DNA of 64,000 bases, taken from contig OZ245817.1 of the NCBI GenBank assembly GCA_965228475.1, forward strand, positions 2,240,001 to 2,304,000, given 5' to 3'. Shown in pieces: positions 1-64,000 of this stretch (positions are counted from its first letter, which is position 1; each line of letters opens with the position of its first letter). This stretch comes from Myxococcota bacterium (GTDB lineage Bacteria > Myxococcota_A > UBA9160 > JAFDDA01). Made by a program: the position numbers and the translations under genes. Under the pieces are notes generated by a model, which worked only from the letters and a program-made list of their open reading frames with translations, did no database searches and was not told where the DNA came from.

Positions 1-1637
1 GGCTCGTAGATCGAGATGTTCACGTTCTCGAACTGGGCGGCGCGGGGCAGGGCGCCGTCGCCCGTCCAGCGGCCGCCCGTCGCGCCGGCGCCCGACTCGT
101 CGCGCCGCTGCCAGTTCCAGCCGTCGTAGGGCGGCGAATCGATCTCCTCGGGGCGGTACGTGGGGTGCGTGACGAAGACCATCGCCTGCTCGTCGAGGGT
201 CGCCTGCCAGATGTGGGTCTGGTTGCCGCGCACGCCCTTCCGGTAGTCCTGGGCCGTCGAGAGCATGTAGTCGCGCGTGCGGTAGGTGTAGGTGTTCACT
301 TCCTTCAGCAGCGCGAAGTTCGCGGCGGGCCAGAGGCCGCGCAGGAGCAGGTAGGCGTTCTGGACGGACTGGTCGAAGTTGCCCGGGATCCAGACGGCGT
401 TGGCGAGATCGGCGAACTGGGCGAACTGGGCGTCGAACAGGTCGTACTCGAAACCCTGCTGGAGCGTCAGCCCGACGTGGCTCCACACCGTGAGCGCGTT
501 CGTGCCCCACCAGTACGGCAGGTACTCCTCGTCGCACCAATCCCAGCCGAGCGGCGCGCCAGGCTCGCAGGTGGCGGCCCCGACCGGCGGCTCCTCCTCG
601 AGCGGCAGGTTCATTCGCTCGCGGTCGACCATGGGCTCGTCGTAGGTCGCGATGCGGCGGATGATCTCGGGCAGCCGGTAGCGCTGGGTCTTCGCCAGCA
701 GGGCGACGGTCGCGTCGCCGCGGCCGCCGTAGGGAATGTCCGTGTCCTGGAAGAGGAACTGGGCGGAGCCGAAGGTGTCTTCGGTCGTCGCCGAGGCCTT
801 GTCCTTGATGTAGGAGCGCCCGTGGGTGGCGCCGAAGGTTCCCTCGTGGAGGTGGAGGGCGATGTCCAGGAAGACGAGGTCGAGGACCATCGACGCGCGC
901 CGCACGAGGTCCGGGTCGTCGGACCATTCGATGAAGGTGAGCAGCGGGCGGATGTCGAGGTTGTAGTAGACGTTCGAGTGCCACTCGGCGAAGCCGACGA
1001 GGGCGCGCTCGCGCAGCCAGTCGCGGATGAACTCGCGGGCGCGGTCGCGATGCCAGGCGCCGGTCTCGCCCGTGACGGTGAAGATCTGATCCGGGTAGAG
1101 CTGCCCCGTCAGATACTCGGCGACCTTGAACATCAGGACGTGGTTCTCGGTCCAGTACCACATGTCGTCGGTGACGGGCTCGCCGTCGAACATGCGCGAG
1201 GGCGTCGGGTCCGTGTACCAGTACTTGAAGTCGAAGAGCGCCTGCTCTGCGGCCGCCCAGGTCGCTTCGCTCGCCGCCGGGTGCCCCCGGAAGCCGTAGA
1301 GGAGATTGATCAGGCGGACGGCGTCGAAGTCGCTCGTGTCCCGCAGACGGAACATCTTCTCGAAGATCCCGTCCCAGGATCCGTCCGGGATCGAGCCCGC
1401 GGCGACCGAGAAGTTCGGATCGCGGTTTTCGCGTTCGAGGTGGCCGACGACGTTCCCGATCGATCCAGGGGAGAGGGGCGCCCCCGTCGCATGCACCAGC
1501 CAATCGATCTGGCGGCCCCACATCCACGAGGGCGAGGCGAAGCCGTCGGTCGAGGGCAGGCATCCGGAGCCGGTGGTGAGCGTCATGGCGGCGAGAAGGG
1601 GGAGGGCAAGCCAGGTGGAGCGGGAGAGCGTGCGCAT
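1..1637 (-). CDS. Large putative lipoprotein, 3' end off the window; possibly a heparinase II/III-like or other glycan-active fold
   Basis: Not in the ORF track because there is no stop in the window. Manual translation from ATG 1637: MRTLSRSTWLALPLLAAMTLTTGSGC (lipobox-like Cys), then DFKYWY, MWYWTENH, GFAEWHSNVYY and FGATHGRSY. The frame stays open to the edge. The fold guess is inference. Confidence 0.75.
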   Translation of the reverse strand, partial: MRTLSRSTWLALPLLAAMTLTTGSGCLPSTDGFASPSWMWGRQIDWLVHATGAPLSPGSIGNVVGHLERENRDPNFSVAAGSIPDGSWDGIFEKMFRLRDTSDFDAVRLINLLYGFRGHPAASEATWAAAEQALFDFKYWYTDPTPSRMFDGEPVTDDMWYWTENHVLMFKVAEYLTGQLYPDQIFTVTGETGAWHRDRAREFIRDWLRERALVGFAEWHSNVYYNLDIRPLLTFIEWSDDPDLVRRASMVLDLVFLDIALHLHEGTFGATHGRSYIKDKASATTEDTFGSAQFLFQDTDIPYGGRGDATVALLAKTQRYRLPEIIRRIATYDEPMVDRERMNLPLEEEPPVGAATCEPGAPLGWDWCDEEYLPYWWGTNALTVWSHVGLTLQQGFEYDLFDAQFAQFADLANAVWIPGNFDQSVQNAYLLLRGLWPAANFALLKEVNTYTYRTRDYMLSTAQDYRKGVRGNQTHIWQATLDEQAMVFVTHPTYRPEEIDSPPYDGWNWQRRDESGAGATGGRWTGDGALPRAAQFENVNISIYE

Positions 1638-1787
1638 CGGCCCAATTTAACACCGATTCAGGGGCCGGTGTGACGTGCGGCAGAGCCCGCACGGAGCCCG
1701 CAGGCAGGCGGCAACCCGCGCAGCTCGCCGGCCTTCACCGTCTTTTCGGCTGGCCTCGCGCCGGGGCTCCAGCGCGCGCAGCCGCGC

Positions 1788-3722
1788 CTACGCCTTCCGG
1801 CGAGCCCTCCGCCAGCCGAGCAGCGCCAGCGCCGGGAGCACCTCGGCGCCGAGCCCGCAGGCGGAGCCCGGGGCTTCCTGGACGTCGTTCGAGTGGGTGC
1901 AGTCGGCGTCGGGGCTCTCGGGAACCGGGCCGCCGTCCCAGTCGATGGCATCGTCCGCGTCGTTGTCGATGTCGTCGCTGCAGGCCGTATGGAAGGTCTT
2001 GATGCGGAGCTGCCAGTCGAGGAGGTCCGTGCCGTCGCCGGGGTTGAGGCCGTCGCGGAATCCGAGGGTGTAGGTCCCCTTGGCGGGGCGGCCCGCGGCG
2101 AAGATCAGATCGTCCACGAGCGCGCGACCGGACTGCGTGCCGCAGTTCGGCTGACCGGAGCCGGCCTCGTCGTCGAACCAGACGTCGTGGAACGAGGAGC
2201 GGTTATCACAGCCCGGGCGGTCGTCGAGCAGGACTTCCCAGGGATCCTTGTAGAGCGTGATCTCGAGGTTGTCGGCGTAGTTGGCCGACGTGCGCACGTA
2301 GACGTCGATGTCGCTGATTACGCCGGGCTCGTCGATGGTCGCCGAGACCTGCGTCTCGATGGCGGTGTCGACGTCGTCGGCCGGGTCGCCGTGGATCACG
2401 ATGCGCGACTCGCCAGGCTCCGTGAAGCGGACGGTGAAGGTGCAGACCTCGGGGTTCGCGGTCGCGGTGCCGGTCTCCATCGCGCCGGTCGGGCCGACCA
2501 TCGTGACGGCGGGGCGGAGCTGGCAGGCCCCGGTGGGGTCCGCGTCGCACAGGGCGGGGTTCGCGGCCTGGGCGGCGTCGATCAGGGCGCCACGATCGAA
2601 GAAGCCCGTCGGTCCGAACGCGCGCTCGTACTCGAGCTCCTGGCCGTCCGCGAGCAGGCCGTCGCAGGGCATCGGGCCGCCGACGTACCAACCGAGGCCT
2701 CCGGGCAGGAGGACGGGCGGCTCGATCGAGACGCTGCTCTCGTCCTGGATCCCGCAGCCGGAGCCGCCGATCTGCTGGGTCACGACCGGGCCGGCCGGCG
2801 TGTCGAGGGAGACGGTGCCGGACCAGCCGCCGCAGTACTCGGTCGCCGAGGGCGGGCGGACGAAGACCATGTACATCACGCCGCCGTCGCCGCCGCCCGC
2901 GCGGTTGCCGGGGATCTGGATGCTCGCTCCGAGCGGAAGGATCTCGCGCGAGCGGTAGAGGTCGTAGTTCACGTCGTTGATGTTCAGGATGCGGTTCACC
3001 ACGGTCTGGCCGGTGGCGACGTAGTCGGCCGCGAGCCAGGACGGGATCTGCGTCGCGTTCGCGTCGTAGGCGATGTAGACGTATTCGTAACGCCCGAGGT
3101 CGAAGGAGACCTCGACCGCCGCCGTCGAGGCGAAGTCGTTCGAGTCGGTGCGGATCCACTGGGCGCAGCCGAGGTCGGCCGGGAACGATTCGAGCGTATA
3201 GATGGAGGTGTTGACGTAGGGCTGCGAACCGATCGCGGGGTCGGAGACGGTGTCGAGGTCCGCGGGCTGGACGTTCTGCGTTGCGTGATTCCCGCCGAAC
3301 TCGCAGCCGTCGTAGGGGTAGAGGTCGGAGACGTCGGTGCGCGTCCACTCGCTCGAGGGAACGCCCTCGAGGGCGAGCGTGCCGGTCATGACGGTTCCCG
3401 GGATCTCGGCGGGGCGGCACGCCCGGGAGTTCCCGGGACAGTCGGGCGAGATGAGCGTCGGGCCGGCCGCGTCGAGTTCGAAACACGGGATGGCGGGCGT
3501 ATCGACGCAGACGAAGCTCGGCACCGGCTCGCCGGGCTGGTTCATCCAGTACTTCTCGAGGTCTTCTTCCGAGGGGCCGGGCGGGTTGCCGAGCCCGGGG
3601 CCCTGCGCGCCCGCGAAGGCGAGTGCGGGCGCCAGTGCGACGGCAAGCCCCACCAGGGCGGCCTTCGCGAACGGAGTGGTGAATCGGAGCGGCTTCGACG
3701 GGGCGCGTGAGATGGAGAGCAA
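1788..3722 (-). CDS. Secreted/surface protein (~644 aa) with a proprotein-convertase P-like domain, an Asp-rich CSDxIDND motif and a C-terminal CGLG-hydrophobic-basic tail
   Basis: C-terminal part of track ORF 1788..5156. TTG at 3722 sits 6 nt after GAGGAGG. Signal peptide KAALVGLAVALAPALAFA. P-domain-like ISDIDVYVRT...NLEITL...FDDEA...GTYTL...DWQLRI. Ends ACGLGAEVLPALALLGWRRARRKA. Confidence 0.75.
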   Translation of the reverse strand: MLSISRAPSKPLRFTTPFAKAALVGLAVALAPALAFAGAQGPGLGNPPGPSEEDLEKYWMNQPGEPVPSFVCVDTPAIPCFELDAAGPTLISPDCPGNSRACRPAEIPGTVMTGTLALEGVPSSEWTRTDVSDLYPYDGCEFGGNHATQNVQPADLDTVSDPAIGSQPYVNTSIYTLESFPADLGCAQWIRTDSNDFASTAAVEVSFDLGRYEYVYIAYDANATQIPSWLAADYVATGQTVVNRILNINDVNYDLYRSREILPLGASIQIPGNRAGGGDGGVMYMVFVRPPSATEYCGGWSGTVSLDTPAGPVVTQQIGGSGCGIQDESSVSIEPPVLLPGGLGWYVGGPMPCDGLLADGQELEYERAFGPTGFFDRGALIDAAQAANPALCDADPTGACQLRPAVTMVGPTGAMETGTATANPEVCTFTVRFTEPGESRIVIHGDPADDVDTAIETQVSATIDEPGVISDIDVYVRTSANYADNLEITLYKDPWEVLLDDRPGCDNRSSFHDVWFDDEAGSGQPNCGTQSGRALVDDLIFAAGRPAKGTYTLGFRDGLNPGDGTDLLDWQLRIKTFHTACSDDIDNDADDAIDWDGGPVPESPDADCTHSNDVQEAPGSACGLGAEVLPALALLGWRRARRKA

Positions 3723-3823
3723 GAGAGGCCTCCTCGGCAGGGAAGAGGCGAAAATAGGGTTTTCCACCCAGCCGCTGCCAATCTTATTCGACGAGTGGCC
3801 GGTTCGACGGCGGGCGCGTGTGC

Positions 3824-6253
3824 CTAATTCGACGGAGGCGGGGGTTCTTCTGCCGCCCTCGGGCCCGCGCTCCCCGGAGGGGGCTGCCCGAGAGGCCGGA
3901 TCCAGAGCGTGAAGGGCTCGTCGCGGCCCTTGAGCGCGATTCCCTCGCGCGGCTCGAACGGCGCTGCGGCCGCACCGGCCCGCTCGCGCGTGACCTCGTC
4001 GAGGATGATCGATGCATCGAGGTCGCGCGTCTTCGCTTCGAGGCGGGCCGCGATGTTCGGGGTGTTGCCGATGACCGTCCAGATCTTGCGGTCGACGGAT
4101 TGGATGTCGCCCACGTAGGACACGCCCGTCGCGATCCCCACGCCGACGGAGAGCGTCACGTCGCCGCGCTCGCCGAAGGCTCCCGTCTCGACGGCCTCGA
4201 TCACGTCGAGGGAGGCCTCGACCGCGCAGCGCTCCTTGTCCTCGAGCTCGACCGGCGCGCCGAAGGCCGCCATCAGCCCGTCGCCCTGGAACTGGATCAC
4301 CGTGCCGCCGTGGTCGCGGATCTTGCGTGACACCGCTTCGGTGTAGGCGTTCACGACGGCGAAGATCTCGCTGGCGGCCCGGCGCTGCGACATCGCCGTG
4401 TAGCCGCGCACGTCGACGAACAGGATCGTGACGTCGCGCTCGCCGGGAGCGGTGTCGGCGCCCTTGCGGATCTCGTCCGCGATCGAGGCGGGGGCGTAGC
4501 GGGCGATCTCTTCGAAGAGCCGCCGCTGCTCGGCCTCGAGCGCGCGCTCCTCGAACTTCGAGAAGGCGAGGCCCACGCGCTCCCCGAGGCCGTCGAGCAT
4601 GGCGATCTCCGGCCGCGAGTAGAGCTCGCCCGAGAGCTTGTCGCCGAAGCAGATGAAGGCCTCGAGCTGGTCGGCGGTGTGGATCGGGAGGATCACGTTG
4701 GCGCCGAGCGAGTCGAGGGAGGCGAGGTCGCCGGCGTCGAGCAGCCCGCGGCGCTCCCAGCGGCGCGTCCGGCTGCGCTCGACCGGGCCGTCCGCATCCG
4801 CCAGCAGCGTCGCGAAGGGGCCCTCGGCGGCGAAGCCCGGCGGGGGGACGCCGCCGTGCGCGGAGACCGGAACGAAGGCCTCGCCCGCGCGCGCGTAGAC
4901 CACGCAGGTCTCGAGCGTGAGCCGCTCGCCGAGCTCCTCGCCGAGGGCGCGCAGGAGATCGCCCGGGGATTCGAAGCTTTCCGCGCGGCCGCGTAGATCG
5001 CGCAGGACGGCCTCTGCCTCGAACTGCTCGCGGAAGAAGCGGCGCTCGATCCACGGCCGAAGCCGCCGGACCGCGATCGGCATGGGCGCCGCGAGCGCGC
5101 CGGTGATCACCCAGAGCAAGGTCATGGACTGCATGCCGGTGGCCTGACTGGCCCATTCGGCGAGGGGCGGCACGCCCTGGACCAGCGCCACCAGGAAGAG
5201 GGGCGCGAGCAGCGTCGTCGCCGCGGTCGTGGTGATCAGGCGGTTGATGTCGAACAAGTTATCGCGGATGAGCGCGACGAGCATTCCCAGCGGGACGAGC
5301 GCCTGGAACGCGAGGCTCGCGGCGTACCACTGGCGCAGGTCCGGGCGCGCCGCCACGAGCGCGGAGGCCGCGAGCACGGGCAGCGTCCCGACCGCGAAGC
5401 TGTAGACCGCCCACTTCATCTGGCGCCGCCCCGGCGCGTCCGCCCGGCGCCAGTTGCGCAGCACCGCCAGGAGGATCGCGAAGATGGTGAGACCGGAGAG
5501 CGCGCCCACGGCGCTGAAGCCGTAGGCGTCGATGCTCGGTGCGCCGAAGATCCAGACGTAGAGCGCCGGCCCCATCGCGAGCAGCAGCCACGCCCAGCGC
5601 AGGAGCGGGCGGTTCGCCTGCGCGAGCCCTTCGGGGAAGAGCAGCGCCGTGCGCACCTGCAGGGCCGGGTAGAAGAATCCCGAGAGCACGACGAGCCACA
5701 GGCCGGCCGAGGTCTGCCACGGGGTCCCCGCGTACCAGCTCGAGAAGTGGAGGCTGGTCGCCAGCGCGGCCAGGGCGAAGGCGCGCACGGTGGGCGAGCC
5801 GCGGCCCTGAAGGAGCGCGAGCACCGCGGACAGGCCGAGCGCGAGGGAGAGGGGGAGCTGGGCGAGCGGGACCGGGACGCGCTGGATCTCGAGCACGGCC
5901 GGCACGCGTAGGCCGTCGCGCTTCACCTCGAAGTGGACGAGTCCGTTCGCGTCCGCGGCCGGGAAGGCGTGCGCGAGGACGTCGAGCCGCCCGGCACCGA
6001 GGAGTGCGCGCTCGCCGACGCGAAGGAGCTCGTCGCCGGGGGCGATGCGTTCGGGATGGTCGCGCGCCTCCGACCACAGGGAGCGGACGCGCGGGCCTTC
6101 CTCCGGACTCGCGGCGGCATCGAGATAGACCGGAAGCCAGGCGAGCGGCCGGTCGCTCACGTGGCGGTCGATGTGGACGATCACGGCGACGGCCCACAGG
6201 GGAACGAGCGTCACGAGGATCAGGCGATCCCAGAAGGCGAGGCGCCGGGTCAT
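3824..6253 (-). CDS. Multi-TM class III adenylate/guanylate cyclase with a PDZ-like N-terminal region and a GAF-like domain
   Basis: Cyclase motifs TILFVDVRGYT, QFQGDG, GVGIATG and TVIGNTPNIAARLE. PDZ-like IAPGDELLRVG...VKRDG. Many hydrophobic helices. Confidence 0.9.
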   Translation of the reverse strand: MTRRLAFWDRLILVTLVPLWAVAVIVHIDRHVSDRPLAWLPVYLDAAASPEEGPRVRSLWSEARDHPERIAPGDELLRVGERALLGAGRLDVLAHAFPAADANGLVHFEVKRDGLRVPAVLEIQRVPVPLAQLPLSLALGLSAVLALLQGRGSPTVRAFALAALATSLHFSSWYAGTPWQTSAGLWLVVLSGFFYPALQVRTALLFPEGLAQANRPLLRWAWLLLAMGPALYVWIFGAPSIDAYGFSAVGALSGLTIFAILLAVLRNWRRADAPGRRQMKWAVYSFAVGTLPVLAASALVAARPDLRQWYAASLAFQALVPLGMLVALIRDNLFDINRLITTTAATTLLAPLFLVALVQGVPPLAEWASQATGMQSMTLLWVITGALAAPMPIAVRRLRPWIERRFFREQFEAEAVLRDLRGRAESFESPGDLLRALGEELGERLTLETCVVYARAGEAFVPVSAHGGVPPPGFAAEGPFATLLADADGPVERSRTRRWERRGLLDAGDLASLDSLGANVILPIHTADQLEAFICFGDKLSGELYSRPEIAMLDGLGERVGLAFSKFEERALEAEQRRLFEEIARYAPASIADEIRKGADTAPGERDVTILFVDVRGYTAMSQRRAASEIFAVVNAYTEAVSRKIRDHGGTVIQFQGDGLMAAFGAPVELEDKERCAVEASLDVIEAVETGAFGERGDVTLSVGVGIATGVSYVGDIQSVDRKIWTVIGNTPNIAARLEAKTRDLDASIILDEVTRERAGAAAAPFEPREGIALKGRDEPFTLWIRPLGQPPPGSAGPRAAEEPPPPSN

Positions 6254-7842
6254 CGCGTCGGCCCCCGGCCGCGAAGGCCGTGGCGGGCCGTTCCGATGGC
6301 CACGGCGCCCCCGAGCACCCAGGGCACGAGTGCGCCGTAGCGGACGAAGGGCGTCTGTTCGGTTCGAAGCCGGGCCTCGGTGCGAAGCACCGCCGGTGCG
6401 TCGAGCGGTGCGCGTGCGACGGTCCGGCCCGAGGGCGCGATCGCGCTGGTCACGCCGTCGACCGTCGCGCGCAGGAGCCAGCGCCGGGTCTCGACGGCGC
6501 GCAGGCTGGCGTAGGTGCGCTGGAGCTCGCGGGCCGCGGGCGCCACGAGCCAGCCGTCGTTCGCGGGGTTCAGCAGGAGCTCGGCGCCCGCCCGCACGCG
6601 CCGCGCCACGTCGCCCGCGAACATGACCTCGGAACAGACGGCGATGCCGAGGTGGCCGGAGCTCGCGCGCAGGGGCACGTCCGACGTGCCGGGGACGAGC
6701 GGGTCCAGGGATTCGGGCCAGCGGCCGAAGGCGCGCGTTTCGCCCAGCGGGATCAAGCGCTGCTTGTCGCGCTCCCCGGCCCAGACGCCGCCGCGCCGGA
6801 CGAGGAAGACGCGGTTCGTCCTCCCGGTGTCCGGGGCCGTGCGCTTCGGGAGGCCGACCGCGCCGAACACGAGATCGACACCGTGCTCGCGCGAGAGGTC
6901 GGCGATCGCGCTGCGGGCGGCGAAGTCGCGCTCCACGGGGAAGGCGATCGCCTGCTCGGGCCAGACGACGAGGGGGACGCGCCCGGAGGCCGGCGGGTCC
7001 GCGCGCTGTCCGGGGGGCACGGGCGTCCGCGCGATCCCCGCTTCTTCGAGCGCGCTGCGGGTGGACGCGAGGTAGGTGTCGAGGCGCCGGGCCTGCGTTG
7101 CCGGGTCGAAGCGCTCGTCGCGCGGGGTCGCGCCCTGGACGAGCCAGACCGGGACGGGCTCGCCTCGCAGGTCTTCGTCACGCTCGGTGAGGGCGGCGAT
7201 GACGAGAAGGCCGACGAGCCCGGCGAGTAGAACCCGCTCCCAGGGGTGGCTTCGGATCCGGGCCGAGAACGGTTCGGCGAGGAAGCCGCCGACGATCGCC
7301 ATGACGGTGCTCAACCCGGCAGCCCCCCAGAAGGCCGCCGACTGCACGAGGGCGGGCGCCGGAACCTGCGTGGCCGAGAGTCCGAGCACCGGGTTGGCCA
7401 GGGGGCCGATGCCCCGCACGAACTCCGCGAGGCCGAAGCCCAACCCGAGCAGCAGCGGCGAGACCGGCGCTCTACGCGCGAGCCACGCGGCCCACGCCCC
7501 GAAGGCGACGACGCACCAGCCGCCGGCCACCACGAACGAAGCGAAGGTCGCCGGCACGCTCCACGCTGCCGGGATGTGGAAGAAGTTCACCAGCGACTGG
7601 GGCAGCCACGGCAGTGACAGGGCTCCCACGCTGAGCGCGAAGCCGATCCCGCACAGCGCCCCTGCGCGGATCGATCCGCCCGCGACGGCCCAGATGAGAA
7701 GCGGCGTCGTGAGCCAACCCGCGGGCCAGAAAGAAAAGGGCGGCAGCGCGATCGCGGTACCCGCGCCGCTCAGCAACACCGCGACGGTTCGGCAGGCGAT
7801 GCCCTTCGACCCGCGGTCGGACTGGGAACGGGCTGCGGGCAT
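6250..7842 (-). CDS. lnt: Apolipoprotein N-acyltransferase
   Basis: N-terminal TM helices. Nitrilase-fold triad WPE, K(QRLIPLGE), CSE. Also NPANDGW, RAVETRR, and C-terminal QTPFVRYG plus a TM helix. Confidence 0.88.
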   Translation of the reverse strand: MPAARSQSDRGSKGIACRTVAVLLSGAGTAIALPPFSFWPAGWLTTPLLIWAVAGGSIRAGALCGIGFALSVGALSLPWLPQSLVNFFHIPAAWSVPATFASFVVAGGWCVVAFGAWAAWLARRAPVSPLLLGLGFGLAEFVRGIGPLANPVLGLSATQVPAPALVQSAAFWGAAGLSTVMAIVGGFLAEPFSARIRSHPWERVLLAGLVGLLVIAALTERDEDLRGEPVPVWLVQGATPRDERFDPATQARRLDTYLASTRSALEEAGIARTPVPPGQRADPPASGRVPLVVWPEQAIAFPVERDFAARSAIADLSREHGVDLVFGAVGLPKRTAPDTGRTNRVFLVRRGGVWAGERDKQRLIPLGETRAFGRWPESLDPLVPGTSDVPLRASSGHLGIAVCSEVMFAGDVARRVRAGAELLLNPANDGWLVAPAARELQRTYASLRAVETRRWLLRATVDGVTSAIAPSGRTVARAPLDAPAVLRTEARLRTEQTPFVRYGALVPWVLGGAVAIGTARHGLRGRGPTR

Positions 7843-7880
7843 GGCGGAAAGCTAGCCGTCCAGGGGTGGTGCGGCCGCGG

Positions 7881-8936
7881 CTAGGCGAAGTAGGTCGGCG
7901 AGGCCGCCGTCGCCGCCACGTTCTCCCGGAGCTGGGCCAGGTCCTGGATGTCGGCGTTGACCACGTCGAGCCCGTGGGCGAGCACGTAGGCGTAGCTGCG
8001 CTGGAAGGGCGAGAGCGGTGCGGCCATCAGCTTCTCGTCGTAGTAGGCGTCGAAGGCGTCGAGCTTCTTCCACCAGCCGAGGACGGGCGCGCCCGAGAGT
8101 TGGCGGGCGGCCTTCATGCCGACGAGGGCGATGCCCGAGGCCCGCGCGCGGTCGAGCACCGGCCGGAGCCCGGTCATCGGCTTCGAGCCTTCGAGCACGG
8201 CCTTGCTCTCCCAGTCGTACCAGCCGGCCGGGGTGATGGCGATCATCGCGAGGTCGTAGATCCCCGTTTCGGCCGCCGTGAGCAGCACCTTCTCGGCGTT
8301 GCGATGGGTGCTCACGCCGAGGTGGCGGACCTTCCCCGCGGCCTTGGCCTTCTCGAAGGCGGCGCGGATTTCCTCGCTCTCGATGAGGGAAGGATTGTGC
8401 GCCGCCATCAGGTAGTAGGCGTCGACCTTCTCGACGCCGAGGTCCGCGAGGCTCTCGTCGAGGCGCTCGCTCCAGATGCGCGCGGCCTCCCTGGCCTGTT
8501 GCGGGGTGACTTCGTCGTCGTTCCCGACGTCGACCTCCGCGACCGCCTTCGAGATCAGGAAGACGTCGTCGCGCCGCTTCTTCAGGAAGCCGGCGAGGTT
8601 GCGCTCGGCCCAGCGGTAGTAGCCGCGGTACCCCACGTCGAAGACGTTGATGCCCGCGTCGTAGGCTATGTCGAGCAGGTCGTCCTTGCCGCGGAACATC
8701 AGGCTCGCGCCGCAGCCCATGAAGAGCCGGCTCGCCTGGAAGCCGGTGCGGCCGAGCGTCCGGTAGGTCATGGCCGGCCACGCCGCGGGGTCCGCCGCGT
8801 CGCGCGCCGCGGTGACGGCCGCGCGCGCATCCCCCGAACCCCAGAACGTCCGCCCGCCGACGCTGATCATCGCGAGGGCTTGGAGAAAGCGCCGTCGGCT
8901 GAGGGGCCAGCGTTCGTCCTGCGGTTCGTGGCTCAT
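7881..8936 (-). CDS. Aldo/keto reductase family protein with a Tat signal
   Basis: SRRRFL twin-arginine motif. MTYRTLGRTG, GINVFDVG, FLISK, GKVRHLGVSTH and VGMK. GAGGAGG RBS. Confidence 0.85.
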   Translation of the reverse strand: MSHEPQDERWPLSRRRFLQALAMISVGGRTFWGSGDARAAVTAARDAADPAAWPAMTYRTLGRTGFQASRLFMGCGASLMFRGKDDLLDIAYDAGINVFDVGYRGYYRWAERNLAGFLKKRRDDVFLISKAVAEVDVGNDDEVTPQQAREAARIWSERLDESLADLGVEKVDAYYLMAAHNPSLIESEEIRAAFEKAKAAGKVRHLGVSTHRNAEKVLLTAAETGIYDLAMIAITPAGWYDWESKAVLEGSKPMTGLRPVLDRARASGIALVGMKAARQLSGAPVLGWWKKLDAFDAYYDEKLMAAPLSPFQRSYAYVLAHGLDVVNADIQDLAQLRENVAATAASPTYFA

Positions 8937-8996
8937 CGTCTCGCCTCCTCGCGGTGAATCGCCCCGGGGAGGGTAACCCGGAGGCCGCCCGCCGTC

Positions 8997-9671
8997 TCAG
9001 CGCTCGAGCAGGTCGAGCGTGCGCAGGATCGGCTCCATGAACTGTTCGCCGGCGAGGATCTCGCCGATGGCCACGGTGATGAACTGGATCCCGACGCAGA
9101 CCAGCAGGAAGCCCATGATGCGGGTCAGGGCGTCCATGCCGACGACGCCGAGGAAGCCCACCACGCGGTGCGCCTCGCGCAGAACGAGGTACGAAACCGC
9201 GCCGACGGCGGCGATCCCCACCGCGATGCCGAGGTGCTGCAGCACGCCCTCGGCACCGGCGGCCATGCCGATCGTCACCGCGATCGAGCCGGGGCCGGAG
9301 AGCATCGGCATGGCGAGGGGCGTGAAAGCGATGCCCACCCCCGGGCCATCGTGCTCGGGCTCTTCGTCCTCCTCGCTGCTGGTCTTCGCGGCCAGCATGC
9401 CGAAGCCGATGCGCGCCACGATCAGGCCGCCCGCGATGCGAACCGCCGGCAGCGAGATCCCGAAGAAGGCCATGATCAGGGCACCCGCCACCAGGAAGAC
9501 CCACAGAACGCACGACATGTAGAGCCCGGCCTGCCAGGCCGTCTCCCGCCGCCGCGGGATCGTGTAGCGCTGCGTCAGCGCCAGGAACACGACCGCCGTG
9601 CTGAACGGGTTCGCGATCGGAAGCAGCCCGACGAACGTGCCGAGGATGGTGGTGACGAAGTCGGAGAACAT
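8997..9671 (-). CDS. marC: MarC family integral membrane protein
   Basis: IANPF, FFGIS...RIAGG, TPLAMPMLSGPGSI and TRIMG. Start trimmed to ATG 9671 because the longer track ORF runs through the tRNA. Confidence 0.9.
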   Translation of the reverse strand: MFSDFVTTILGTFVGLLPIANPFSTAVVFLALTQRYTIPRRRETAWQAGLYMSCVLWVFLVAGALIMAFFGISLPAVRIAGGLIVARIGFGMLAAKTSSEEDEEPEHDGPGVGIAFTPLAMPMLSGPGSIAVTIGMAAGAEGVLQHLGIAVGIAAVGAVSYLVLREAHRVVGFLGVVGMDALTRIMGFLLVCVGIQFITVAIGEILAGEQFMEPILRTLDLLER

Positions 9672-9745
9672 GGCGCCGGAAGTCTGGTGCCCAGCGGAGG
9701 TGCTGGCAACCCGGGAAGGCTGCGGGAGGTTCGCGGGAAAGGGGG

Positions 9746-9821
9746 TGGAGCGCGAGACCGGGTTCGAACCGGCGACCCTCAGCTTGGGAAGCTGATGCTC
9801 TACCAACTGAGCTACTCGCGC
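9746..9821 (-). tRNA. tRNA-Gly (anticodon CCC)
   Basis: GCGCGAGTAGCTCAGTTGGTAGAGCATCAGCTTCCCAAGCTGAGGGTCGCCGGTTCGAACCCGGTCTCGCGCTCCA: 76 nt, cloverleaf, GGTTCGAA T-loop, encoded CCA. Confidence 0.97.
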
Positions 9822-9839
9822 GTGGTGCGCAGGGTAGCA

Positions 9840-10997
9840 CTAGAGGTAACTGAGCCACCAGTCGCTGCGGCGCTGTTTGACGGCGGCGAACCAGCGGCAG
9901 AGCGGGTAGAGGGCGGCGACGACGCCGAGCCAGACGGCGTAGACGACGGGGAGGGCGTAGCCAAACGCTGCGGGCTTGTTCATGGGGTGGAAGCCGCCGA
10001 GGAGGGTGTCGAGCGGCCCACCGGTGGCGGCGGTGAGCGCGATCGTCGCCAGGTGGATCCACAGGATGTGGAGCACGTAGTAGAAGAGGGGCACCCGGCC
10101 GATGGTGACGAGCCAGCGCGAGGCGGCGCCGACGCCGCGGTCCCAGAGGCCGAGCAGCGCGATCGAGGGCCCGAGGGTCATCAGCAGGAAGAGCAGGGAG
10201 GGCGGGTACTTCTCGGTGTTCCCGAAGGACAGGAGCGTCGCGAAGGCGTCGGGCTGGGGCTGCCAGGGGCCGGGGTCGCCGTAGCCGTTCCAAGCGCGGA
10301 GTGCGACGAAGAGGGCGACGAGGGCCGCGCCGAAGGCGAGCAGGCGCGCGCGGCGCGGATCGGGCGCCCCGTCGTAGAAGGTCCCGAAGGCATAGCCCGC
10401 AGCCATCACGCCGACCCAGGGCACCACGGCGTAGGCGACGAAGGGCGTCACGGCGGCGTCCATCGGTGCGAGGGGGCCGAAGCCGTGGAAGATCGTCCAG
10501 GCAAAGGCCAGGTCGCCGAAGCGCTCGGGGCCGATGCCGTCGAGCAGATTGTGGCCCGCGATCATGATGACCCCGAAGGCGCCGACCGCCGCGACGGGCA
10601 GCCGCGAGAGCGCGGCGAGCACCACCATCGACCAGCCGATCGCCCAGATGACCTGCATGGGGAGGAAGCCCGGAAGGAAGTCGAAGGTCCAGACGAAGCG
10701 GACCACCGTCCATTCGAGGAAGACGAGCCAGAGGCCGCGCGTCCAGAGGAAGCGCGAGAGGTCCGCGGGGCGCTTGCGCCCGTAGAGGTAGGCCGCGGTG
10801 CCGGCCAGGAAGACGAAGACGGGTGCACAGAAGTGTGTCACCCAGCGTGTGAGGAAGAGCGCCGGGTTCGCCACGTCGCGCGGGTCCATGGCGCTCGCGC
10901 CGACGAAGCCCCGCGTGTGATCGAGGGCCATCACGACCATCACGAGGCCGCGCAGGGCATCGAGCGAGTCGAGGCGGGGGCGGGCGGTCTCGGCCAT
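9840..10997 (-). CDS. DUF1624 / heparan-alpha-glucosaminide N-acetyltransferase-like membrane protein
   Basis: RLDSLDALRGLVMVVMALDH, RWVTHFCAPVF, KYPPSL, GRVPLFYY. Polytopic membrane protein. Confidence 0.85.
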   Translation of the reverse strand: MAETARPRLDSLDALRGLVMVVMALDHTRGFVGASAMDPRDVANPALFLTRWVTHFCAPVFVFLAGTAAYLYGRKRPADLSRFLWTRGLWLVFLEWTVVRFVWTFDFLPGFLPMQVIWAIGWSMVVLAALSRLPVAAVGAFGVIMIAGHNLLDGIGPERFGDLAFAWTIFHGFGPLAPMDAAVTPFVAYAVVPWVGVMAAGYAFGTFYDGAPDPRRARLLAFGAALVALFVALRAWNGYGDPGPWQPQPDAFATLLSFGNTEKYPPSLLFLLMTLGPSIALLGLWDRGVGAASRWLVTIGRVPLFYYVLHILWIHLATIALTAATGGPLDTLLGGFHPMNKPAAFGYALPVVYAVWLGVVAALYPLCRWFAAVKQRRSDWWLSYL

Positions 10998-11048
10998 GGG
11001 CCGAGTGTTCCAAGCCCGGCGGCGCCGAGCCAGCCGGGGCCGGACGGA

Positions 11049-13856
11049 CTAGGAGTCCTGGTCCTTCTCGCTTCGCAGGAAGTGCGTGAGGTCGTCGGCC
11101 GGCATGGCTTCGCCAATCAGGTGGCCCTGGACGGCGTCGCAGGCGGCCTCGCGCAGGAACTCGAGCTGCTCCCAGGTCTCGACGCCTTCGGCCACGACCT
11201 GCAGGCCCAGGCCATGGGCCATGTCGATGATGCCGCGCGTGAGGGCCTGGGTCGTCTTGTCGGTCATGAGGTCGGTGCCGAAGCTCCGGTCGAGCTTCAC
11301 GCAGTCGAAGGGGAACTCGCGCAGGTAGCTGAGCGAGGAGTAGCCCGTGCCGAAGTCGTCGAGGGTGAAGCCGACGCCGAGTTCGCGCAGGCGCGCGAGG
11401 TTCTTGCGCGTGGTCTCGTCGTCGCCGAGCAGGGAGCTCTCGACGATGTCGAGCTCGAGCAGGCCTGCGCTCATGCCCGTCGCGGTCATGGTGTCTTCGA
11501 GGAAGCGGGCGAGCCCCGGGTCGTGGAGCTGGTGGCCCGAGATGTTCACGGCGAGCCGGATGGGAGCGAGCCCGGCCTCACGCCACGCGCGCGCCTGGTT
11601 GCAGGCGGTCCGCACGACCCACTCCCCGATCGGGACGATGAGCTGGGAGTCCTCGGCCACGCGCAGGAACTCCTGGGGGGAGATGCGGCCGAGGGTCGGG
11701 TGGCTCCAGCGCAGGAGCGCCTCGACGCCGACGACGTCGCCGTTGCGCGCGTGCCGCAGCAGTTGGTAGTGGAGCTCGAGTTCTTCGTGCGCGAGCGCGT
11801 GCAGGAGGCCCTGCTCGATGGCGTGGCGGCGCTCGCTCGCCTCGGTGAGCTCCGGCCGGAAGAAGGCGAAGCGGCTCCGGCCGCGGCCCTTGGCGTCGTA
11901 CATGGCCTGGTCGGCGTGGCGGAAGAGGGCGTCGGCGTCCGGCGCGTCGTCCGGGTAGATGGCGATGCCGATGCTCGCGCCGGTCTGGACCTCGTGGCCG
12001 TCGATCACCATCGAGCTTCCGAGGGAGTCGAGGATGCGCTCGGCCACGGTGGCGGCGTCGTGGGGGTCGTTGATCTCGGCCAGGAGGATCGTGAACTCGT
12101 CGCCGCCGAGTCGGGAGACGGTCGAGGCGCATTCTTCTTCGTCGGGCTGGACGATCTGGTCGCTGAAGCGCACGCAGTCCCTGAGGCGCTCCGCGACCGT
12201 CCTCAGCAGGGCGTCGCCGAGGGCGTGGCCCAGGCGGTCGTTCACCTGCTTGAAGCGGTCGAGGTCGAGGAAGAGGAGGGCGGCGCGGCGCTTGCTCCGG
12301 CGGGCGTTGCCGAGGGCGTTTTCGAGCAGGGTGCGGAAGCGCTGGCGGTTCGGGAGCCCGGTCAGCGCATCGTAGAAGGCGAGCTTGCGGATCTGCTCTT
12401 CGGTGCGCTTGCGCTGGGTGACGTCGACGGCGAGCCCGAGCATGGCGCGGTCGCCCGAGCTCGGGTCCGTGAACGGGATCTTGTTCACTTCGAAGGTGTG
12501 CTCGACGCCGTCGAGGTCGAGCCACGGCACCTCGGCGTGGCGGATGGGCTCGCCCGTGCGGATCACCTCGAGGTCTTCCTCGTGCATCCGCTCGATCTGG
12601 CTGTCGCGCCGCTCGCGCACGCCCCGGGCAAGCCGCTTTCCGGCGTCCCGGGACATCATCATCTTCGAACGCTCGGCCATGGTCTTGTTCGCGAGCAGGA
12701 GCTGGCCCTTCTCGTCCCGGGCGAAGACGATGTGGGGCACGAGGTCGATCGCCTTGCGCAGCAGGACCTCGCTGTCGCGCAGGGCGGAACGCGCCTGCTG
12801 GGAATCGGTCACGTCCCGGAGCACGAGGACCCGGCTGCTCGGCGCGCCCTGGAAGGTCTTCAGCGCGGTGATGCGCATGTCGAAGGTCCGCCAGCCTCCG
12901 TCGGCCTGGTGGATCGAGACCTCGCCGGAGACCTCCTGGCCCTCGTTCTCCTCGTTGCCGAGGGCGTGGAGGAGGTCCGGGTGGGCGGCCAGCACCTCTT
13001 CGGCCGGGATCGGCTCGAGGACGTCGTCGATGCCGAGCACCTGGCGGGCGGCGAGGTTCGCGTAGATCAGCCGCGCGCGGGCGTCGATCACGAGCGCGCC
13101 GTCGCTCATCTCGTCGAGGATCTGGGCGCGCCCGACGTGGATCACGTTCAGGATGCCGTGGCCCCGCCACACGGTGAGCGAGAGGCAGACGGCGCTGATC
13201 GAGAAGGCGTAGGGCGTCAGGTCGAGGCTGTGGGCCGCGCTCTGGTTGAAGACGTAGTAGGCGTTGGTCAGCCACGGCGCGAAGAGCGAGAGCGTGACGA
13301 GGACGGCCTCCTCCCTTCGCCGGGGCCACTCGCGCCAGTAGCGCGCGGTCAGGAAGACGAAGGACGTCGCGAGCAGGGCGTACGCGTAGGCCACCCAGGC
13401 CCAGAACGCCGGGCCGTGGGCCAGCGCGAGGTCGGGGTAGGGGGCGGCGAGATCGAGGGAGACGCTCGTCCAGACGAGGTGATGGAGCTCGTTCGTCCCC
13501 ACCATGCCGACCATGGCGCCGGCCGGGAGCGCGAGGGCGAAGACACTCCGGTGCGTCACCCAGGCGTCGCGTCCGGTCGCATGCAGCGCCACCACGAGCG
13601 CGGCGATCGGAACGATCGTGATGGGCAGCCAGGAGAGCTTGGCGAGGAAGACCTTCTCCGTGAAGTCGATCGAGGCGTGCTCGAAGCCGGAACACGTGAC
13701 CCAGGCCGCGACGGCGACCAGGAGCAGGACGAGCGAACCACCGCCTTCGGTCGCACGACTCCGCCAGATGTACGCGGCCAGGGCACAAAGCCCTGCGGCC
13801 GTGAACACGGCGAGCTGCAGCCAGATCGGCCACACGGTGTCGGCACCGAATCCCAC
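11049..13856 (-). CDS. 7TM (HisKA_7TM-like)-PAS-PAS-GGDEF-EAL c-di-GMP enzyme
   Basis: 7TM region with TNELHHLVW and DLTPYAF. Two PAS domains. DALTGLPNR, GGDEF, EALLRW, DDFGTG, AEGVE. Start is uncertain (GTG 13856 chosen). Confidence 0.9.
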   Translation of the reverse strand: MGFGADTVWPIWLQLAVFTAAGLCALAAYIWRSRATEGGGSLVLLLVAVAAWVTCSGFEHASIDFTEKVFLAKLSWLPITIVPIAALVVALHATGRDAWVTHRSVFALALPAGAMVGMVGTNELHHLVWTSVSLDLAAPYPDLALAHGPAFWAWVAYAYALLATSFVFLTARYWREWPRRREEAVLVTLSLFAPWLTNAYYVFNQSAAHSLDLTPYAFSISAVCLSLTVWRGHGILNVIHVGRAQILDEMSDGALVIDARARLIYANLAARQVLGIDDVLEPIPAEEVLAAHPDLLHALGNEENEGQEVSGEVSIHQADGGWRTFDMRITALKTFQGAPSSRVLVLRDVTDSQQARSALRDSEVLLRKAIDLVPHIVFARDEKGQLLLANKTMAERSKMMMSRDAGKRLARGVRERRDSQIERMHEEDLEVIRTGEPIRHAEVPWLDLDGVEHTFEVNKIPFTDPSSGDRAMLGLAVDVTQRKRTEEQIRKLAFYDALTGLPNRQRFRTLLENALGNARRSKRRAALLFLDLDRFKQVNDRLGHALGDALLRTVAERLRDCVRFSDQIVQPDEEECASTVSRLGGDEFTILLAEINDPHDAATVAERILDSLGSSMVIDGHEVQTGASIGIAIYPDDAPDADALFRHADQAMYDAKGRGRSRFAFFRPELTEASERRHAIEQGLLHALAHEELELHYQLLRHARNGDVVGVEALLRWSHPTLGRISPQEFLRVAEDSQLIVPIGEWVVRTACNQARAWREAGLAPIRLAVNISGHQLHDPGLARFLEDTMTATGMSAGLLELDIVESSLLGDDETTRKNLARLRELGVGFTLDDFGTGYSSLSYLREFPFDCVKLDRSFGTDLMTDKTTQALTRGIIDMAHGLGLQVVAEGVETWEQLEFLREAACDAVQGHLIGEAMPADDLTHFLRSEKDQDS

Positions 13857-13912
13857 TTCGACTTTCGCTCCTGCAGTGCGTCGATACAGACCGCACGGAA
13901 GTCCTTCGTGTG

Positions 13913-13940
13913 TTTTCGGCCACAACGAAATTGTGATTGA
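13913..13940 (-). promoter_or_regulatory. Sigma28/FliA-like promoter TCAA-N16-GCCGAAAA
   Basis: Resembles the TAAA-N15/16-GCCGATAA consensus. Lies upstream of the GGDEF-EAL gene. The same spacing recurs at five other sites. Confidence 0.6.
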
Positions 13941-14011
13941 GGTCATTTGCGACGGAGTTGGACGGGATCGGCAGGCGGCGTGCAGGGCGCGCGCACCCGA
14001 GCGGCGGAACG

Positions 14012-15124
14012 CTACAAGATGCCGAGGTCCTGCACGTGGCGAAGCATGGCGCGCGCCACGGCCGAGCGGCCGAAGGGGGCGAGGTGTCCGCCGCTGTACC
14101 AATGCAGCGTCGGGCGGCCCCAGTGTTCCCAGAGAGCGTGCGGGTGCTCGGCCGGGACGATCCGGTCGCCGCGACCGGCGACGATCATCACGCGCTCGCG
14201 TTCGGTCCGGAGCGGGTGCGCGAGCGGCGAGTGGAGGCGGTAGTTCCGGCGCAGCTCGTCGTAGTCGAAACTCGGCCGGCCGCGCCGCAGGCTGCGGCCC
14301 TGGAAGCGCCAGGCGAGGTCGCCGATGCAGACGGGCGGGACGAGGGCGATGGCGAAGTCGAGGTCGTCGTAGAGGCCCGCGGAGAGCGCCGTCAGGTAGC
14401 CGCCGAGGGAGAGCCCGAGCACGCCGACGGGGTCGCCCGTGGTCTCGCGGAGCCAGAGCACCGTGCTGCGGATCTCGTGCACCGCGCGGCGGACGCCGTG
14501 GGCGAAATCGATGGCGTTCGGGACCGCGAAGCGCTCGCCCGAGAAGCGTGCTTCGGAGGGGGTGCGTGCGCCGTGCTGGGGAAGCGTCATCAGCGCGACG
14601 TCGAGCCCCGCGGCGAAGAAGTTCGAGGCGAACAGCACGGGCGCGTCGATGCGCGGGTACCCCATCGTGAAGCCGTGGAGCGCGAGCACCGTGCCCCGCC
14701 GGCGCTCGGCGGGATGCTGCCAGTGTTCGAGGCGGATCGCGTCTCCGGGCGGAGGCGGCGATTCCCCTTCGCGCGGCACGTAGGCCGTCGAGAGCTCCCG
14801 GCGGGTGACGCCGCCATCGCCGCGCGCGCCCGCGCTCGAAGCGGCCACGGTCTCGGTCGCGAACGAGTCGGACGAGAACTCGAAGAAGCTCGCGGGGTCG
14901 CCGCGCAGGGCCGGCGTGTCGAGCCGGGCCGCGGCGGCGCGCAGGGCGGGAAGCTCGGCCGGGTCCGGCAGCAGCATGGCATCGATCACGACCTGCATGC
15001 CGGCGAGGATCGCGGCGTCGAGGCCTGCGCCGAGCCAGGTGAAGGCGCCGTCGGCGAAGCCCTCCTCGGGGAGGACCGCCCGGGCCAGCTTCGGAATCGG
15101 TTCGCCCGCTTCGGCCGTCACCAT
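14012..15124 (-). CDS. Alpha/beta hydrolase (ABHD18/DUF2048-like)
   Basis: LHGF, LPQHGAR, nucleophile elbow GLSLGG, GDRIVP, GGH. ATG 15124 follows TTGCGG-N17-CATGCT-6 nt. Confidence 0.85.
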   Translation of the reverse strand: MVTAEAGEPIPKLARAVLPEEGFADGAFTWLGAGLDAAILAGMQVVIDAMLLPDPAELPALRAAAARLDTPALRGDPASFFEFSSDSFATETVAASSAGARGDGGVTRRELSTAYVPREGESPPPPGDAIRLEHWQHPAERRRGTVLALHGFTMGYPRIDAPVLFASNFFAAGLDVALMTLPQHGARTPSEARFSGERFAVPNAIDFAHGVRRAVHEIRSTVLWLRETTGDPVGVLGLSLGGYLTALSAGLYDDLDFAIALVPPVCIGDLAWRFQGRSLRRGRPSFDYDELRRNYRLHSPLAHPLRTERERVMIVAGRGDRIVPAEHPHALWEHWGRPTLHWYSGGHLAPFGRSAVARAMLRHVQDLGIL

Positions 15125-15204
15125 GGACGGAGCATGGGGAGGCTCGCCGCCGCCCGCAAGCTTTCGTCTCCGTCGGGCGTGGGCCCACGCGATAGCATGC
15201 AGCG

Positions 15205-16143
15205 ATGCATCGAATCGAAGAGGTGACGGTCGAGGGCGTCCCGGGCCTGGCCCTGCATTCGCCCGAGGGCCTCTCCGCGACCTTCGTGCCCGGTGCCGGC
15301 ATGATCGGGACGTCCCTTCGCTTCGAGGGTGCGGAGCTGCTGGGGCAGGGCGAGGGCCTCGCGGCCTACCGCACGCGCGGGCGCTGGTTCGGGATCCCGC
15401 TGCTCCACCCCTGGGCCAATCGTCTGCGTCGCAACGGCCTGCGATTCGAGAACGTCGACGTGACGTTCCCCGTCGATGCCCCAGGTCTCCGACGTGATGG
15501 CTCGGGGCTCCCGATCCACGGCCTCGTCTCGGGATGTCCGGACTGGCAGGTCTCCGGGCGGGATGCCGACGGCGCCGGCGCCCGCTTCTCGGCCGCGCTC
15601 GATTTCGGAGCCGACCTCCAACGCCTCTCGCTGTTTCCCTTCCCGCACCGGCTCGAGGTGAGCGTTGCGCTGTGCGGCCAGAGCCTGACGATCGAGACCG
15701 TGCTCGAGGCGAGCGGCGCCCTCCCGGTGCCCGTGGCGTTCGGCTGGCATCCCTACTTCCAGCTCCCGGGGATCCCGCGCGAGATCTGGTCCGTGACGCT
15801 CCCGGTCCGGACGCGCGCCGTGCTCGACGACCGCTGCCTGCCGACGGGCCGGGTCGAGCCGCTGCGCATCCCCCCCGGGCCCCTCGGCGGGAGGACCTAC
15901 GACGACCTCTTCCCCGAGCGGGAGCCCGGCCGGCCCTTCGTGCTCGAGGGCGGGGAGCGCCGCATCGAGGTCGAGTTCGGTGCGGGCTACGAGGTCGCGG
16001 TGGTCTACGCACCCGCGAACGCGGACGTCGTCTGCTTCGAGCCGATGACCGCGCCGACGGACCCCTTCGACGGCGATGGCGCGCTGCGCGTGGCCACGCC
16101 GGACGCGCCGTTCCGTGCGGCCTTCGAGATTCGCGTCCGCTAG
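15205..16143 (+). CDS. Aldose 1-epimerase family protein
   Basis: [34 protein letters not shown]. Confidence 0.9.
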
Positions 16144-17765
16144 CGCTGCGCGCGCCGGCGGCGCTCGCGATAGCGGGAGAGGAGGGCCTCCGTCGACGCG
16201 TCGTGCGGCTGGCCGGCCTTGCCTTCGATCTCTTCGGCCAGGGTGTTCGCCAGCGCCTTGCCGAGCTCGACGCCCCACTGGTCGAAGGAGTTCACGCCGA
16301 GCACGGCCCCCTGGACGAACACGCGGTGTTCGTAGAGCGCGATGAGCGCGCCGAGGGTCCGCGGCGTGAGTTCGTCGAGCAGCAGGGTCGTGCTCGGGCG
16401 GTTGCCGGGGAAGGTGCGGTGCGGCGCGAGGGCGGCGTCGGCGCCGGCTTCGCGGGCTTCTTCCTCGGTCCGGCCGAAGGCGAGGGCTTCGCTCTGGGCG
16501 AGGCCGTTCGCCACGAGCAGGTCGTGCTGGTCGAGCAGCGCATGCTCGGGCCGGCAGGTCAGGATGAAGTCGCAGGGCACGAGGCGCGTGCCCTGGTGGA
16601 GGAGCTGGAAGAAGGCGTGCTGGCCGTTCGTGCCGGGCTCGCCCCAGACGACGGGCCCGGAATCCACGCCGAGCGGCTCGCCGGCCAGGTCGACCCGCTT
16701 GCCGTTGCTCTCCATGTCGAGCTGCTGGAGATAGGCCGGGAAGCGCGCGAGGCGCTCGTCGTAGGGCAGGACGGCGTGGCTCGCCGCGCCGAAGAACGCC
16801 GAGTACCAGAGCCCGATCAGGGCGAGCAGCGCCGGGACGTTCTCTTCGAGCTCGGTGGTGCGGAAGTGCTCGTCGACGGCGTGGAAGCCGGCGAGGAGTT
16901 CGCGGAAGCGGTCCGGGCCGATCCCGATCATCAGGGAGAGCCCGACCGCCGAGGCCAGTGAGTAGCGTCCGCCGACCCAGTCCCAGAAGCCGAAGACGCG
17001 CTCCGGAGCGATGCCGAACGCGCCGGCCGCGGCGAGGTTCGTGGAGACGGCGGCGAAGTGCCGGGCGACGGCGGCCTCGTCGCCGAGCCCGTCTACCAGC
17101 CAGCGCCGGGCGGCCCGGGCGTTGGTCAGGGTCTCCTGGGTGGTGAAGGTCTTCGAGCAGACCACGAAGAGGGTCTCGGCCGGGTCGAGGCCCGCGAGCT
17201 TCGCGGTGAGATCGGCCCCGTCGACGTTCGAGACGTAGCGGAGTTCGAGGCCCGGTTCGATGCAGCCCGCGAGGGCCCGGGCGGCCATCGCCGGGCCGAG
17301 GTCCGAGCCGCCGATCCCGACGTTCACGACCGTACGGATGCGCTTCCCGGTATGGCCCGGGGCCTTGCCCGATCGCACCGCCTCGCTGAAGGCCGCCATC
17401 CGGTCGAGCACCTCGTGCACCGGTGCGACGACGTCCTCCCCGTCCACGAGGAGGGTCTGTTCGCGCGGGCGCCGCAGGGCGACGTGGAGCACCGAGCGGT
17501 TCTCCGTCGCGTTGATGCGGTCGCCGCGGAACATGGCGGCGATCCGCTCGGGCACGCCCCGGGCGCGCGCTAGGGCGAACAGACGCTTCAGGGTCTCGTC
17601 GTCGATGCGGTGTTTCGAGTAGTCGACGTAGAGCCCGCCGACCTCGGCGGCGTAACGCTCGGCGCGGCCGGGATCCGTGGCGAAGAGTTCCCGGAGGTGC
17701 CGCGGTGCCATGGCGCGCTGATGCTCGGCCAGCGCGCGCCACTCCGGAAGCGTTTCGATCGTCAT
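16140..17765 (-). CDS. pgi: Glucose-6-phosphate isomerase
   Basis: [53 protein letters not shown]. Confidence 0.97.
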
Positions 17766-17778
17766 CGGACGGCAGCGT

Positions 17779-19116
17779 TCACGAACGCCCCTCGGTGACC
17801 TCTCGGAAGTGCCGCCCGGCATAGCGCGCCGCGAGCAGCCAGAGCACGATGATCCCGACCGTGAAGACCGAGAGCCAGCGGACGGTCGAGAAGTCGGCGA
17901 AGACCGTCGTGATGCCGAGGGTCACACCCACCGCCAAGGCCTTGGCGAAGCGCTGCACGAACATGTCGATGAAGGCCTTGGCCTTGTACTTCTCGTCGCG
18001 CGTGGTCGGGACGTAGAGGGCCTCCTTCGCCGATTGGTTGATCGAGTAGGCAAAGGCGTTGTCCGCCGTGTTGAGGAGGCTTCCGAAGAGCAGGATCGGC
18101 ACGGCCATGAACGCGGCGGACCCGCCGAGTGCGGCGATCGGGAGGACCATCAAGGCCACGCCAAGGCCGAACCGGGTCATGATGAAACTCGTGAGAAGGA
18201 GCTGCACGAGGAAGGCGACGCCGTTGCTGATCGCGTACATCGTGGCGAACTGGCGGCCGATCGCTTCGCCCTCGAGGTAGTGCACGATGGTGGCGGTGAA
18301 CTGGAAGTCCATGATCGTCGAGACGATCTCGTAGAGGCCGACGATCGCCACCACCGAGAGCAGGTAGCGCGAGCGGAAGACCAGCCGGGCGCCCTCGAGC
18401 GCCGGGTTCCCCGCCTTCGGCGGCTCTGCTTCGTCTTTGCGGGGTTCGTCCGGGGGCGGATCCCGGTCGACGATGCGGCCGGCGGCGAAGGCCACGAGCA
18501 CGATGACGACGCCGATGCCGACGCACATCCACATCCACTGGGCGGTCTCGAAGCGGTCGATCATTGAGCGCACGAACATCGAGCCGAAGGCCCCGCCCGT
18601 GACGCCGCCCAGGCCGACCAGGCCGTAGAGCCGCTTGGCCTTGTCCGGCGTGACGCTGTCGTTCAGGAAGGCGAAGAACGTCGCGACCATGAGCGTGCTG
18701 AAGGCGTCGCCGAAGAGGTAGAAGCTCCAGACCGTGGCTTCCCCGGCGCCGGTGAGCGCGGAGGCATAGAAGACGTAGGCCGCGAGGAAGAAGGCGCTGA
18801 AGACGAAGGTGAGCTGCTGCCGCCGGAGGTTCTTCGCCAGCGCCGAGAACACGACCACGGCCACGTAGGCCACGAACATGTTCATCACCTTGGCGATCAG
18901 CTCCGCCTGAGGGCCATCCCAGGCCGGCCCGAGCCAGTCGAAGGTGCGGCCTTCGTAGAACCCGATGAAGACCGTCTTCTTGATCGGCTTGAGGATCCAG
19001 AACGTGGTGATGACGAGGAAGAAGTACGAGAACATCAGGAGCGCGAGCGGGAACTCGGCCTTCCGGATGTCCATCACCGCTCGCAGCGGGTTTCCGCTGG
19101 CTTTCTCCTCGGCCAT
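17779..19116 (-). CDS. Npt1/Npt2 (TLC/NTT) family nucleotide transporter-like protein
   Basis: About 12 TM helices. [54 protein letters not shown]. Confidence 0.85.
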
Positions 19117-19239
19117 CGTGCGCGCCCTCCCGGCCCGGCGGGGCCTGGCGTGGCGAGGAGTCTAACAACCGGGGCCCGGCCAGCGCGCCCCGAATCTTCG
19201 CCGGCGGCGCGCCTGGGAGGGGCAGGGTACGCTCGGGCG

Positions 19240-19752
19240 ATGCGTGCCTACACCCGCTTCATCGCCCGCGACGGAGGCTTGCTCGCCCTGGCGATCGCGC
19301 TCTGGTGGCTTCTCGCCGAGCGCTCGGCGGGCGCTGGCGCGACGGCCGACTTCGCCGGCTTCGTCGCCGGCGCGATGCTCGGGGTCGCGGCGTACCTGCT
19401 CCACGAATGGGGGCACGTGATCGGGGGGCTCGCGAGCGGGAGCGCCATGACCGCGGCCGGCCCGCTCTCTTCGCGATACCTCTTCCGGTACGACGCGGAG
19501 AAGAACTCCCTCGGACAGTTCCTCGTGATGTCCTCGGGCGGCTTCCTCGTGACGGCGGCGATCGTCTGGGCCTACCACGTGTACCTGCCCGATGGCCTGC
19601 TCGCCTCGCGCGTGGCGCGCGGCGCATCGCTGTTCCTCGCGTTCCTCGGCCTGGTGCTCGAGTTCCCGCTGGTGCTGCTCGCGATCTATCGGGGGGCGGC
19701 GCCGGCGGAAGCCGCCGTGTCCATCCGGGCCGGGGGGCCGGCCGAGGCCTAG
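19240..19752 (+). CDS. Small membrane protein with HExxH motif (M50-like metallopeptidase)
   Basis: LLHEWGH within a hydrophobic context, about 4 TM helices. ATG 19240 follows TACGCT-6 nt. Confidence 0.65.
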   Translation: MRAYTRFIARDGGLLALAIALWWLLAERSAGAGATADFAGFVAGAMLGVAAYLLHEWGHVIGGLASGSAMTAAGPLSSRYLFRYDAEKNSLGQFLVMSSGGFLVTAAIVWAYHVYLPDGLLASRVARGASLFLAFLGLVLEFPLVLLAIYRGAAPAEAAVSIRAGGPAEA

Positions 19753-19758
19753 GCCCGC

Positions 19759-21195
19759 TCAGCCGAGCGCATGCCAGAGATAGTTCAAGTAGGCCTTGAG
19801 CTTCCATTCGACGGCCTGCCAGTAGGTCTCGCGGGAGATCTCCCCGCGCTCGGCGAGGTCGGCCCACTTCTCGCCCTCGCGCCGGGTGACCTCGAGCTCG
19901 AGGCGGGCGAGCAGCTCCTGGGGCGGGACGCCGAACACCTCCCGGGTCGGCCGCGAGAGTTCGTAGGCGTGGGAGAGCCGGGCGCCCGAGTGCGCGGCGA
20001 AGGCGTAGCTCGGGAAGAAGTGCCAGATCGCGATCGGGATCTCGTCCCAGCCGTCGTCCCACGACCACGGCGGCTTGGGGCGGGACCAGCCCATCTTCGA
20101 GTAGTCGCGGCCGGCGATGTAGCGGCCGATCTCGATCGGGCTTCCGTCCTCCCACGTGCCGAGGCGGATCGATTCCTCGAAGAGCCCGGTGCCGCGTCCT
20201 TCGCTGCCGAAGGGGCCGCGCGCCTGTGAGTACCAGGCGCTGAAGTCGACGAGCTCGTAGGTCGCATCGGTCTGGACGCTGCGGTCCGCGCGGGGTGCGA
20301 CGGGCTCGCGGCGGCCCTGCCAGCGGAGGATCTTCACGTCGCTCGCGAGGGCGTCGAGGTCGAGCCGCTGGAAGGCGCGCACGCCGTGGCCCTGGGGCTG
20401 GCTGTAGACGAGCAGGTGGGCCTCGTTCTCGAAGTGCAGCGCGCCGTGGACGGGTTCGCTTCCGCGGCTCGTCCCGCTGCGGTCGTACAACAGGAACCGG
20501 TTGTGGAACCAGGTCTCCGCCTGCTCGACGCGGCCGCTCGAGCGATCGACACGGATCATCAAGCCCTCGTTGTCGCTGTCGTGATAGCTCCAGTCCGTGA
20601 ACCACTGGCGCAGGGGGTGGTCGTAGTCCTTCGCGTGGTAGAGCGAGTAGGTCAGGTAGAAGGAGTCGGCCGTGACGGCGGTGAGTTCGCCGTACACCGC
20701 GGCGCGGTGGGGCCGATGGCTCGGTTCGTTCTCGACGTTGTCGCGCGGGTCGAGGTTGCCGTCGAAATCGATGCGCACGGGGATGTCCCACTCGGGGTGG
20801 TGCGCGAGCTTCTGCACGATCACCGGCGCGTAGCGTTCGACGAGATGCCGGGCGAGCGCGTCCGGCGACGGGTCCTCGGGCGCGGCGCTCGCCGGCGTCG
20901 GCGGCCCGGGGAGGATCGGCGACGCGCCGGCGGACCCGGCGGCCCAGTCGGACTGGAGGCGATAGTCGGCCTGCTCGCCGATCAGGCTCTCGTTCGCGGT
21001 GATCAGGATCTCGCCGGTCAGCAGGACGGTCAGCGGCAGGCCGACGGCCAGGTAGAGCACCGAGTGCAGCGCCACGATCGCGCTGCGGCCGACGCCGGGC
21101 TCCGGCGCGAAGCGCTCACGCAGCCAGCGCGGGCCGGCGGCGATGGCGTCCCAGATCAGCCACGGAAACAGAACGATGCGCAGCGCGGACTTCAC
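19759..21195 (-). CDS. Membrane-anchored hypothetical protein (~478 aa) with an NPP1/Vps62-like motif pattern
   Basis: GTG 21195. N-terminal TM segment. Then ERYAPVIVQ, AVYG, YLTYSLYH, HDSDNEG, QGHG and KPPWSWD. Family assignment is inference. Confidence 0.7.
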   Translation of the reverse strand: MKSALRIVLFPWLIWDAIAAGPRWLRERFAPEPGVGRSAIVALHSVLYLAVGLPLTVLLTGEILITANESLIGEQADYRLQSDWAAGSAGASPILPGPPTPASAAPEDPSPDALARHLVERYAPVIVQKLAHHPEWDIPVRIDFDGNLDPRDNVENEPSHRPHRAAVYGELTAVTADSFYLTYSLYHAKDYDHPLRQWFTDWSYHDSDNEGLMIRVDRSSGRVEQAETWFHNRFLLYDRSGTSRGSEPVHGALHFENEAHLLVYSQPQGHGVRAFQRLDLDALASDVKILRWQGRREPVAPRADRSVQTDATYELVDFSAWYSQARGPFGSEGRGTGLFEESIRLGTWEDGSPIEIGRYIAGRDYSKMGWSRPKPPWSWDDGWDEIPIAIWHFFPSYAFAAHSGARLSHAYELSRPTREVFGVPPQELLARLELEVTRREGEKWADLAERGEISRETYWQAVEWKLKAYLNYLWHALG

Positions 21196-21236
21196 CCAGG
21201 CCCCCCGTCGCCGTATCGACCCGCGCAGGCACCGAC

Positions 21237-21264
21237 TCAAGGGATTCCCCCACGGATCCGATGA
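21237..21264 (+). promoter_or_regulatory. Sigma28-like promoter TCAA-N16-TCCGATGA
   Basis: Same architecture as the other sites. Lies upstream of the 21326 lipoprotein operon. Confidence 0.45.
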
Positions 21265-21325
21265 GACCGGAGGGGATCTGCACACCCGAGAGGGGGAGCT
21301 GCACGTTCCGGCGAAGGAGGGCTGC

Positions 21326-22483
21326 GTGTCTCGCACCCGAAGGTTCGGAGGGGCCCGACCGAGGACCGTCCGCCCGCGCGGGCCGGCCGCTTGGCTCGGA
21401 TGGTTCTCGTGCGCCCTGGCGCTCCTGGCGCCGGCGTGCGGACGCCCGGAACCCGACCACCCGCGCGGCTTCTTCCTGTTCGCGGAGGGTGCGGCCCTGA
21501 GAGAGCTCCTCGCGGGCTTCGCGGGCCTCGAGGGGACGCCGCTCGGCGAACGTTCGGCGCGTCTGCTCCCCCGGCTCGAAGGCTGCGAATGGGTCGCGGG
21601 GCACGCCGAATCGGGTGGGCTCGAGGCCCTGATCGAGCGACTCGCCTGCGCCTCGGCGGCCGAGGAGCCGAAGGCCGTCGCCAGTCTTCGCGCGGAACGA
21701 AGCGGCGTGTTCCTGGCGCCGGCGTTCCGCATCCGTGGCCAGGTGGCGTCCGGCGCGGTGGCCCTCGACGTATCCCTGCGCGACTCCGAAGACACCGGAG
21801 CCCTGGCCCTGTTCCTGCCGGACGACGACGCGGCAGGTCCCTCCGCGCTCTCGGCGGAGGCGACATTGCTTCACGCCCGGGTGCGCCCGCGCGAAGGGCT
21901 CGATCTCGGCCGCTTCGTCTCCGAGGGAGGCCAGGGTGACCGGCTCTTCCGCTTGAAGAGCGGACTTCTCTCGGACGCCGTGCTCGAGGGCGTCTGGGAA
22001 CTCGCCGCCTACATGCCGGAGGCTGGCGCCGCGCTGCCACCCATGGCCGCCGCGCTCGACGTGCGCAGCGAGGCCGTCGCCCGGGAGGCGATCGAGGGGT
22101 TCGTCGCTGCGCTCTCGGAAGCCTGGCCCATCCACCGGACGCCGGCGCGCTTTTCGGCGGGCGAGGGCGCCTGCTTCTTCGATCTTCGGATCCTTCCCGA
22201 CTTCGCGCCGTGCTACCTGCTTCGCCCCGGGGCGCTCGTGCTCGGCTGGAACCCGGCGAGCCTCGAACGCGCCTTTGCGGGTGCGGGCGACGGCGCGGCC
22301 GCGAGTCGCTTGACGCTGCATCTCGATCGCCTGCCCGAGGCCGACGGCCGGCTCGCCGGCTCGCGCGGCCCGCTGCAGTACGCCTGGGAGAGGCTCGAGA
22401 TCGCTCCCGGCGGCGACGGGGGGGATCTGCGCATCCGTCTCGTCCCACGAAGTCGCTCCGGCCTCGAAGTGGGTGCGCGATGA
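21326..22483 (+). CDS. Hypothetical lipoprotein (~385 aa)
   Basis: GTG 21326 after AAGGAGG. Basic N-terminus and lipobox LAPAC. The stop overlaps the next ATG (ATGA). Confidence 0.7.
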   Translation: MSRTRRFGGARPRTVRPRGPAAWLGWFSCALALLAPACGRPEPDHPRGFFLFAEGAALRELLAGFAGLEGTPLGERSARLLPRLEGCEWVAGHAESGGLEALIERLACASAAEEPKAVASLRAERSGVFLAPAFRIRGQVASGAVALDVSLRDSEDTGALALFLPDDDAAGPSALSAEATLLHARVRPREGLDLGRFVSEGGQGDRLFRLKSGLLSDAVLEGVWELAAYMPEAGAALPPMAAALDVRSEAVAREAIEGFVAALSEAWPIHRTPARFSAGEGACFFDLRILPDFAPCYLLRPGALVLGWNPASLERAFAGAGDGAAASRLTLHLDRLPEADGRLAGSRGPLQYAWERLEIAPGGDGGDLRIRLVPRSRSGLEVGAR

Positions 22484-24777
22484 GGCGTCACACCACGGCC
22501 CTGGCCTTCGTCCTCTTCGGCGTGATGGCGACGCTCGGCGTGGTCAGCGCGGAGCGGGTCGGGCGGCAGATGCGGGTGGCCAAGACCTGCACCGCGGCCA
22601 TCGAAGGACGCTTCGAAGACGCGCTTGCCGCGTCCGAAGGCCTCGCCGCCTCCGATACGGACGGACGCTTCGCGGCCGAGTGCCGGTGCCGCGCGCTCGG
22701 CGCCCTCGGCCGCGAGGGCGAATGCATCGCGCTGCTCGACGGTCTCCTCGACGAGGCCCCGGACTGGGTCCCGCCGCCGGACCTCGCGGCCGCGGTGGTG
22801 CGAGCGCGCCAGGCGTCGGGCGAGAACGCCCGGGCCGTGGCGCTCGCTCGCCGGGCGAGTGCCGCCCACCCGCGCGATGCCGCCCTGACCCAGCTCGAGA
22901 TCGCGGTGCGCAGCCCGCTCGAAGGCGAGACCGCGGTGGTCGAGGACGTGACGCGGCGGCTCGCCGCGCACCCGGACGCCCTCGGCCCGCGCCTCGCCCT
23001 CGGCGTCGTCCACTCACGCCGCCAGGACGCGGCCCGTGCAGCGGAAGCGCTCGGCGAAACGCCCCCGCCCGCCAGCGACCCCTACCTGACGTTCTGGTTC
23101 CAGGCGCGGGCCTGGGCGCTCGCGAACCTCGGAGACCTCGAGGGCGTCCGCGCCACCTACGCCGCATGGCTCGAGCGCGGCGGGGATGCCCGCGCCATCC
23201 AGGCGGACTACGCGCTCCAGCTCTCGGTCGCGCAGCTCCGCGATCCGGACCGCACCTGGATCGAGCTGATCGAGGGCGCCCTCGAGCACGAGGAGAGCTA
23301 CGCCGACCCGAAGGTGCCCGCCGCGCTCTACGCGCGCTGGATCGGTCACCTGATGGTCGAGGATCGGCACGAGGAGGCCCTCGCGCTCTACGACCGCGCC
23401 GCGGCGCGCCACGAGCTCGTCGGCCTGACCCGGGAGCAGATCCTCCAGGAGCGGGTGGTGGCGAGTCTCGTCGAGCGGCCCGCGGCGGAGACCAAGGGCA
23501 CGCTGGTCTTCTCGCTGCCCGAAGGCCTCGCGGCGGCGACGCTTTGGCTTTCCGCCGATCCCGAGGTGGCACCGGACGCCGTGTTCGAGCGTCACGTACT
23601 CGTCGCGGGCGAGCCGCTGCATCTCGATCGCACCGTTTCGGTCACCCCCCAGCGCTGGGTGCTCACCGACGAGGCGGGGGTGCGCGCCTCGGGAAGCGCC
23701 TGGCCGGGTCTCGGGATCGAGACTCCGGTCGCGATGGCGCCGCGCGCCCCGGCCGCGCTCGCGCCGGCCTTCGAGCCCGCCCAGGCCCCCGCCGACGGGC
23801 GACGGCGCGTCTTCGTCCTGATCCCGGACTGCGGCGACTGGCGCCTCATCCAGTATCTGCGCGCGCGCGGTGAACTCCCGGTGCACGATGCGATGCTGCA
23901 GCGCGGTCTCCGCGCGGTTCTCGAGAGCAACCCACCGGTGACCGCCGCCGCGATGGAGAAGCTCGTCTGGCCCGAGCGCGGCCGGAACAAGAGCGTGCTC
24001 GGGGAGTGGAACCGGCTGGGCCTCGAGATCGGCGGCCTGGCATCGGTCGGCCGGAACCCGCTCGGCTTCCTGGCCGCGGTGCTCCCCGAGAGTCGGAGCG
24101 TCTTCGAGGTGATCGGTGGCGGTCCGCACGTGGCCGCGAACCTGCTCTTCTCCCACGGCGGGATCGACGCCGGCCACCATGCCCGGCGGGTCGGTCCGCA
24201 CGGCGGGAATCGCCAGGAGGTGCCGCTTCCCTCCGCTCGCGAGCTCCGCCCGGAGGAGCGCGCGCTCTTCCGGAGCCCGCTGAGCGAGCGCGGAGAGATC
24301 CACGCGCGCAACCTCGCGGCCGAGATGGACGTGGCCGTCGAGATCGCCCGGGCCGGGGAGATCGACTTCGTGATGCTCCGCCTCGAGCCGCTCGACCTCC
24401 TGACCCACGAGCTCTTCGGGGAGCTCGTCGGCAACCAGCAGGACGACGGCCGCTCGGCGCTCCTCGACGCCTACCGCTACCTCGACGCCCGCTTCGCCGC
24501 CCTGTGGAATGCCCTCGACGAGGACGACGTTCTCATCGTGCTGTCCGACCACGGCGCGCGCACCGCCATGGAGCACTCGCTGGACGCGTTCTTCGTGGCG
24601 GTCGGGGGCGGTGTCGAGCCGGGCCGCATCCCGGGGATGCCGGAGATCGGTGGGGTGCCGCGTGCCCTCGCGGCGCTCTTCGGCCATGCCGAGGATTGGC
24701 CAGAAACGGGCGTGGCCGCCTCCCTGGTCGGGGAGACGGCCACGCAGGAACGTCGGCTTTCGCGGAGTGCGCCCTAG
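22480..24777 (+). CDS. Exported TPR-like helical protein fused to an alkaline-phosphatase-superfamily (phosphodiesterase-type) domain
   Basis: Signal/TM MRRHTTALAFVLFG and Ala/Leu-rich helical repeats. C-terminal VLIPDCGDW...GELP...SNPPVT...DLLTH...LSDHG. Confidence 0.75.
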   Translation: MRRHTTALAFVLFGVMATLGVVSAERVGRQMRVAKTCTAAIEGRFEDALAASEGLAASDTDGRFAAECRCRALGALGREGECIALLDGLLDEAPDWVPPPDLAAAVVRARQASGENARAVALARRASAAHPRDAALTQLEIAVRSPLEGETAVVEDVTRRLAAHPDALGPRLALGVVHSRRQDAARAAEALGETPPPASDPYLTFWFQARAWALANLGDLEGVRATYAAWLERGGDARAIQADYALQLSVAQLRDPDRTWIELIEGALEHEESYADPKVPAALYARWIGHLMVEDRHEEALALYDRAAARHELVGLTREQILQERVVASLVERPAAETKGTLVFSLPEGLAAATLWLSADPEVAPDAVFERHVLVAGEPLHLDRTVSVTPQRWVLTDEAGVRASGSAWPGLGIETPVAMAPRAPAALAPAFEPAQAPADGRRRVFVLIPDCGDWRLIQYLRARGELPVHDAMLQRGLRAVLESNPPVTAAAMEKLVWPERGRNKSVLGEWNRLGLEIGGLASVGRNPLGFLAAVLPESRSVFEVIGGGPHVAANLLFSHGGIDAGHHARRVGPHGGNRQEVPLPSARELRPEERALFRSPLSERGEIHARNLAAEMDVAVEIARAGEIDFVMLRLEPLDLLTHELFGELVGNQQDDGRSALLDAYRYLDARFAALWNALDEDDVLIVLSDHGARTAMEHSLDAFFVAVGGGVEPGRIPGMPEIGGVPRALAALFGHAEDWPETGVAASLVGETATQERRLSRSAP

Positions 24778-24816
24778 GCGCGGCACTCTCGCGAAGCGCG
24801 CCTTCGGCGCGGCAGC

Positions 24817-25419
24817 CTAGCGGCGGCGGAGGGCCAGGGGAGCGAGCGCCGCGAGCAGGAGCGCGAGGCTTCCGGGCTCCGGCACCGTCGAGGCGGGGAT
24901 GCCCACGGCGAAGCCGTTGCGGTTGCCGAACTCGAGCGGCTCCGTGGAACCGAGCGCTGCAGCGATCCCGGTCCCGTTCGGCACGTCGCCAGAGCAGTCC
25001 CGTCCCGCGGGGCACTCGATAGGACCGCCGTCCAGAGGGCCTGTCAGGACGTAGACGAAGAAATCGTCGTCGATGCCGTCCGCGATCGGGTTGGTGATGT
25101 CGAAGGCGATCGAGAAGAGATCCGTCGTCAGCGGCCCCGCGATGTTGAGCGACGCCAAGCGGGCGCGATCGTCCCCGGGCGCGCCGAACGGCAGGCCCCC
25201 AGTGTAGAGAAGCGTGGTGGAGTCCAGCGTCAACTCTGTGGGATCCCAGCCGACACTCACGTCGAAGCTCGAGACGGCGACCTCCTGGTCAAGGCCAACG
25301 GTGAAGATGATCTGGTCTCCGACGATCTCCTGATCGAGGGTCAGGTTGACCGTCAGCGCCTGGGCCGAGCCGGCGACGGCGACGGCCGCGAGGGCGCACA
25401 AGAAATGGCTGATCCGCAT
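24817..25419 (-). CDS. PEP-CTERM sorting-domain protein with a cohesin-like beta region
   Basis: Signal peptide ending AQA. SFDVSVGWDPTEL. C-terminus VPEPGSLALLLAALAPLALRRR. GGAGGAG RBS. Confidence 0.88.
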   Translation of the reverse strand: MRISHFLCALAAVAVAGSAQALTVNLTLDQEIVGDQIIFTVGLDQEVAVSSFDVSVGWDPTELTLDSTTLLYTGGLPFGAPGDDRARLASLNIAGPLTTDLFSIAFDITNPIADGIDDDFFVYVLTGPLDGGPIECPAGRDCSGDVPNGTGIAAALGSTEPLEFGNRNGFAVGIPASTVPEPGSLALLLAALAPLALRRR

Positions 25420-25504
25420 GGTTCTCCTCCGCAGGGCGGCGATTGCGCTGCCCGAGTGCTGGAGGTGAGTGGGGGCCCGATTTCGTTTGTGTCAGCGGAT
25501 TCCG

Positions 25505-25520
25505 TAGGCCGATCGGCCTA
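25505..25520. promoter_or_regulatory. Perfect 16-bp palindrome TAGGCCGATCGGCCTA, possible operator
   Basis: Self-reverse-complementary, about 85 bp upstream of the PEP-CTERM gene. Function not shown. Confidence 0.4.
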
Positions 25521-25642
25521 GTCCGGGGGAGAGCGACCGGAAGGACGCGCGCAACTCGGGCCGTTTCCGGCCGAGGCAGCGAACAGGGCGGCCCCCTCGG
25601 GCCCCGCGGGCTCGAGGGCGGTGGGCGGCGCCCTCGTGCGGT

Positions 25643-26542
25643 CTAGGAGGCGGCCTTCTTCCGGCGGGGCTTCTTGGAGCCCTTCGCGGCCTCCGGCTCG
25701 ACCTTGGCCATCTTGCGCTTGGGCCGGGCCTTGGCGGCCGTCTTCTTCGCGGCCGGCTTGGCCGGGCTCCGCTTGTCCGAGAGGCTCTTCTTGAGGGCCG
25801 CCACGAGGTCGATGATCTGCTCGCGCTCCTGCTGGGGCGCGGCGGCGACGACCTCCTCGCCGGCGACCTTGCGCTCGACCGCGGCGAGCACGGCCTGGCG
25901 GTAGCCGTCCTCGTAGCCCTCGGGCTCGAACTTCTTGCTGGCGAGCTGCCCGATCAGCTGCTCCGCGAGCTTGCGCTCGCCGTCCTTCAGCTTCACCGGA
26001 TCGCCGAACTCGATGTCGTCGAAGCTCGCGACCTCGTCGGCGTAGTGGAGGCCCTGGAGGACGAGGCCGTTGCCGAGGGGCCGGATCAGGACGAGCTGGT
26101 CCTTGCCGCGCGTGGCGAAGCGGCCGACGGCGACCTGGCCCGTCTTCTTCATCGCCTCACACAGGAGCGTGTAGGCCTTCTGGCCGCCCTTGTCGGGGCC
26201 GAGCAGGTTCGCCTTCTCGTAGTAGAGCGGGTCGACCTGCTCGATCGGTACGAACTCCTCGATCTCGATGGTGCGGTCGCTCTTGGCCTCGAGGGCCTTC
26301 AGCTCCTCGTCCGTGAAGACCACGAACTGGTCGCGGGCGTACTCGTAGCCCTTCACCATGTCGCTGCGTTCGACCTTCTCGCCGGTGGCGGCGGAGACGT
26401 ACTGCTGCTTCACCCGGCCGTGCTTCTTCGGCTCGAGCATCTTGAAGTGGACGGACTTCGAGCGGCTCGCGGTGTAGAGCTTCACCGGGATCGAGACGAG
26501 GCCGAACGAGATGGTTCCGGAGGCGATCGCGCGGGCAGGCAT
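25643..26542 (-). CDS. ku: NHEJ DNA end-binding protein Ku
   Basis: GTISFGLVSIPVKLY, VKGYEY, IEIEEFVP, YTLLCEAM, IDLVAALKKSL and a Lys/Ala-rich tail. Confidence 0.96.
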   Translation of the reverse strand: MPARAIASGTISFGLVSIPVKLYTASRSKSVHFKMLEPKKHGRVKQQYVSAATGEKVERSDMVKGYEYARDQFVVFTDEELKALEAKSDRTIEIEEFVPIEQVDPLYYEKANLLGPDKGGQKAYTLLCEAMKKTGQVAVGRFATRGKDQLVLIRPLGNGLVLQGLHYADEVASFDDIEFGDPVKLKDGERKLAEQLIGQLASKKFEPEGYEDGYRQAVLAAVERKVAGEEVVAAAPQQEREQIIDLVAALKKSLSDKRSPAKPAAKKTAAKARPKRKMAKVEPEAAKGSKKPRRKKAAS

Positions 26543-26601
26543 GTGGAAGAATCCCTGGGGGGAGGCTCTGGAAGCTGGAGGATAGAACGTCGTACCATAC
26601 C

Positions 26602-26629
26602 GGTTCGGCACGCGGCGGCTCAAGCGTTA
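26602..26629 (-). promoter_or_regulatory. Weaker sigma28-like promoter TAAC-N16-GCCGAACC upstream of ku
   Basis: Same spacing as the other sites but a poorer match. Confidence 0.3.
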
Positions 26630-26687
26630 AGGGTCGCAGCACCGGACCCCAAGGGCCCGGAACGCCACGGGAGGCTCCGAGGCCAGA

Positions 26688-29237
26688 TTGCGCGACCTCA
26701 AGCGGTACCGTCTCAAACGAGACCCGGAGGCCACGCCCGAGCCCTTCGGTGACGAGCGCCCCGGGAGGGCAATTCCCCCCGGCGGCGCCCGGCGCTTCGT
26801 CGTCCAGCAGCACGCGGCCCGGAACCTCCACTGGGATCTCCGGCTCGAGATCGCCGGCGTGCTGGTGAGCTTCGCCGTCCCGCGCGGGCCGTCCCTCGAC
26901 CCCGGCGAGCGCCGCCTGGCCGTGCAGACGGAAGACCACCCGCTCGAGTACGCGGACTTCGAGGGCGTGATCCCCGAAGGCAACTACGGCGCCGGGGCGA
27001 TGATCGTCTGGGACGAGGGCATCTATCGGAGCGCCGACGGCAAGGACCCCGCCCGCCAGCTCGAAGACGGCAAGCTCGATCTCGAGCTGCGCGGCCACAA
27101 GCTGCGCGGGCGCTTCGCGCTCGTGCGCACGCGGGGCGAGCCCGCGGGACGGAGCTGGCTCCTGCTGCACAAGACACGCGCGGCCTTCGAACCGCCGGAC
27201 GTGATCGATGCGGCGCCCGCGTCGGTGCTCTCCGGGCTCACGGTGGAAGAGCTGGCCGCCGGCGTGACGCGCGAGGACGCGCTGCGCGAGCGGCTCGCCG
27301 AGGCCGGTGCGAAGCGCGGACGCGTCGATGCGGCGGCCCTCCGCCCGATGCTGGCCTCGACGGGGGAGGGCGCCTTCTCGGACGCGGCCTGGCGCTTCGA
27401 GCTGAAGTACGACGGCGTGCGCATCCTCGCGGCGCGCGAGGGCGGCGGCGAGGTCGTGCTGCGGACGCGTGCGGGCCGGGACCGGACGGCCGTGTACCCG
27501 GAGGTCGCGGCAGCCCTCGCGCACCTCCCCGCGAGCGACTTCGTGCTCGACGGCGAGATCGTCACCCTCGACGCGGCGGGCCGGAGCTCCTTCGAGCGGC
27601 TCCAGCGGCGCTTCACCCAGCGCGACCCGGAGCGGATCGCCCGCGAGCGCCTCGAGGCGCCGGCCGTCTACGCGGTCTTCGACCTCCCGGCGCTGCTCGG
27701 GCACGACCTGCGCGCCCTTCCGCTCGACGCGCGCAAGGCCGTGCTCGCCGAGCTCGTCCCGCGCCAGGGCGTCGCGCACTTCGTCGATCACGTCGAAGGG
27801 GAAGGGGAGGCGCTCTTCGAAGCGGCGGAGGCCCACGGCCTCGAAGGCGTCGTCGCGAAGCGCGGCGACTCGCGCTACGAGGACGGCCGCCGCTCGCCGC
27901 GCTGGAAGAAGCTCAAGGTGCCCCGCACGGCGACGCTCGCCGTGGTCGGGTTCACGGAGGGCCAGGGTTCGCGCAAGCCGCTCGGCTCGCTGGCGTTGGC
28001 GTGGCACCGGGAAGGGCGCTTCGTCTATGCCGGCCAGGTCGGCTCGGGCTTCTCGGCCGAGGCGGTGGACGCCCTGCGCGAGGCGCTCGAGCGGCAGCGC
28101 ATCGAGGCGGCCCCTTGCGAGGACGTGCCCGAAGATCTGCCGCACGAGGTGTTCTGGGTCGACCCCGAGGCGTGCTGCGAGGTCCGCTTCACCGAGGTCA
28201 CGGGCGCCGGACACCTGCGGCACCCGGTCTTCCTCGGGTTGCGCGAGGAGGTCGCGCCCGGCGATTGCGTGGCACCGTCTTCATCCGAGACTTCCAGCGT
28301 GGAGCGCGAGCCGCTCGGAAACGAGGGGCCGCCTCCCAAGCTGCCCGAGCGCGGCTTCGTCCCCTCCCGCCTCGACAAGATCTTCTGGCCTGTCGATGGC
28401 TACACCAAGGGCGACCTGCTCGCCTACTACGAGGCCGTCTGGCCGTGGCTCGCGCGCTACCTCGAGGACCGGCCCCTCGTCCTGGTGCGGCACCCCGACG
28501 GGATCGACGGGAAGCACTTCTATCAGAAGAACGCGCCGGACTTCACGCCGGCCTGGGCGACGCGCCGGAACATCGAAGGCACGGACTACTTCATCTGCAA
28601 CGATCTCGACACGCTGCGCTACGTGGTGAACTCCGGCGCGATCTCCCTGCACGTCTGGCACAGCCGCGCGGCGGACCTCGAACGGCCGGACTGGCTCGTG
28701 CTCGACCTCGACCCCAAGGAGGCACCCTTCGCGGACGTGGTCGAGGTCGCCCGTCACGTCCACCGCCTGCTCGAGGGCTGCGGAGCGCCCCACGGCGTGA
28801 AGACCTCCGGGCAGGATGGCCTCCACGTCCTGCTGCCGCTCGGCGGCCAGCTCGACCACGAAGAATCGCGCCGGCTGGCCGAAGTGCTCGCGCGCGTGGT
28901 CGCGGCGGAGATGCCCGAGAAGACGACGCTCGTGCGCCCCGTGGCGCGCCGCGCCGACAAGGTCTATCTCGACTACCTGCAGAACGGACGCGGCAAGCTG
29001 ATCGCGGCGCCGTTCGCCGTCCGCCCGCGCGCGGGCGCGCCGGTCTCGACGCCGCTGTCCTGGAGTCAGGTGACCGCCCGCCTCGACCCGGGCCGCTGGA
29101 ACCTCCGGACCACGCCCCGGCAGATGGAGAAGAAGGGAGACCCGATGGCCGACCTGCTCTCGCAGGAACTCGACGTCGAAGCCCTGCTCACGGCGCTCGC
29201 CGAACGCCTCGCCTCCGCCGGGGAGGTGCAGGAATGA
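26688..29237 (+). CDS. ligD: DNA ligase D (phosphoesterase-ligase-polymerase)
   Basis: Phosphoesterase FVVQQHAARNLHWDLRLE and EDHPLEY. Ligase ELKYDG and EGVVAK. Polymerase TKGDL, DLDP, KTSG and DYLQN. Confidence 0.96.
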   Translation: MRDLKRYRLKRDPEATPEPFGDERPGRAIPPGGARRFVVQQHAARNLHWDLRLEIAGVLVSFAVPRGPSLDPGERRLAVQTEDHPLEYADFEGVIPEGNYGAGAMIVWDEGIYRSADGKDPARQLEDGKLDLELRGHKLRGRFALVRTRGEPAGRSWLLLHKTRAAFEPPDVIDAAPASVLSGLTVEELAAGVTREDALRERLAEAGAKRGRVDAAALRPMLASTGEGAFSDAAWRFELKYDGVRILAAREGGGEVVLRTRAGRDRTAVYPEVAAALAHLPASDFVLDGEIVTLDAAGRSSFERLQRRFTQRDPERIARERLEAPAVYAVFDLPALLGHDLRALPLDARKAVLAELVPRQGVAHFVDHVEGEGEALFEAAEAHGLEGVVAKRGDSRYEDGRRSPRWKKLKVPRTATLAVVGFTEGQGSRKPLGSLALAWHREGRFVYAGQVGSGFSAEAVDALREALERQRIEAAPCEDVPEDLPHEVFWVDPEACCEVRFTEVTGAGHLRHPVFLGLREEVAPGDCVAPSSSETSSVEREPLGNEGPPPKLPERGFVPSRLDKIFWPVDGYTKGDLLAYYEAVWPWLARYLEDRPLVLVRHPDGIDGKHFYQKNAPDFTPAWATRRNIEGTDYFICNDLDTLRYVVNSGAISLHVWHSRAADLERPDWLVLDLDPKEAPFADVVEVARHVHRLLEGCGAPHGVKTSGQDGLHVLLPLGGQLDHEESRRLAEVLARVVAAEMPEKTTLVRPVARRADKVYLDYLQNGRGKLIAAPFAVRPRAGAPVSTPLSWSQVTARLDPGRWNLRTTPRQMEKKGDPMADLLSQELDVEALLTALAERLASAGEVQE

Positions 29238-29995
29238 AGCGCATGCGTCTCCGTGCCGGCACCAGCGGCTACAGCTACAAGGAGTGGAAGGGGCCCTTCT
29301 ATCCGGAGAAGCTCCCGGCGAAGGAGATGCTCGGCTACTACGCCGAGCGGCTGCCGGCCGTCGAGATCAACAACACCTTCTACCGCCTGCCGAAGACCTC
29401 GGTGCTCGAGACCTGGGCGGCCCAGGTTCCCGAGGACTTCCGCTTCGTCCTGAAGGCTTCGCGGCGCATCACCCACTTCAAGCGCCTCAAGGAGGCCGGC
29501 GACGAGACGGCGTACCTGCTCCGGACAGTCGCCGTCCTCGGCGACCGCCTCGGTGCGCTCCTCTTCCAGCTCCCGCCGAACCTCGCGTGCGACCTCGAAC
29601 GCTTCGATTCGTTCCTGACCTTGCTCCCGGAAGGCGGCCGCATCGCCTTCGAGTTCCGTCACCCGTCGTGGCTCGAGGAGCCCGGCGTGAGCGATCGTCT
29701 CCGGGATCATGGCGCGGCCCTCGTCGCGGTCGACGACGCCGAGGCGCCCCTCGAGGAGCTCGTCGAAACCGCGGACTGGGGCTACCTGCGCCTGCGCGGC
29801 GAGGGCTACGGCGCCGAGGAACTCGCGGCCTGGCAGACGCGCATCCGCGCCACGCGTTGGGGAGAGGCGTTCGTGTTCTTCAAGCACGAGGACGCCGGCG
29901 CCGGACCGAAGCTCGCTCGCGCCTTCCAGGCGCAGGCCGTACCCCGAAAGGCGGCGGCCGCGCGGCCAGCCGCGCGCAAGCGGGAGGCCGGCTGA
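29234..29995 (+). CDS. DUF72 (YecE-like) protein
   Basis: GTSGYSYKEWKGPFYP, VEINNTFY, LFQLPP, EFRHPSW, YLRL. ATGA overlap with ligD. Confidence 0.92.
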   Translation: MKRMRLRAGTSGYSYKEWKGPFYPEKLPAKEMLGYYAERLPAVEINNTFYRLPKTSVLETWAAQVPEDFRFVLKASRRITHFKRLKEAGDETAYLLRTVAVLGDRLGALLFQLPPNLACDLERFDSFLTLLPEGGRIAFEFRHPSWLEEPGVSDRLRDHGAALVAVDDAEAPLEELVETADWGYLRLRGEGYGAEELAAWQTRIRATRWGEAFVFFKHEDAGAGPKLARAFQAQAVPRKAAAARPAARKREAG

Positions 29996-30003
29996 TCCGG
30001 GAC

Positions 30004-30561
30004 ATGGCCCAGAACCCTGCGGCGCATTGGGTGTTCGGATACGGCTCCCTCGTCTTCCGCCCGGACTTCCCCCATGAGGAGGCCCGCGCTGCCCGTCTGC
30101 GGGGCTACGCGCGGCGCTTCTGGCAGGGCTCGACGGACCACCGCGGCGTCCCGGAAGCGCCGGGGCGGGTGGTCACGCTCTCGCCCGAGCCGGAGGCCGT
30201 GTGCCACGGCGTGGCCTTCCGCGTCGCGCCCGCGGCGTGGCCGGAGGTGGTCGCGAAGCTCGACCACCGCGAAAGCGGCGGCTACGAGCAGCGTGAGGTG
30301 GAACTCGAGCTCGTCGAGGCAGGGCCCGCGAGGATCTCGGCCCTCGTCTACTACGCGGCGCCGGGAAACCCGAACTACCTCGGCGACGCGCCGCTCGTCG
30401 AGATTGCCCGGCAGGTCCACGGGGCCCGCGGGCCGAGTGGCGCGAACCTCGAATACGTGCTGCGCCTGGCCGAGCATCTGCGGTCGCTCGGCGTGGCGTC
30501 GGATCCCGTCTTCGATCTGGAGAGGGCGCTGGCGGAACTCCCGCGGGCCCGGGGCGCCTAG
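30004..30561 (+). CDS. chaC: ChaC-family gamma-glutamylcyclotransferase
   Basis: WVFGYGSL, RRFWQGSTDHRG, PGRVVTL, LDHRE, GPSGANLEY. Confidence 0.92.
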   Translation: MAQNPAAHWVFGYGSLVFRPDFPHEEARAARLRGYARRFWQGSTDHRGVPEAPGRVVTLSPEPEAVCHGVAFRVAPAAWPEVVAKLDHRESGGYEQREVELELVEAGPARISALVYYAAPGNPNYLGDAPLVEIARQVHGARGPSGANLEYVLRLAEHLRSLGVASDPVFDLERALAELPRARGA

Positions 30562-31250
30562 GCGGTCGGCGGCGCGCTCGGTGCGGCCGGAGCGCCGGGC
30601 TCGTCGTCCTCGGGCGCGACGAGCCCCGCGGACATCACGAGCTTGAAGGCCTCTTCGACGGTCAGGTCGATGTCGTGGACCTCCTGCTCCGGGACGAGCA
30701 GGTAGAAGCCCGAGGTTGGGTTCGGCGTCGTCGGCACGAAGCAGTTGATCATCTTGTCGGGCGTGATGTCCTGGACGATGCCGCGGGCCTCACCGGTGGT
30801 GAAGGCCAGGGCCCAGAGGCCCTTGCGCGGGTACTCGATCAGGATCACCCGGTTGAAGCGCGAGCCGGTGTCGCTCTGGAAGATCGCCTCCATGAGCTGC
30901 CGCACGGCGCCGTAGATGCTGCCCGCGATCGGGATGTCGTCGATCAGGTTGGCCCAGCGCCGGGTGATCTCGAAGGGCACGAGGTGCCGTGCGATCACGC
31001 CGAGCAGCAGGATCACGACCAGCGTGAAGAGCACCCCGACGAGCGGCAGGTTCGGCGGGTCGGTGACGCCGAGCCAGCCGAGCACCGTCGGCAGGAACAT
31101 GCGGTCGAGGCGGCCGATGATCCAGAAGATCGCCCAGAGGGTGATCCCGATCGGCGCGAAGAACAGGATGCCGGCTACGAAGTAGCGGCGGAAGATGCCC
31201 CGCAAGGCGGCCATCCAGCGGGCGAGCCGCGTCTTGTCGGGCTCGGGCAC
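30558..31250 (-). CDS. DUF502 membrane protein
   Basis: YFVAGIL, IPIAGSIYG, IEYPRKG, FVPTTPNPTSGF, VEEAFKLVMSAG. AGGAG RBS. Confidence 0.92.
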   Translation of the reverse strand: MPEPDKTRLARWMAALRGIFRRYFVAGILFFAPIGITLWAIFWIIGRLDRMFLPTVLGWLGVTDPPNLPLVGVLFTLVVILLLGVIARHLVPFEITRRWANLIDDIPIAGSIYGAVRQLMEAIFQSDTGSRFNRVILIEYPRKGLWALAFTTGEARGIVQDITPDKMINCFVPTTPNPTSGFYLLVPEQEVHDIDLTVEEAFKLVMSAGLVAPEDDEPGAPAAPSAPPTA

Positions 31251-31261
31251 GAGCGGTGCTC

Positions 31262-31411
31262 CTAGAAGAGCGGGTCGTCGCCGTCGGGCGCGTAGGCCGT
31301 GATCTCGCAGTCGAGGCCGATCACCTCGAAGCGGGGCGGCTCGTAGGCCTGGGTCGCTTCCGGGTTGCTCGTGGTGGCCGAAGCCGCCGGGTCGCGGGGA
31401 TCGTTTCGCAT
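31262..31411 (-). CDS. PqqA-like precursor peptide (49 aa)
   Basis: Below the track cutoff. MRNDPRDPAASATTSNPEATQAYEPPRFEVIGLDCEITAYAPDGDDPLF*. Has an aromatic-x-x-P leader motif and an ExxxY core, with GC-rich third positions in the conserved half. Confidence 0.75.
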   Translation of the reverse strand: MRNDPRDPAASATTSNPEATQAYEPPRFEVIGLDCEITAYAPDGDDPLF

Positions 31412-31417
31412 GGGACG

Positions 31418-31426
31418 GTTATAGCA
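31418..31426 (-). promoter_or_regulatory. Extended -10 element TGcTATAAC, 6 nt before the peptide ATG (leaderless promoter)
   Basis: Minus strand reads gTGcTATAACcgtcccATG. No Shine-Dalgarno sequence. Confidence 0.6.
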
Positions 31427-31483
31427 CGGCACGGATGCGGGCCGCCCGGCTGCGGGTGCCAGCGGGAGGGTGCAGGGGTGGCG

Positions 31484-32623
31484 TCAGCGCGCGCCCATCG
31501 GCCGCATTCCGAGGCGCGCGTGCTCGATGGCTTCGAGGAGGCCCTGGCGCGTGATCGCGCCCACGATCATCGAGCCGTCCATGATGGGGATCTGGTTCGT
31601 GCGGTGCTGGGAGAAGAGGTGCAGGACGTCGACGGCGGCGAGGTCCGGAGAGGCGAGGATCACGCGGTCCATGGGGGTCGTGATCGAGCCGACCGGGGTC
31701 TGGGCCCAGCGCGAGCGCGGCACCGCGTCCAGGTCGGCGCGCGAGACCAGACCGACGGGCCGGCCATGGTCGAGCACCACCGCCCATCGCTCGCCGCGCA
31801 GGACGTGATCGTCGGCGAAGGCGGCCACGGTCAGGCTGCCTTCGACGGTGGGCACACGCGGCGTCATGAGGTCGCGCGCGACGATCCCGCGCAGCTCGAT
31901 CTCGAGCCCGGCCCGCCGCCGGTGGTCGATGGAGGCCGTCAGCACGAACCAGCCGATGAAGGCGAACCACAGGCCCTGCACCGGCGCTCGGAAGGCCACG
32001 ACCGCCCCGATCGCGATGAGGCCGTAGGCGATCCACTGGCCGACCCGGGCGGCGATGCCCGTCGCCTGGGAGGGGTCGCGCCCGTTGGCCCAGAGCAGGG
32101 CCCGCAGCACGCGGCCGCCGTCGAGCGGGTAGCCCGGCAGCAGGTTGAACAGGGCGACGCCGACGTTCAGGAGGGCCAGGGACTCGAAGGTCGACTCGCC
32201 GACCGATCCCGGCGGGAAGAGGAAGGTGAGCGCCGCGAACAGCGCGCCGATCGCGCCGCTCACCGCCGGGCCGGCGGCGGCGATCTGGAACTCCGAGCGG
32301 GGGGAGATCGCCGGGTTCTCCATCCACGCGACGCCGCCGAAGACGAACAGCACGATCGAGCGCACACGCACGCCGTGGCGCAGGGCCACGACGCTGTGAC
32401 CGATCTCGTGCATCAAGATGGAGCCGAAGACGAGCCCGGCGGTGATGGCGGAGAAGGCGCCGCGCCAGAAGATCGACAGCCCGGGCTGGGTCGCGGCCAG
32501 CTGGCTCCAGAGGCCGAAGACGACCAGCACGAAGACCACGAACCAGGTCGGATGCAGGTGGATCGGAATCCCGAGCACGCGCCCGATGCGAAGGCCCGGC
32601 TCGATGTCGGAGCGCCCGGCCAC
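31484..32623 (-). CDS. Site-2 protease (M50) with a CBS pair
   Basis: HEIGH, AAAGP, FNLLPGYPLDGG, then ARDLMT and two CBS repeats. GTG 32623. Confidence 0.93.
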   Translation of the reverse strand: MAGRSDIEPGLRIGRVLGIPIHLHPTWFVVFVLVVFGLWSQLAATQPGLSIFWRGAFSAITAGLVFGSILMHEIGHSVVALRHGVRVRSIVLFVFGGVAWMENPAISPRSEFQIAAAGPAVSGAIGALFAALTFLFPPGSVGESTFESLALLNVGVALFNLLPGYPLDGGRVLRALLWANGRDPSQATGIAARVGQWIAYGLIAIGAVVAFRAPVQGLWFAFIGWFVLTASIDHRRRAGLEIELRGIVARDLMTPRVPTVEGSLTVAAFADDHVLRGERWAVVLDHGRPVGLVSRADLDAVPRSRWAQTPVGSITTPMDRVILASPDLAAVDVLHLFSQHRTNQIPIMDGSMIVGAITRQGLLEAIEHARLGMRPMGAR

Positions 32624-32628
32624 GGGCG

Positions 32629-33678
32629 CTAGCGCAGCAAGACGTCGCAGGCGAACCGGATGCGGCGCACCAGGCGGCCGAGCGCGTTGTGGTGGATGTT
32701 CCGGCGCAGCCGGACGAGCAGGCGCCGTTCGAGCGCGTAGCGCGTGAGCTTCTTCTTGCGGGCGGGGCGCGGGTCGATGCCGTCGAGATCCGCAGCGAGG
32801 GCGGCGCGCGAGTAGCCCCAGGTCTCGAGGTCTTCGTCCGTGGCGCGCTCGAGCGCGGCGCGGGCGGCGGCGAGCTTCTCGGGGCTCTCGGCCAGGGCGC
32901 CGGTCCACTTGTCGAGGGAGTCCGTGGTCGGGCGGCCGGCCTGGGCGGCCTGGACCGGGTCGCCGAGCCCGCGCGCGGCCGCGGCCTGGCCCGCCTGGCC
33001 GTAATCGACGAGGGCCGGTTCGTAGGGCAGGCCGAGGTGGTCGGCGATCGCCCGCGCGTGCTTCTCGGGATCGGCGACGAGCGCCTCGTAGCGCACGTGC
33101 ACGAGCTCGACGGGCCGCTCGCGCAGGAAGCGCGCGATGGCCGGGACGTAGCGGTCGACGAGCGGGGCCTGCCGCTCGGCGGCCTCGTGGTCGCCGTCGA
33201 AGAAGGACTCGACCTGGGAGGACCACGCCGCGAGCGGATTGCGCGTGATCACGACGTAGTGCGCGTCTGGATAGAGCTTCGCGAGGAAGTCGAGCACGAG
33301 GGCGTAGGCCGGCGTCTTGTCGAGCAGGTGGGTCTTGCCGCTCGGGGCGAGGAGCTTCCCGTAGAGCATGTCCGTGTGCGCGCGCAGGGATTCGAGGTAG
33401 TCGGCCTCGCCGCCGGGCAGGCTCGCCACGAGCTCGCGCAGGCCGAGCTGGGTGATGATCGGATCGTAGGGTGCGGCGTCGACCTTCTCGAAGTAGCCGA
33501 GGTGGGCGAGGCCGGTCATCAGGTGGGCCTCGGCGGGAGCGTGGATCCGGCTGTGGGCGCCGAGCATCCGGGCGAGCATGGTCGTCCCCGAGCGCGGGGA
33601 GCCGATCAGGAAGATCAGCCGGCGCTGGTTCGCGGCCTCGCCGCCCTCGCTTTCATGGGACTGCGTCCGATCCTGCAA
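32629..33678 (-). CDS. PAPS-dependent sulfotransferase
   Basis: 5'PSB motif GSPRSGTTML, DKTP, 3'PB motif RNPLAAWSS, VRYEALV. Confidence 0.92.
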   Translation of the reverse strand: MQDRTQSHESEGGEAANQRRLIFLIGSPRSGTTMLARMLGAHSRIHAPAEAHLMTGLAHLGYFEKVDAAPYDPIITQLGLRELVASLPGGEADYLESLRAHTDMLYGKLLAPSGKTHLLDKTPAYALVLDFLAKLYPDAHYVVITRNPLAAWSSQVESFFDGDHEAAERQAPLVDRYVPAIARFLRERPVELVHVRYEALVADPEKHARAIADHLGLPYEPALVDYGQAGQAAAARGLGDPVQAAQAGRPTTDSLDKWTGALAESPEKLAAARAALERATDEDLETWGYSRAALAADLDGIDPRPARKKKLTRYALERRLLVRLRRNIHHNALGRLVRRIRFACDVLLR

Positions 33679-33688
33679 CGCCGAACTC

Positions 33689-35047
<1,359 letters not shown>

Positions 35048-35058
35048 GCGGATCTCCT

Positions 35059-35826
35059 CTAGTTCGTGGCCTCTTCCGGCTCGTGGCTGCGGAACGTGTT
35101 CCACAGGACGAAGACGCCGAGCAGGGTGACGCCGAGCGCCACGAACTGCCCCGGCGTCCAGCCGAAGTATCGCGCGTCGCCCGTACGGAGGGTGTCGAGC
35201 GCAAAGCGGACCGGGCCGTACAGCGTGAAGAAGAGCCCGAAGAACAGGCCCGTCGGCCGGGGTTTGCGATCCAGGGCGAAGAAGAGGATCGCGATCGGGA
35301 TCGTGTAGAGGAACTCGAGGAGGCCGAGGTCGAAGCGGCCGCCTTCGGGGAACTGGACGCCGAGCCAGTGGTCCGTGGGCCGGCCCATGTGGTCGTGGGC
35401 GAGCGCGCAGCCGGCGCGGCCGAAGAGCCAGGCGAAGGGGAAGGCGAAGGCGATGTTGTCTGCGAGCTTCCAGGCGTCCGCGCCGCTCCAGCCCTTCCGG
35501 CGCGTGATGAAGGCCAGGGCGAGCAGGCCGCCCATGATCCCGCCGAAGGACGACATGCTCCCCCAGATCCGGAAGAGCTCCATCGGATCCGCGAGCACGC
35601 GCTCGGGGTAGTAGGCGACGGCGTCGAAGACGTGGGAGCCGACGAAGCCCCAGAGGATCACCCAGGCCACGAGGCTCGCGACGGCTTCGGAGTCGAGCCC
35701 GATGCGCGGCGCGCGCCGGACCACGACCTCGTAGCCGGTGATCACCGCGGCGCAGACCATGACCTGGAAGAAGTAGAGGGTGTAGGTGCCGAAGGAGATC
35801 GACGGCTGCTCGATGTAGGGAAACAT
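35059..35826 (-). CDS. lgt: Prolipoprotein diacylglyceryl transferase family protein
   Basis: MSSFGG, GRAGC..AHDH.G, LGLLE, YGPVRFALDTLR, TPGQ. Confidence 0.85.
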   Translation of the reverse strand: MFPYIEQPSISFGTYTLYFFQVMVCAAVITGYEVVVRRAPRIGLDSEAVASLVAWVILWGFVGSHVFDAVAYYPERVLADPMELFRIWGSMSSFGGIMGGLLALAFITRRKGWSGADAWKLADNIAFAFPFAWLFGRAGCALAHDHMGRPTDHWLGVQFPEGGRFDLGLLEFLYTIPIAILFFALDRKPRPTGLFFGLFFTLYGPVRFALDTLRTGDARYFGWTPGQFVALGVTLLGVFVLWNTFRSHEPEEATN

Positions 35827-35921
35827 GCGGGCGGGAGACTATCCCAGCTGGTTCCCGCGCGGGGCAAGTCCCTGCGGAACCCGGGGTCTCCGGGGGCGCT
35901 GGCGGCGCGCCTGGCTCGCGA

Positions 35922-36725
35922 CTAGAGCGTGTCGCGGTGGCGGATCAAGACCTCGCGCGCGCGCCGCGCCTGGGCCGCGGAGACGGCCTGGGAAACGCGC
36001 TGGGCCAGCCAGGGCTTCGCGGAGCAGAGGTACTCGAAGGCCGAGCGGTCGATCTCGAGCAGGCGACAGTCCGTGGCCGCGATGGCGGTTTCGCTCGGCG
36101 CGAGCCCGGTGAGGAGCGGCGTGCCGCCGAACAGCCGGCCCGGTCCGAGGCGCTCGAAGCTCACGTTGCGGGCGCCCCGCACGCGCGCCTCGAGGACCAC
36201 TTCGCCTTCCGAGACGAGGAAGATCGACTCTTCGCCCGCGTCCATCACGTCCTCGCGGTGGATGGTCGCGCCGCGTTGGACGTCGCGATAGCGCGTCACC
36301 TGGGCCAGGCCCATGGCCTCCTCGATGTCGAGCGACGAGAGATCGGAGCGCGCGTGGAGGAAACGGCCGAGCTGCTTGGCGCCTTCGAGCACCTGATCCC
36401 AGAGGGCTTCGACGAGCGCTTCGGTCGGCCGGACGAAGGAGATGCCCGTCAGCACGACCATGTCGCCCGGGGTGCTGCGCTGCCAGCGGCCTTCGGCTTC
36501 GAGCTCGAGGGGCCGTCCGGGAAGGTTCAGGGTCACGCGGTGGATCGACTTGAACTCGAAGGGCGAGGCGGTCGCCACGCACATGCCGCCGATGCCGAGG
36601 TCCCGGGCGCGGCCCGGAAGCTGGCCCGAGATCCCGCCCGCGTGGATGTCCACGGGGAAGTCGGTCCCCACGCGGGGGTTCTGGCGGACCTCGATCGCGC
36701 TCCGGCGTCTCGCGGGCTTCTGCAT
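35922..36725 (-). CDS. PilZ plus cyclic-nucleotide-binding-like domain fusion (267 aa)
   Basis: RQNPR...DLGIGG...GISF (PilZ), then IFLVSEGEV...LGPGRLFG...AIAATDCRLLEIDR (cNMP fold). Confidence 0.85.
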   Translation of the reverse strand: MQKPARRRSAIEVRQNPRVGTDFPVDIHAGGISGQLPGRARDLGIGGMCVATASPFEFKSIHRVTLNLPGRPLELEAEGRWQRSTPGDMVVLTGISFVRPTEALVEALWDQVLEGAKQLGRFLHARSDLSSLDIEEAMGLAQVTRYRDVQRGATIHREDVMDAGEESIFLVSEGEVVLEARVRGARNVSFERLGPGRLFGGTPLLTGLAPSETAIAATDCRLLEIDRSAFEYLCSAKPWLAQRVSQAVSAAQARRAREVLIRHRDTL

Positions 36726-36732
36726 GACTGGT

Positions 36733-36760
36733 TCTTCGGCATCATGGGGCCCGGCCTGCA
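36733..36760 (-). promoter_or_regulatory. Sigma28-like promoter TGCA-N16-GCCGAAGA, 7 nt before the ATG
   Basis: Directly upstream of the PilZ gene. Good -10, weaker -35. Confidence 0.45.
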
Positions 36761-36863
36761 TCGGGCGATGGCCCCGGCGCGCGGTCGGGGGTTGCCGCGC
36801 CGCCGGGTGGGAAACCCCGAGAGGAGCGTCGGTGGATCGTCGGCACGGGGGGAGGGCGTTCGG

Positions 36864-37919
36864 TTGATCGGCGAGACGGAGGCGCGCGAGCTGGCCCTGG
36901 CGCTCGGCTTCGACCGGGCCGGCGTGGCGCCGCTCGGCCGGAGCGAGCGCGCCGCGTTCTTCACCCGTTGGCTCGAAAGCGGCCACGCGGGCGAGATGGA
37001 CTGGCTCGCCGAGCGGGCGGAGCTTCGCACGGATCCGGGCCGGCTCGTCCCGGAAGCGCGCAGCGCCCTCGTCGTCACCCTGGTGTACGACCCGGGCGAG
37101 CCGCTGGCGGCCGGCCCGGTCTCGAAGGCGCGCGTCGCTCGCTATGCGGGCGGCGAGGACTACCACGAACTGATGGAGGAGCGGCTCACGGCCCTCGGCG
37201 ATGCGCTCGAGGTGGCGGCGGGGCGGCGTCTCTTCCGGCGCGCCTACGTCGATACCGGCCCGGTCCTCGAACGCGAACTCGGTGCGCTCGCGGGTCTCGG
37301 CTGGGTGGGGAAGAACACCTGCCTGATCGACCCGCGCCTCGGGTCGTACTTCTTCCTCGGCGTGCTCTTCACGGACCTCCCCCTCGCGGCCGGAACGCCC
37401 GAGCCGGATCACTGCGGGAGCTGCCGTGCCTGCCTCGACGCGTGTCCGACCGATGCCTTCCGGGAGCCCTACGTGCTCGATGCCTCGCGCTGCATCTCCT
37501 ACACGACGATCGAGCACCGCGGCGCCGTGCCCGAGGCGCTCCGCGTGGGGCAGGGGGATTGGGTCTTCGGCTGCGACGTCTGCCAGGAGGTCTGTCCCTG
37601 GAACCAGCGCACGCGCCGGACGGTGCCCCCGGATGCCGCGGGCCTGCGCGACCGACTCGCGCCGCGCGCCGCCTGGCGATCGCCGACGCTGGCGTGGCTC
37701 CTCGATCTCGACGAGGCCTCGTTTCGCGCGGCGGCGAAGGGCACGGCGCTTCGCCGCGCGAAGTGGAAGGGGCTCGTGCGCAACGCGATCGTCGCGGCGG
37801 GGAACTCGGGCGACCGGGGGCTCGTGCCCGCGCTGCGCCGCCACGCCGAGGGCGGCGACGCGGGTCTTGCCGAGCACGCGCGCTGGGCCCTCGCGCAGCT
37901 CGAGGCGGCCGGCGCCTAG
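36864..37919 (+). CDS. queG: Epoxyqueuosine reductase
   Basis: ARYAGGEDYH, VDTGPVLER, GWVGKN, CGSCRACLDACP, CISY, FGCDVCQEVCPWN. Start is approximate. Confidence 0.95.
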   Translation: MIGETEARELALALGFDRAGVAPLGRSERAAFFTRWLESGHAGEMDWLAERAELRTDPGRLVPEARSALVVTLVYDPGEPLAAGPVSKARVARYAGGEDYHELMEERLTALGDALEVAAGRRLFRRAYVDTGPVLERELGALAGLGWVGKNTCLIDPRLGSYFFLGVLFTDLPLAAGTPEPDHCGSCRACLDACPTDAFREPYVLDASRCISYTTIEHRGAVPEALRVGQGDWVFGCDVCQEVCPWNQRTRRTVPPDAAGLRDRLAPRAAWRSPTLAWLLDLDEASFRAAAKGTALRRAKWKGLVRNAIVAAGNSGDRGLVPALRRHAEGGDAGLAEHARWALAQLEAAGA

Positions 37920-38422
37920 TTCGGGCGCCGCGCGACGAGTCGAGCCAGCGCTTCGGGGCGCGGCCCCTCGGTGCGAACCTCCTCGAAGTGCTCGATCTCA
38001 AGCATTGGAAACAGCAGGGGAAGTTCGCCTGGCTGGAGCAGGAACGCGTCGCGGCGGGGACCGTGACCGAGCTCGCGCTGAGCGACGGTGAAGGTTTCGT
38101 AGACCAGGCGGCCGCCGGGGCGCAGGAGCCCGGCGATCGCAGCGCACAGCGGGCGGTGGAGGTAGCGGAAGACGAGCACGGCCCCGAACGCTTCCGGGCG
38201 GAACGGGATGGCCGCTCCGCCCTCGAGATCGGCCCGGACGGCCGGGACGTCCGGAAGCGCGTCCCGGAGGGCCGAGAGTGACTCCAGATTGCGGTCGAGC
38301 CCGATCACCGGGAGGCCGGCTGCGGCGACGGCTCGCGCGTTCCGCCCGCGCCCGCAGGCCAGGTCGAGCACGGGCCCCTCGAGCGCATCGAGTCGTTCCC
38401 GGAGGAACCCGCTCGCCTCCAA
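37916..38422 (-). CDS. Class I SAM-dependent methyltransferase (TehB-like)
   Basis: VLDLACGRGRN, FRYLHRP, LRPGG..VYETF, FLLQPGEL. Confidence 0.88.
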   Translation of the reverse strand: MEASGFLRERLDALEGPVLDLACGRGRNARAVAAAGLPVIGLDRNLESLSALRDALPDVPAVRADLEGGAAIPFRPEAFGAVLVFRYLHRPLCAAIAGLLRPGGRLVYETFTVAQRELGHGPRRDAFLLQPGELPLLFPMLEIEHFEEVRTEGPRPEALARLVARRPN

Positions 38423-38425
38423 GCG

Positions 38426-39229
38426 TCAGCCCCGCTTGGCGATCGCGTCGACGACCCGGGCCGGGAAGTCGCTCATCACCGCGTCGACCCCGAGGTCGAG
38501 GAGGCGCTCGATCTCGGCCGGGTCGTTGATCGTCCAGACGTGGACGTGGACGTCGTGTGCGTGGGCGAAGGCGATGAGCTCGGGGGTGACGAGGGGGTGC
38601 GGGCCGAAGTGCGTGGGGATCTGGAGCGCCATCGGTTCGGGCGGCGGTGCGCCGCCTTCGGCCGCGGCCTTCACGAAGGCGATGCAGTCTCCGAGCGCGG
38701 CGCCCATGGCGGTCCGGATGCCCGTCCGGCGCAGGACGTCGCGCACCACGGCCATCACGTCGTCCTCGGCGGCGGCGAGCAGGGTCCGGTCCGCGCGCCC
38801 GCGGTCGGCGATGAGCCGTGCGACGCGTTCGACGAACTCGGCGCTGCCCGCCTTGACCTCGATGTTGAAGCGCGTCTCCGGGAACGCGTCGAAGGCCTCC
38901 TCGAGGGTCGGGATCCGGATGCCTTCGCCGCGGGCGGGGAAGGTCGCGCCGTCGTCCGGCGAGAAGCGGTGGCCGGCGTCGAGGCGGCGGAGCTCGTCGA
39001 GCGTCCGCGCGGCGATCGGTCCGGTCCCGTCCGTGGTTCGGTCGAGCGCCGCGTCGTGGAAGACGACGGCCGTGCCGTCGGCGCTCGGGTGGATGTCGGT
39101 CTCGAGGATCTGCGCACCCTGCTCGAGCGCGCGCTCGAAGGCGGGCAGCGTGTTCTCGGGCAGCTCGCCCGACGCGCCGCGGTGGCCGACGGGAATGGGC
39201 CGCGGAAGATCGAAGTAGGGGTGACGCAT
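38426..39229 (-). CDS. Glycerophosphodiester phosphodiesterase
   Basis: GHRG...PENT, ETD, VFHD..LDRTT, NIEVK, WTIND, SDFP. Confidence 0.94.
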   Translation of the reverse strand: MRHPYFDLPRPIPVGHRGASGELPENTLPAFERALEQGAQILETDIHPSADGTAVVFHDAALDRTTDGTGPIAARTLDELRRLDAGHRFSPDDGATFPARGEGIRIPTLEEAFDAFPETRFNIEVKAGSAEFVERVARLIADRGRADRTLLAAAEDDVMAVVRDVLRRTGIRTAMGAALGDCIAFVKAAAEGGAPPPEPMALQIPTHFGPHPLVTPELIAFAHAHDVHVHVWTINDPAEIERLLDLGVDAVMSDFPARVVDAIAKRG

Positions 39230-39269
39230 GGGCCTCCAGCTCTCGCGCGTACGTTACCATGCGCCGCCC

Positions 39270-39782
39270 ATGGCCATCCTGACCCGCGACGTGATCCTTC
39301 GCGAGATCGACGAAGGTCGCTTGAAGATCGACCCGCTCGAACGCGACCAGGTCGGTCCCGCTTCGATTGACCTGACCCTCGGTGACGAGATCCGCGTGAT
39401 CGAGGCCGGCGAGGATGCGATCGACATCGCCGAAGACACGGACTACCGCGACTTCACGCGCCGCAGCCGGCTCACCGAACCCTTCCAGCTCGACCCGGGC
39501 GTCACGATCCACGGCATCACGCGGGAGCACGTGACGCTGCCCGAAGACCTCGGCGGCTTCCTCGAAGGCCGCAGCCGCTACGCCCGGCTCGGGCTCATGA
39601 TCCACGTCACTTCGGCCTTCGTGCAGCCGGGCGTCTCGAACCGCCAGGTGCTCGAGATGAGCAACGTCGCGAGCCACCCCCTGGCGATCCACCCCGGGGT
39701 GCGGGTCTGCCAGCTCGTGCTGATGCGCACCGAAGGCCGGGCCGCCTACCGCGGCCGCTTCTGGGACCAGTCGGAGATCTAG
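39270..39782 (+). CDS. dcd: dCTP deaminase
   Basis: PASIDLTLG, TREHV.LP, EGRSRYARLG, VLEM, CQLV, YRGRF. Confidence 0.92.
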   Translation: MAILTRDVILREIDEGRLKIDPLERDQVGPASIDLTLGDEIRVIEAGEDAIDIAEDTDYRDFTRRSRLTEPFQLDPGVTIHGITREHVTLPEDLGGFLEGRSRYARLGLMIHVTSAFVQPGVSNRQVLEMSNVASHPLAIHPGVRVCQLVLMRTEGRAAYRGRFWDQSEI

Positions 39783-39813
39783 CGCCATGGACCAGTCGGA
39801 GATCTAGCGCCAT
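39764..39813 (+). repeat. Perfect 25-bp tandem duplication GGACCAGTCGGAGATCTAGCGCCAT spanning the dcd stop
   Basis: Copies at 39764-39788 and 39789-39813. Confidence 0.95.
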
Positions 39814-39845
39814 GACCGTGCGCCCGGGCCGGGAGAGCTAGCCGC

Positions 39846-40295
39846 GTGCGTGCCGTCGTCCAGCGCGTGAGCCGCGCGGAGGTGTCCGTAGCGGGAGAGC
39901 GCGTCGCCGAGATGGAGGCGGGCCTCCTGGCGCTAGTGGGCGTCACCCACGACGACTCCGAAGCCGACGCCGAGGATCTGGCGCGCCGGCTCGCGAACCT
40001 GCGGATCTTCGCGGACGACGAGGGGCGCATGAACCGGTCGCTGCTCGACGGCGGTGGGACGCTCGGCGTCGTGTCCCAGTTCACGCTCTTCGGCGACGCG
40101 CGGAAGGGGCGGCGTCCGGCCTTCGTGGATGCTGCCCGGCCCGAGCACGCGGAGCCCCTGGTCGAGCATCTGGCCGCCCGGGCGGAGGCCCTCGGCCTGC
40201 CGGTGGTGACCGGCCGCTTCGGCGCCCACATGGAGGTCTCCCTCCTGAACGACGGGCCCGTGACGCTGCTCCTCGACAGCCGCAAAGCCTTCTAG
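39846..40295 (+). CDS. dtd: D-aminoacyl-tRNA deacylase
   Basis: MRAVVQRVSRA, LRIF, SQFTL, KGRRP, GRFGA.M, NDGPVT. Confidence 0.96.
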   Translation: MRAVVQRVSRAEVSVAGERVAEMEAGLLALVGVTHDDSEADAEDLARRLANLRIFADDEGRMNRSLLDGGGTLGVVSQFTLFGDARKGRRPAFVDAARPEHAEPLVEHLAARAEALGLPVVTGRFGAHMEVSLLNDGPVTLLLDSRKAF

Positions 40296-40384
40296 GACTG
40301 GCGGAATCCCGCCTCGGGCGCCCCACTGCAGAACCGCGTTGCACTTCCTGGCCGAGCCGGCATCCTTTCGCCGGGGGGTTCATC

Positions 40385-40735
40385 ATGGAACGAAAGACGA
40401 AGCGGCGGGGCCTCGCCCTGGCCGCAGCGATGGCTTGTTGCGTCGCGCTGGCGCCCGCGCCGGCCCACGCCGAAAACGACACGGCGACCAACGCGGCCGC
40501 CGCGTTCTGTTCGCTGCTCTATGCGCCGACGAAGATCGCCTTCGCGGGCCTCGGGACGGTCGTGAGCGGTCTGGCCTGGGCCATGACCGGCTTCGACGGC
40601 GAGGCGGCCCGGCCGATCTTCTACTCGACGGTGCGAGGGGACTACCTGATCACGCCGAACCATCTCGAGGGCCGCCGGCCGGTCGAGTTCGTCGGGCGCG
40701 ATCCCCGGGACGAGCCGCCGCGCGAAGCCTGGTAG
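40385..40735 (+). CDS. Small exported/membrane hypothetical protein
   Basis: Signal peptide ending AHA, hydrophobic core, then RGDYLITP. Codon usage fits the host. Confidence 0.7.
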   Translation: MERKTKRRGLALAAAMACCVALAPAPAHAENDTATNAAAAFCSLLYAPTKIAFAGLGTVVSGLAWAMTGFDGEAARPIFYSTVRGDYLITPNHLEGRRPVEFVGRDPRDEPPREAW

Positions 40736-40960
40736 CGGGCCCGCCCGCCGCCGGGCGAAGGTGCAGCCGAGCCGCCGGTCCGCCGATGCCGGAAAGGAGC
40801 CTGCGGCATCGAAGCCCTGGGCGTCACGGCTGCGCCCTGCGGCGGCCGGAGGCTGCCCAGGCCCGGGCCCTGCGAGTTTCGCCGTCGTCTCGGCTACGCT
40901 CCCGGGTCGGGGGATTGTCAGGAAGCCCGGCTCGGCGGCAGCGGAGCGGGGTAGGGGGCC

Positions 40961-41749
40961 ATGGACGAGTTCTCCTCGGTTGCATCGGTGGGCGCGGTCT
41001 TCGCCGCGGGCTTGCTGTCGGTCTTCTCGCCCTGCGTGATGCCGCTCATGCCGGCCTACCTTTCGCTGATCTCGGGTGTCTCCGTCGAGGAGATGCAGGA
41101 GTCCGTCGAGGAGCACGAGCCCGGCATGCGCCGCCGGGTGCTGCTGGCCTGTCTCGGCTTCATCGCCGGGTTCTCCACGGTGTTCATCGTGCTCGGCGCT
41201 TCGGCCACGGCCCTCGGCCGGGTCCTGCGGATCTGGCGGGGCGAGGTGTTCGGCATCGAGTTCGGCGTCGCGCAGCTCGCCGGCGTCCTCATCATCGTGA
41301 TGGGCCTGCACATGCTCGGCGTCTTCCGCATCGGGCTGCTCTACCGCGACAGCCGCTTCCAGATGGGCGGTCGCAAGAAGATGAGCGCGCTCGGCACGTA
41401 CCTGGTCGGCGCGGCGTTCGCCTTCGGCTGGTCGCCCTGCGTCGGGCCGATCCTGGCCGGGGTGCTCGGCATCGCGGGGAGCCAGGAGACCGTCGGCCGC
41501 GGCATGGTGCTGCTCGCGGTCTACTCGGCCGGCCTCGGCGTACCGTTCCTGCTGGCGGGCTGGAGCATCGAGGTCTTCTTCCGCGCCTTCGCTCGCATGA
41601 AGAACTACTTCCGCGCGGTCGAGTTCGCCTCGGGCGTGCTGCTGATCGGCGTCGGGCTGCTGGTCGCGACCGACCGGCTCTCGACCCTGAACGGCTACTT
41701 CACCTTCCTCACGCGCTTCATTCTCGCCGCCGAGGAAGCGCTGCTCTAA
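40961..41749 (+). CDS. ccdA: Cytochrome c biogenesis protein CcdA
   Basis: AGLLSVFSPCVMP, GWSPCVGP, YSAGLGVPF. Confidence 0.94.
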   Translation: MDEFSSVASVGAVFAAGLLSVFSPCVMPLMPAYLSLISGVSVEEMQESVEEHEPGMRRRVLLACLGFIAGFSTVFIVLGASATALGRVLRIWRGEVFGIEFGVAQLAGVLIIVMGLHMLGVFRIGLLYRDSRFQMGGRKKMSALGTYLVGAAFAFGWSPCVGPILAGVLGIAGSQETVGRGMVLLAVYSAGLGVPFLLAGWSIEVFFRAFARMKNYFRAVEFASGVLLIGVGLLVATDRLSTLNGYFTFLTRFILAAEEALL

Positions 41750-41792
41750 GTTGCGGCGCACCGCGCGCCCGGCGCGCGCGCCAGGAGGATCC

Positions 41793-42398
41793 ATGGCCGC
41801 TTTGATGCTCGATGCCCGACGGTTGCTGGTCGCCGGACTGCTCGTCTCCCTGGCCTGCGGGAGCGGCTCCGAGGGCTCGTCCGGCGAAGCCGCCTCCGCG
41901 GGGGACACTCCGCCGCCGGCCGAGGCGGCCCAGGCGGAGGGTAAGCCCGCGGCGCCCGAGCCCGCCAAGGACGACGACCGCCAGGTGGCGCCGGACTTCG
42001 AGCTGCCGGACCTCGCCGGCAACGCCGTCACCATGGCGAGCCTGCGCGGCAAGACCGTGGTCATCGACTTCTGGGCCACGTGGTGCCCGCCGTGCATCTT
42101 CCAGATCCCGATCCTGAACTCGATCCAGAAGAAGCACGAGGCCGACGGCGTGGTGGTGATCGGGGTCGCGGTGGATGCCGAGGGCCTCGAAGTGGTGAAG
42201 CCCTACGCCGAGGAGAACGGGGTCGAGTACACGATCCTGATCGGCGACGAGAGCCTCGCGCGGAAGTTCGGCGCCCCGGGCTTTCCCGCGATGGCCATCG
42301 TGGACCCGGACGGCCGGATCGACTCGATGCACGTCGGCCTGATCGAGGAAGAGGAGCTCGACGCCGAGCTGGCCAAGATCAAGGCCAGCCGGAGCTGA
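41793..42398 (+). CDS. TlpA/ResA-like thiol:disulfide oxidoreductase lipoprotein
   Basis: Lipobox SLAC, APDFEL, DFWATWCPPC. Confidence 0.92.
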   Translation: MAALMLDARRLLVAGLLVSLACGSGSEGSSGEAASAGDTPPPAEAAQAEGKPAAPEPAKDDDRQVAPDFELPDLAGNAVTMASLRGKTVVIDFWATWCPPCIFQIPILNSIQKKHEADGVVVIGVAVDAEGLEVVKPYAEENGVEYTILIGDESLARKFGAPGFPAMAIVDPDGRIDSMHVGLIEEEELDAELAKIKASRS

Positions 42399-42460
42399 GC
42401 CTCCAGGCGAGGCGGGCCTCGGAGGCCCCCGCGGGCGCCCGCCCCACGCGGACCCTCGCC

Positions 42461-42488
42461 TAAAGGGTTCCGCCCCCCCGGTCGAAAA
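42461..42488 (+). promoter_or_regulatory. Sigma28-like promoter TAAA-N16-GTCGAAAA, 7 nt before the ATG
   Basis: Directly upstream of the Crp-like gene. Confidence 0.55.
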
Positions 42489-42495
42489 GCCCCGC

Positions 42496-43143
42496 ATGGG
42501 AGAGGCGAAGGCCCAGGGCCACCTGTTGGACGAGGTGCGCGAGCGCTTCGAGCGGAGCTACGAGGCCGGGGAGACCGTCTTCGGGCCCGGCGAGCCTGCG
42601 CGCTCGCTCTTCGTGGTCCAGACCGGCGAAGTCGAGATCCTGCGCCCGACCGGCAGCGGCACCCGCTCGGTCGATCGCATCCGGCCCGGCGAGTTCTTCG
42701 GGGAGATGGCCGTGGTGCTCGGCGGACGCCACAGCGTCCGGGCCGTGGCCTCGAGCGGGACCCGGCTGCTCGAGATCGACCGCGAGACCTTCCACGACAT
42801 GTGCCTGGACCGGCCCGAGATCGCCCTGCGCGTGATCCAGCGGCTGACGGCCCGCGTCCTCCAGCTCGAAGACCGCATCGGCACGCTGGCCGTGACCGAG
42901 CTGATTCGCCCGGTCGTCGCCCACCTGCTCGAGGGCGCCGTGCTCGAGGGGGAGGAGCACCGGGTCGAAACGAGTCTGCGGGAGATCGCCGAGGCCTCGG
43001 GGCTCTCCATGCTCGACGCGCACCGGGCGATCCAGGAACTCCTCGATCAGAAGCTCCTCCGGCTCGACCAGGACCTCCTGTTCATCGCCGACCGCGACGC
43101 CCTGGCGCGCTTCCCGAACGAAGTCGCCGCCCCCACGGCCTGA
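42496..43143 (+). CDS. Crp/Fnr-family regulator
   Basis: cNMP domain GEFFGEMA and C-terminal HTH SLREIAEASGLS. Confidence 0.85.
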   Translation: MGEAKAQGHLLDEVRERFERSYEAGETVFGPGEPARSLFVVQTGEVEILRPTGSGTRSVDRIRPGEFFGEMAVVLGGRHSVRAVASSGTRLLEIDRETFHDMCLDRPEIALRVIQRLTARVLQLEDRIGTLAVTELIRPVVAHLLEGAVLEGEEHRVETSLREIAEASGLSMLDAHRAIQELLDQKLLRLDQDLLFIADRDALARFPNEVAAPTA

Positions 43144-43195
43144 CCGCCGGCCCCGCCCAAGCCCTCGGAAGCACACCGGGAACTCCCCCGGCGGA

Positions 43196-43225
43196 TTGAC
43201 CCGCTCGCGCGCCCTCTGGTAGCGT
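43196..43225 (+). promoter_or_regulatory. Sigma70-type promoter TTGACC-N18-TAGCGT for lptD
   Basis: Consensus-like hexamers with an extended TG, in the intergenic gap. Confidence 0.5.
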
Positions 43226-43235
43226 CCGCAACGCG

Positions 43236-45746
43236 TTGCCGGGGGGTTTCTTGCGCTTTCTCGCTTGGTTGTCGGGTTCCATTGCCGCTCGCGGGGGTTC
43301 TCTCGTCGTTCTCGCCTTCGCGGCCGTGCTCGCGGCCCCGTCCGTCGCGGTCGCCGACGACGTCCCGTTCACCCTGAAGGCCGACTCCATCGAGTACGAC
43401 TCCGCGCGCTCGATCTACGTCGGGCGCGGGAACGTCCGCATCGAGGACGGCGAGCAGACCCTGACCGCGGACTGGGTCATGTTCAGCAACGAGACCCGCC
43501 AGGGCCTCGCCTCGGGCAACGTCGTCCACAAGGACGGGCCGGACACCCTGGTCGGCGACTTCCTCCAGTTCGACATCGACTCCCTGCGTGGCTTCCTGCG
43601 CGAGGGCGTGATGACCTCGGAGGAGAGCCAGTACCACCTCTCCGCCGAGGAGCTCCGCAAGACCGGCGAGCAGACCTACACGTTCAAGAAGACGCGCTTC
43701 ACGACCTGTGATTGCCCGGACGACGACGACCGCAAGCCGTGGGAGGTGAAGGCCGAGACCGCGGACATGGAGGTCGGTGGCTACGCGACGGCGCGCAACA
43801 CGACCTTCGAGGTCTTCGGGGTGCCCGCGCTGTGGCTTCCTTGGGCCGGCTACCCGCTGAAGGAGAAGCGCACGACCGGGCTGCTCTTCCCCGAGATCAA
43901 CAGCACGAACCGCAGCGGCTTCGACGTCGGCCTGCCGTTCTACTGGGCGGCGCGCCACAACCTGAACGTGATCCTGACCCCGCAGTACCTCCAGAAGCGC
44001 GGCGTGAAGGGCAAGGCCGAGTTCGACTGGGCGCTCGCGAACGGCAGCGGCGGTGCCTTCTTCTTCACGATGCTCTCGGACAACGAGGTCGACGAGGGCG
44101 ACCCCCAGGAGTCCTTCGACGAGCTCCGCTGGGCCATCGACACCAAGCAGGATTGGCGGCTGCCCTTCGACACCCGTGCGAAGCTCGACGTGAACTGGAT
44201 GCGCGACAACCAGTTCGTGCGCGACTTCCGCGACATGCGCCAGTTCGTGAACGACCGCTTCGTCGAGTCGACCGCCTTCGTCGAGCGCGACTTCTTCGCC
44301 TCGGGCTGGCTCCAGGCCTCGACCGGGCTGCGCTGGGCGGACGACTTCCAGAACCCGGACGACCTCGACCGCGACGAGCAGCTCCTGCAGCGGCTTCCCG
44401 AGGCCCAGGTGAAGGTGCTCGCCAAGCCCGTCGCCGACGCCGGCCCGGTCCGCGTCGTCACCTCGCTCGATTCGGACTACGCCTATTTCTACGCGCGCGA
44501 CAGCGCGAGCGACCGGCTGCGGAACCTGGTGGTCGGGGACGACCTTTTCGTCGACACCGGCATCGACGGCGTCCCGAGCTCCCAGGAGCAGAACTCGGGC
44601 GGCTTCGTCTCGGCCGTGGATCAGCACGCCGACGACTTCGCCACCCGCCGCGGCCCGGAAGGCGACGGCGTCTTCCAGGAGGGCGAGCTGCTCGGCGATC
44701 AGGGGCACCGGCTCTGGCTCCACCCGAAGATCTCGGCGCCGGTGCGGATCCTCGACGCCGTCGAGGTCGTTCCCGAACTCGGCTACCACCTGACGCTCTA
44801 CGACAGCGACGCCCAGGGCTTCGACCAGCGCGGCATGGTCACGGGCCGGCTCGATCTGCGGACCCGCCTGCGCCGGGAGTTCGCGCCGAGCTTCATCAGC
44901 CGGCCCGTCGCCCACGTGATCGAGCCCTTCGTCTCCTGGGGCATCGTCCAGAGCGCCCAGCAGCGCAGCAACCCGTTCTACCTGCCCGACACGGCGCTCC
45001 AGCAGGAGCGCATCCGCCTGCTCGATCTCGACAACGTGGTCGGCGACCCGGCGGACCGCGTCGATCGCTTCCACGGACTGACGGTCGGCGTGCGGCAGCA
45101 GTTGATGGGCCGCTCGCTCGGGACACGCGAGGACCCGGAGACCGGCGAGACGATCTACGTCTCCGAGGCGTCGCGGCTCGTGGCCGACGTGACGGTGGCC
45201 TACGACTACCAGATCTGGGGCAACCGGCTCGGCAACTTCGTCGTCGACGGCGCGTGGTGGCCCTGGAACTCGTGGACGAGCCGGTTCCACGTGAACTACG
45301 ACACGAGCCGCAACGAGATCGACGAGGTCTTCCTGAACTTCGGCTACTGGAGCCTGAACGGGCACAACCTCTCCGTGCAGTACCGGCTCGTGGCCGACAT
45401 CCCGCAGTTCTTCGAGGAGTTCCGCACGGACCGCGACCGCCTCGACGACTTCGAGGACGATTTCAGCCAGGTGAACCAGATCTGGACGAGCGCCCGCTGG
45501 GCCGTCACCGCGAACTGGGCCCTCACCTACAACGTCGTCTACACGTTCGAGGAGGCGCTCTTCCTGAGCCACCGCGCGGGGGTGGAGTACACCTCCCAGT
45601 GTGGCTGCTGGGCGGTGCGGCTGGTCGGCGACTTCCGCCGCCAGACCGGCTTCGACCTCGGGGTGCGCTTCACCCTGGTCGGACTCGGGCAGGACCGGGT
45701 CCGGCCCTTCTCGGGCGGCGGGGGCGGCAGCAGCCTCCTTCGCTAG
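43236..45746 (+). CDS. lptD: LPS-assembly protein LptD
   Basis: N-terminal jellyroll (ADSIEY, GNVRI, LTAD), FTTC...W, RTTGLLFP, PFYWA, HVIEP, C-terminal YTSQCGCW. Start is uncertain. Confidence 0.88.
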   Translation: MPGGFLRFLAWLSGSIAARGGSLVVLAFAAVLAAPSVAVADDVPFTLKADSIEYDSARSIYVGRGNVRIEDGEQTLTADWVMFSNETRQGLASGNVVHKDGPDTLVGDFLQFDIDSLRGFLREGVMTSEESQYHLSAEELRKTGEQTYTFKKTRFTTCDCPDDDDRKPWEVKAETADMEVGGYATARNTTFEVFGVPALWLPWAGYPLKEKRTTGLLFPEINSTNRSGFDVGLPFYWAARHNLNVILTPQYLQKRGVKGKAEFDWALANGSGGAFFFTMLSDNEVDEGDPQESFDELRWAIDTKQDWRLPFDTRAKLDVNWMRDNQFVRDFRDMRQFVNDRFVESTAFVERDFFASGWLQASTGLRWADDFQNPDDLDRDEQLLQRLPEAQVKVLAKPVADAGPVRVVTSLDSDYAYFYARDSASDRLRNLVVGDDLFVDTGIDGVPSSQEQNSGGFVSAVDQHADDFATRRGPEGDGVFQEGELLGDQGHRLWLHPKISAPVRILDAVEVVPELGYHLTLYDSDAQGFDQRGMVTGRLDLRTRLRREFAPSFISRPVAHVIEPFVSWGIVQSAQQRSNPFYLPDTALQQERIRLLDLDNVVGDPADRVDRFHGLTVGVRQQLMGRSLGTREDPETGETIYVSEASRLVADVTVAYDYQIWGNRLGNFVVDGAWWPWNSWTSRFHVNYDTSRNEIDEVFLNFGYWSLNGHNLSVQYRLVADIPQFFEEFRTDRDRLDDFEDDFSQVNQIWTSARWAVTANWALTYNVVYTFEEALFLSHRAGVEYTSQCGCWAVRLVGDFRRQTGFDLGVRFTLVGLGQDRVRPFSGGGGGSSLLR

Positions 45747-45854
45747 GCGATGGCCGGCCTCCCGGCCTCGCGGCTGCCGCGCGAGTTGAAACCGCCGGGC
45801 GGCTGCGCCAACCTAATCCTCTGAATCCCCAAGCGTTTTTCCCCTGAGGCGGTC

Positions 45855-47342
45855 GTGATCTTCCCCAGCGAAGAGGTCTTCGAGCAGTTATCGGGCCGCG
45901 GCAACCTGGTTCCGGTCGTGCTCGAGGTCCCCGCGGATTTCGACACGCCGCTGTCCTTCTTCCGCAAGCTCGACGACGGGCGAACGGCGTTCCTGTTCGA
46001 GTCCGTCGAGGGCGGCGAGCAGTGGGCACGCTTCAGCTTCATGGGCGTCGGCGCGCGCGCGACGTTCCGGGCCCGCGGGCGCGAGGTCGAGTGGACGGCG
46101 GACGGGAAGACCGAGCGCGTGACGGCGCCCGGCGACCCGCTCGAGCTCCTGCGCGAGCGCATGGCGCGCTTCGAGCCGGTTCCGCTCGAGGGCATCGAGC
46201 TCCCCCGGTTCGTCGGCGGGGCCGTCGGGCTGGTCGGCTACGACTGGGTCCGCTTCGTCGAGACCCTGCCCGACGGGAACCCGGACGAGCTCGACGTGCC
46301 GGACCTCGCCTTCGTGCTGCCGGAGACCGTGCTCGTCCACGATGCGAAGCGCCACACGGCGCTGCTCGTGAAGCACGTCGAGGTCGGCGAGGGCTCGGAC
46401 GTCCACGCCGGCTACCACGCCGCCGTCGCGGACCTCTCGGCCCTGGCGAAGCGCCTGCGCGAACCGCTCTCGCTGCCGCCCGCCGAGCCCGTGCGCGCGC
46501 CGATGGACGTCGTGAAGACGCACACGCGCGAGACCTATCACGAGATCGTGAAGCGGGCGAAGGAGTACATCGAGGCGGGCGACATCTTCCAGGTCGTCCT
46601 CTCCCAGCGCTTCCAGATCCCGCTCCAGGTCGATCCGTTCACCGTGTATCGGCATCTGCGCCGGATCAACCCGAGCCCGTACCTCTTCTTCCTGCGCAGC
46701 GAGGGCGCGGTCTTGATCGGCTCTTCGCCGGAGATCCTCGTGCGGGTCGAGCAGGGGCGGATCGACCTGCGCCCGATCGCCGGGACGCGGCCGCGCGGGG
46801 CCACGCCCGAGGAGGACGAGGCCACCGAGCGCAGCCTGCTCGCCGATCCGAAGGAGCTCGCCGAGCACGTGATGCTCGTCGATCTCGGCCGCAACGACGT
46901 CGGCCGCGTGGCCGAGACGGGCTCCGTCGAAGTCACGGACTACGCCGTCATCGAGCGCTACTCGCACGTCATGCACATCGTGTCCCACGTGGTCGGACGC
47001 CTGCGCAAGGGGCTCGACTGGCTCGACCTGCTGCGCGCGACCTTCCCGGCCGGCACGCTCTCGGGTGCGCCGAAGGTCCGCGCCATGGAGATCATCGACG
47101 AGCTCGAGCCCGTGCGGCGGAGCTTCTACGGTGGCGCCGTCGGCTACGTCGACTACTCCGGGAACATGGACATGGCGATCACGATCCGCACCATGCTGGT
47201 GAAGGACGGTGCGATCCACCTCCAGGCGGGCGGCGGCATCGTCGCGGACTCGGACCCGGAGTACGAGTTCCAGGAGTGTCAGAACAAGGCCCGTGCGCTG
47301 ATTCGCGCGATCGACATGGCGCGCGAGGGAGACGAGACGTGA
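45855..47342 (+). CDS. trpE: Anthranilate synthase component I
   Basis: FLFESVEGG, AGDIFQVVLSQR, NPSPY, PIAGT, EHVMLVDLGRND, GTLSGAPK. Confidence 0.96.
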   Translation: MIFPSEEVFEQLSGRGNLVPVVLEVPADFDTPLSFFRKLDDGRTAFLFESVEGGEQWARFSFMGVGARATFRARGREVEWTADGKTERVTAPGDPLELLRERMARFEPVPLEGIELPRFVGGAVGLVGYDWVRFVETLPDGNPDELDVPDLAFVLPETVLVHDAKRHTALLVKHVEVGEGSDVHAGYHAAVADLSALAKRLREPLSLPPAEPVRAPMDVVKTHTRETYHEIVKRAKEYIEAGDIFQVVLSQRFQIPLQVDPFTVYRHLRRINPSPYLFFLRSEGAVLIGSSPEILVRVEQGRIDLRPIAGTRPRGATPEEDEATERSLLADPKELAEHVMLVDLGRNDVGRVAETGSVEVTDYAVIERYSHVMHIVSHVVGRLRKGLDWLDLLRATFPAGTLSGAPKVRAMEIIDELEPVRRSFYGGAVGYVDYSGNMDMAITIRTMLVKDGAIHLQAGGGIVADSDPEYEFQECQNKARALIRAIDMAREGDET

Positions 47343-47382
47343 GAAGCGCTCGCAAGAGCAAGCGGGGCCGGGAGGCCGGCGC

Positions 47383-47958
47383 GTGAAGATCCTCGTCGTC
47401 GATAACTACGACTCCTTCACCTACAACCTCGTCCAGTACCTCGGCGAGCTCGGGGCGGGGGTCGACGTGGTGCGCAACGACGTCGAGACGGTGGACGCGC
47501 TGCTCGCGCGCGAGCCCGGAGGTCTGGTGATCTCGCCGGGCCCGGGCCGTCCCGCCGACGGCGGGGTCTCGATCGAGGCGGTGAAGCGCTTCGGCGAGGC
47601 GGGCATCCCGGTGCTCGGCGTGTGCCTCGGGCATCAGGCGATCGGCGAGGCCTTCGGGGGCCGCATCGTCCGCGCCCGGACGATCATGCACGGCAAGGTC
47701 TCCGAGGTCTCCCACGACGATCGCGGCGTCTTCGCCGGGCTCCCGAATCCCTTCGAAGCCACCCGCTACCACTCGCTCGTGATCGACGGGAGCGACTTCC
47801 CCGCCGCCCTCGAGGCCACCGCCCACACGGACGACGGGGAGATCATGGGGGTGCGGCACCGGGATCTCCCGATCCACGGCATCCAGTTCCACCCAGAATC
47901 GATCCTGACGCGCGAGGGCAAGAACCTGCTCGCGAACTTTCTCGGGTTCCTGGCGTGA
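47383..47958 (+). CDS. trpG: Anthranilate synthase component II
   Basis: DNYDSFTYNL, ISPGPG, GVCLGHQ, QFHPES. Confidence 0.96.
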   Translation: MKILVVDNYDSFTYNLVQYLGELGAGVDVVRNDVETVDALLAREPGGLVISPGPGRPADGGVSIEAVKRFGEAGIPVLGVCLGHQAIGEAFGGRIVRARTIMHGKVSEVSHDDRGVFAGLPNPFEATRYHSLVIDGSDFPAALEATAHTDDGEIMGVRHRDLPIHGIQFHPESILTREGKNLLANFLGFLA

Positions 47959-48980
47959 GTCTTCGCAAGGCCATCGAGGAGGCCGTCGCGGGCCACGAGG
48001 TGCCGTCCCCGCTCCTGGCGGGCGCCTTCGACGAGATCATGGCCGGGAACGCCGAGGCCGCGCAGATCGCCGCCCTGCTCGTGGCCCTGCGGACCAAGGG
48101 CGAGACGGTCGGCGAGATCGTCGCGGCGGCCCGAGCGCTGCGTGCCCACGCCGAGACGGGGCCCGGCGACGAGCGCGCCGTCGATACCTGCGGGACGGGG
48201 GGCGACGGCGCCGACACCTTCAACATCTCGACGACGGCGGCCTTCGTGGTCGCGGGCGCCGGCGTGCCCGTGGCGAAGCACGGCAACCGCTCGGCGAGCA
48301 GCCGCTGCGGGAGCATCGACGTCCTCGAGGGGCTCGGCGTGCGCGTCGACCTCTCGACCGCCGAGTCGTGCCAGCTCCTTCGCGAGGTCGGCATGGCGCC
48401 CTTCTTCGCGCGCCGGGCGCATCCGGCCATGCGGCACGTCGCGCCCGTGCGCCAGAGCCTCGGCATCCGCACGATCATGAACTGCCTCGGTCCGCTCCTG
48501 AATCCGGTCGGCGTGAAGCACCAGCTCGTCGGGGTCTACGACCGCGCGCTCGTGGTCCCCCTGGCCGAGGTGCTGGGGGAACTCGGTGCCCGCCGCGCGC
48601 TCGTGGCGCACGGCAGCGACGGGCTCGACGAGATCACGACCACCGGCGAAACCCACGCCGCGTTCTTCGACGGTGAGACGGTCGCGGCCCTGACGCTCGA
48701 GCCGGAGCAGGCCGGCCTGGCCCGGGCGCGGCCCGAAGACCTCGCGGGCGGAGACCTCGAGGAGAACGTCGCCATCGTGCGCGCGGTGCTCGACGGCGAG
48801 ACCGGTCCGCGCCGGGAGATCGTGCTGGCCAACGCCGGGGCCGCGCTCTTCGCGGCGGGAGCGAGCGAGGACTGGCCGTCGGGGGTGGCGCGCGCGGCCG
48901 AGAGTCTCGCCTCGGGAGCCGCCCGGGAGCGGCTCGAAGCGCTCGTTCGGGCAAGCCAGGCCCTCGGGGACGAAGCGTGA
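47955..48980 (+). CDS. trpD: Anthranilate phosphoribosyltransferase
   Basis: DTCGTGGDG, FNIST, KHGNR, GLDE. GTGA overlap with trpG. Confidence 0.96.
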   Translation: MSLRKAIEEAVAGHEVPSPLLAGAFDEIMAGNAEAAQIAALLVALRTKGETVGEIVAAARALRAHAETGPGDERAVDTCGTGGDGADTFNISTTAAFVVAGAGVPVAKHGNRSASSRCGSIDVLEGLGVRVDLSTAESCQLLREVGMAPFFARRAHPAMRHVAPVRQSLGIRTIMNCLGPLLNPVGVKHQLVGVYDRALVVPLAEVLGELGARRALVAHGSDGLDEITTTGETHAAFFDGETVAALTLEPEQAGLARARPEDLAGGDLEENVAIVRAVLDGETGPRREIVLANAGAALFAAGASEDWPSGVARAAESLASGAARERLEALVRASQALGDEA

Positions 48981-49801
48981 GCATCCTCGACGAGATTCTC
49001 ACGCGAAAGCACGAAGAGGTGGCGCGGGCGAAGGAAGCGACGCCCCCGGCCGTGCTCGCCGAGCGTGCGGCGGCGGTCGCGCGCCCGGTGCGGAGCCTCC
49101 ACGCGGCGCTCTTGGCCGGACCCGCGCCCCGCGTGATCGCGGAGGTGAAGCGGCGCTCGCCGAGCAAGGGCGAGATCCGCAAGGACTTCGACCCGAGCGC
49201 CATCGCGAAGTCCTACGCGGACGGCGGCGCGGCGGCGCTCTCCGTGTTGACGGACGAGCCGTTCTTCGGCGGGCATCTCGACTACCTGCGGGAGATCCGG
49301 GCGCTCGTCGACCTGCCGCTCCTGCGCAAGGACTTCGTCGTCGATGCCTACCAGCTCGACGAAGCGCGGCTCGCCGGCGCGGACGCCGTCCTGCTGATCG
49401 TGGCGGCGCTCGAGCCCGCCGTGCTCGAGCGGCTCCATCGCGAGGCGCGCGCGCGCAGCCTCGACGTCCTGGTCGAGGTCCACGACGACGCGGAGCTCGA
49501 GTTCGCCCTCGGCCTCGGGGCCACCCTCGTCGGGATCAACAACCGCGACCTGCGGACCTTCGAGACCGATCTCGCCACGACGGAGCGCCTGGCACCGCGC
49601 GCACGCGCGGCGAGCCCCGACTGTGTGGTCGTGGCCGAGAGTGGCATCTTCACCGGGGCCGACATGCGACGGCTCGAAGCGTCGGGAGCCGGAGCCCATC
49701 TGGTGGGGGAGTCCCTGATGCGCCAGCCCGACCCGGGCGCCGCGCTGCGCGAGCTCCGCGAGGCCCACGCGGCGGCGCCGGGAGAGGAGGCGCGAGGGTG
49801 A
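48977..49801 (+). CDS. trpC: Indole-3-glycerol phosphate synthase
   Basis: [33 protein letters not shown]. Confidence 0.96.
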
Positions 49802-50448
49802 GCGTGCGAATCAAGATCTGCGGCGTCACCACGCCGGAAGACGCCGAAGCGGCCGTCGAGGGCGGGGCGGACCTGATCGGCCTGAACTTCGTTCCGGGCT
49901 CGCCGCGCTGCCTCGAGATCGGCCTCGCCGCGGAGATTGCCGAGCAGGTGGCGGGCCGGGTCGAGCGCGTCGCGCTGTTTCGCGACGAGGACCCGGCGGA
50001 GATCGAGCGCGTCCTTCGGCGCGTCGAAGTCGAGCGCGTCCAGCTCCACGGCAGCGAGACGCCCGAGGACGTCGAGGCGATGGACCTGCCGGTGATCAAG
50101 GCCCTGCGCGGCGCCGACGCGGAGGCCGCGGCGGAGTATCCGGGCACCATGCTGCTGCTCGACCACCCGACGGCGGGGGGCGGGCAGGGTCAGGTCTGGC
50201 CCTGGAGCGATGCCGCGCCGCTGCTCGAAGAGGGTTACGACATCATGCTCGCCGGCGGGCTCGACCCCGACAACGTTGGGCCCGCCCTGGCCGAGCTCGG
50301 CGACCTCCTGCCCTGGGGCGTCGACGTCGCGACCGGCGTCGAGGGGGAGGGCCGACGCAAGGATCCGGCCCGGATCGAAGCCTTCATCCGGGCGGTTCGC
50401 GCCGCCGAGGAAAGCGGTGCCGACGAAGGCGCCGAGGAGACACCGTGA
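49798..50448 (+). CDS. trpF: Phosphoribosylanthranilate isomerase
   Basis: [25 protein letters not shown]. Confidence 0.95.
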
Positions 50449-51674
50449 CACGGCGAACAGGGGAGCCCCCGCGCTGGGAGGCCGACGGACGTGGCCGCTT
50501 CGGCGAGTACGGGGGCCGCTTCGTCCCGGAGACGCTGATCAATGCGCTCGACGAGCTCACGGAAGCGGTTCCGCGCATCACCGGAAGCGAGGAGTTCCGC
50601 ACCGAGCTCGACGGGCTCCTCACGTCGTACGCCGGCCGTCCGACGCCGATCACCTTCGCGCGGCGCGCGACGGAGGAGCTCGGCGGTGCCCGCATCTGGC
50701 TGAAGCGGGAAGACCTAACCCATACGGGCGCCCACAAGATCAACAACGTCCTGGCCCAGGCCCTGCTCGCACGCCACATGGGCAAGCCCCGCGTGATCGC
50801 CGAGACCGGCGCCGGGCAGCACGGCGTCGCGACGGCGACGGCCTGCGCGCTGCTCGGCCTCGAGTGCGAGGTCTACATGGGCGCGGAGGACGTCGAACGT
50901 CAGGCGCTGAACGTCTTCAAGATGGAGCTCCTCGGCGCCCGGGTCGTCCCGGTGAGCTCCGGCTCGCAAACCTTGAAGGACGCGATCAACGAGGCGATGC
51001 GCGATTGGGTGACGAACATCGCCAACACCTACTACTGCATCGGTTCGGTCATGGGGCCCCATCCCTATCCGACGCTGGTGCGCGATTTCCAGCGCGTCAT
51101 CGGCGTCGAGGCCCGCGAGCAGATCCTCGCGGAGGAGGGCCGGCTCCCCGACGTGCTGGTCGCCTGCGTCGGCGGCGGCTCGAACGCGATGGGCCTCTTC
51201 CACCCGTTCCTCGACGACGAGGGCGTCCGCATGATCGGCGTGGAGCCGGCGGGGGAGGGGATCGAAACCGGCCGCCACGGCGCCGCCCTCGGCACCGGCG
51301 TTCCCGGAATCTTCCACGGCAAGCGCACGCTGGTCCGTTCGGACGACGACGGTCAGATCTTCCCGGCCCATTCCGTTTCCGCCGGGCTCGACTACCCGAG
51401 CGTGGGTCCGGAGCACGCGCATCTGCGAGACCTCGGCCGGGCCGAGTATCACTCGGTCACCGACGACGAGGCGCTCGAGGCCTTCCAGTGGCTCTCGCGC
51501 ATCGAGGGCATCATCCCGGCCCTCGAGACGGCCCACGCCATCGCCGAGGTGAAGAAGCTCGCGCCGACCTTCGACCGCGATGGGATCATCCTCGTGAACC
51601 TCTCGGGCCGCGGCGACAAGGACGCGCCCCAGGTGCGCGAGATCCTGGCCGCGCGGAAGGGCGAGTCGGCCTGA
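50445..51674 (+). CDS. trpB: Tryptophan synthase beta chain
   Basis: [44 protein letters not shown]. Confidence 0.97.
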
Positions 51675-52477
51675 TGGGACGCCTCACCGAACGTTTCGAC
51701 GCGCTGAAGGCGCGGGGCGAGCGCGCGCTCGTTCCCTTCATCACCGCCGGCGACCCCGACCTCGAGACCACCGAGGCGCTCCTGCCCGTGCTGGCCGAGG
51801 CCGGGGCGGACGCCATCGAGATCGGCGTGCCCTTCTCCGATCCGATCGCCGAAGGGCCGACGATCCAGCGCTCGAGCGAGCGGGCGCTCGCGAGCGGCAC
51901 GACGCTGCGGCGCATCCTCGAGCTCGTACGCAAGGTGCGCCCGCGGGTCGACGTGCCGCTGGTCCTGATGGGCTACGCGAACACTTTCTTCTCCATGGGC
52001 GACGAGGGCTTCGCCTCGGCTGCGGCCGAGGTCGGCGTCGACGGCGTGATCATCGTGGACCTGCCGCCCGAGGAGGGCGAGTCCTTCTACCGGGCGCTCG
52101 AGGCCGTCGGCATCGATGCGATCCTGCTCGCCGCGCCGACCACGACCCCGGAGCGGCTCGAACGCCTCGCGAAACAGAGCCGCGGCTTCCTCTACTACGT
52201 CTCGCTGACGGGCGTGACCGGTGCGCGGGCCCAGGTCGCGACGGACCTCGAAGCGGGCGTGCGGCGGGCCCAGTCTCTCTCCGGCGCGCCGGTGGTGGTC
52301 GGATTCGGGATCTCCACCCCCGAGCATGCGGCCGAGATCGCGGCCTACGCCGACGGGATCGCGGTGGGGAGTGCCCTGGTCGACCGCATCGCGGCGGAGG
52401 CGGACCTGCCCGCCCGGCTCGAGGCGGCGCGGGCGTTCGCCGCGGAGCTGAAGGCGCCGCTCCGCGAGCCGCGCTAG
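51674..52477 (+). CDS. trpA: Tryptophan synthase alpha chain
   Basis: AGDPD, EIGVPFSDPIAEGPTIQ, GVTGAR, GFGIS. TGATG overlap with trpB. Confidence 0.96.
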   Translation: MGRLTERFDALKARGERALVPFITAGDPDLETTEALLPVLAEAGADAIEIGVPFSDPIAEGPTIQRSSERALASGTTLRRILELVRKVRPRVDVPLVLMGYANTFFSMGDEGFASAAAEVGVDGVIIVDLPPEEGESFYRALEAVGIDAILLAAPTTTPERLERLAKQSRGFLYYVSLTGVTGARAQVATDLEAGVRRAQSLSGAPVVVGFGISTPEHAAEIAAYADGIAVGSALVDRIAAEADLPARLEAARAFAAELKAPLREPR

Positions 52478-52490
52478 CGCCGGGAGGCGC

Positions 52491-53156
52491 CTAGCCTTCG
52501 GCCGGCTCGCGCTCGACGCGCTCGACGGGAACGGCGCCCGCGGCGGTGTCCTCGCGGAGCAGATCCGCGACGAGCTCCTCGACCCGGGCCCGTGTCGCTT
52601 CGAGGCCGCCCGAGTTGTCGATCACGTGGTCCGCGAGCTCGCGCTTCTCGTCGAGGGACATCTGCGCGGCGATCCGGCGCCGCGCCTCCTCCTCGCTGCA
52701 ATCGTCCCGGGAGACGGTGCGCTCCACCTGGACCTCGGTCGGGACCCAGACGACGACCACGGCGTGGTAGGGAACCGCCGCGCGGCCGGCCTTGCGCCCC
52801 TCGAGCAGGAGCGGGACGTCGAGGACCACGAGCGAATGGCCCGCTTCGCGCGCGGCCTCGATGCGGCGCACCATCTCGGCGCCGACCTTCGGGTGGACGA
52901 TCTGGCCGAGGCGCGTCCGCGCCGCCTCGTCCCGGAAGACGATCGCGCCGAGGGCCTCGCGGTCGAGGCTGCCGTCCTCGGCGAGGATTTCCGGCCCGAA
53001 GGCACGGGCGATCTCGGCGAGGAGCGGCGTGCCCTTGGCCTGGAGCTCGTGGACGATGGCGTCCGCGTCGATCACGACGGCGCCGTGCTCGGCGAGCAGA
53101 CCCGCGACCGTGCTCTTCCCCGAGCCGATCCCGCCCGTCAGTCCCACGAGTTTCAT
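52491..53156 (-). CDS. coaE: Dephospho-CoA kinase
   Basis: GLTGGIGSGKST, IDAD, LDVPLL, RIAAQ. Confidence 0.96.
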   Translation of the reverse strand: MKLVGLTGGIGSGKSTVAGLLAEHGAVVIDADAIVHELQAKGTPLLAEIARAFGPEILAEDGSLDREALGAIVFRDEAARTRLGQIVHPKVGAEMVRRIEAAREAGHSLVVLDVPLLLEGRKAGRAAVPYHAVVVVWVPTEVQVERTVSRDDCSEEEARRRIAAQMSLDEKRELADHVIDNSGGLEATRARVEELVADLLREDTAAGAVPVERVEREPAEG

Positions 53157-53196
53157 GGCGCGAGTCTAGCCGCCCGGGCCGTCCCCTGGCGGCCCG

Positions 53197-54525
53197 CTAC
53201 GAAACCTTCTCGGGGGCTCCCGGCGCGGGGCGCGGAGCCGGCTGTGTGGCGTAGCGGAGGCTCTCCTCGTCGACGACGACGCAGTTCTTGCCCATGTCCT
53301 TGGCGAGGTAGAGGGCGCGGTCCGCATCGCGGAAGAACGCTCGCCGATCGCCGCGGAACAGGGCGATGCCCATCGAGACCGTGACGCCGATGGTCTTGGT
53401 CTCGTGGTCGGCCGGCTGCCAGCGCTCGTTGGCGATGCGCAGGCGGATCTTCTCGGCGAGGGTCTCGGCACCTTCGATGTCTGTGCCCGTGGTCAGGATG
53501 GCGAACTCCTCGCCGCCGTAGCGCGCGAGGAAGTCGCTCTCGCGGATCGCCTCGTTCATGACGCCGGCGATGCGCACCAGCACCTCGTCGCCCGTGGCGT
53601 GGCCGAAGCGGTCGTTCAGCTGCTTGAAGTCGTCGATGTCGGCGAGGATCATCGCGAGCGGGTCGCCGGTCCGTTCGCAGCGCTTGATCTCGCGGGCCAG
53701 CTGGTCCTGGAAGAAGCGGTGGTTGTGGAGCCGCGTGAGCCCGTCGGTGATCGAGAGCTGCGCGAGGATCTCGTTCGCGCGCTGGAGCTGCTGGTTCTGG
53801 TCCGTCAGGCGGAGGTTCGCGTCCTCGATCTGCTGCTGGTTGCGGCGCAGGCGCCCGACCATGTCGTTGAAGGTTCGCGCCAGAAGGCCGACCTCGTCGC
53901 TGCGGGCGGGAAGGGAGAGCTCCGTGTGGAGATCGCCCTGGGAGATCCGGCGCGCTTCGGCCGCGAGCAGCTCGATCGGGTGGACGACGGACGCGGTCAG
54001 CCAGTACGCGATCCAGCAGAAGACGAAGACGGCGGCCGAGCCGAGGATGAACACGACCGGGAGAAGCGAGAGGAAGGGCGCGTAGGCTTCCTCGAACGGT
54101 CTCCGGACGAGAAGCCAATGGCTTGCGTCCCCGTTTCGTTGGCCGCGTAGGACCCAGATGTCCCCGTTCGCGTCCCCGTGGATCACCCGCGCGGTCGGGG
54201 ACTCGAGGCCCTCCGAGGGCCAGCCCGGCGGGAGGGACCAGCCCCGCGTCGTCGCGACGGCGGGGCGGAGGGTTCCGTCTGGGAGGAGCGTTGCGCCCTG
54301 CCAGCCGAGTTCGCTCCCGCGGATCCGCCGTGCACCGTCGCCGACCGCGGCGTTCGCGAGAGCCTCGCGGCTGGTCTGGTCGAGGTGTGCTTCGACGCTC
54401 GCGCGGGCCTGGTACAGGGCCACGCCCCCCACCAGCCCCGCCGTGACGAGGGTGGCCGCGCAGACGAACAGCACGATTCGAGCCGGGAGGCTGACGAGCC
54501 TCCGCGACAGGCGGGGGGATTCCAT
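53197..54525 (-). CDS. Membrane HAMP-GGDEF diguanylate cyclase
   Basis: Two TM helices, HAMP (DEVGLLARTFNDM), TDGLT, RESD I-site, GGEEF. ATG 54525 after GGAGGAGG. Confidence 0.92.
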   Translation of the reverse strand: MESPRLSRRLVSLPARIVLFVCAATLVTAGLVGGVALYQARASVEAHLDQTSREALANAAVGDGARRIRGSELGWQGATLLPDGTLRPAVATTRGWSLPPGWPSEGLESPTARVIHGDANGDIWVLRGQRNGDASHWLLVRRPFEEAYAPFLSLLPVVFILGSAAVFVFCWIAYWLTASVVHPIELLAAEARRISQGDLHTELSLPARSDEVGLLARTFNDMVGRLRRNQQQIEDANLRLTDQNQQLQRANEILAQLSITDGLTRLHNHRFFQDQLAREIKRCERTGDPLAMILADIDDFKQLNDRFGHATGDEVLVRIAGVMNEAIRESDFLARYGGEEFAILTTGTDIEGAETLAEKIRLRIANERWQPADHETKTIGVTVSMGIALFRGDRRAFFRDADRALYLAKDMGKNCVVVDEESLRYATQPAPRPAPGAPEKVS

Positions 54526-54551
54526 GGGAGCGGCAGGGCCTCCTCCCCCCA

Positions 54552-54579
54552 GAATCGGCAGGCCATCGGACCCTCTTGA
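54552..54579 (-). promoter_or_regulatory. Sigma28-like promoter TCAA-N16-GCCGATTC
   Basis: Near-consensus match just upstream of the RBS of the diguanylate cyclase. Confidence 0.6.
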
Positions 54580-54703
54580 GGGGAAGTCACCCCGAGAGCA
54601 GCGAATTCGGGCTCCTGGGTGGGCCGCGGAGGCCCGGCGGAAGGCCACCGGGCCCGGAGGCGGATAAACCCTTGTCAGCACACCGGAATCGTCCGAAGGG
54701 GGG

Positions 54704-54733
54704 TTGGCAGGCCGTTTCCCCCTCCGATATATT
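54704..54733 (+). promoter_or_regulatory. Sigma70-type promoter TTGGCA-N18-TATATT for the pheA operon
   Basis: AT-rich -10 in a GC-rich background, upstream of pheA. Confidence 0.5.
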
Positions 54734-54811
54734 GCGCCTGTCTTTTCAGGGGGTTAGCGGCGCTTCCGCGCCGTGCCTCTCCCGAGTTCGTGTCCTCCCA
54801 CGGAGTCGCGC

Positions 54812-55978
54812 ATGACGCAGCAGGGACAGCGAAGCCCTTCGCTCGATCCGGTCGCCGAAGGCCCGGAGCTCGAACGCCTGCGTCGCGAGATCGATGCCGT
54901 CGATCGTCTGATCCTCGAAAAGCTCAACGAGCGTGCGCGGTTGGTGCAGGAAGTCGGGCGTCACAAGGAGAGCGAGGCCACGCCGGTGTACGCGGCGGCC
55001 CGGGAGCGTGATCTCGTCGAGCGCCTGCGAAGCGACAACGAAGGTCCCTTTCCCGACGCCGGGTTGCCGAACGTCTTCCGCGAGATCATCAGTGCGACGC
55101 GCTCCCTCGAACGCGTGGTCCGGGTGTCCTTCCTCGGGCCGGAGGGCAGCTTCGCCCACCTCGCGGCGCGCCGTCAGTTCGGCGGCCTCGCGGCTCTCGT
55201 CCCGGCGGCCACGATCCCGGACGTCTACGCCGCGGTCGAGCGCGGGGTCGCGGACCTCGGCGTCGTGCCCATCGAGAACAGCACGGAAGGGGTCGTGACC
55301 CAGTCCCTCGACCGCTGCGTCGAGAGCGAAGCCACGATCTGCGCGGAGATCGTGCTGCGCATCTCCCAGTGTCTGATGTCGAAGTCGGGACGGCTCGAGG
55401 ACGTGAAGCGCGTGGCCTCGCACCCGCAGGGCCTGGCGCAGTGCCGCGAGTGGCTGGCGCGTCACCTGCCGGGCATCGAGACCGTGGAGACCCAGAGCAC
55501 CGCACGCGCCGCGGAGTGGGCCGCCGAGACGCCGGATGTCGCGGCCATCACGAGCGAGCTCGCCGCCGACATCTTCGGCCTCGAGATCCTCGAGCGGGCC
55601 ATCGAGGACCGCCGCGACAACACGACCCGCTTCCTCGTGATCGGCGAGCGCCCGCCCGCGCCGAGCGGGCGCGATCTGACCTCGGTGGTCTTCACCCTGC
55701 GCAAGGCCGAGTCCGGGGCGCTCCACCGCCTGCTCGACCCGTTCGCGCAGCACGGCGTGAATCTCGCCTCGATCCAGTCCCGCCCGCTGAAGGGGCGGCC
55801 GTGGGAGTACCTGTTCTTCATCGACCTCGAGGGGCACGTCGCCGAGCAGCGCGTGCAGGACGCCCTGGCCGCCGCGTCGAAGCGCGTGAACTCCTACAAG
55901 GTGCTCGGCTCCTTCCCGCGGGCGCTGACGCGCGCCGACGACGGGCAGCCCCTGAACGACCCGGGGCGGGCCGTCTAG
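54812..55978 (+). CDS. pheA: Chorismate mutase/prephenate dehydratase
   Basis: LRREIDAVD, FLGPEGS, PIENSTEG, SHPQ, NTTRF, ACT domain IQSRP. Confidence 0.95.
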   Translation: MTQQGQRSPSLDPVAEGPELERLRREIDAVDRLILEKLNERARLVQEVGRHKESEATPVYAAARERDLVERLRSDNEGPFPDAGLPNVFREIISATRSLERVVRVSFLGPEGSFAHLAARRQFGGLAALVPAATIPDVYAAVERGVADLGVVPIENSTEGVVTQSLDRCVESEATICAEIVLRISQCLMSKSGRLEDVKRVASHPQGLAQCREWLARHLPGIETVETQSTARAAEWAAETPDVAAITSELAADIFGLEILERAIEDRRDNTTRFLVIGERPPAPSGRDLTSVVFTLRKAESGALHRLLDPFAQHGVNLASIQSRPLKGRPWEYLFFIDLEGHVAEQRVQDALAAASKRVNSYKVLGSFPRALTRADDGQPLNDPGRAV

Positions 55979-57072
55979 TGTCGATCGAACGACTCGTGCA
56001 TCCCTGGGTCCGCTCGCTCAAGCCCTACGAGCCGGGCAAGCCGATCGAGGAGCTCGAACGCGAGCTCGGCATCGAGGGCTCGGTGAAGCTCGCCTCGAAC
56101 GAGAACCCCTTCGGCCCGTCGCCGAAGGCCCTGGCCGCGCTCCGCGAAGCCGTCGAGGGCGTGAACCGCTACCCGGACGGGCACGGCTTCGCCCTGCGTC
56201 GGGCGCTCACCGAGAACCTCGGTCTCGACGGCGAGGCGCTCTTCTTCGGGAACGGCTCGAGCGAGGTCCTCGACCTGCTCGCGAAGGCGCTGCTCGGGCC
56301 CGGAGACGAGTGCGTCTACCCGTGGCCGTCTTTCGCCATGTACCCGATCGTCGTCACCGGTGCGGGGGGAACGCCCGTCCCGATCCCGCTCGACGATGCC
56401 TTCGGCCACGACTTCGACGCCATGCTCGCCGCGGTGAACGAGCGGACGAAGCTCGTGATCCTCTGCAATCCGAACAACCCGACGGGCACGACCTTCGGCC
56501 GCGAGGCCTTCGAGCGCTTCGTCGAGGTCCTGCCCGCCGGGGTCGTGCTCGCGATCGACGAGGCCTACTACGAGTTCGCCACGCGCGAAGACTTCCCGGA
56601 CTCGATCGGCCAGGTCTCGCGCCGCCCGGGGACGATCGTCCTGCGCACGATGTCGAAGATCCACAGCCTGGCCGGCCTGCGCATCGGCTACGGCATCACG
56701 GACGCGGAGCTCGCCGGCTTCCTCGAGCGGGTGCGGCATCCCTTCAACGTGAACCTTCCGGCCCAGGCGGCCGCGGTCGCGGCGCTCGGCGACCCGGAGC
56801 ACGTGGCGCGTTCCCGCGCCTGCGTCACGGAAGGCATCGCGTACCTGACGAAGGAGCTCGGCGCGCTCGGCATGGAGGTCGTTCCGAGCGAGGCGAACTT
56901 CGTCCTCGTGCGCACCGGTGCCGAGGTCTATGAGCCGCTGCTCCGCGAAGGCGTGATCATCCGGCCGATGGGCGGCTTCGGCCTGACGGACTACGTGCGC
57001 GTGACCATCGGCCTGCCCGAAGAGAACGAGAAGCTCGTGAAGGCCCTGCGGCGACTGCGGGAGGGCGCGTGA
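55978..57072 (+). CDS. hisC: Histidinol-phosphate aminotransferase
   Basis: KLASNENP, RYPD, NPNNPTG, DEAY, RTMSK. Confidence 0.94.
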   Translation: MSIERLVHPWVRSLKPYEPGKPIEELERELGIEGSVKLASNENPFGPSPKALAALREAVEGVNRYPDGHGFALRRALTENLGLDGEALFFGNGSSEVLDLLAKALLGPGDECVYPWPSFAMYPIVVTGAGGTPVPIPLDDAFGHDFDAMLAAVNERTKLVILCNPNNPTGTTFGREAFERFVEVLPAGVVLAIDEAYYEFATREDFPDSIGQVSRRPGTIVLRTMSKIHSLAGLRIGYGITDAELAGFLERVRHPFNVNLPAQAAAVAALGDPEHVARSRACVTEGIAYLTKELGALGMEVVPSEANFVLVRTGAEVYEPLLREGVIIRPMGGFGLTDYVRVTIGLPEENEKLVKALRRLREGA

Positions 57073-58034
57073 TGCACGACGGACGCTTCGAACGCATCGC
57101 GATCCTCGGCCTCGGACTGCTCGGCGGGTCGGTCGCGCTGGCGGCGCGGGCTCGCGGCGCGGCGCGTGCCGTGGTCGGTACGGGGCGCCGCCGGGACGCG
57201 CTCGATGCCGCGGTTCGCGATGGCGTCGTCGACGCGACGGCCCCGGTCGAGCGCGCCGTCGCCGATGCAGATCTCGTCGTGCTCGCGACGCCCGTGCAGA
57301 GCATGGAAGAGCAGCTCCGGCGCGCGGCGCCGAATCTGCGGCCGGGCACGATCGTGACCGACGTCGGCAGCGTGAAGGGCCTGCTCGAAGAAACGCTCCC
57401 CGGGCTCCTGCCGCCGGGCGTTCCCTTCGTCGGCTCGCACCCGATGGCGGGGAGCCACCTGCGCGGCGTCGAACACTCCCGCGCCGACCTGTTCGAGGGC
57501 GCGCCCTGCGTGGTGACGGCGAGCGCCAAGAGCGACCCCGGGGCCGTCGAGCGCGTCTCGGCCTTCTGGGCCCGGCTCGGCGCCCACGTCGTGCACCGGG
57601 AGCCCGGCCAGCACGATGCCGAGGTCGCCTGGGTCAGTCACCTGCCGCACGTGCTCGCCTTCGCCTTCGCCCAGGCCCTCGGCACCGCGCCGCCGGAGGC
57701 CGGCCGCCTCGGCGGGAGTGGCTTCCGGGACTTCACCCGCATTGCCCAGAGCGACGCCGAGCTCTGGAGCGACATCCTCGTGGCCAACGCCAAATCCATC
57801 GCCGGGCCGCTCCGGGAGGTGGCCCGGGTGCTCTCGCGCTACGCCGAGGAGCTCGAGGCCGGCGACGCGGAAGCTCTCGAACGGGCCATCACCGAGGCCC
57901 GGCAGAACCTCGCCGCCGCCCAGCGCGGCGGCACAGAAGACGATTCCAACGCCCGATCCGGGGGCGAAAACCCGGAAATCCAGGCTGCCCCCGAGGCGGC
58001 CACCCGAAAGGCAAGTAGCAAACAGAATGTCTGA
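57069..58034 (+). CDS. tyrA: Prephenate/arogenate dehydrogenase
   Basis: GLGLLGGS, DVGSVK, HPMAGS, SHLPH, FRDFTRIA. Confidence 0.93.
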   Translation: MMHDGRFERIAILGLGLLGGSVALAARARGAARAVVGTGRRRDALDAAVRDGVVDATAPVERAVADADLVVLATPVQSMEEQLRRAAPNLRPGTIVTDVGSVKGLLEETLPGLLPPGVPFVGSHPMAGSHLRGVEHSRADLFEGAPCVVTASAKSDPGAVERVSAFWARLGAHVVHREPGQHDAEVAWVSHLPHVLAFAFAQALGTAPPEAGRLGGSGFRDFTRIAQSDAELWSDILVANAKSIAGPLREVARVLSRYAEELEAGDAEALERAITEARQNLAAAQRGGTEDDSNARSGGENPEIQAAPEAATRKASSKQNV

Positions 58035-59727
58035 TCAAGCAAACCCGAACGAATCCTTCGCCGCTCTCTTCGAAGAGAGCATGAAGCAGGTGAAGGAGGG
58101 AGAAGTCGTCGACGGCAAGGTCGTGGCGATGGATGACGACCACGTACAGGTGGACGTCGGCTTCAAGTCCGAAGGTCTCATCGACACGTGGGAATTCATG
58201 GACGAGGACGGAACGCTCCACATCAAGGTGGGCGATACCGTCGAGGTGCTCGTCGAGTCGACCGAGGACGAAGAAGGACGCATCGTCCTTTCCAAGGAGA
58301 AGGCGGACCGCGTCCGGCTATGGAACGAGATCAGCAAGGCCTACGACGACGACCGCGCCGTCGAGGGCGTGATCGTCTCGCGCGTGAAGGGCGGCCTCGC
58401 GGTCGACATCGGCGTGAAGGCGTTCCTGCCGGGCTCCCAGGTGGACCTCCGGCCGATCCGGAACCTCGAGGACCTGCTCGGCAAGCGCCTCGAGTTCAAG
58501 ATCATCAAGTTCAACCAGCGCCGCGGCAACATCGTGCTCTCGCGCCGGGTCCTGCTCGAGAAGGAGCGCAAGAAGCTCCGCGAGGAGACGCTCGGCCAGC
58601 TGACCGAAGACCAGATCGTCGACGGCGTGATCAAGAACATCACGGACTACGGCGCCTTCATCGATCTCGGCGGCATCGACGGCCTGCTCCACGTGACCGA
58701 CATGTCGTGGGGCCGGGTGAATCACCCGTCGGAGCTCTTCCAGGTCGGTGAGGAGATCAAGGTCAAGGTCCTGAAGTTCGATGCGGAGACGGAGCGCGTC
58801 TCCCTCGGCCTGAAGCAGATCCAGCCGGATCCGTGGGTCGACGCGAGCATGCGCTACCCGATCGGCAAGCGGGTTTCGGGCAAGGTCGTGGCCCTCACGG
58901 ACTACGGCGCCTTCCTCGAGCTCGAGCCGGGCATCGAGGGCCTGATCCACGTCTCGGAGATGTCGTGGACCAAGCGCGTGAAGCACCCGTCGAAGGTGGT
59001 GACCCAGGGCGACCAGGTCGATGCCGTCGTGCTCGACGTGGACGAGACGAACCGCAAGATCTCGCTCGGCATGAAGCAGATCGAGCCGAACCCGTGGGAC
59101 GTGATCGAGCAGAAGTACCCGGTCGGGACCCACGTCTCGGGCCAGGTCCGCAACATCACGAACTTCGGTGTGTTCGTCGGGCTCGAAGAGGGCATCGACG
59201 GGCTGGTGCACGTCTCGGACATTTCGTGGACGGAGCAGATCAAGCACCCGAGCGAGAAGTTCCAGAAGGGCGATGAAGTCAACGCGGTCGTGCTGAAGAT
59301 CGACAAGGAGAACGAGAAGTTCTCCCTCGGCATCAAGCAGCTCGAGACCAACCCGTGGGACGACATCCAGAAGCGCTACCCGCTGGGCAGCGAGATCGAG
59401 GGCGAGGTCACCAACGTCACCGACTTCGGCGCATTCGTGCGGCTCGAAGAGGGGATCGAGGGCCTGGTCTACAGCTCGGAGATCGCGCAGGAGCGGGTCG
59501 AGAAGCCGTCGGACGTGATCAACAGCGGCGAGCGCGTGAAGGCGATCGTCACCAAGGTCGACCCCGCCGAGGGGAAGATCTCGCTGTCGATCCGTGCGGT
59601 GCACGACCAGGCGGAGCGCGAAGCGCTCAAGCGCATGGCCGAGCAGCAGTCGCGTCAGCAGACCTCCACGTTCGGAGACCTGCTGAAGCAGAAGATGGCC
59701 GAGAAAGAGGCCGCTTCGGACGACTAG
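58027..59727 (+). CDS. rpsA: 30S ribosomal protein S1
   Basis: ESFAALFEES, VDVGFKSEG, AFLPGSQVD and six S1 repeats. Confidence 0.97.
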   Translation: MSDQANPNESFAALFEESMKQVKEGEVVDGKVVAMDDDHVQVDVGFKSEGLIDTWEFMDEDGTLHIKVGDTVEVLVESTEDEEGRIVLSKEKADRVRLWNEISKAYDDDRAVEGVIVSRVKGGLAVDIGVKAFLPGSQVDLRPIRNLEDLLGKRLEFKIIKFNQRRGNIVLSRRVLLEKERKKLREETLGQLTEDQIVDGVIKNITDYGAFIDLGGIDGLLHVTDMSWGRVNHPSELFQVGEEIKVKVLKFDAETERVSLGLKQIQPDPWVDASMRYPIGKRVSGKVVALTDYGAFLELEPGIEGLIHVSEMSWTKRVKHPSKVVTQGDQVDAVVLDVDETNRKISLGMKQIEPNPWDVIEQKYPVGTHVSGQVRNITNFGVFVGLEEGIDGLVHVSDISWTEQIKHPSEKFQKGDEVNAVVLKIDKENEKFSLGIKQLETNPWDDIQKRYPLGSEIEGEVTNVTDFGAFVRLEEGIEGLVYSSEIAQERVEKPSDVINSGERVKAIVTKVDPAEGKISLSIRAVHDQAEREALKRMAEQQSRQQTSTFGDLLKQKMAEKEAASDD

Positions 59728-59736
59728 GGTTCATGA

Positions 59737-59837
59737 GGCCACCGGGGGGCGGTGTCACCCCCGGTGGTCGGAACCCGGCGCCTTGGTGGCCGGGGTTCTG
59801 GGGGAGGCACCCAATGCGCCGCGGTGAAAGCCGGCGG
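59737..59837 (+). other. Series of stem-loops between rpsA and ihfB
   Basis: 12-bp stem 59737-59769, second stem 59770-59799, GAAA-tetraloop stem 59819-59837. No U-tract. Confidence 0.45.
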
Positions 59838-59851
59838 GCAAGGGGAGACGG

Positions 59852-60160
59852 ATGACGAAGAGCGGGCTCATCGAGAAGGTGGCGGAGAAGACGCCGCACA
59901 TCTCGAAGAAGGACACCGAGGTCGTCGTCAATACCATCTTCGATTCGATGACGGATGCCCTCAAGACGGGCGAACGGATCGAGATCCGGGGCTTCGGAAG
60001 CTTCCAGGTCAAGGTCCGGGAGGCGCGCGAGGGGCGCAATCCGAAGACGGGCGAAGAGGTGCACATTCCGGCCAAGCGCACGCCGTTCTTCAAGGTCGGC
60101 AAGGAACTGAAGGAGATGGTGGACCAGAGCTCGGGCGAAGGCCCGGACGCCACCTCCTAG
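59852..60160 (+). CDS. ihfB: Integration host factor subunit beta
   Basis: MTKSGLI, IEIRGFGSF, GRNPKTG, FKVGKEL. Conserved position after rpsA. Confidence 0.93.
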   Translation: MTKSGLIEKVAEKTPHISKKDTEVVVNTIFDSMTDALKTGERIEIRGFGSFQVKVREAREGRNPKTGEEVHIPAKRTPFFKVGKELKEMVDQSSGEGPDATS

Positions 60161-60199
60161 TCTGCTAGCAGGGCCTTCGGGCCCCGGGGACCTCCGAAG

Positions 60200-60550
60200 A
60201 TGCGGATCGTTCGGACTGTGTTGCTGTTGGCGATCGTCGCCGGCTTGATCGTCGGCTCCGTGAAGTTCGTGAACGCGAACGCCACGACCGTGCCCGTGGA
60301 CTACCTCGCGGGCGTGCTGCCCGAGGTCCCCATCTGGGCACTGCTGCTCGGCTCCTTCGGAGCGGGCGTCCTGGTGACGGGGTTCTTCTCGCTGTACGAG
60401 ATCGCGAAGAAGGGCTGGGTGGCCCGGCGCTATCGCAAGGTCGCCGAGGGCCTCGAGTCCGAGATCCACCAGATGCGAAACCTTCCGCTGGTGGCGAGCG
60501 ACGAGGAAGCCCCGCCGGCCGCCGCGGCTCCGAACGAACGGAGCGCCTGA
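60200..60550 (+). CDS. lapA: LapA-family small membrane protein
   Basis: Two TM helices flanking N...V.VDY, then a basic coiled coil. Lies between ihfB and the lapB-like gene. Confidence 0.75.
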   Translation: MRIVRTVLLLAIVAGLIVGSVKFVNANATTVPVDYLAGVLPEVPIWALLLGSFGAGVLVTGFFSLYEIAKKGWVARRYRKVAEGLESEIHQMRNLPLVASDEEAPPAAAAPNERSA

Positions 60551-60554
60551 CGCC

Positions 60555-61583
60555 ATGTCGTGGTGGAAGCGCGCGTTCCGGGGCTCGCGCGCACCGGACA
60601 CGCCGAACGCGGCGGTTCGCGAGGCGCTCTACGCGCTTCTCGACCGGGATCTCGAGCGCGCGCAGGAGCTGCTCGCCCGCGCGGCGCAGCTCGACCCGGA
60701 CGAGATCGACGCCTATCTGCTGCTCGCGAGGCTCTACCGCGAGCGCGGTGAGGTGGGGCGGGCCATCCGCATCCACCAGAACCTGCTGCTGCGGCCCGAG
60801 CTCGAGCAGGACCAGAACACCGAGGTGCTCTCGGAGCTGGCGAGCGACTTTCGCGCGGGAGGCTTCCTGCGCCGGGCCATCGCCTCCTTCGAGGAGGTGC
60901 TCTCGCGGGATTCGAGCCACCCGAAGGCGCTCAAGGAGCTGGCCGCGCTCCTCGACAGCGTGCGCGACCACGAACGGGCGATCGAGATCGAGAAGCGGCT
61001 CGCGAAGATCGAGCGGCGGGATGCCTCGCCTCGGGAGTCGGCGCTCTACGTCGAGCTGGCGCGCACCGCCGAGGCCGAAGGCCGCGCGGGGGACGCGCGC
61101 AAGGCCCTGAAGAAGGCGCTCCGCCGGAACAAGGAGAACGTCGACGCCTGGACCCTGCTCGGGCGCATCGAGGCCGAGGAGCGCCGCCCGAAGCAGGCGC
61201 TCGCGGCCTGGCGGAAGGTTCCGGAGATCGATCGACGGGCCGGGCCTCGTGTCTACTCGCAGCTCGCCGCGACCTTTGCCGCGTCCGGAAAAGCGCGGGA
61301 CTACGAGACGTATCTCGAAGGCCTGCTGGCCTCGCAGCCCGAGGACCCCGCGGCCCGGCTCGCCCTGGCCGATGCACGCGCTGCCCGGGGCGACCGCGAG
61401 GGGGCCATCGCCCAGATCCGCGAGGTGCTCGACCGCGACGCCTCGAACCTCACGGCCCTGGCGGCGCTCGGCCGCGCGCTGCTCGCCGACGGCAACCACG
61501 GCGACGCGCTGAAGAGCTACGCCGAGCTGCTCGGTGTGCTCGAACGCCGCGGCCTGCTCGGCGTCGAGGAGCACCTCGAGTGA
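60555..61583 (+). CDS. LapB-like TPR protein
   Basis: LYRERGEVGRAIRIHQNL matches the LapB signature. TPR repeats. Lacks the N-terminal TM helix and the C-terminal CxxC pairs. Confidence 0.8.
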   Translation: MSWWKRAFRGSRAPDTPNAAVREALYALLDRDLERAQELLARAAQLDPDEIDAYLLLARLYRERGEVGRAIRIHQNLLLRPELEQDQNTEVLSELASDFRAGGFLRRAIASFEEVLSRDSSHPKALKELAALLDSVRDHERAIEIEKRLAKIERRDASPRESALYVELARTAEAEGRAGDARKALKKALRRNKENVDAWTLLGRIEAEERRPKQALAAWRKVPEIDRRAGPRVYSQLAATFAASGKARDYETYLEGLLASQPEDPAARLALADARAARGDREGAIAQIREVLDRDASNLTALAALGRALLADGNHGDALKSYAELLGVLERRGLLGVEEHLE

Positions 61584-64000
61584 GCCCGCGCGCTCGCTTG
61601 GCCCTCGAGACGCCCATGATGCGCCAGTTCCTGGCGATCAAGGCCGAACATCCGGACGCGATCCTGCTCTACCGCATGGGCGACTTCTACGAGATGTTCC
61701 TCGAAGACGCCGAGCGGGCGGCGCCGCTGCTCGAGATCGCTCTCACGACGCGCGACAAGGGCAAACCCGACGCCGTTCCCATGTGCGGCATCCCCGTGCA
61801 CAGCGCCGACGGCTACGTGAAGCGGCTGACGGAGCTCGGGCACCGCGTCGCGATCTGCGAGCAGGTCGAAGACCCGCGACAGACGAAGAAGCTCGTGAAG
61901 CGCCAGGTGGTCGAGGTCGTGACGCCGGGCCTCGTGGGCGACCCGGAAGGACTCGAGGGCAACCAGGAGGTGGCGGTGGTCGCCCTGGTTCCCGGAAGCG
62001 ATGGGCGAGACGCGGGCCTCGCCGCCCTCGAGGTCTCGACGGGCGACTTCCGGATGACGAGCGTGCCCGACCCGCAGGGCGAGGGCCTGCCGTCCGCACT
62101 CCTCGAAGAGGTCGAGCGGATTGCGCCACGCGAGGTGCTCCATCCCGAGGAGGCGCAGCCCCGCGTGATCGACGCCGTGCGGCTGCACCTGCCGAACGCG
62201 GCGCTCACGCCGATCCGCGCGGGCGAAGGCGAGAGCGAGACTTCCGTCGACGGTCTCGAGCCCGGCGACCGAACGCCCTCGGGCCGAGCCGCCGCCGCCC
62301 TCGTCGACTACCTCGCCGCGAACCAGCCCTTCGCCCTCGATCAGGTCCAGCGCCTCCGCCGCTACGCGCTCTCGGACGCGATGGTCATCGATGCCTCGAC
62401 GCGGCGTCACCTCGAACTCTTCGAGAGCAGCGAGGACCGCAGCCGCCACGGCACCCTCGTCGCGACGCTCGACCGCACCCGGTGTGCGCCGGGGGCCCGG
62501 CGCCTCGCGCGCTGGATCGCCTACCCGCTCCTCGGCGTCGATGCCGTGGCCCGGCGCCAGGAGGGCGTGGCCTGGCTTGCGGAGCGGGACCGGGTTCGCG
62601 CCCGGCTGCGCACGGCGCTCTCCGGCGTTCGCGACCCGGAGCGCCTGCTCGCGAAGGCGGGCCGGCCCAACGCCGGGCCGCGTGATCTCGCCGCCCTGCG
62701 GGATGCGCTGGCGGCCCTCCCGGCGGTGAGCGAGGCCCTGGCGGAGGAGGCGGGCTCGGAGCGTGGGCTCGCGCCGCATCGCCCGGAGGTCGTCGTGGCG
62801 CCGGAGCCCGTGCCGGCCGCCGTGGACCTGCTCGCCGAGGCGCTGGTGGACGACCCGCCCGTGATCCCGCGCGGCTCCCGCGGCGCGAACGAGACCGGCT
62901 ACATCCGCGACGGCTTCCGTCCGGAGCTCGACGCCCTTCGCGAAGCCGCACGGAAGGGCCGCGAGTGGATCGCCGGGCTCGAGACCAAGGAGCGCGAGCG
63001 GACGGGCATCGCCACCCTGAAGATGCGCTTCCACCCGGTGCACGGCTACGCGATCGAGGTGAGCAAGTCTCAGCTCGGCAAGGTCCCGGAGGACTACGAG
63101 CGCAAACAGACCCTCGCGAACGCCGAGCGTTTCACGACGCCGGAGCTGCGCGACGTCGAGAGCTCCGTGCTCGGCGCGAGCGATCGTGCCGCCGCTCTCG
63201 AACGCGAGGTGTTCGAAGGGGTCCGCCGCGAGGTGTTGACCCACGGCGCCGCCATCCACGCGGCGGCGGACGCGGCGGCGAACCTCGACGCCCTGGCCTC
63301 GCTGGCCGAGGTGGCGCGGGAGGGCGGCTGGATCCGGCCGGAGGTCGACGACAGCCGCGTCGTCGCGATCGCGGGAGGGCGGCACCCGGTGATCGAGCCG
63401 CTGCTCCGGGCCCAGGGCAGCGAGGAGTTCGTCCCGAACGATGCCCACCTCGACCCCGACGGGACGGGGATCCTGCTCCTCACCGGGCCGAACATGTCGG
63501 GCAAGAGCACCTACCTCCGGCAGGTCGCCCTGATCGTGCTGCTCGCGCAGATGGGCTCCTTCGTCCCGGCGGACTCCGCGCGCATCGGCGTGGTCGACCG
63601 TGTCTTCACGCGGGTGGGCGCTTCGGACCGCCTCGCCCGGGGCGAGTCCACGTTCATGGTCGAGATGCGCGAAGCGGCGGAGATCCTCGGGCAGGCGTCG
63701 GGCCAGAGCCTCGTGATCCTCGACGAGATCGGGCGCGGCACGAGCACCTTCGACGGCCTCTCGATCGCCTGGGCCGTGGCGGAGTACCTCCACGACACGC
63801 CCGGGCTTTGTCCACGAACGCTCTTCGCGACGCACTACCACGAGCTGACCGAGCTGGCCGCGACCAAGGAACACGTCGGCAACGCGCACTTCGAGGTGCG
63901 CGAGTGGAAGGACGAGGTCGTGTTCCTGCGAAGGATCGCGCCCGGGGGCGCGAACCGCTCCTACGGCATCCAGGTCGCGCGTCTCGCGGGCCTGCCCGCC
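61580..64000 (+). CDS. mutS: DNA mismatch repair protein MutS (3' end off the window)
   Basis: Not in the track. TPMMRQF, RMGDFYEMF, PMCGIP, GRHPV, TGPNMSGKST, STFMVEM, DEIGRGTST, ATHYHEL, SYGIQVARLAG. Start is GTG 61580 or TTG 61598. Confidence 0.97.
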   Translation, partial: MSPRARLALETPMMRQFLAIKAEHPDAILLYRMGDFYEMFLEDAERAAPLLEIALTTRDKGKPDAVPMCGIPVHSADGYVKRLTELGHRVAICEQVEDPRQTKKLVKRQVVEVVTPGLVGDPEGLEGNQEVAVVALVPGSDGRDAGLAALEVSTGDFRMTSVPDPQGEGLPSALLEEVERIAPREVLHPEEAQPRVIDAVRLHLPNAALTPIRAGEGESETSVDGLEPGDRTPSGRAAAALVDYLAANQPFALDQVQRLRRYALSDAMVIDASTRRHLELFESSEDRSRHGTLVATLDRTRCAPGARRLARWIAYPLLGVDAVARRQEGVAWLAERDRVRARLRTALSGVRDPERLLAKAGRPNAGPRDLAALRDALAALPAVSEALAEEAGSERGLAPHRPEVVVAPEPVPAAVDLLAEALVDDPPVIPRGSRGANETGYIRDGFRPELDALREAARKGREWIAGLETKERERTGIATLKMRFHPVHGYAIEVSKSQLGKVPEDYERKQTLANAERFTTPELRDVESSVLGASDRAAALEREVFEGVRREVLTHGAAIHAAADAAANLDALASLAEVAREGGWIRPEVDDSRVVAIAGGRHPVIEPLLRAQGSEEFVPNDAHLDPDGTGILLLTGPNMSGKSTYLRQVALIVLLAQMGSFVPADSARIGVVDRVFTRVGASDRLARGESTFMVEMREAAEILGQASGQSLVILDEIGRGTSTFDGLSIAWAVAEYLHDTPGLCPRTLFATHYHELTELAATKEHVGNAHFEVREWKDEVVFLRRIAPGGANRSYGIQVARLAGLPA

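Follow-up and report, generated by a model that had tools for sequence, protein, structure and literature searches.

The question raised by this locus is whether a short open reading frame (ORF), lying on the minus strand just ahead of a gene for a DUF502 membrane protein, encodes a precursor peptide of the PqqA kind and, if so, which pathway it would serve. The window, by which we mean the whole 64-kb stretch of DNA analysed here, had been the subject of an original prediction in which the ORF was read either as a remote, separately regulated copy of pqqA or as the substrate of a different pathway. Our analysis favours the first of these alternatives, the peptide being homologous to an operon-linked PqqA including its tail. 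From sequence comparison we consider the ORF, with a probability of roughly 0.7, to be a dispersed and divergent member of the family of PqqA precursor peptides, with an extended N-terminus.

The textbook PQQ pathway uses just the Glu and the Tyr of PqqA. A passage in PMC10906245 describes how PqqE links Glu16 to Tyr20 of PqqA, with PqqD holding the N-terminal part of the peptide.

A conserved protein-coding small gene

The ORF under study is placed as follows.

31262..31411, minus strand: putative pqqA-type precursor peptide gene, 49 codons and a TAG stop

The ATG at 31411-31409 and the TAG at 31264-31262 delimit 49 codons, and re-reading of the sequence reproduced the originally proposed ORF and its translation exactly. 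The peptide also has a database entry (P0001) of 56 aa, in which translation begins farther upstream, at a GTG (31432); the related sequences speak for the ATG, and not this GTG, as the start. P0001 was called by a protein-prediction pipeline, so that the gene, absent from the ORF track on which the prediction was made, is present in some database. The same DNA is spanned by a 458-codon ORF on the opposite strand.

Apart from the entry of the window itself, a word-indexed search returned 24 homologues, 40-68 aa in length and with E values from 4e-13 to 5e-5. These are mostly metagenomic, and one is named just 'hypothetical protein [Myxococcales bacterium]'. When 1.84 billion cluster representatives were searched with a profile, the family grew to 109 clusters (50% identity, E <= 1e-3), all of 31-120 aa, and 40 of the clusters had E <= 1e-10. 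The prediction had named non-conservation among relatives as the outcome that would speak against it, and these searches show the ORF to be conserved.

The G+C content of the ORF by codon position is 0.65/0.53/0.89, a coding-type base pattern in a window of 71% G+C. Codon variation was compared in 25 DNA copies, namely the window and 24 related loci that had been retrieved by the peptide pattern LDCEITAY; these eight residues are therefore invariant among the loci by construction, whereas synonymous change is not so constrained. Over the codons of LDCEITAYAPD the minor-allele fraction was 0.196 at position 3 and 0.004 at positions 1 and 2, a synonymous pattern.

Spurious ORFs are frequent in GC-rich genomes, and the long opposite-strand ORF would likewise fit a chance open frame or a conserved non-coding element. 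Neither accounts for conservation at the amino-acid level accompanied by synonymous change, for 109 homologue clusters or for a start context that is conserved among loci, and no Rfam family matched at the position of the ORF. We regard a chance or non-coding origin as having a negligible probability, and the comparison indicates that the ORF is a real, conserved, protein-coding small gene.

Architecture of the peptide

The peptide is acidic and polar and, on direct reading, has neither a signal peptide nor a membrane segment. Four parts can be told apart.

31346..31408, minus strand: variable polar N-terminal extension, residues 2-22, with neither sequence nor length conserved in alignment A1
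31325..31345, minus strand: putative leader Tyr23-Glu-Pro-Pro26-Arg-Phe28-Glu29 (aromatic-x-x-Pro-x-Phe), with P26, F28 and E29 invariant in A1
31292..31309, minus strand: Cys35-Glu36-Ile-Thr-Ala-Tyr40, all residues invariant in A1
31265..31291, minus strand: acidic tail Ala-Pro-Asp-Gly-Asp-Asp-Pro-Leu-Phe, conserved across the family

Sixteen residues are invariant in A1 (P26, F28, E29, L33, D34, C35, E36, I37, T38, A39, Y40, D43, D45, P47, L48 and F49), and the N-terminal two fifths of the peptide vary freely in sequence and length, in agreement with the long polar N-terminal extension described at first.

The larger family shows the same architecture. The E-x-x-x-Y anchor is present in 107 of the 109 cluster representatives, and these 107 are the basis of the counts that follow, with the anchor Glu as position 0. 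Pro at -10 was found in 106/107 and an aromatic residue at -13 in 100/107, so that the proposed conservation of the YxxP and ExxxY motifs is borne out. Leu at -3 and Cys at -1 each occur in 105/107 representatives. The tail begins with Ala-Pro-Asp in 85/107, and Pro-Leu-Phe forms the C-terminus in 89/107. Ahead of the motif stands an N-terminal extension with a median of 22 residues and a range of 13-40. The 22-residue polar extension, the near-invariant Cys35 and the strongly selected tail are features beyond the textbook pathway based on Glu and Tyr.

Kinship with PqqA

Scoring against PqqA models had been suggested as a check, and here the outcome was negative: the window peptide had no match to PF08042 or TIGR02107 at E <= 10, whether submitted whole or as residues 21-49, and together with most of its close relatives it falls below the HMMER filters. 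The curated PqqA cut-offs (20 bits for TIGR02107, 21.1 for PF08042) are an operational rule rather than a biological feature. When family members were scanned singly, TIGR02107 was matched at E <= 10 by 29 of 110, and the next commonest family by 5. A curated PqqA cut-off was reached by three of 18 members scanned singly, the distant P0121, P0122 and P0126, which scored 21.1, 22.7 and 25.6 bits on PF08042; TIGR02107 scores among these three were 24.3 and 27.4 bits, and one of them carries the source name PqqA. P0121 and P0126 are family-like in having Cys before the Glu, and yet reach the PqqA cut-offs.

A direct comparison with an operon-linked PqqA was provided by a tblastn search of 7.3 Gb of plasmid sequence with the peptide. 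All 50 records found were from Sinorhizobium and represent one and the same locus; the match showed 40.8% identity over residues 6-49 at an E value of about 1. What gives this result weight is the position of the match rather than its score. Among the 30 matches listed, 10 coincide with a feature annotated as pqqA, the others having no entry there in a gene table that is incomplete. In Sinorhizobium meliloti pSymB (CP073680.1, L025 6058-6153) this pqqA is followed just downstream by annotated pqqC, pqqD and pqqE.

Compared directly by BLASTP, the window peptide and the Sinorhizobium PqqA share 13 of 30 residues (E 1e-7). From the aromatic residue to the Tyr the register is ungapped, W3, P6, F8, E16 and Y20 of the Sinorhizobium peptide corresponding to Y23, P26, F28, E36 and Y40 of the window peptide. 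Both have an aromatic residue with Pro at +3 and Phe two residues further, ten residues from Pro to Glu, four from Glu to Tyr with Ile-Thr between them, and a tail of Ala-Pro, acidic and Gly residues, Pro and a terminal Leu-Phe. The Sinorhizobium PqqA, which unlike the window peptide is matched by TIGR02107 (43.5 bits against a cut-off of 20), scored 23.9 bits on the A1 profile; among 2000 shuffles of its sequence the highest score was 7.2. In the reverse direction, tblastn with the Sinorhizobium PqqA ranked the peptide ORF first in the window (31348-31265, E 0.011) as well as in 24/24 loci (E 4e-6 to 4.6).

The two peptides also differ. The Sinorhizobium PqqA has 31 residues and no N-terminal extension, starting two residues before the aromatic residue, and Met precedes its Glu where the window peptide has Cys. 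Its gene has a Shine-Dalgarno site, unlike the window gene, and lies inside a pqq cluster whereas the window gene stands alone. Compared with the PqqA family that TIGR02107 and PF08042 represent, the leader and the E-x-x-x-Y pair are in the same register, and the window peptide, at 49 aa, is longer, in line with the residues that its family carries ahead of the motif.

The PqqA-like character first assigned to the peptide is thus upheld by the BLASTP match and the shared register. The acidic tail, which had been taken as odd for a PqqA, proved to be nothing of the kind, as a tail of the same kind is found in the Sinorhizobium PqqA. Taken together, the comparisons indicate that the peptide is a PqqA homologue missed by the PqqA models.

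In the ESM Atlas a PqqA cluster ranked fifth (score 0.79), which counts as no more than a lead. PDB matches to the family profile were discarded as meaningless, being affinity-tag look-alikes (Trp-Ser-His-Pro-Gln-Phe-Glu) with E values of 0.6-5.

Search for maturation genes and alternative pathways

The prediction had pointed to the absence of pqqB-E, radical SAM and RRE genes from the 64 kb, and both methods applied to the window agree: no such family was recognised by Pfam in the 49 window ORFs scanned, and six-frame tblastn with the Sinorhizobium PqqC, PqqD and PqqE gave nothing below E 0.5. The same tblastn applied to the window and the 24 loci gave nothing below E 0.1. The flanks of these loci, scanned for up to 10 kb, contain 312 ORFs of at least 80 aa, of which 148 match window proteins and 164 do not. 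The unmatched ORFs form 99 clusters; 76 were scanned with Pfam, the remaining 23 being short, marginal or contig-end pieces, and no radical SAM, SPASM, PqqB, PqqC, PqqD or RRE family was found in the scanned flanks.

Two flanking ORFs were considered and set aside. A PQQ-type beta-propeller (PF01011, E 1e-26) located 60 nt after the peptide gene in locus L020 was not counted as evidence; its score of 70.5 bits falls far short of the 480 required of true PQQ dehydrogenases, and the ORF is truncated by the end of the contig. A 657-aa ORF with a metallo-beta-lactamase fold near the gene in locus L015 was tried as a PqqB, and showed no similarity to the Sinorhizobium pqqB region.

Passages in PMC11317620 describe orphan pqqA2 and pqqA3 in Methylorubrum extorquens AM1 and five pqqA copies in Methylovorus sp. 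MP688, the orphan genes of these methylotrophs lying away from pqqBCDE and being separately regulated. Since orphan copies are known, adjacency to pqqBCDE is, going by these passages, usual but not obligatory for pqqA. The window gene resembles the methylotroph orphans described there in standing apart from pqq enzyme genes; it differs in that those orphans are extras beside an operon-linked pqqA, while the window gene is known from 64 kb alone.

A PqqA-like precursor could also feed a different RiPP or cofactor pathway, in which an RRE-dependent enzyme other than PqqE acts, perhaps using Cys35 as well, and the tail is retained in the product. The near-invariant Cys at -1 and the conserved tail would agree with such a pathway, as would the failure of the curated PqqA models to match the window peptide and the position of the gene, never beside pqq genes in the window or the 24 loci. 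The same kind of tail is, however, present in a PqqA that scores well on TIGR02107 and is encoded in a pqqA-C-D-E cluster, and sequences with Cys before Glu (P0121 and P0126) reach the PqqA cut-offs. As Cys35 and the tail are thus shared by sequences that the PqqA models accept, they alone are no argument for another pathway, and none of the loci examined showed an alternative enzyme nearby. We therefore consider a different pathway unlikely.

Somewhat less probable still is that the genomes carrying the peptide are devoid of pqqBCDE, and that a precursor derived from PqqA has been taken over by an unlinked, unrecognised maturation system. If so, the Cys-Glu...Tyr block would be used and the Pro-Leu-Phe tail kept, and the product, in a lineage of Myxococcota type, would be a cofactor or peptide different from PQQ. 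Should the genome prove to be without pqq enzymes, the finding would be much more interesting than a dispersed pqqA.

RRE-dependent RiPPs such as lasso peptides and the mycofactocin precursor MftA have leaders with a short aromatic-x-x-Pro motif that is bound by PqqD-like domains, and the window peptide shares this type of leader. MftA ends in Gly-Val-Tyr and the window peptide in Pro-Leu-Phe. Lasso leaders follow a Y-x-x-P ... T-x pattern, and lasso cores, at least about 13 residues long, conserve an Asp or Glu at position 7-9.

A precursor of the lasso type, with a short core from Tyr40, would accordingly fit the leader spacing, and one of the 110 family members weakly matches a lasso precursor model (E 0.007, 16 bits, cut-off 27). 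Against this, the putative core would have 10 residues, and its position 7 varies in A1 (D, E, F, Q, G, T, L, R), leaving no conserved ring acceptor at positions 7-9; the window peptide is thus without the ring-acceptor pattern of lasso cores. No lasso cyclase or leader peptidase family was found in the window or the scanned locus flanks, and the PqqA signal (29/110) is far more frequent in the family. A lasso precursor is accordingly very improbable.

Genomic surroundings

The DUF502 gene follows the peptide gene on the same strand.

30558..31250, minus strand: DUF502 membrane protein gene (PF04367, E 1.5e-28)

It starts with GTG at 31250, and its AGGAG at 31263-31259 is overlapped by the stop codon of the peptide gene, confirming the spacing of 11 nt and the separate ribosome-binding site reported at first. 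The 11-nt gap and the absence of a terminator-like site make a shared transcript with DUF502 plausible in the window. Upstream on the same strand lie genes for an M50/CBS site-2 protease, a sulfotransferase, a family-1 glycoside hydrolase and Lgt, and Pfam scans of the 49 window ORFs identified housekeeping genes.

The 24 related loci all derive from metagenome-assembled genomes of Myxococcota type under various labels. The region is syntenic across them and the immediate neighbours vary. A glycoside hydrolase is found near the peptide gene in 20/24 loci, a sulfotransferase in 16/24 and a site-2 protease in 8/24, and DUF502 is directly downstream in 13/24. In loci without DUF502 its place is taken by NnrU or CvpA, encoded on the opposite strand, or by another gene, and L019, L020 and L021 show altogether different contexts. 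Of the synteny that was to be looked for around the peptide and DUF502, the general gene order therefore stood, and the DUF502 flank, present in 13 of the loci, did not. DUF502 adjacency is not a conserved link. As the neighbours vary while the peptide gene stays, the latter is a free-standing unit.

This bears on the proposal that the site-2 protease, the sulfotransferase and DUF502 are partners of the peptide. The peptide would then be a small protein working with its neighbours: it might serve the protease as substrate or regulator, be acted on by the sulfotransferase, or associate with DUF502. The placement of all four genes on one strand, the short gap to DUF502 and the gene order shared by several relatives could be read in this way. 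The three candidates nonetheless come and go among the loci where the peptide gene is constant, giving way elsewhere to NnrU or CvpA on the opposite strand or to foreign contexts; the peptide gene retains a promoter element of its own, and the peptide lacks a signal peptide and a membrane segment. A function tied to these neighbours is thus improbable, and the proposed partnerships were not sustained.

A putative leaderless promoter

The element before the start codon is placed as follows.

31418..31426, minus strand: extended -10-like promoter element TGCTATAAC, separated from the ATG by 6 nt

The arrangement that had first been pointed out is there as described, TGCTATAAC at 31426-31418 being followed by 6 nt and the ATG. 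The pattern TGNTATAA occurs once in the 64 kb, counting both strands, against 0.05 expected, and in shuffled sequence at least one match was seen in 5 of 100 shuffles. A consensus scan for promoters and terminators over 30400-32000 gave nothing; because the element has no -35 partner, a scan for two hexamers is blind to it.

The start region was further compared among the 25 copies (the window and the 24 loci), aligned on each ATG. A hexamer beginning with TA, with 3-5 matches to TATAAT and ending 6-8 nt before the ATG, is present in 23/25, and TGn stands directly before it in 19/25. Farther upstream of the hexamer the DNA is dissimilar between loci. In L020 and L022, the two copies that lack it, purine-rich stretches resembling a Shine-Dalgarno site stand in place of the hexamer. 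The retention of a -10-like element at this distance argues for a leaderless transcript, and the leaderless-type promoter proposed for the window gene is thus a conserved feature. We infer that the peptide gene is served by an extended -10 promoter, with the 5′ end of the transcript at or beside the ATG.

Proposed mechanism

If the ORF is a dispersed pqqA, transcription would start from the extended -10 promoter at or beside the ATG of the peptide. The leader Tyr23-x-x-Pro26-x-Phe28 would be bound by an RRE of the PqqD type, and a radical SAM enzyme of the PqqE type would link Glu36 to Tyr40. Peptidases would excise the linked pair, which PqqB and PqqC would convert to PQQ, all enzymes of the PqqB-E type presumably being encoded elsewhere in the genome. 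With a strong promoter of its own, the peptide gene could supply the substrate, which is consumed, independently of the enzymes. In the window, the peptide transcript probably carries the DUF502 gene along, through an accident of position.

Significance

The new part is modest and consists of a sizeable branch of PqqA that the models miss, its N-terminal extension, its conserved leaderless-type promoter and its stand-alone position in this lineage. The branch comprises at least 109 clusters at 50% identity, which are mostly nameless; the few with a source name are called 'hypothetical protein' (e.g. P0002 and JGI-sourced members). Since the models miss it, genome surveys that score PQQ synthesis by pqqA would under-call such bacteria, as would RiPP mining that expects a precursor beside its enzymes. 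The conserved leaderless promoter would offer a simple case in which a cofactor precursor comes from a transcription unit of its own.

In the literature, the strings CEITAY, CEISAY and YAPDGD were found in no paper text, no paper was found joining PqqA with Myxococcota, and a search for pqqE with Myxococcales gave nothing relevant. The term 'PqqA-like' was found in one paper, on a methanotroph.

Gene context in relatives and the Sinorhizobium pqq locus

When the window was compared with the 24 related loci that carry the peptide gene (L001-L024), the interval that separates the peptide gene from the family-1 glycoside hydrolase (window 31484-33678) proved to be a variable cassette, which across the relatives holds a sulfotransferase together with an M50/CBS protease, the sulfotransferase alone, or neither. 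The context differs in L020 (295-2488), a short contig labelled Gemmatimonadota, where a Shine-Dalgarno-like leader precedes the peptide gene and a gene for a PQQ-type beta-propeller protein lies 60 nt downstream of it on the same strand. This protein is cut by the contig end and scores far under the cut-offs for true quinoproteins.

At the pqq locus of Sinorhizobium meliloti ABS7 (L025), the interval between pqqA and pqqC (6153-7104) is the expected site of pqqB and is without an entry in the gene table. Translation of this interval gave a PqqB-like sequence that shifts reading frame partway, and the gap may reflect a pseudogene, a sequencing error or merely an incomplete gene table.

Composite members of the peptide family

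The first ~40 residues of P0110, a family member of 65 aa recovered by profile search of cluster representatives, match ribosomal protein S21 (TIGR00030, E 5e-19), and its end is the PqqA-like block. The junction lies where the S21-like part itself has Tyr-Glu-Lys-Pro. P0110 could be a natural fusion, or a chimera arising from assembly or gene calling. Three further long members of the family (P0056, P0060 and P0074) likewise start with N-terminal pieces from unrelated families.

Other features of the window

Genes for cyclic-nucleotide signalling are dense in the window, and five were listed from Pfam scans:

3824-6253, adenylate/guanylate cyclase
11049-15302, 7TM-PAS-GGDEF-EAL protein of 1417 aa
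35922-36800, PilZ and cNMP-binding protein
42496-43143, cNMP-binding protein
53197-54681, HAMP-GGDEF protein

The following features were also recorded:

within 25643-29237, minus strand, Ku gene (PF02735, E 1.5e-50)
within 25643-29237, plus strand, full three-domain LigD gene (phosphoesterase, ligase and primase-polymerase; Pfam scan)
40385-40735, ORF of 116 aa that weakly matches the TrbC/VirB2 pilin family, clearing the cut-off only narrowly (E 8e-7)
9746-9821, minus strand, tRNA-Gly(CCC), the sole RNA gene in the window

The TrbC/VirB2-like ORF adjoins DsbD-type and thioredoxin-type genes, and the Pfam scan found no other component of a type IV secretion system anywhere in the window. Three ORFs of 545, 678 and 200 aa (1-1637, 19759-21795 and 24817-25419, respectively) matched no Pfam family at E <= 1e-3 and are of coding-type composition. 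As crudely called, a MarC-family ORF is overlapped at its 5' end by tRNA-Gly(CCC), and its true start must be further in. The Ku and LigD genes lie back to back and constitute a bacterial non-homologous end-joining pair.
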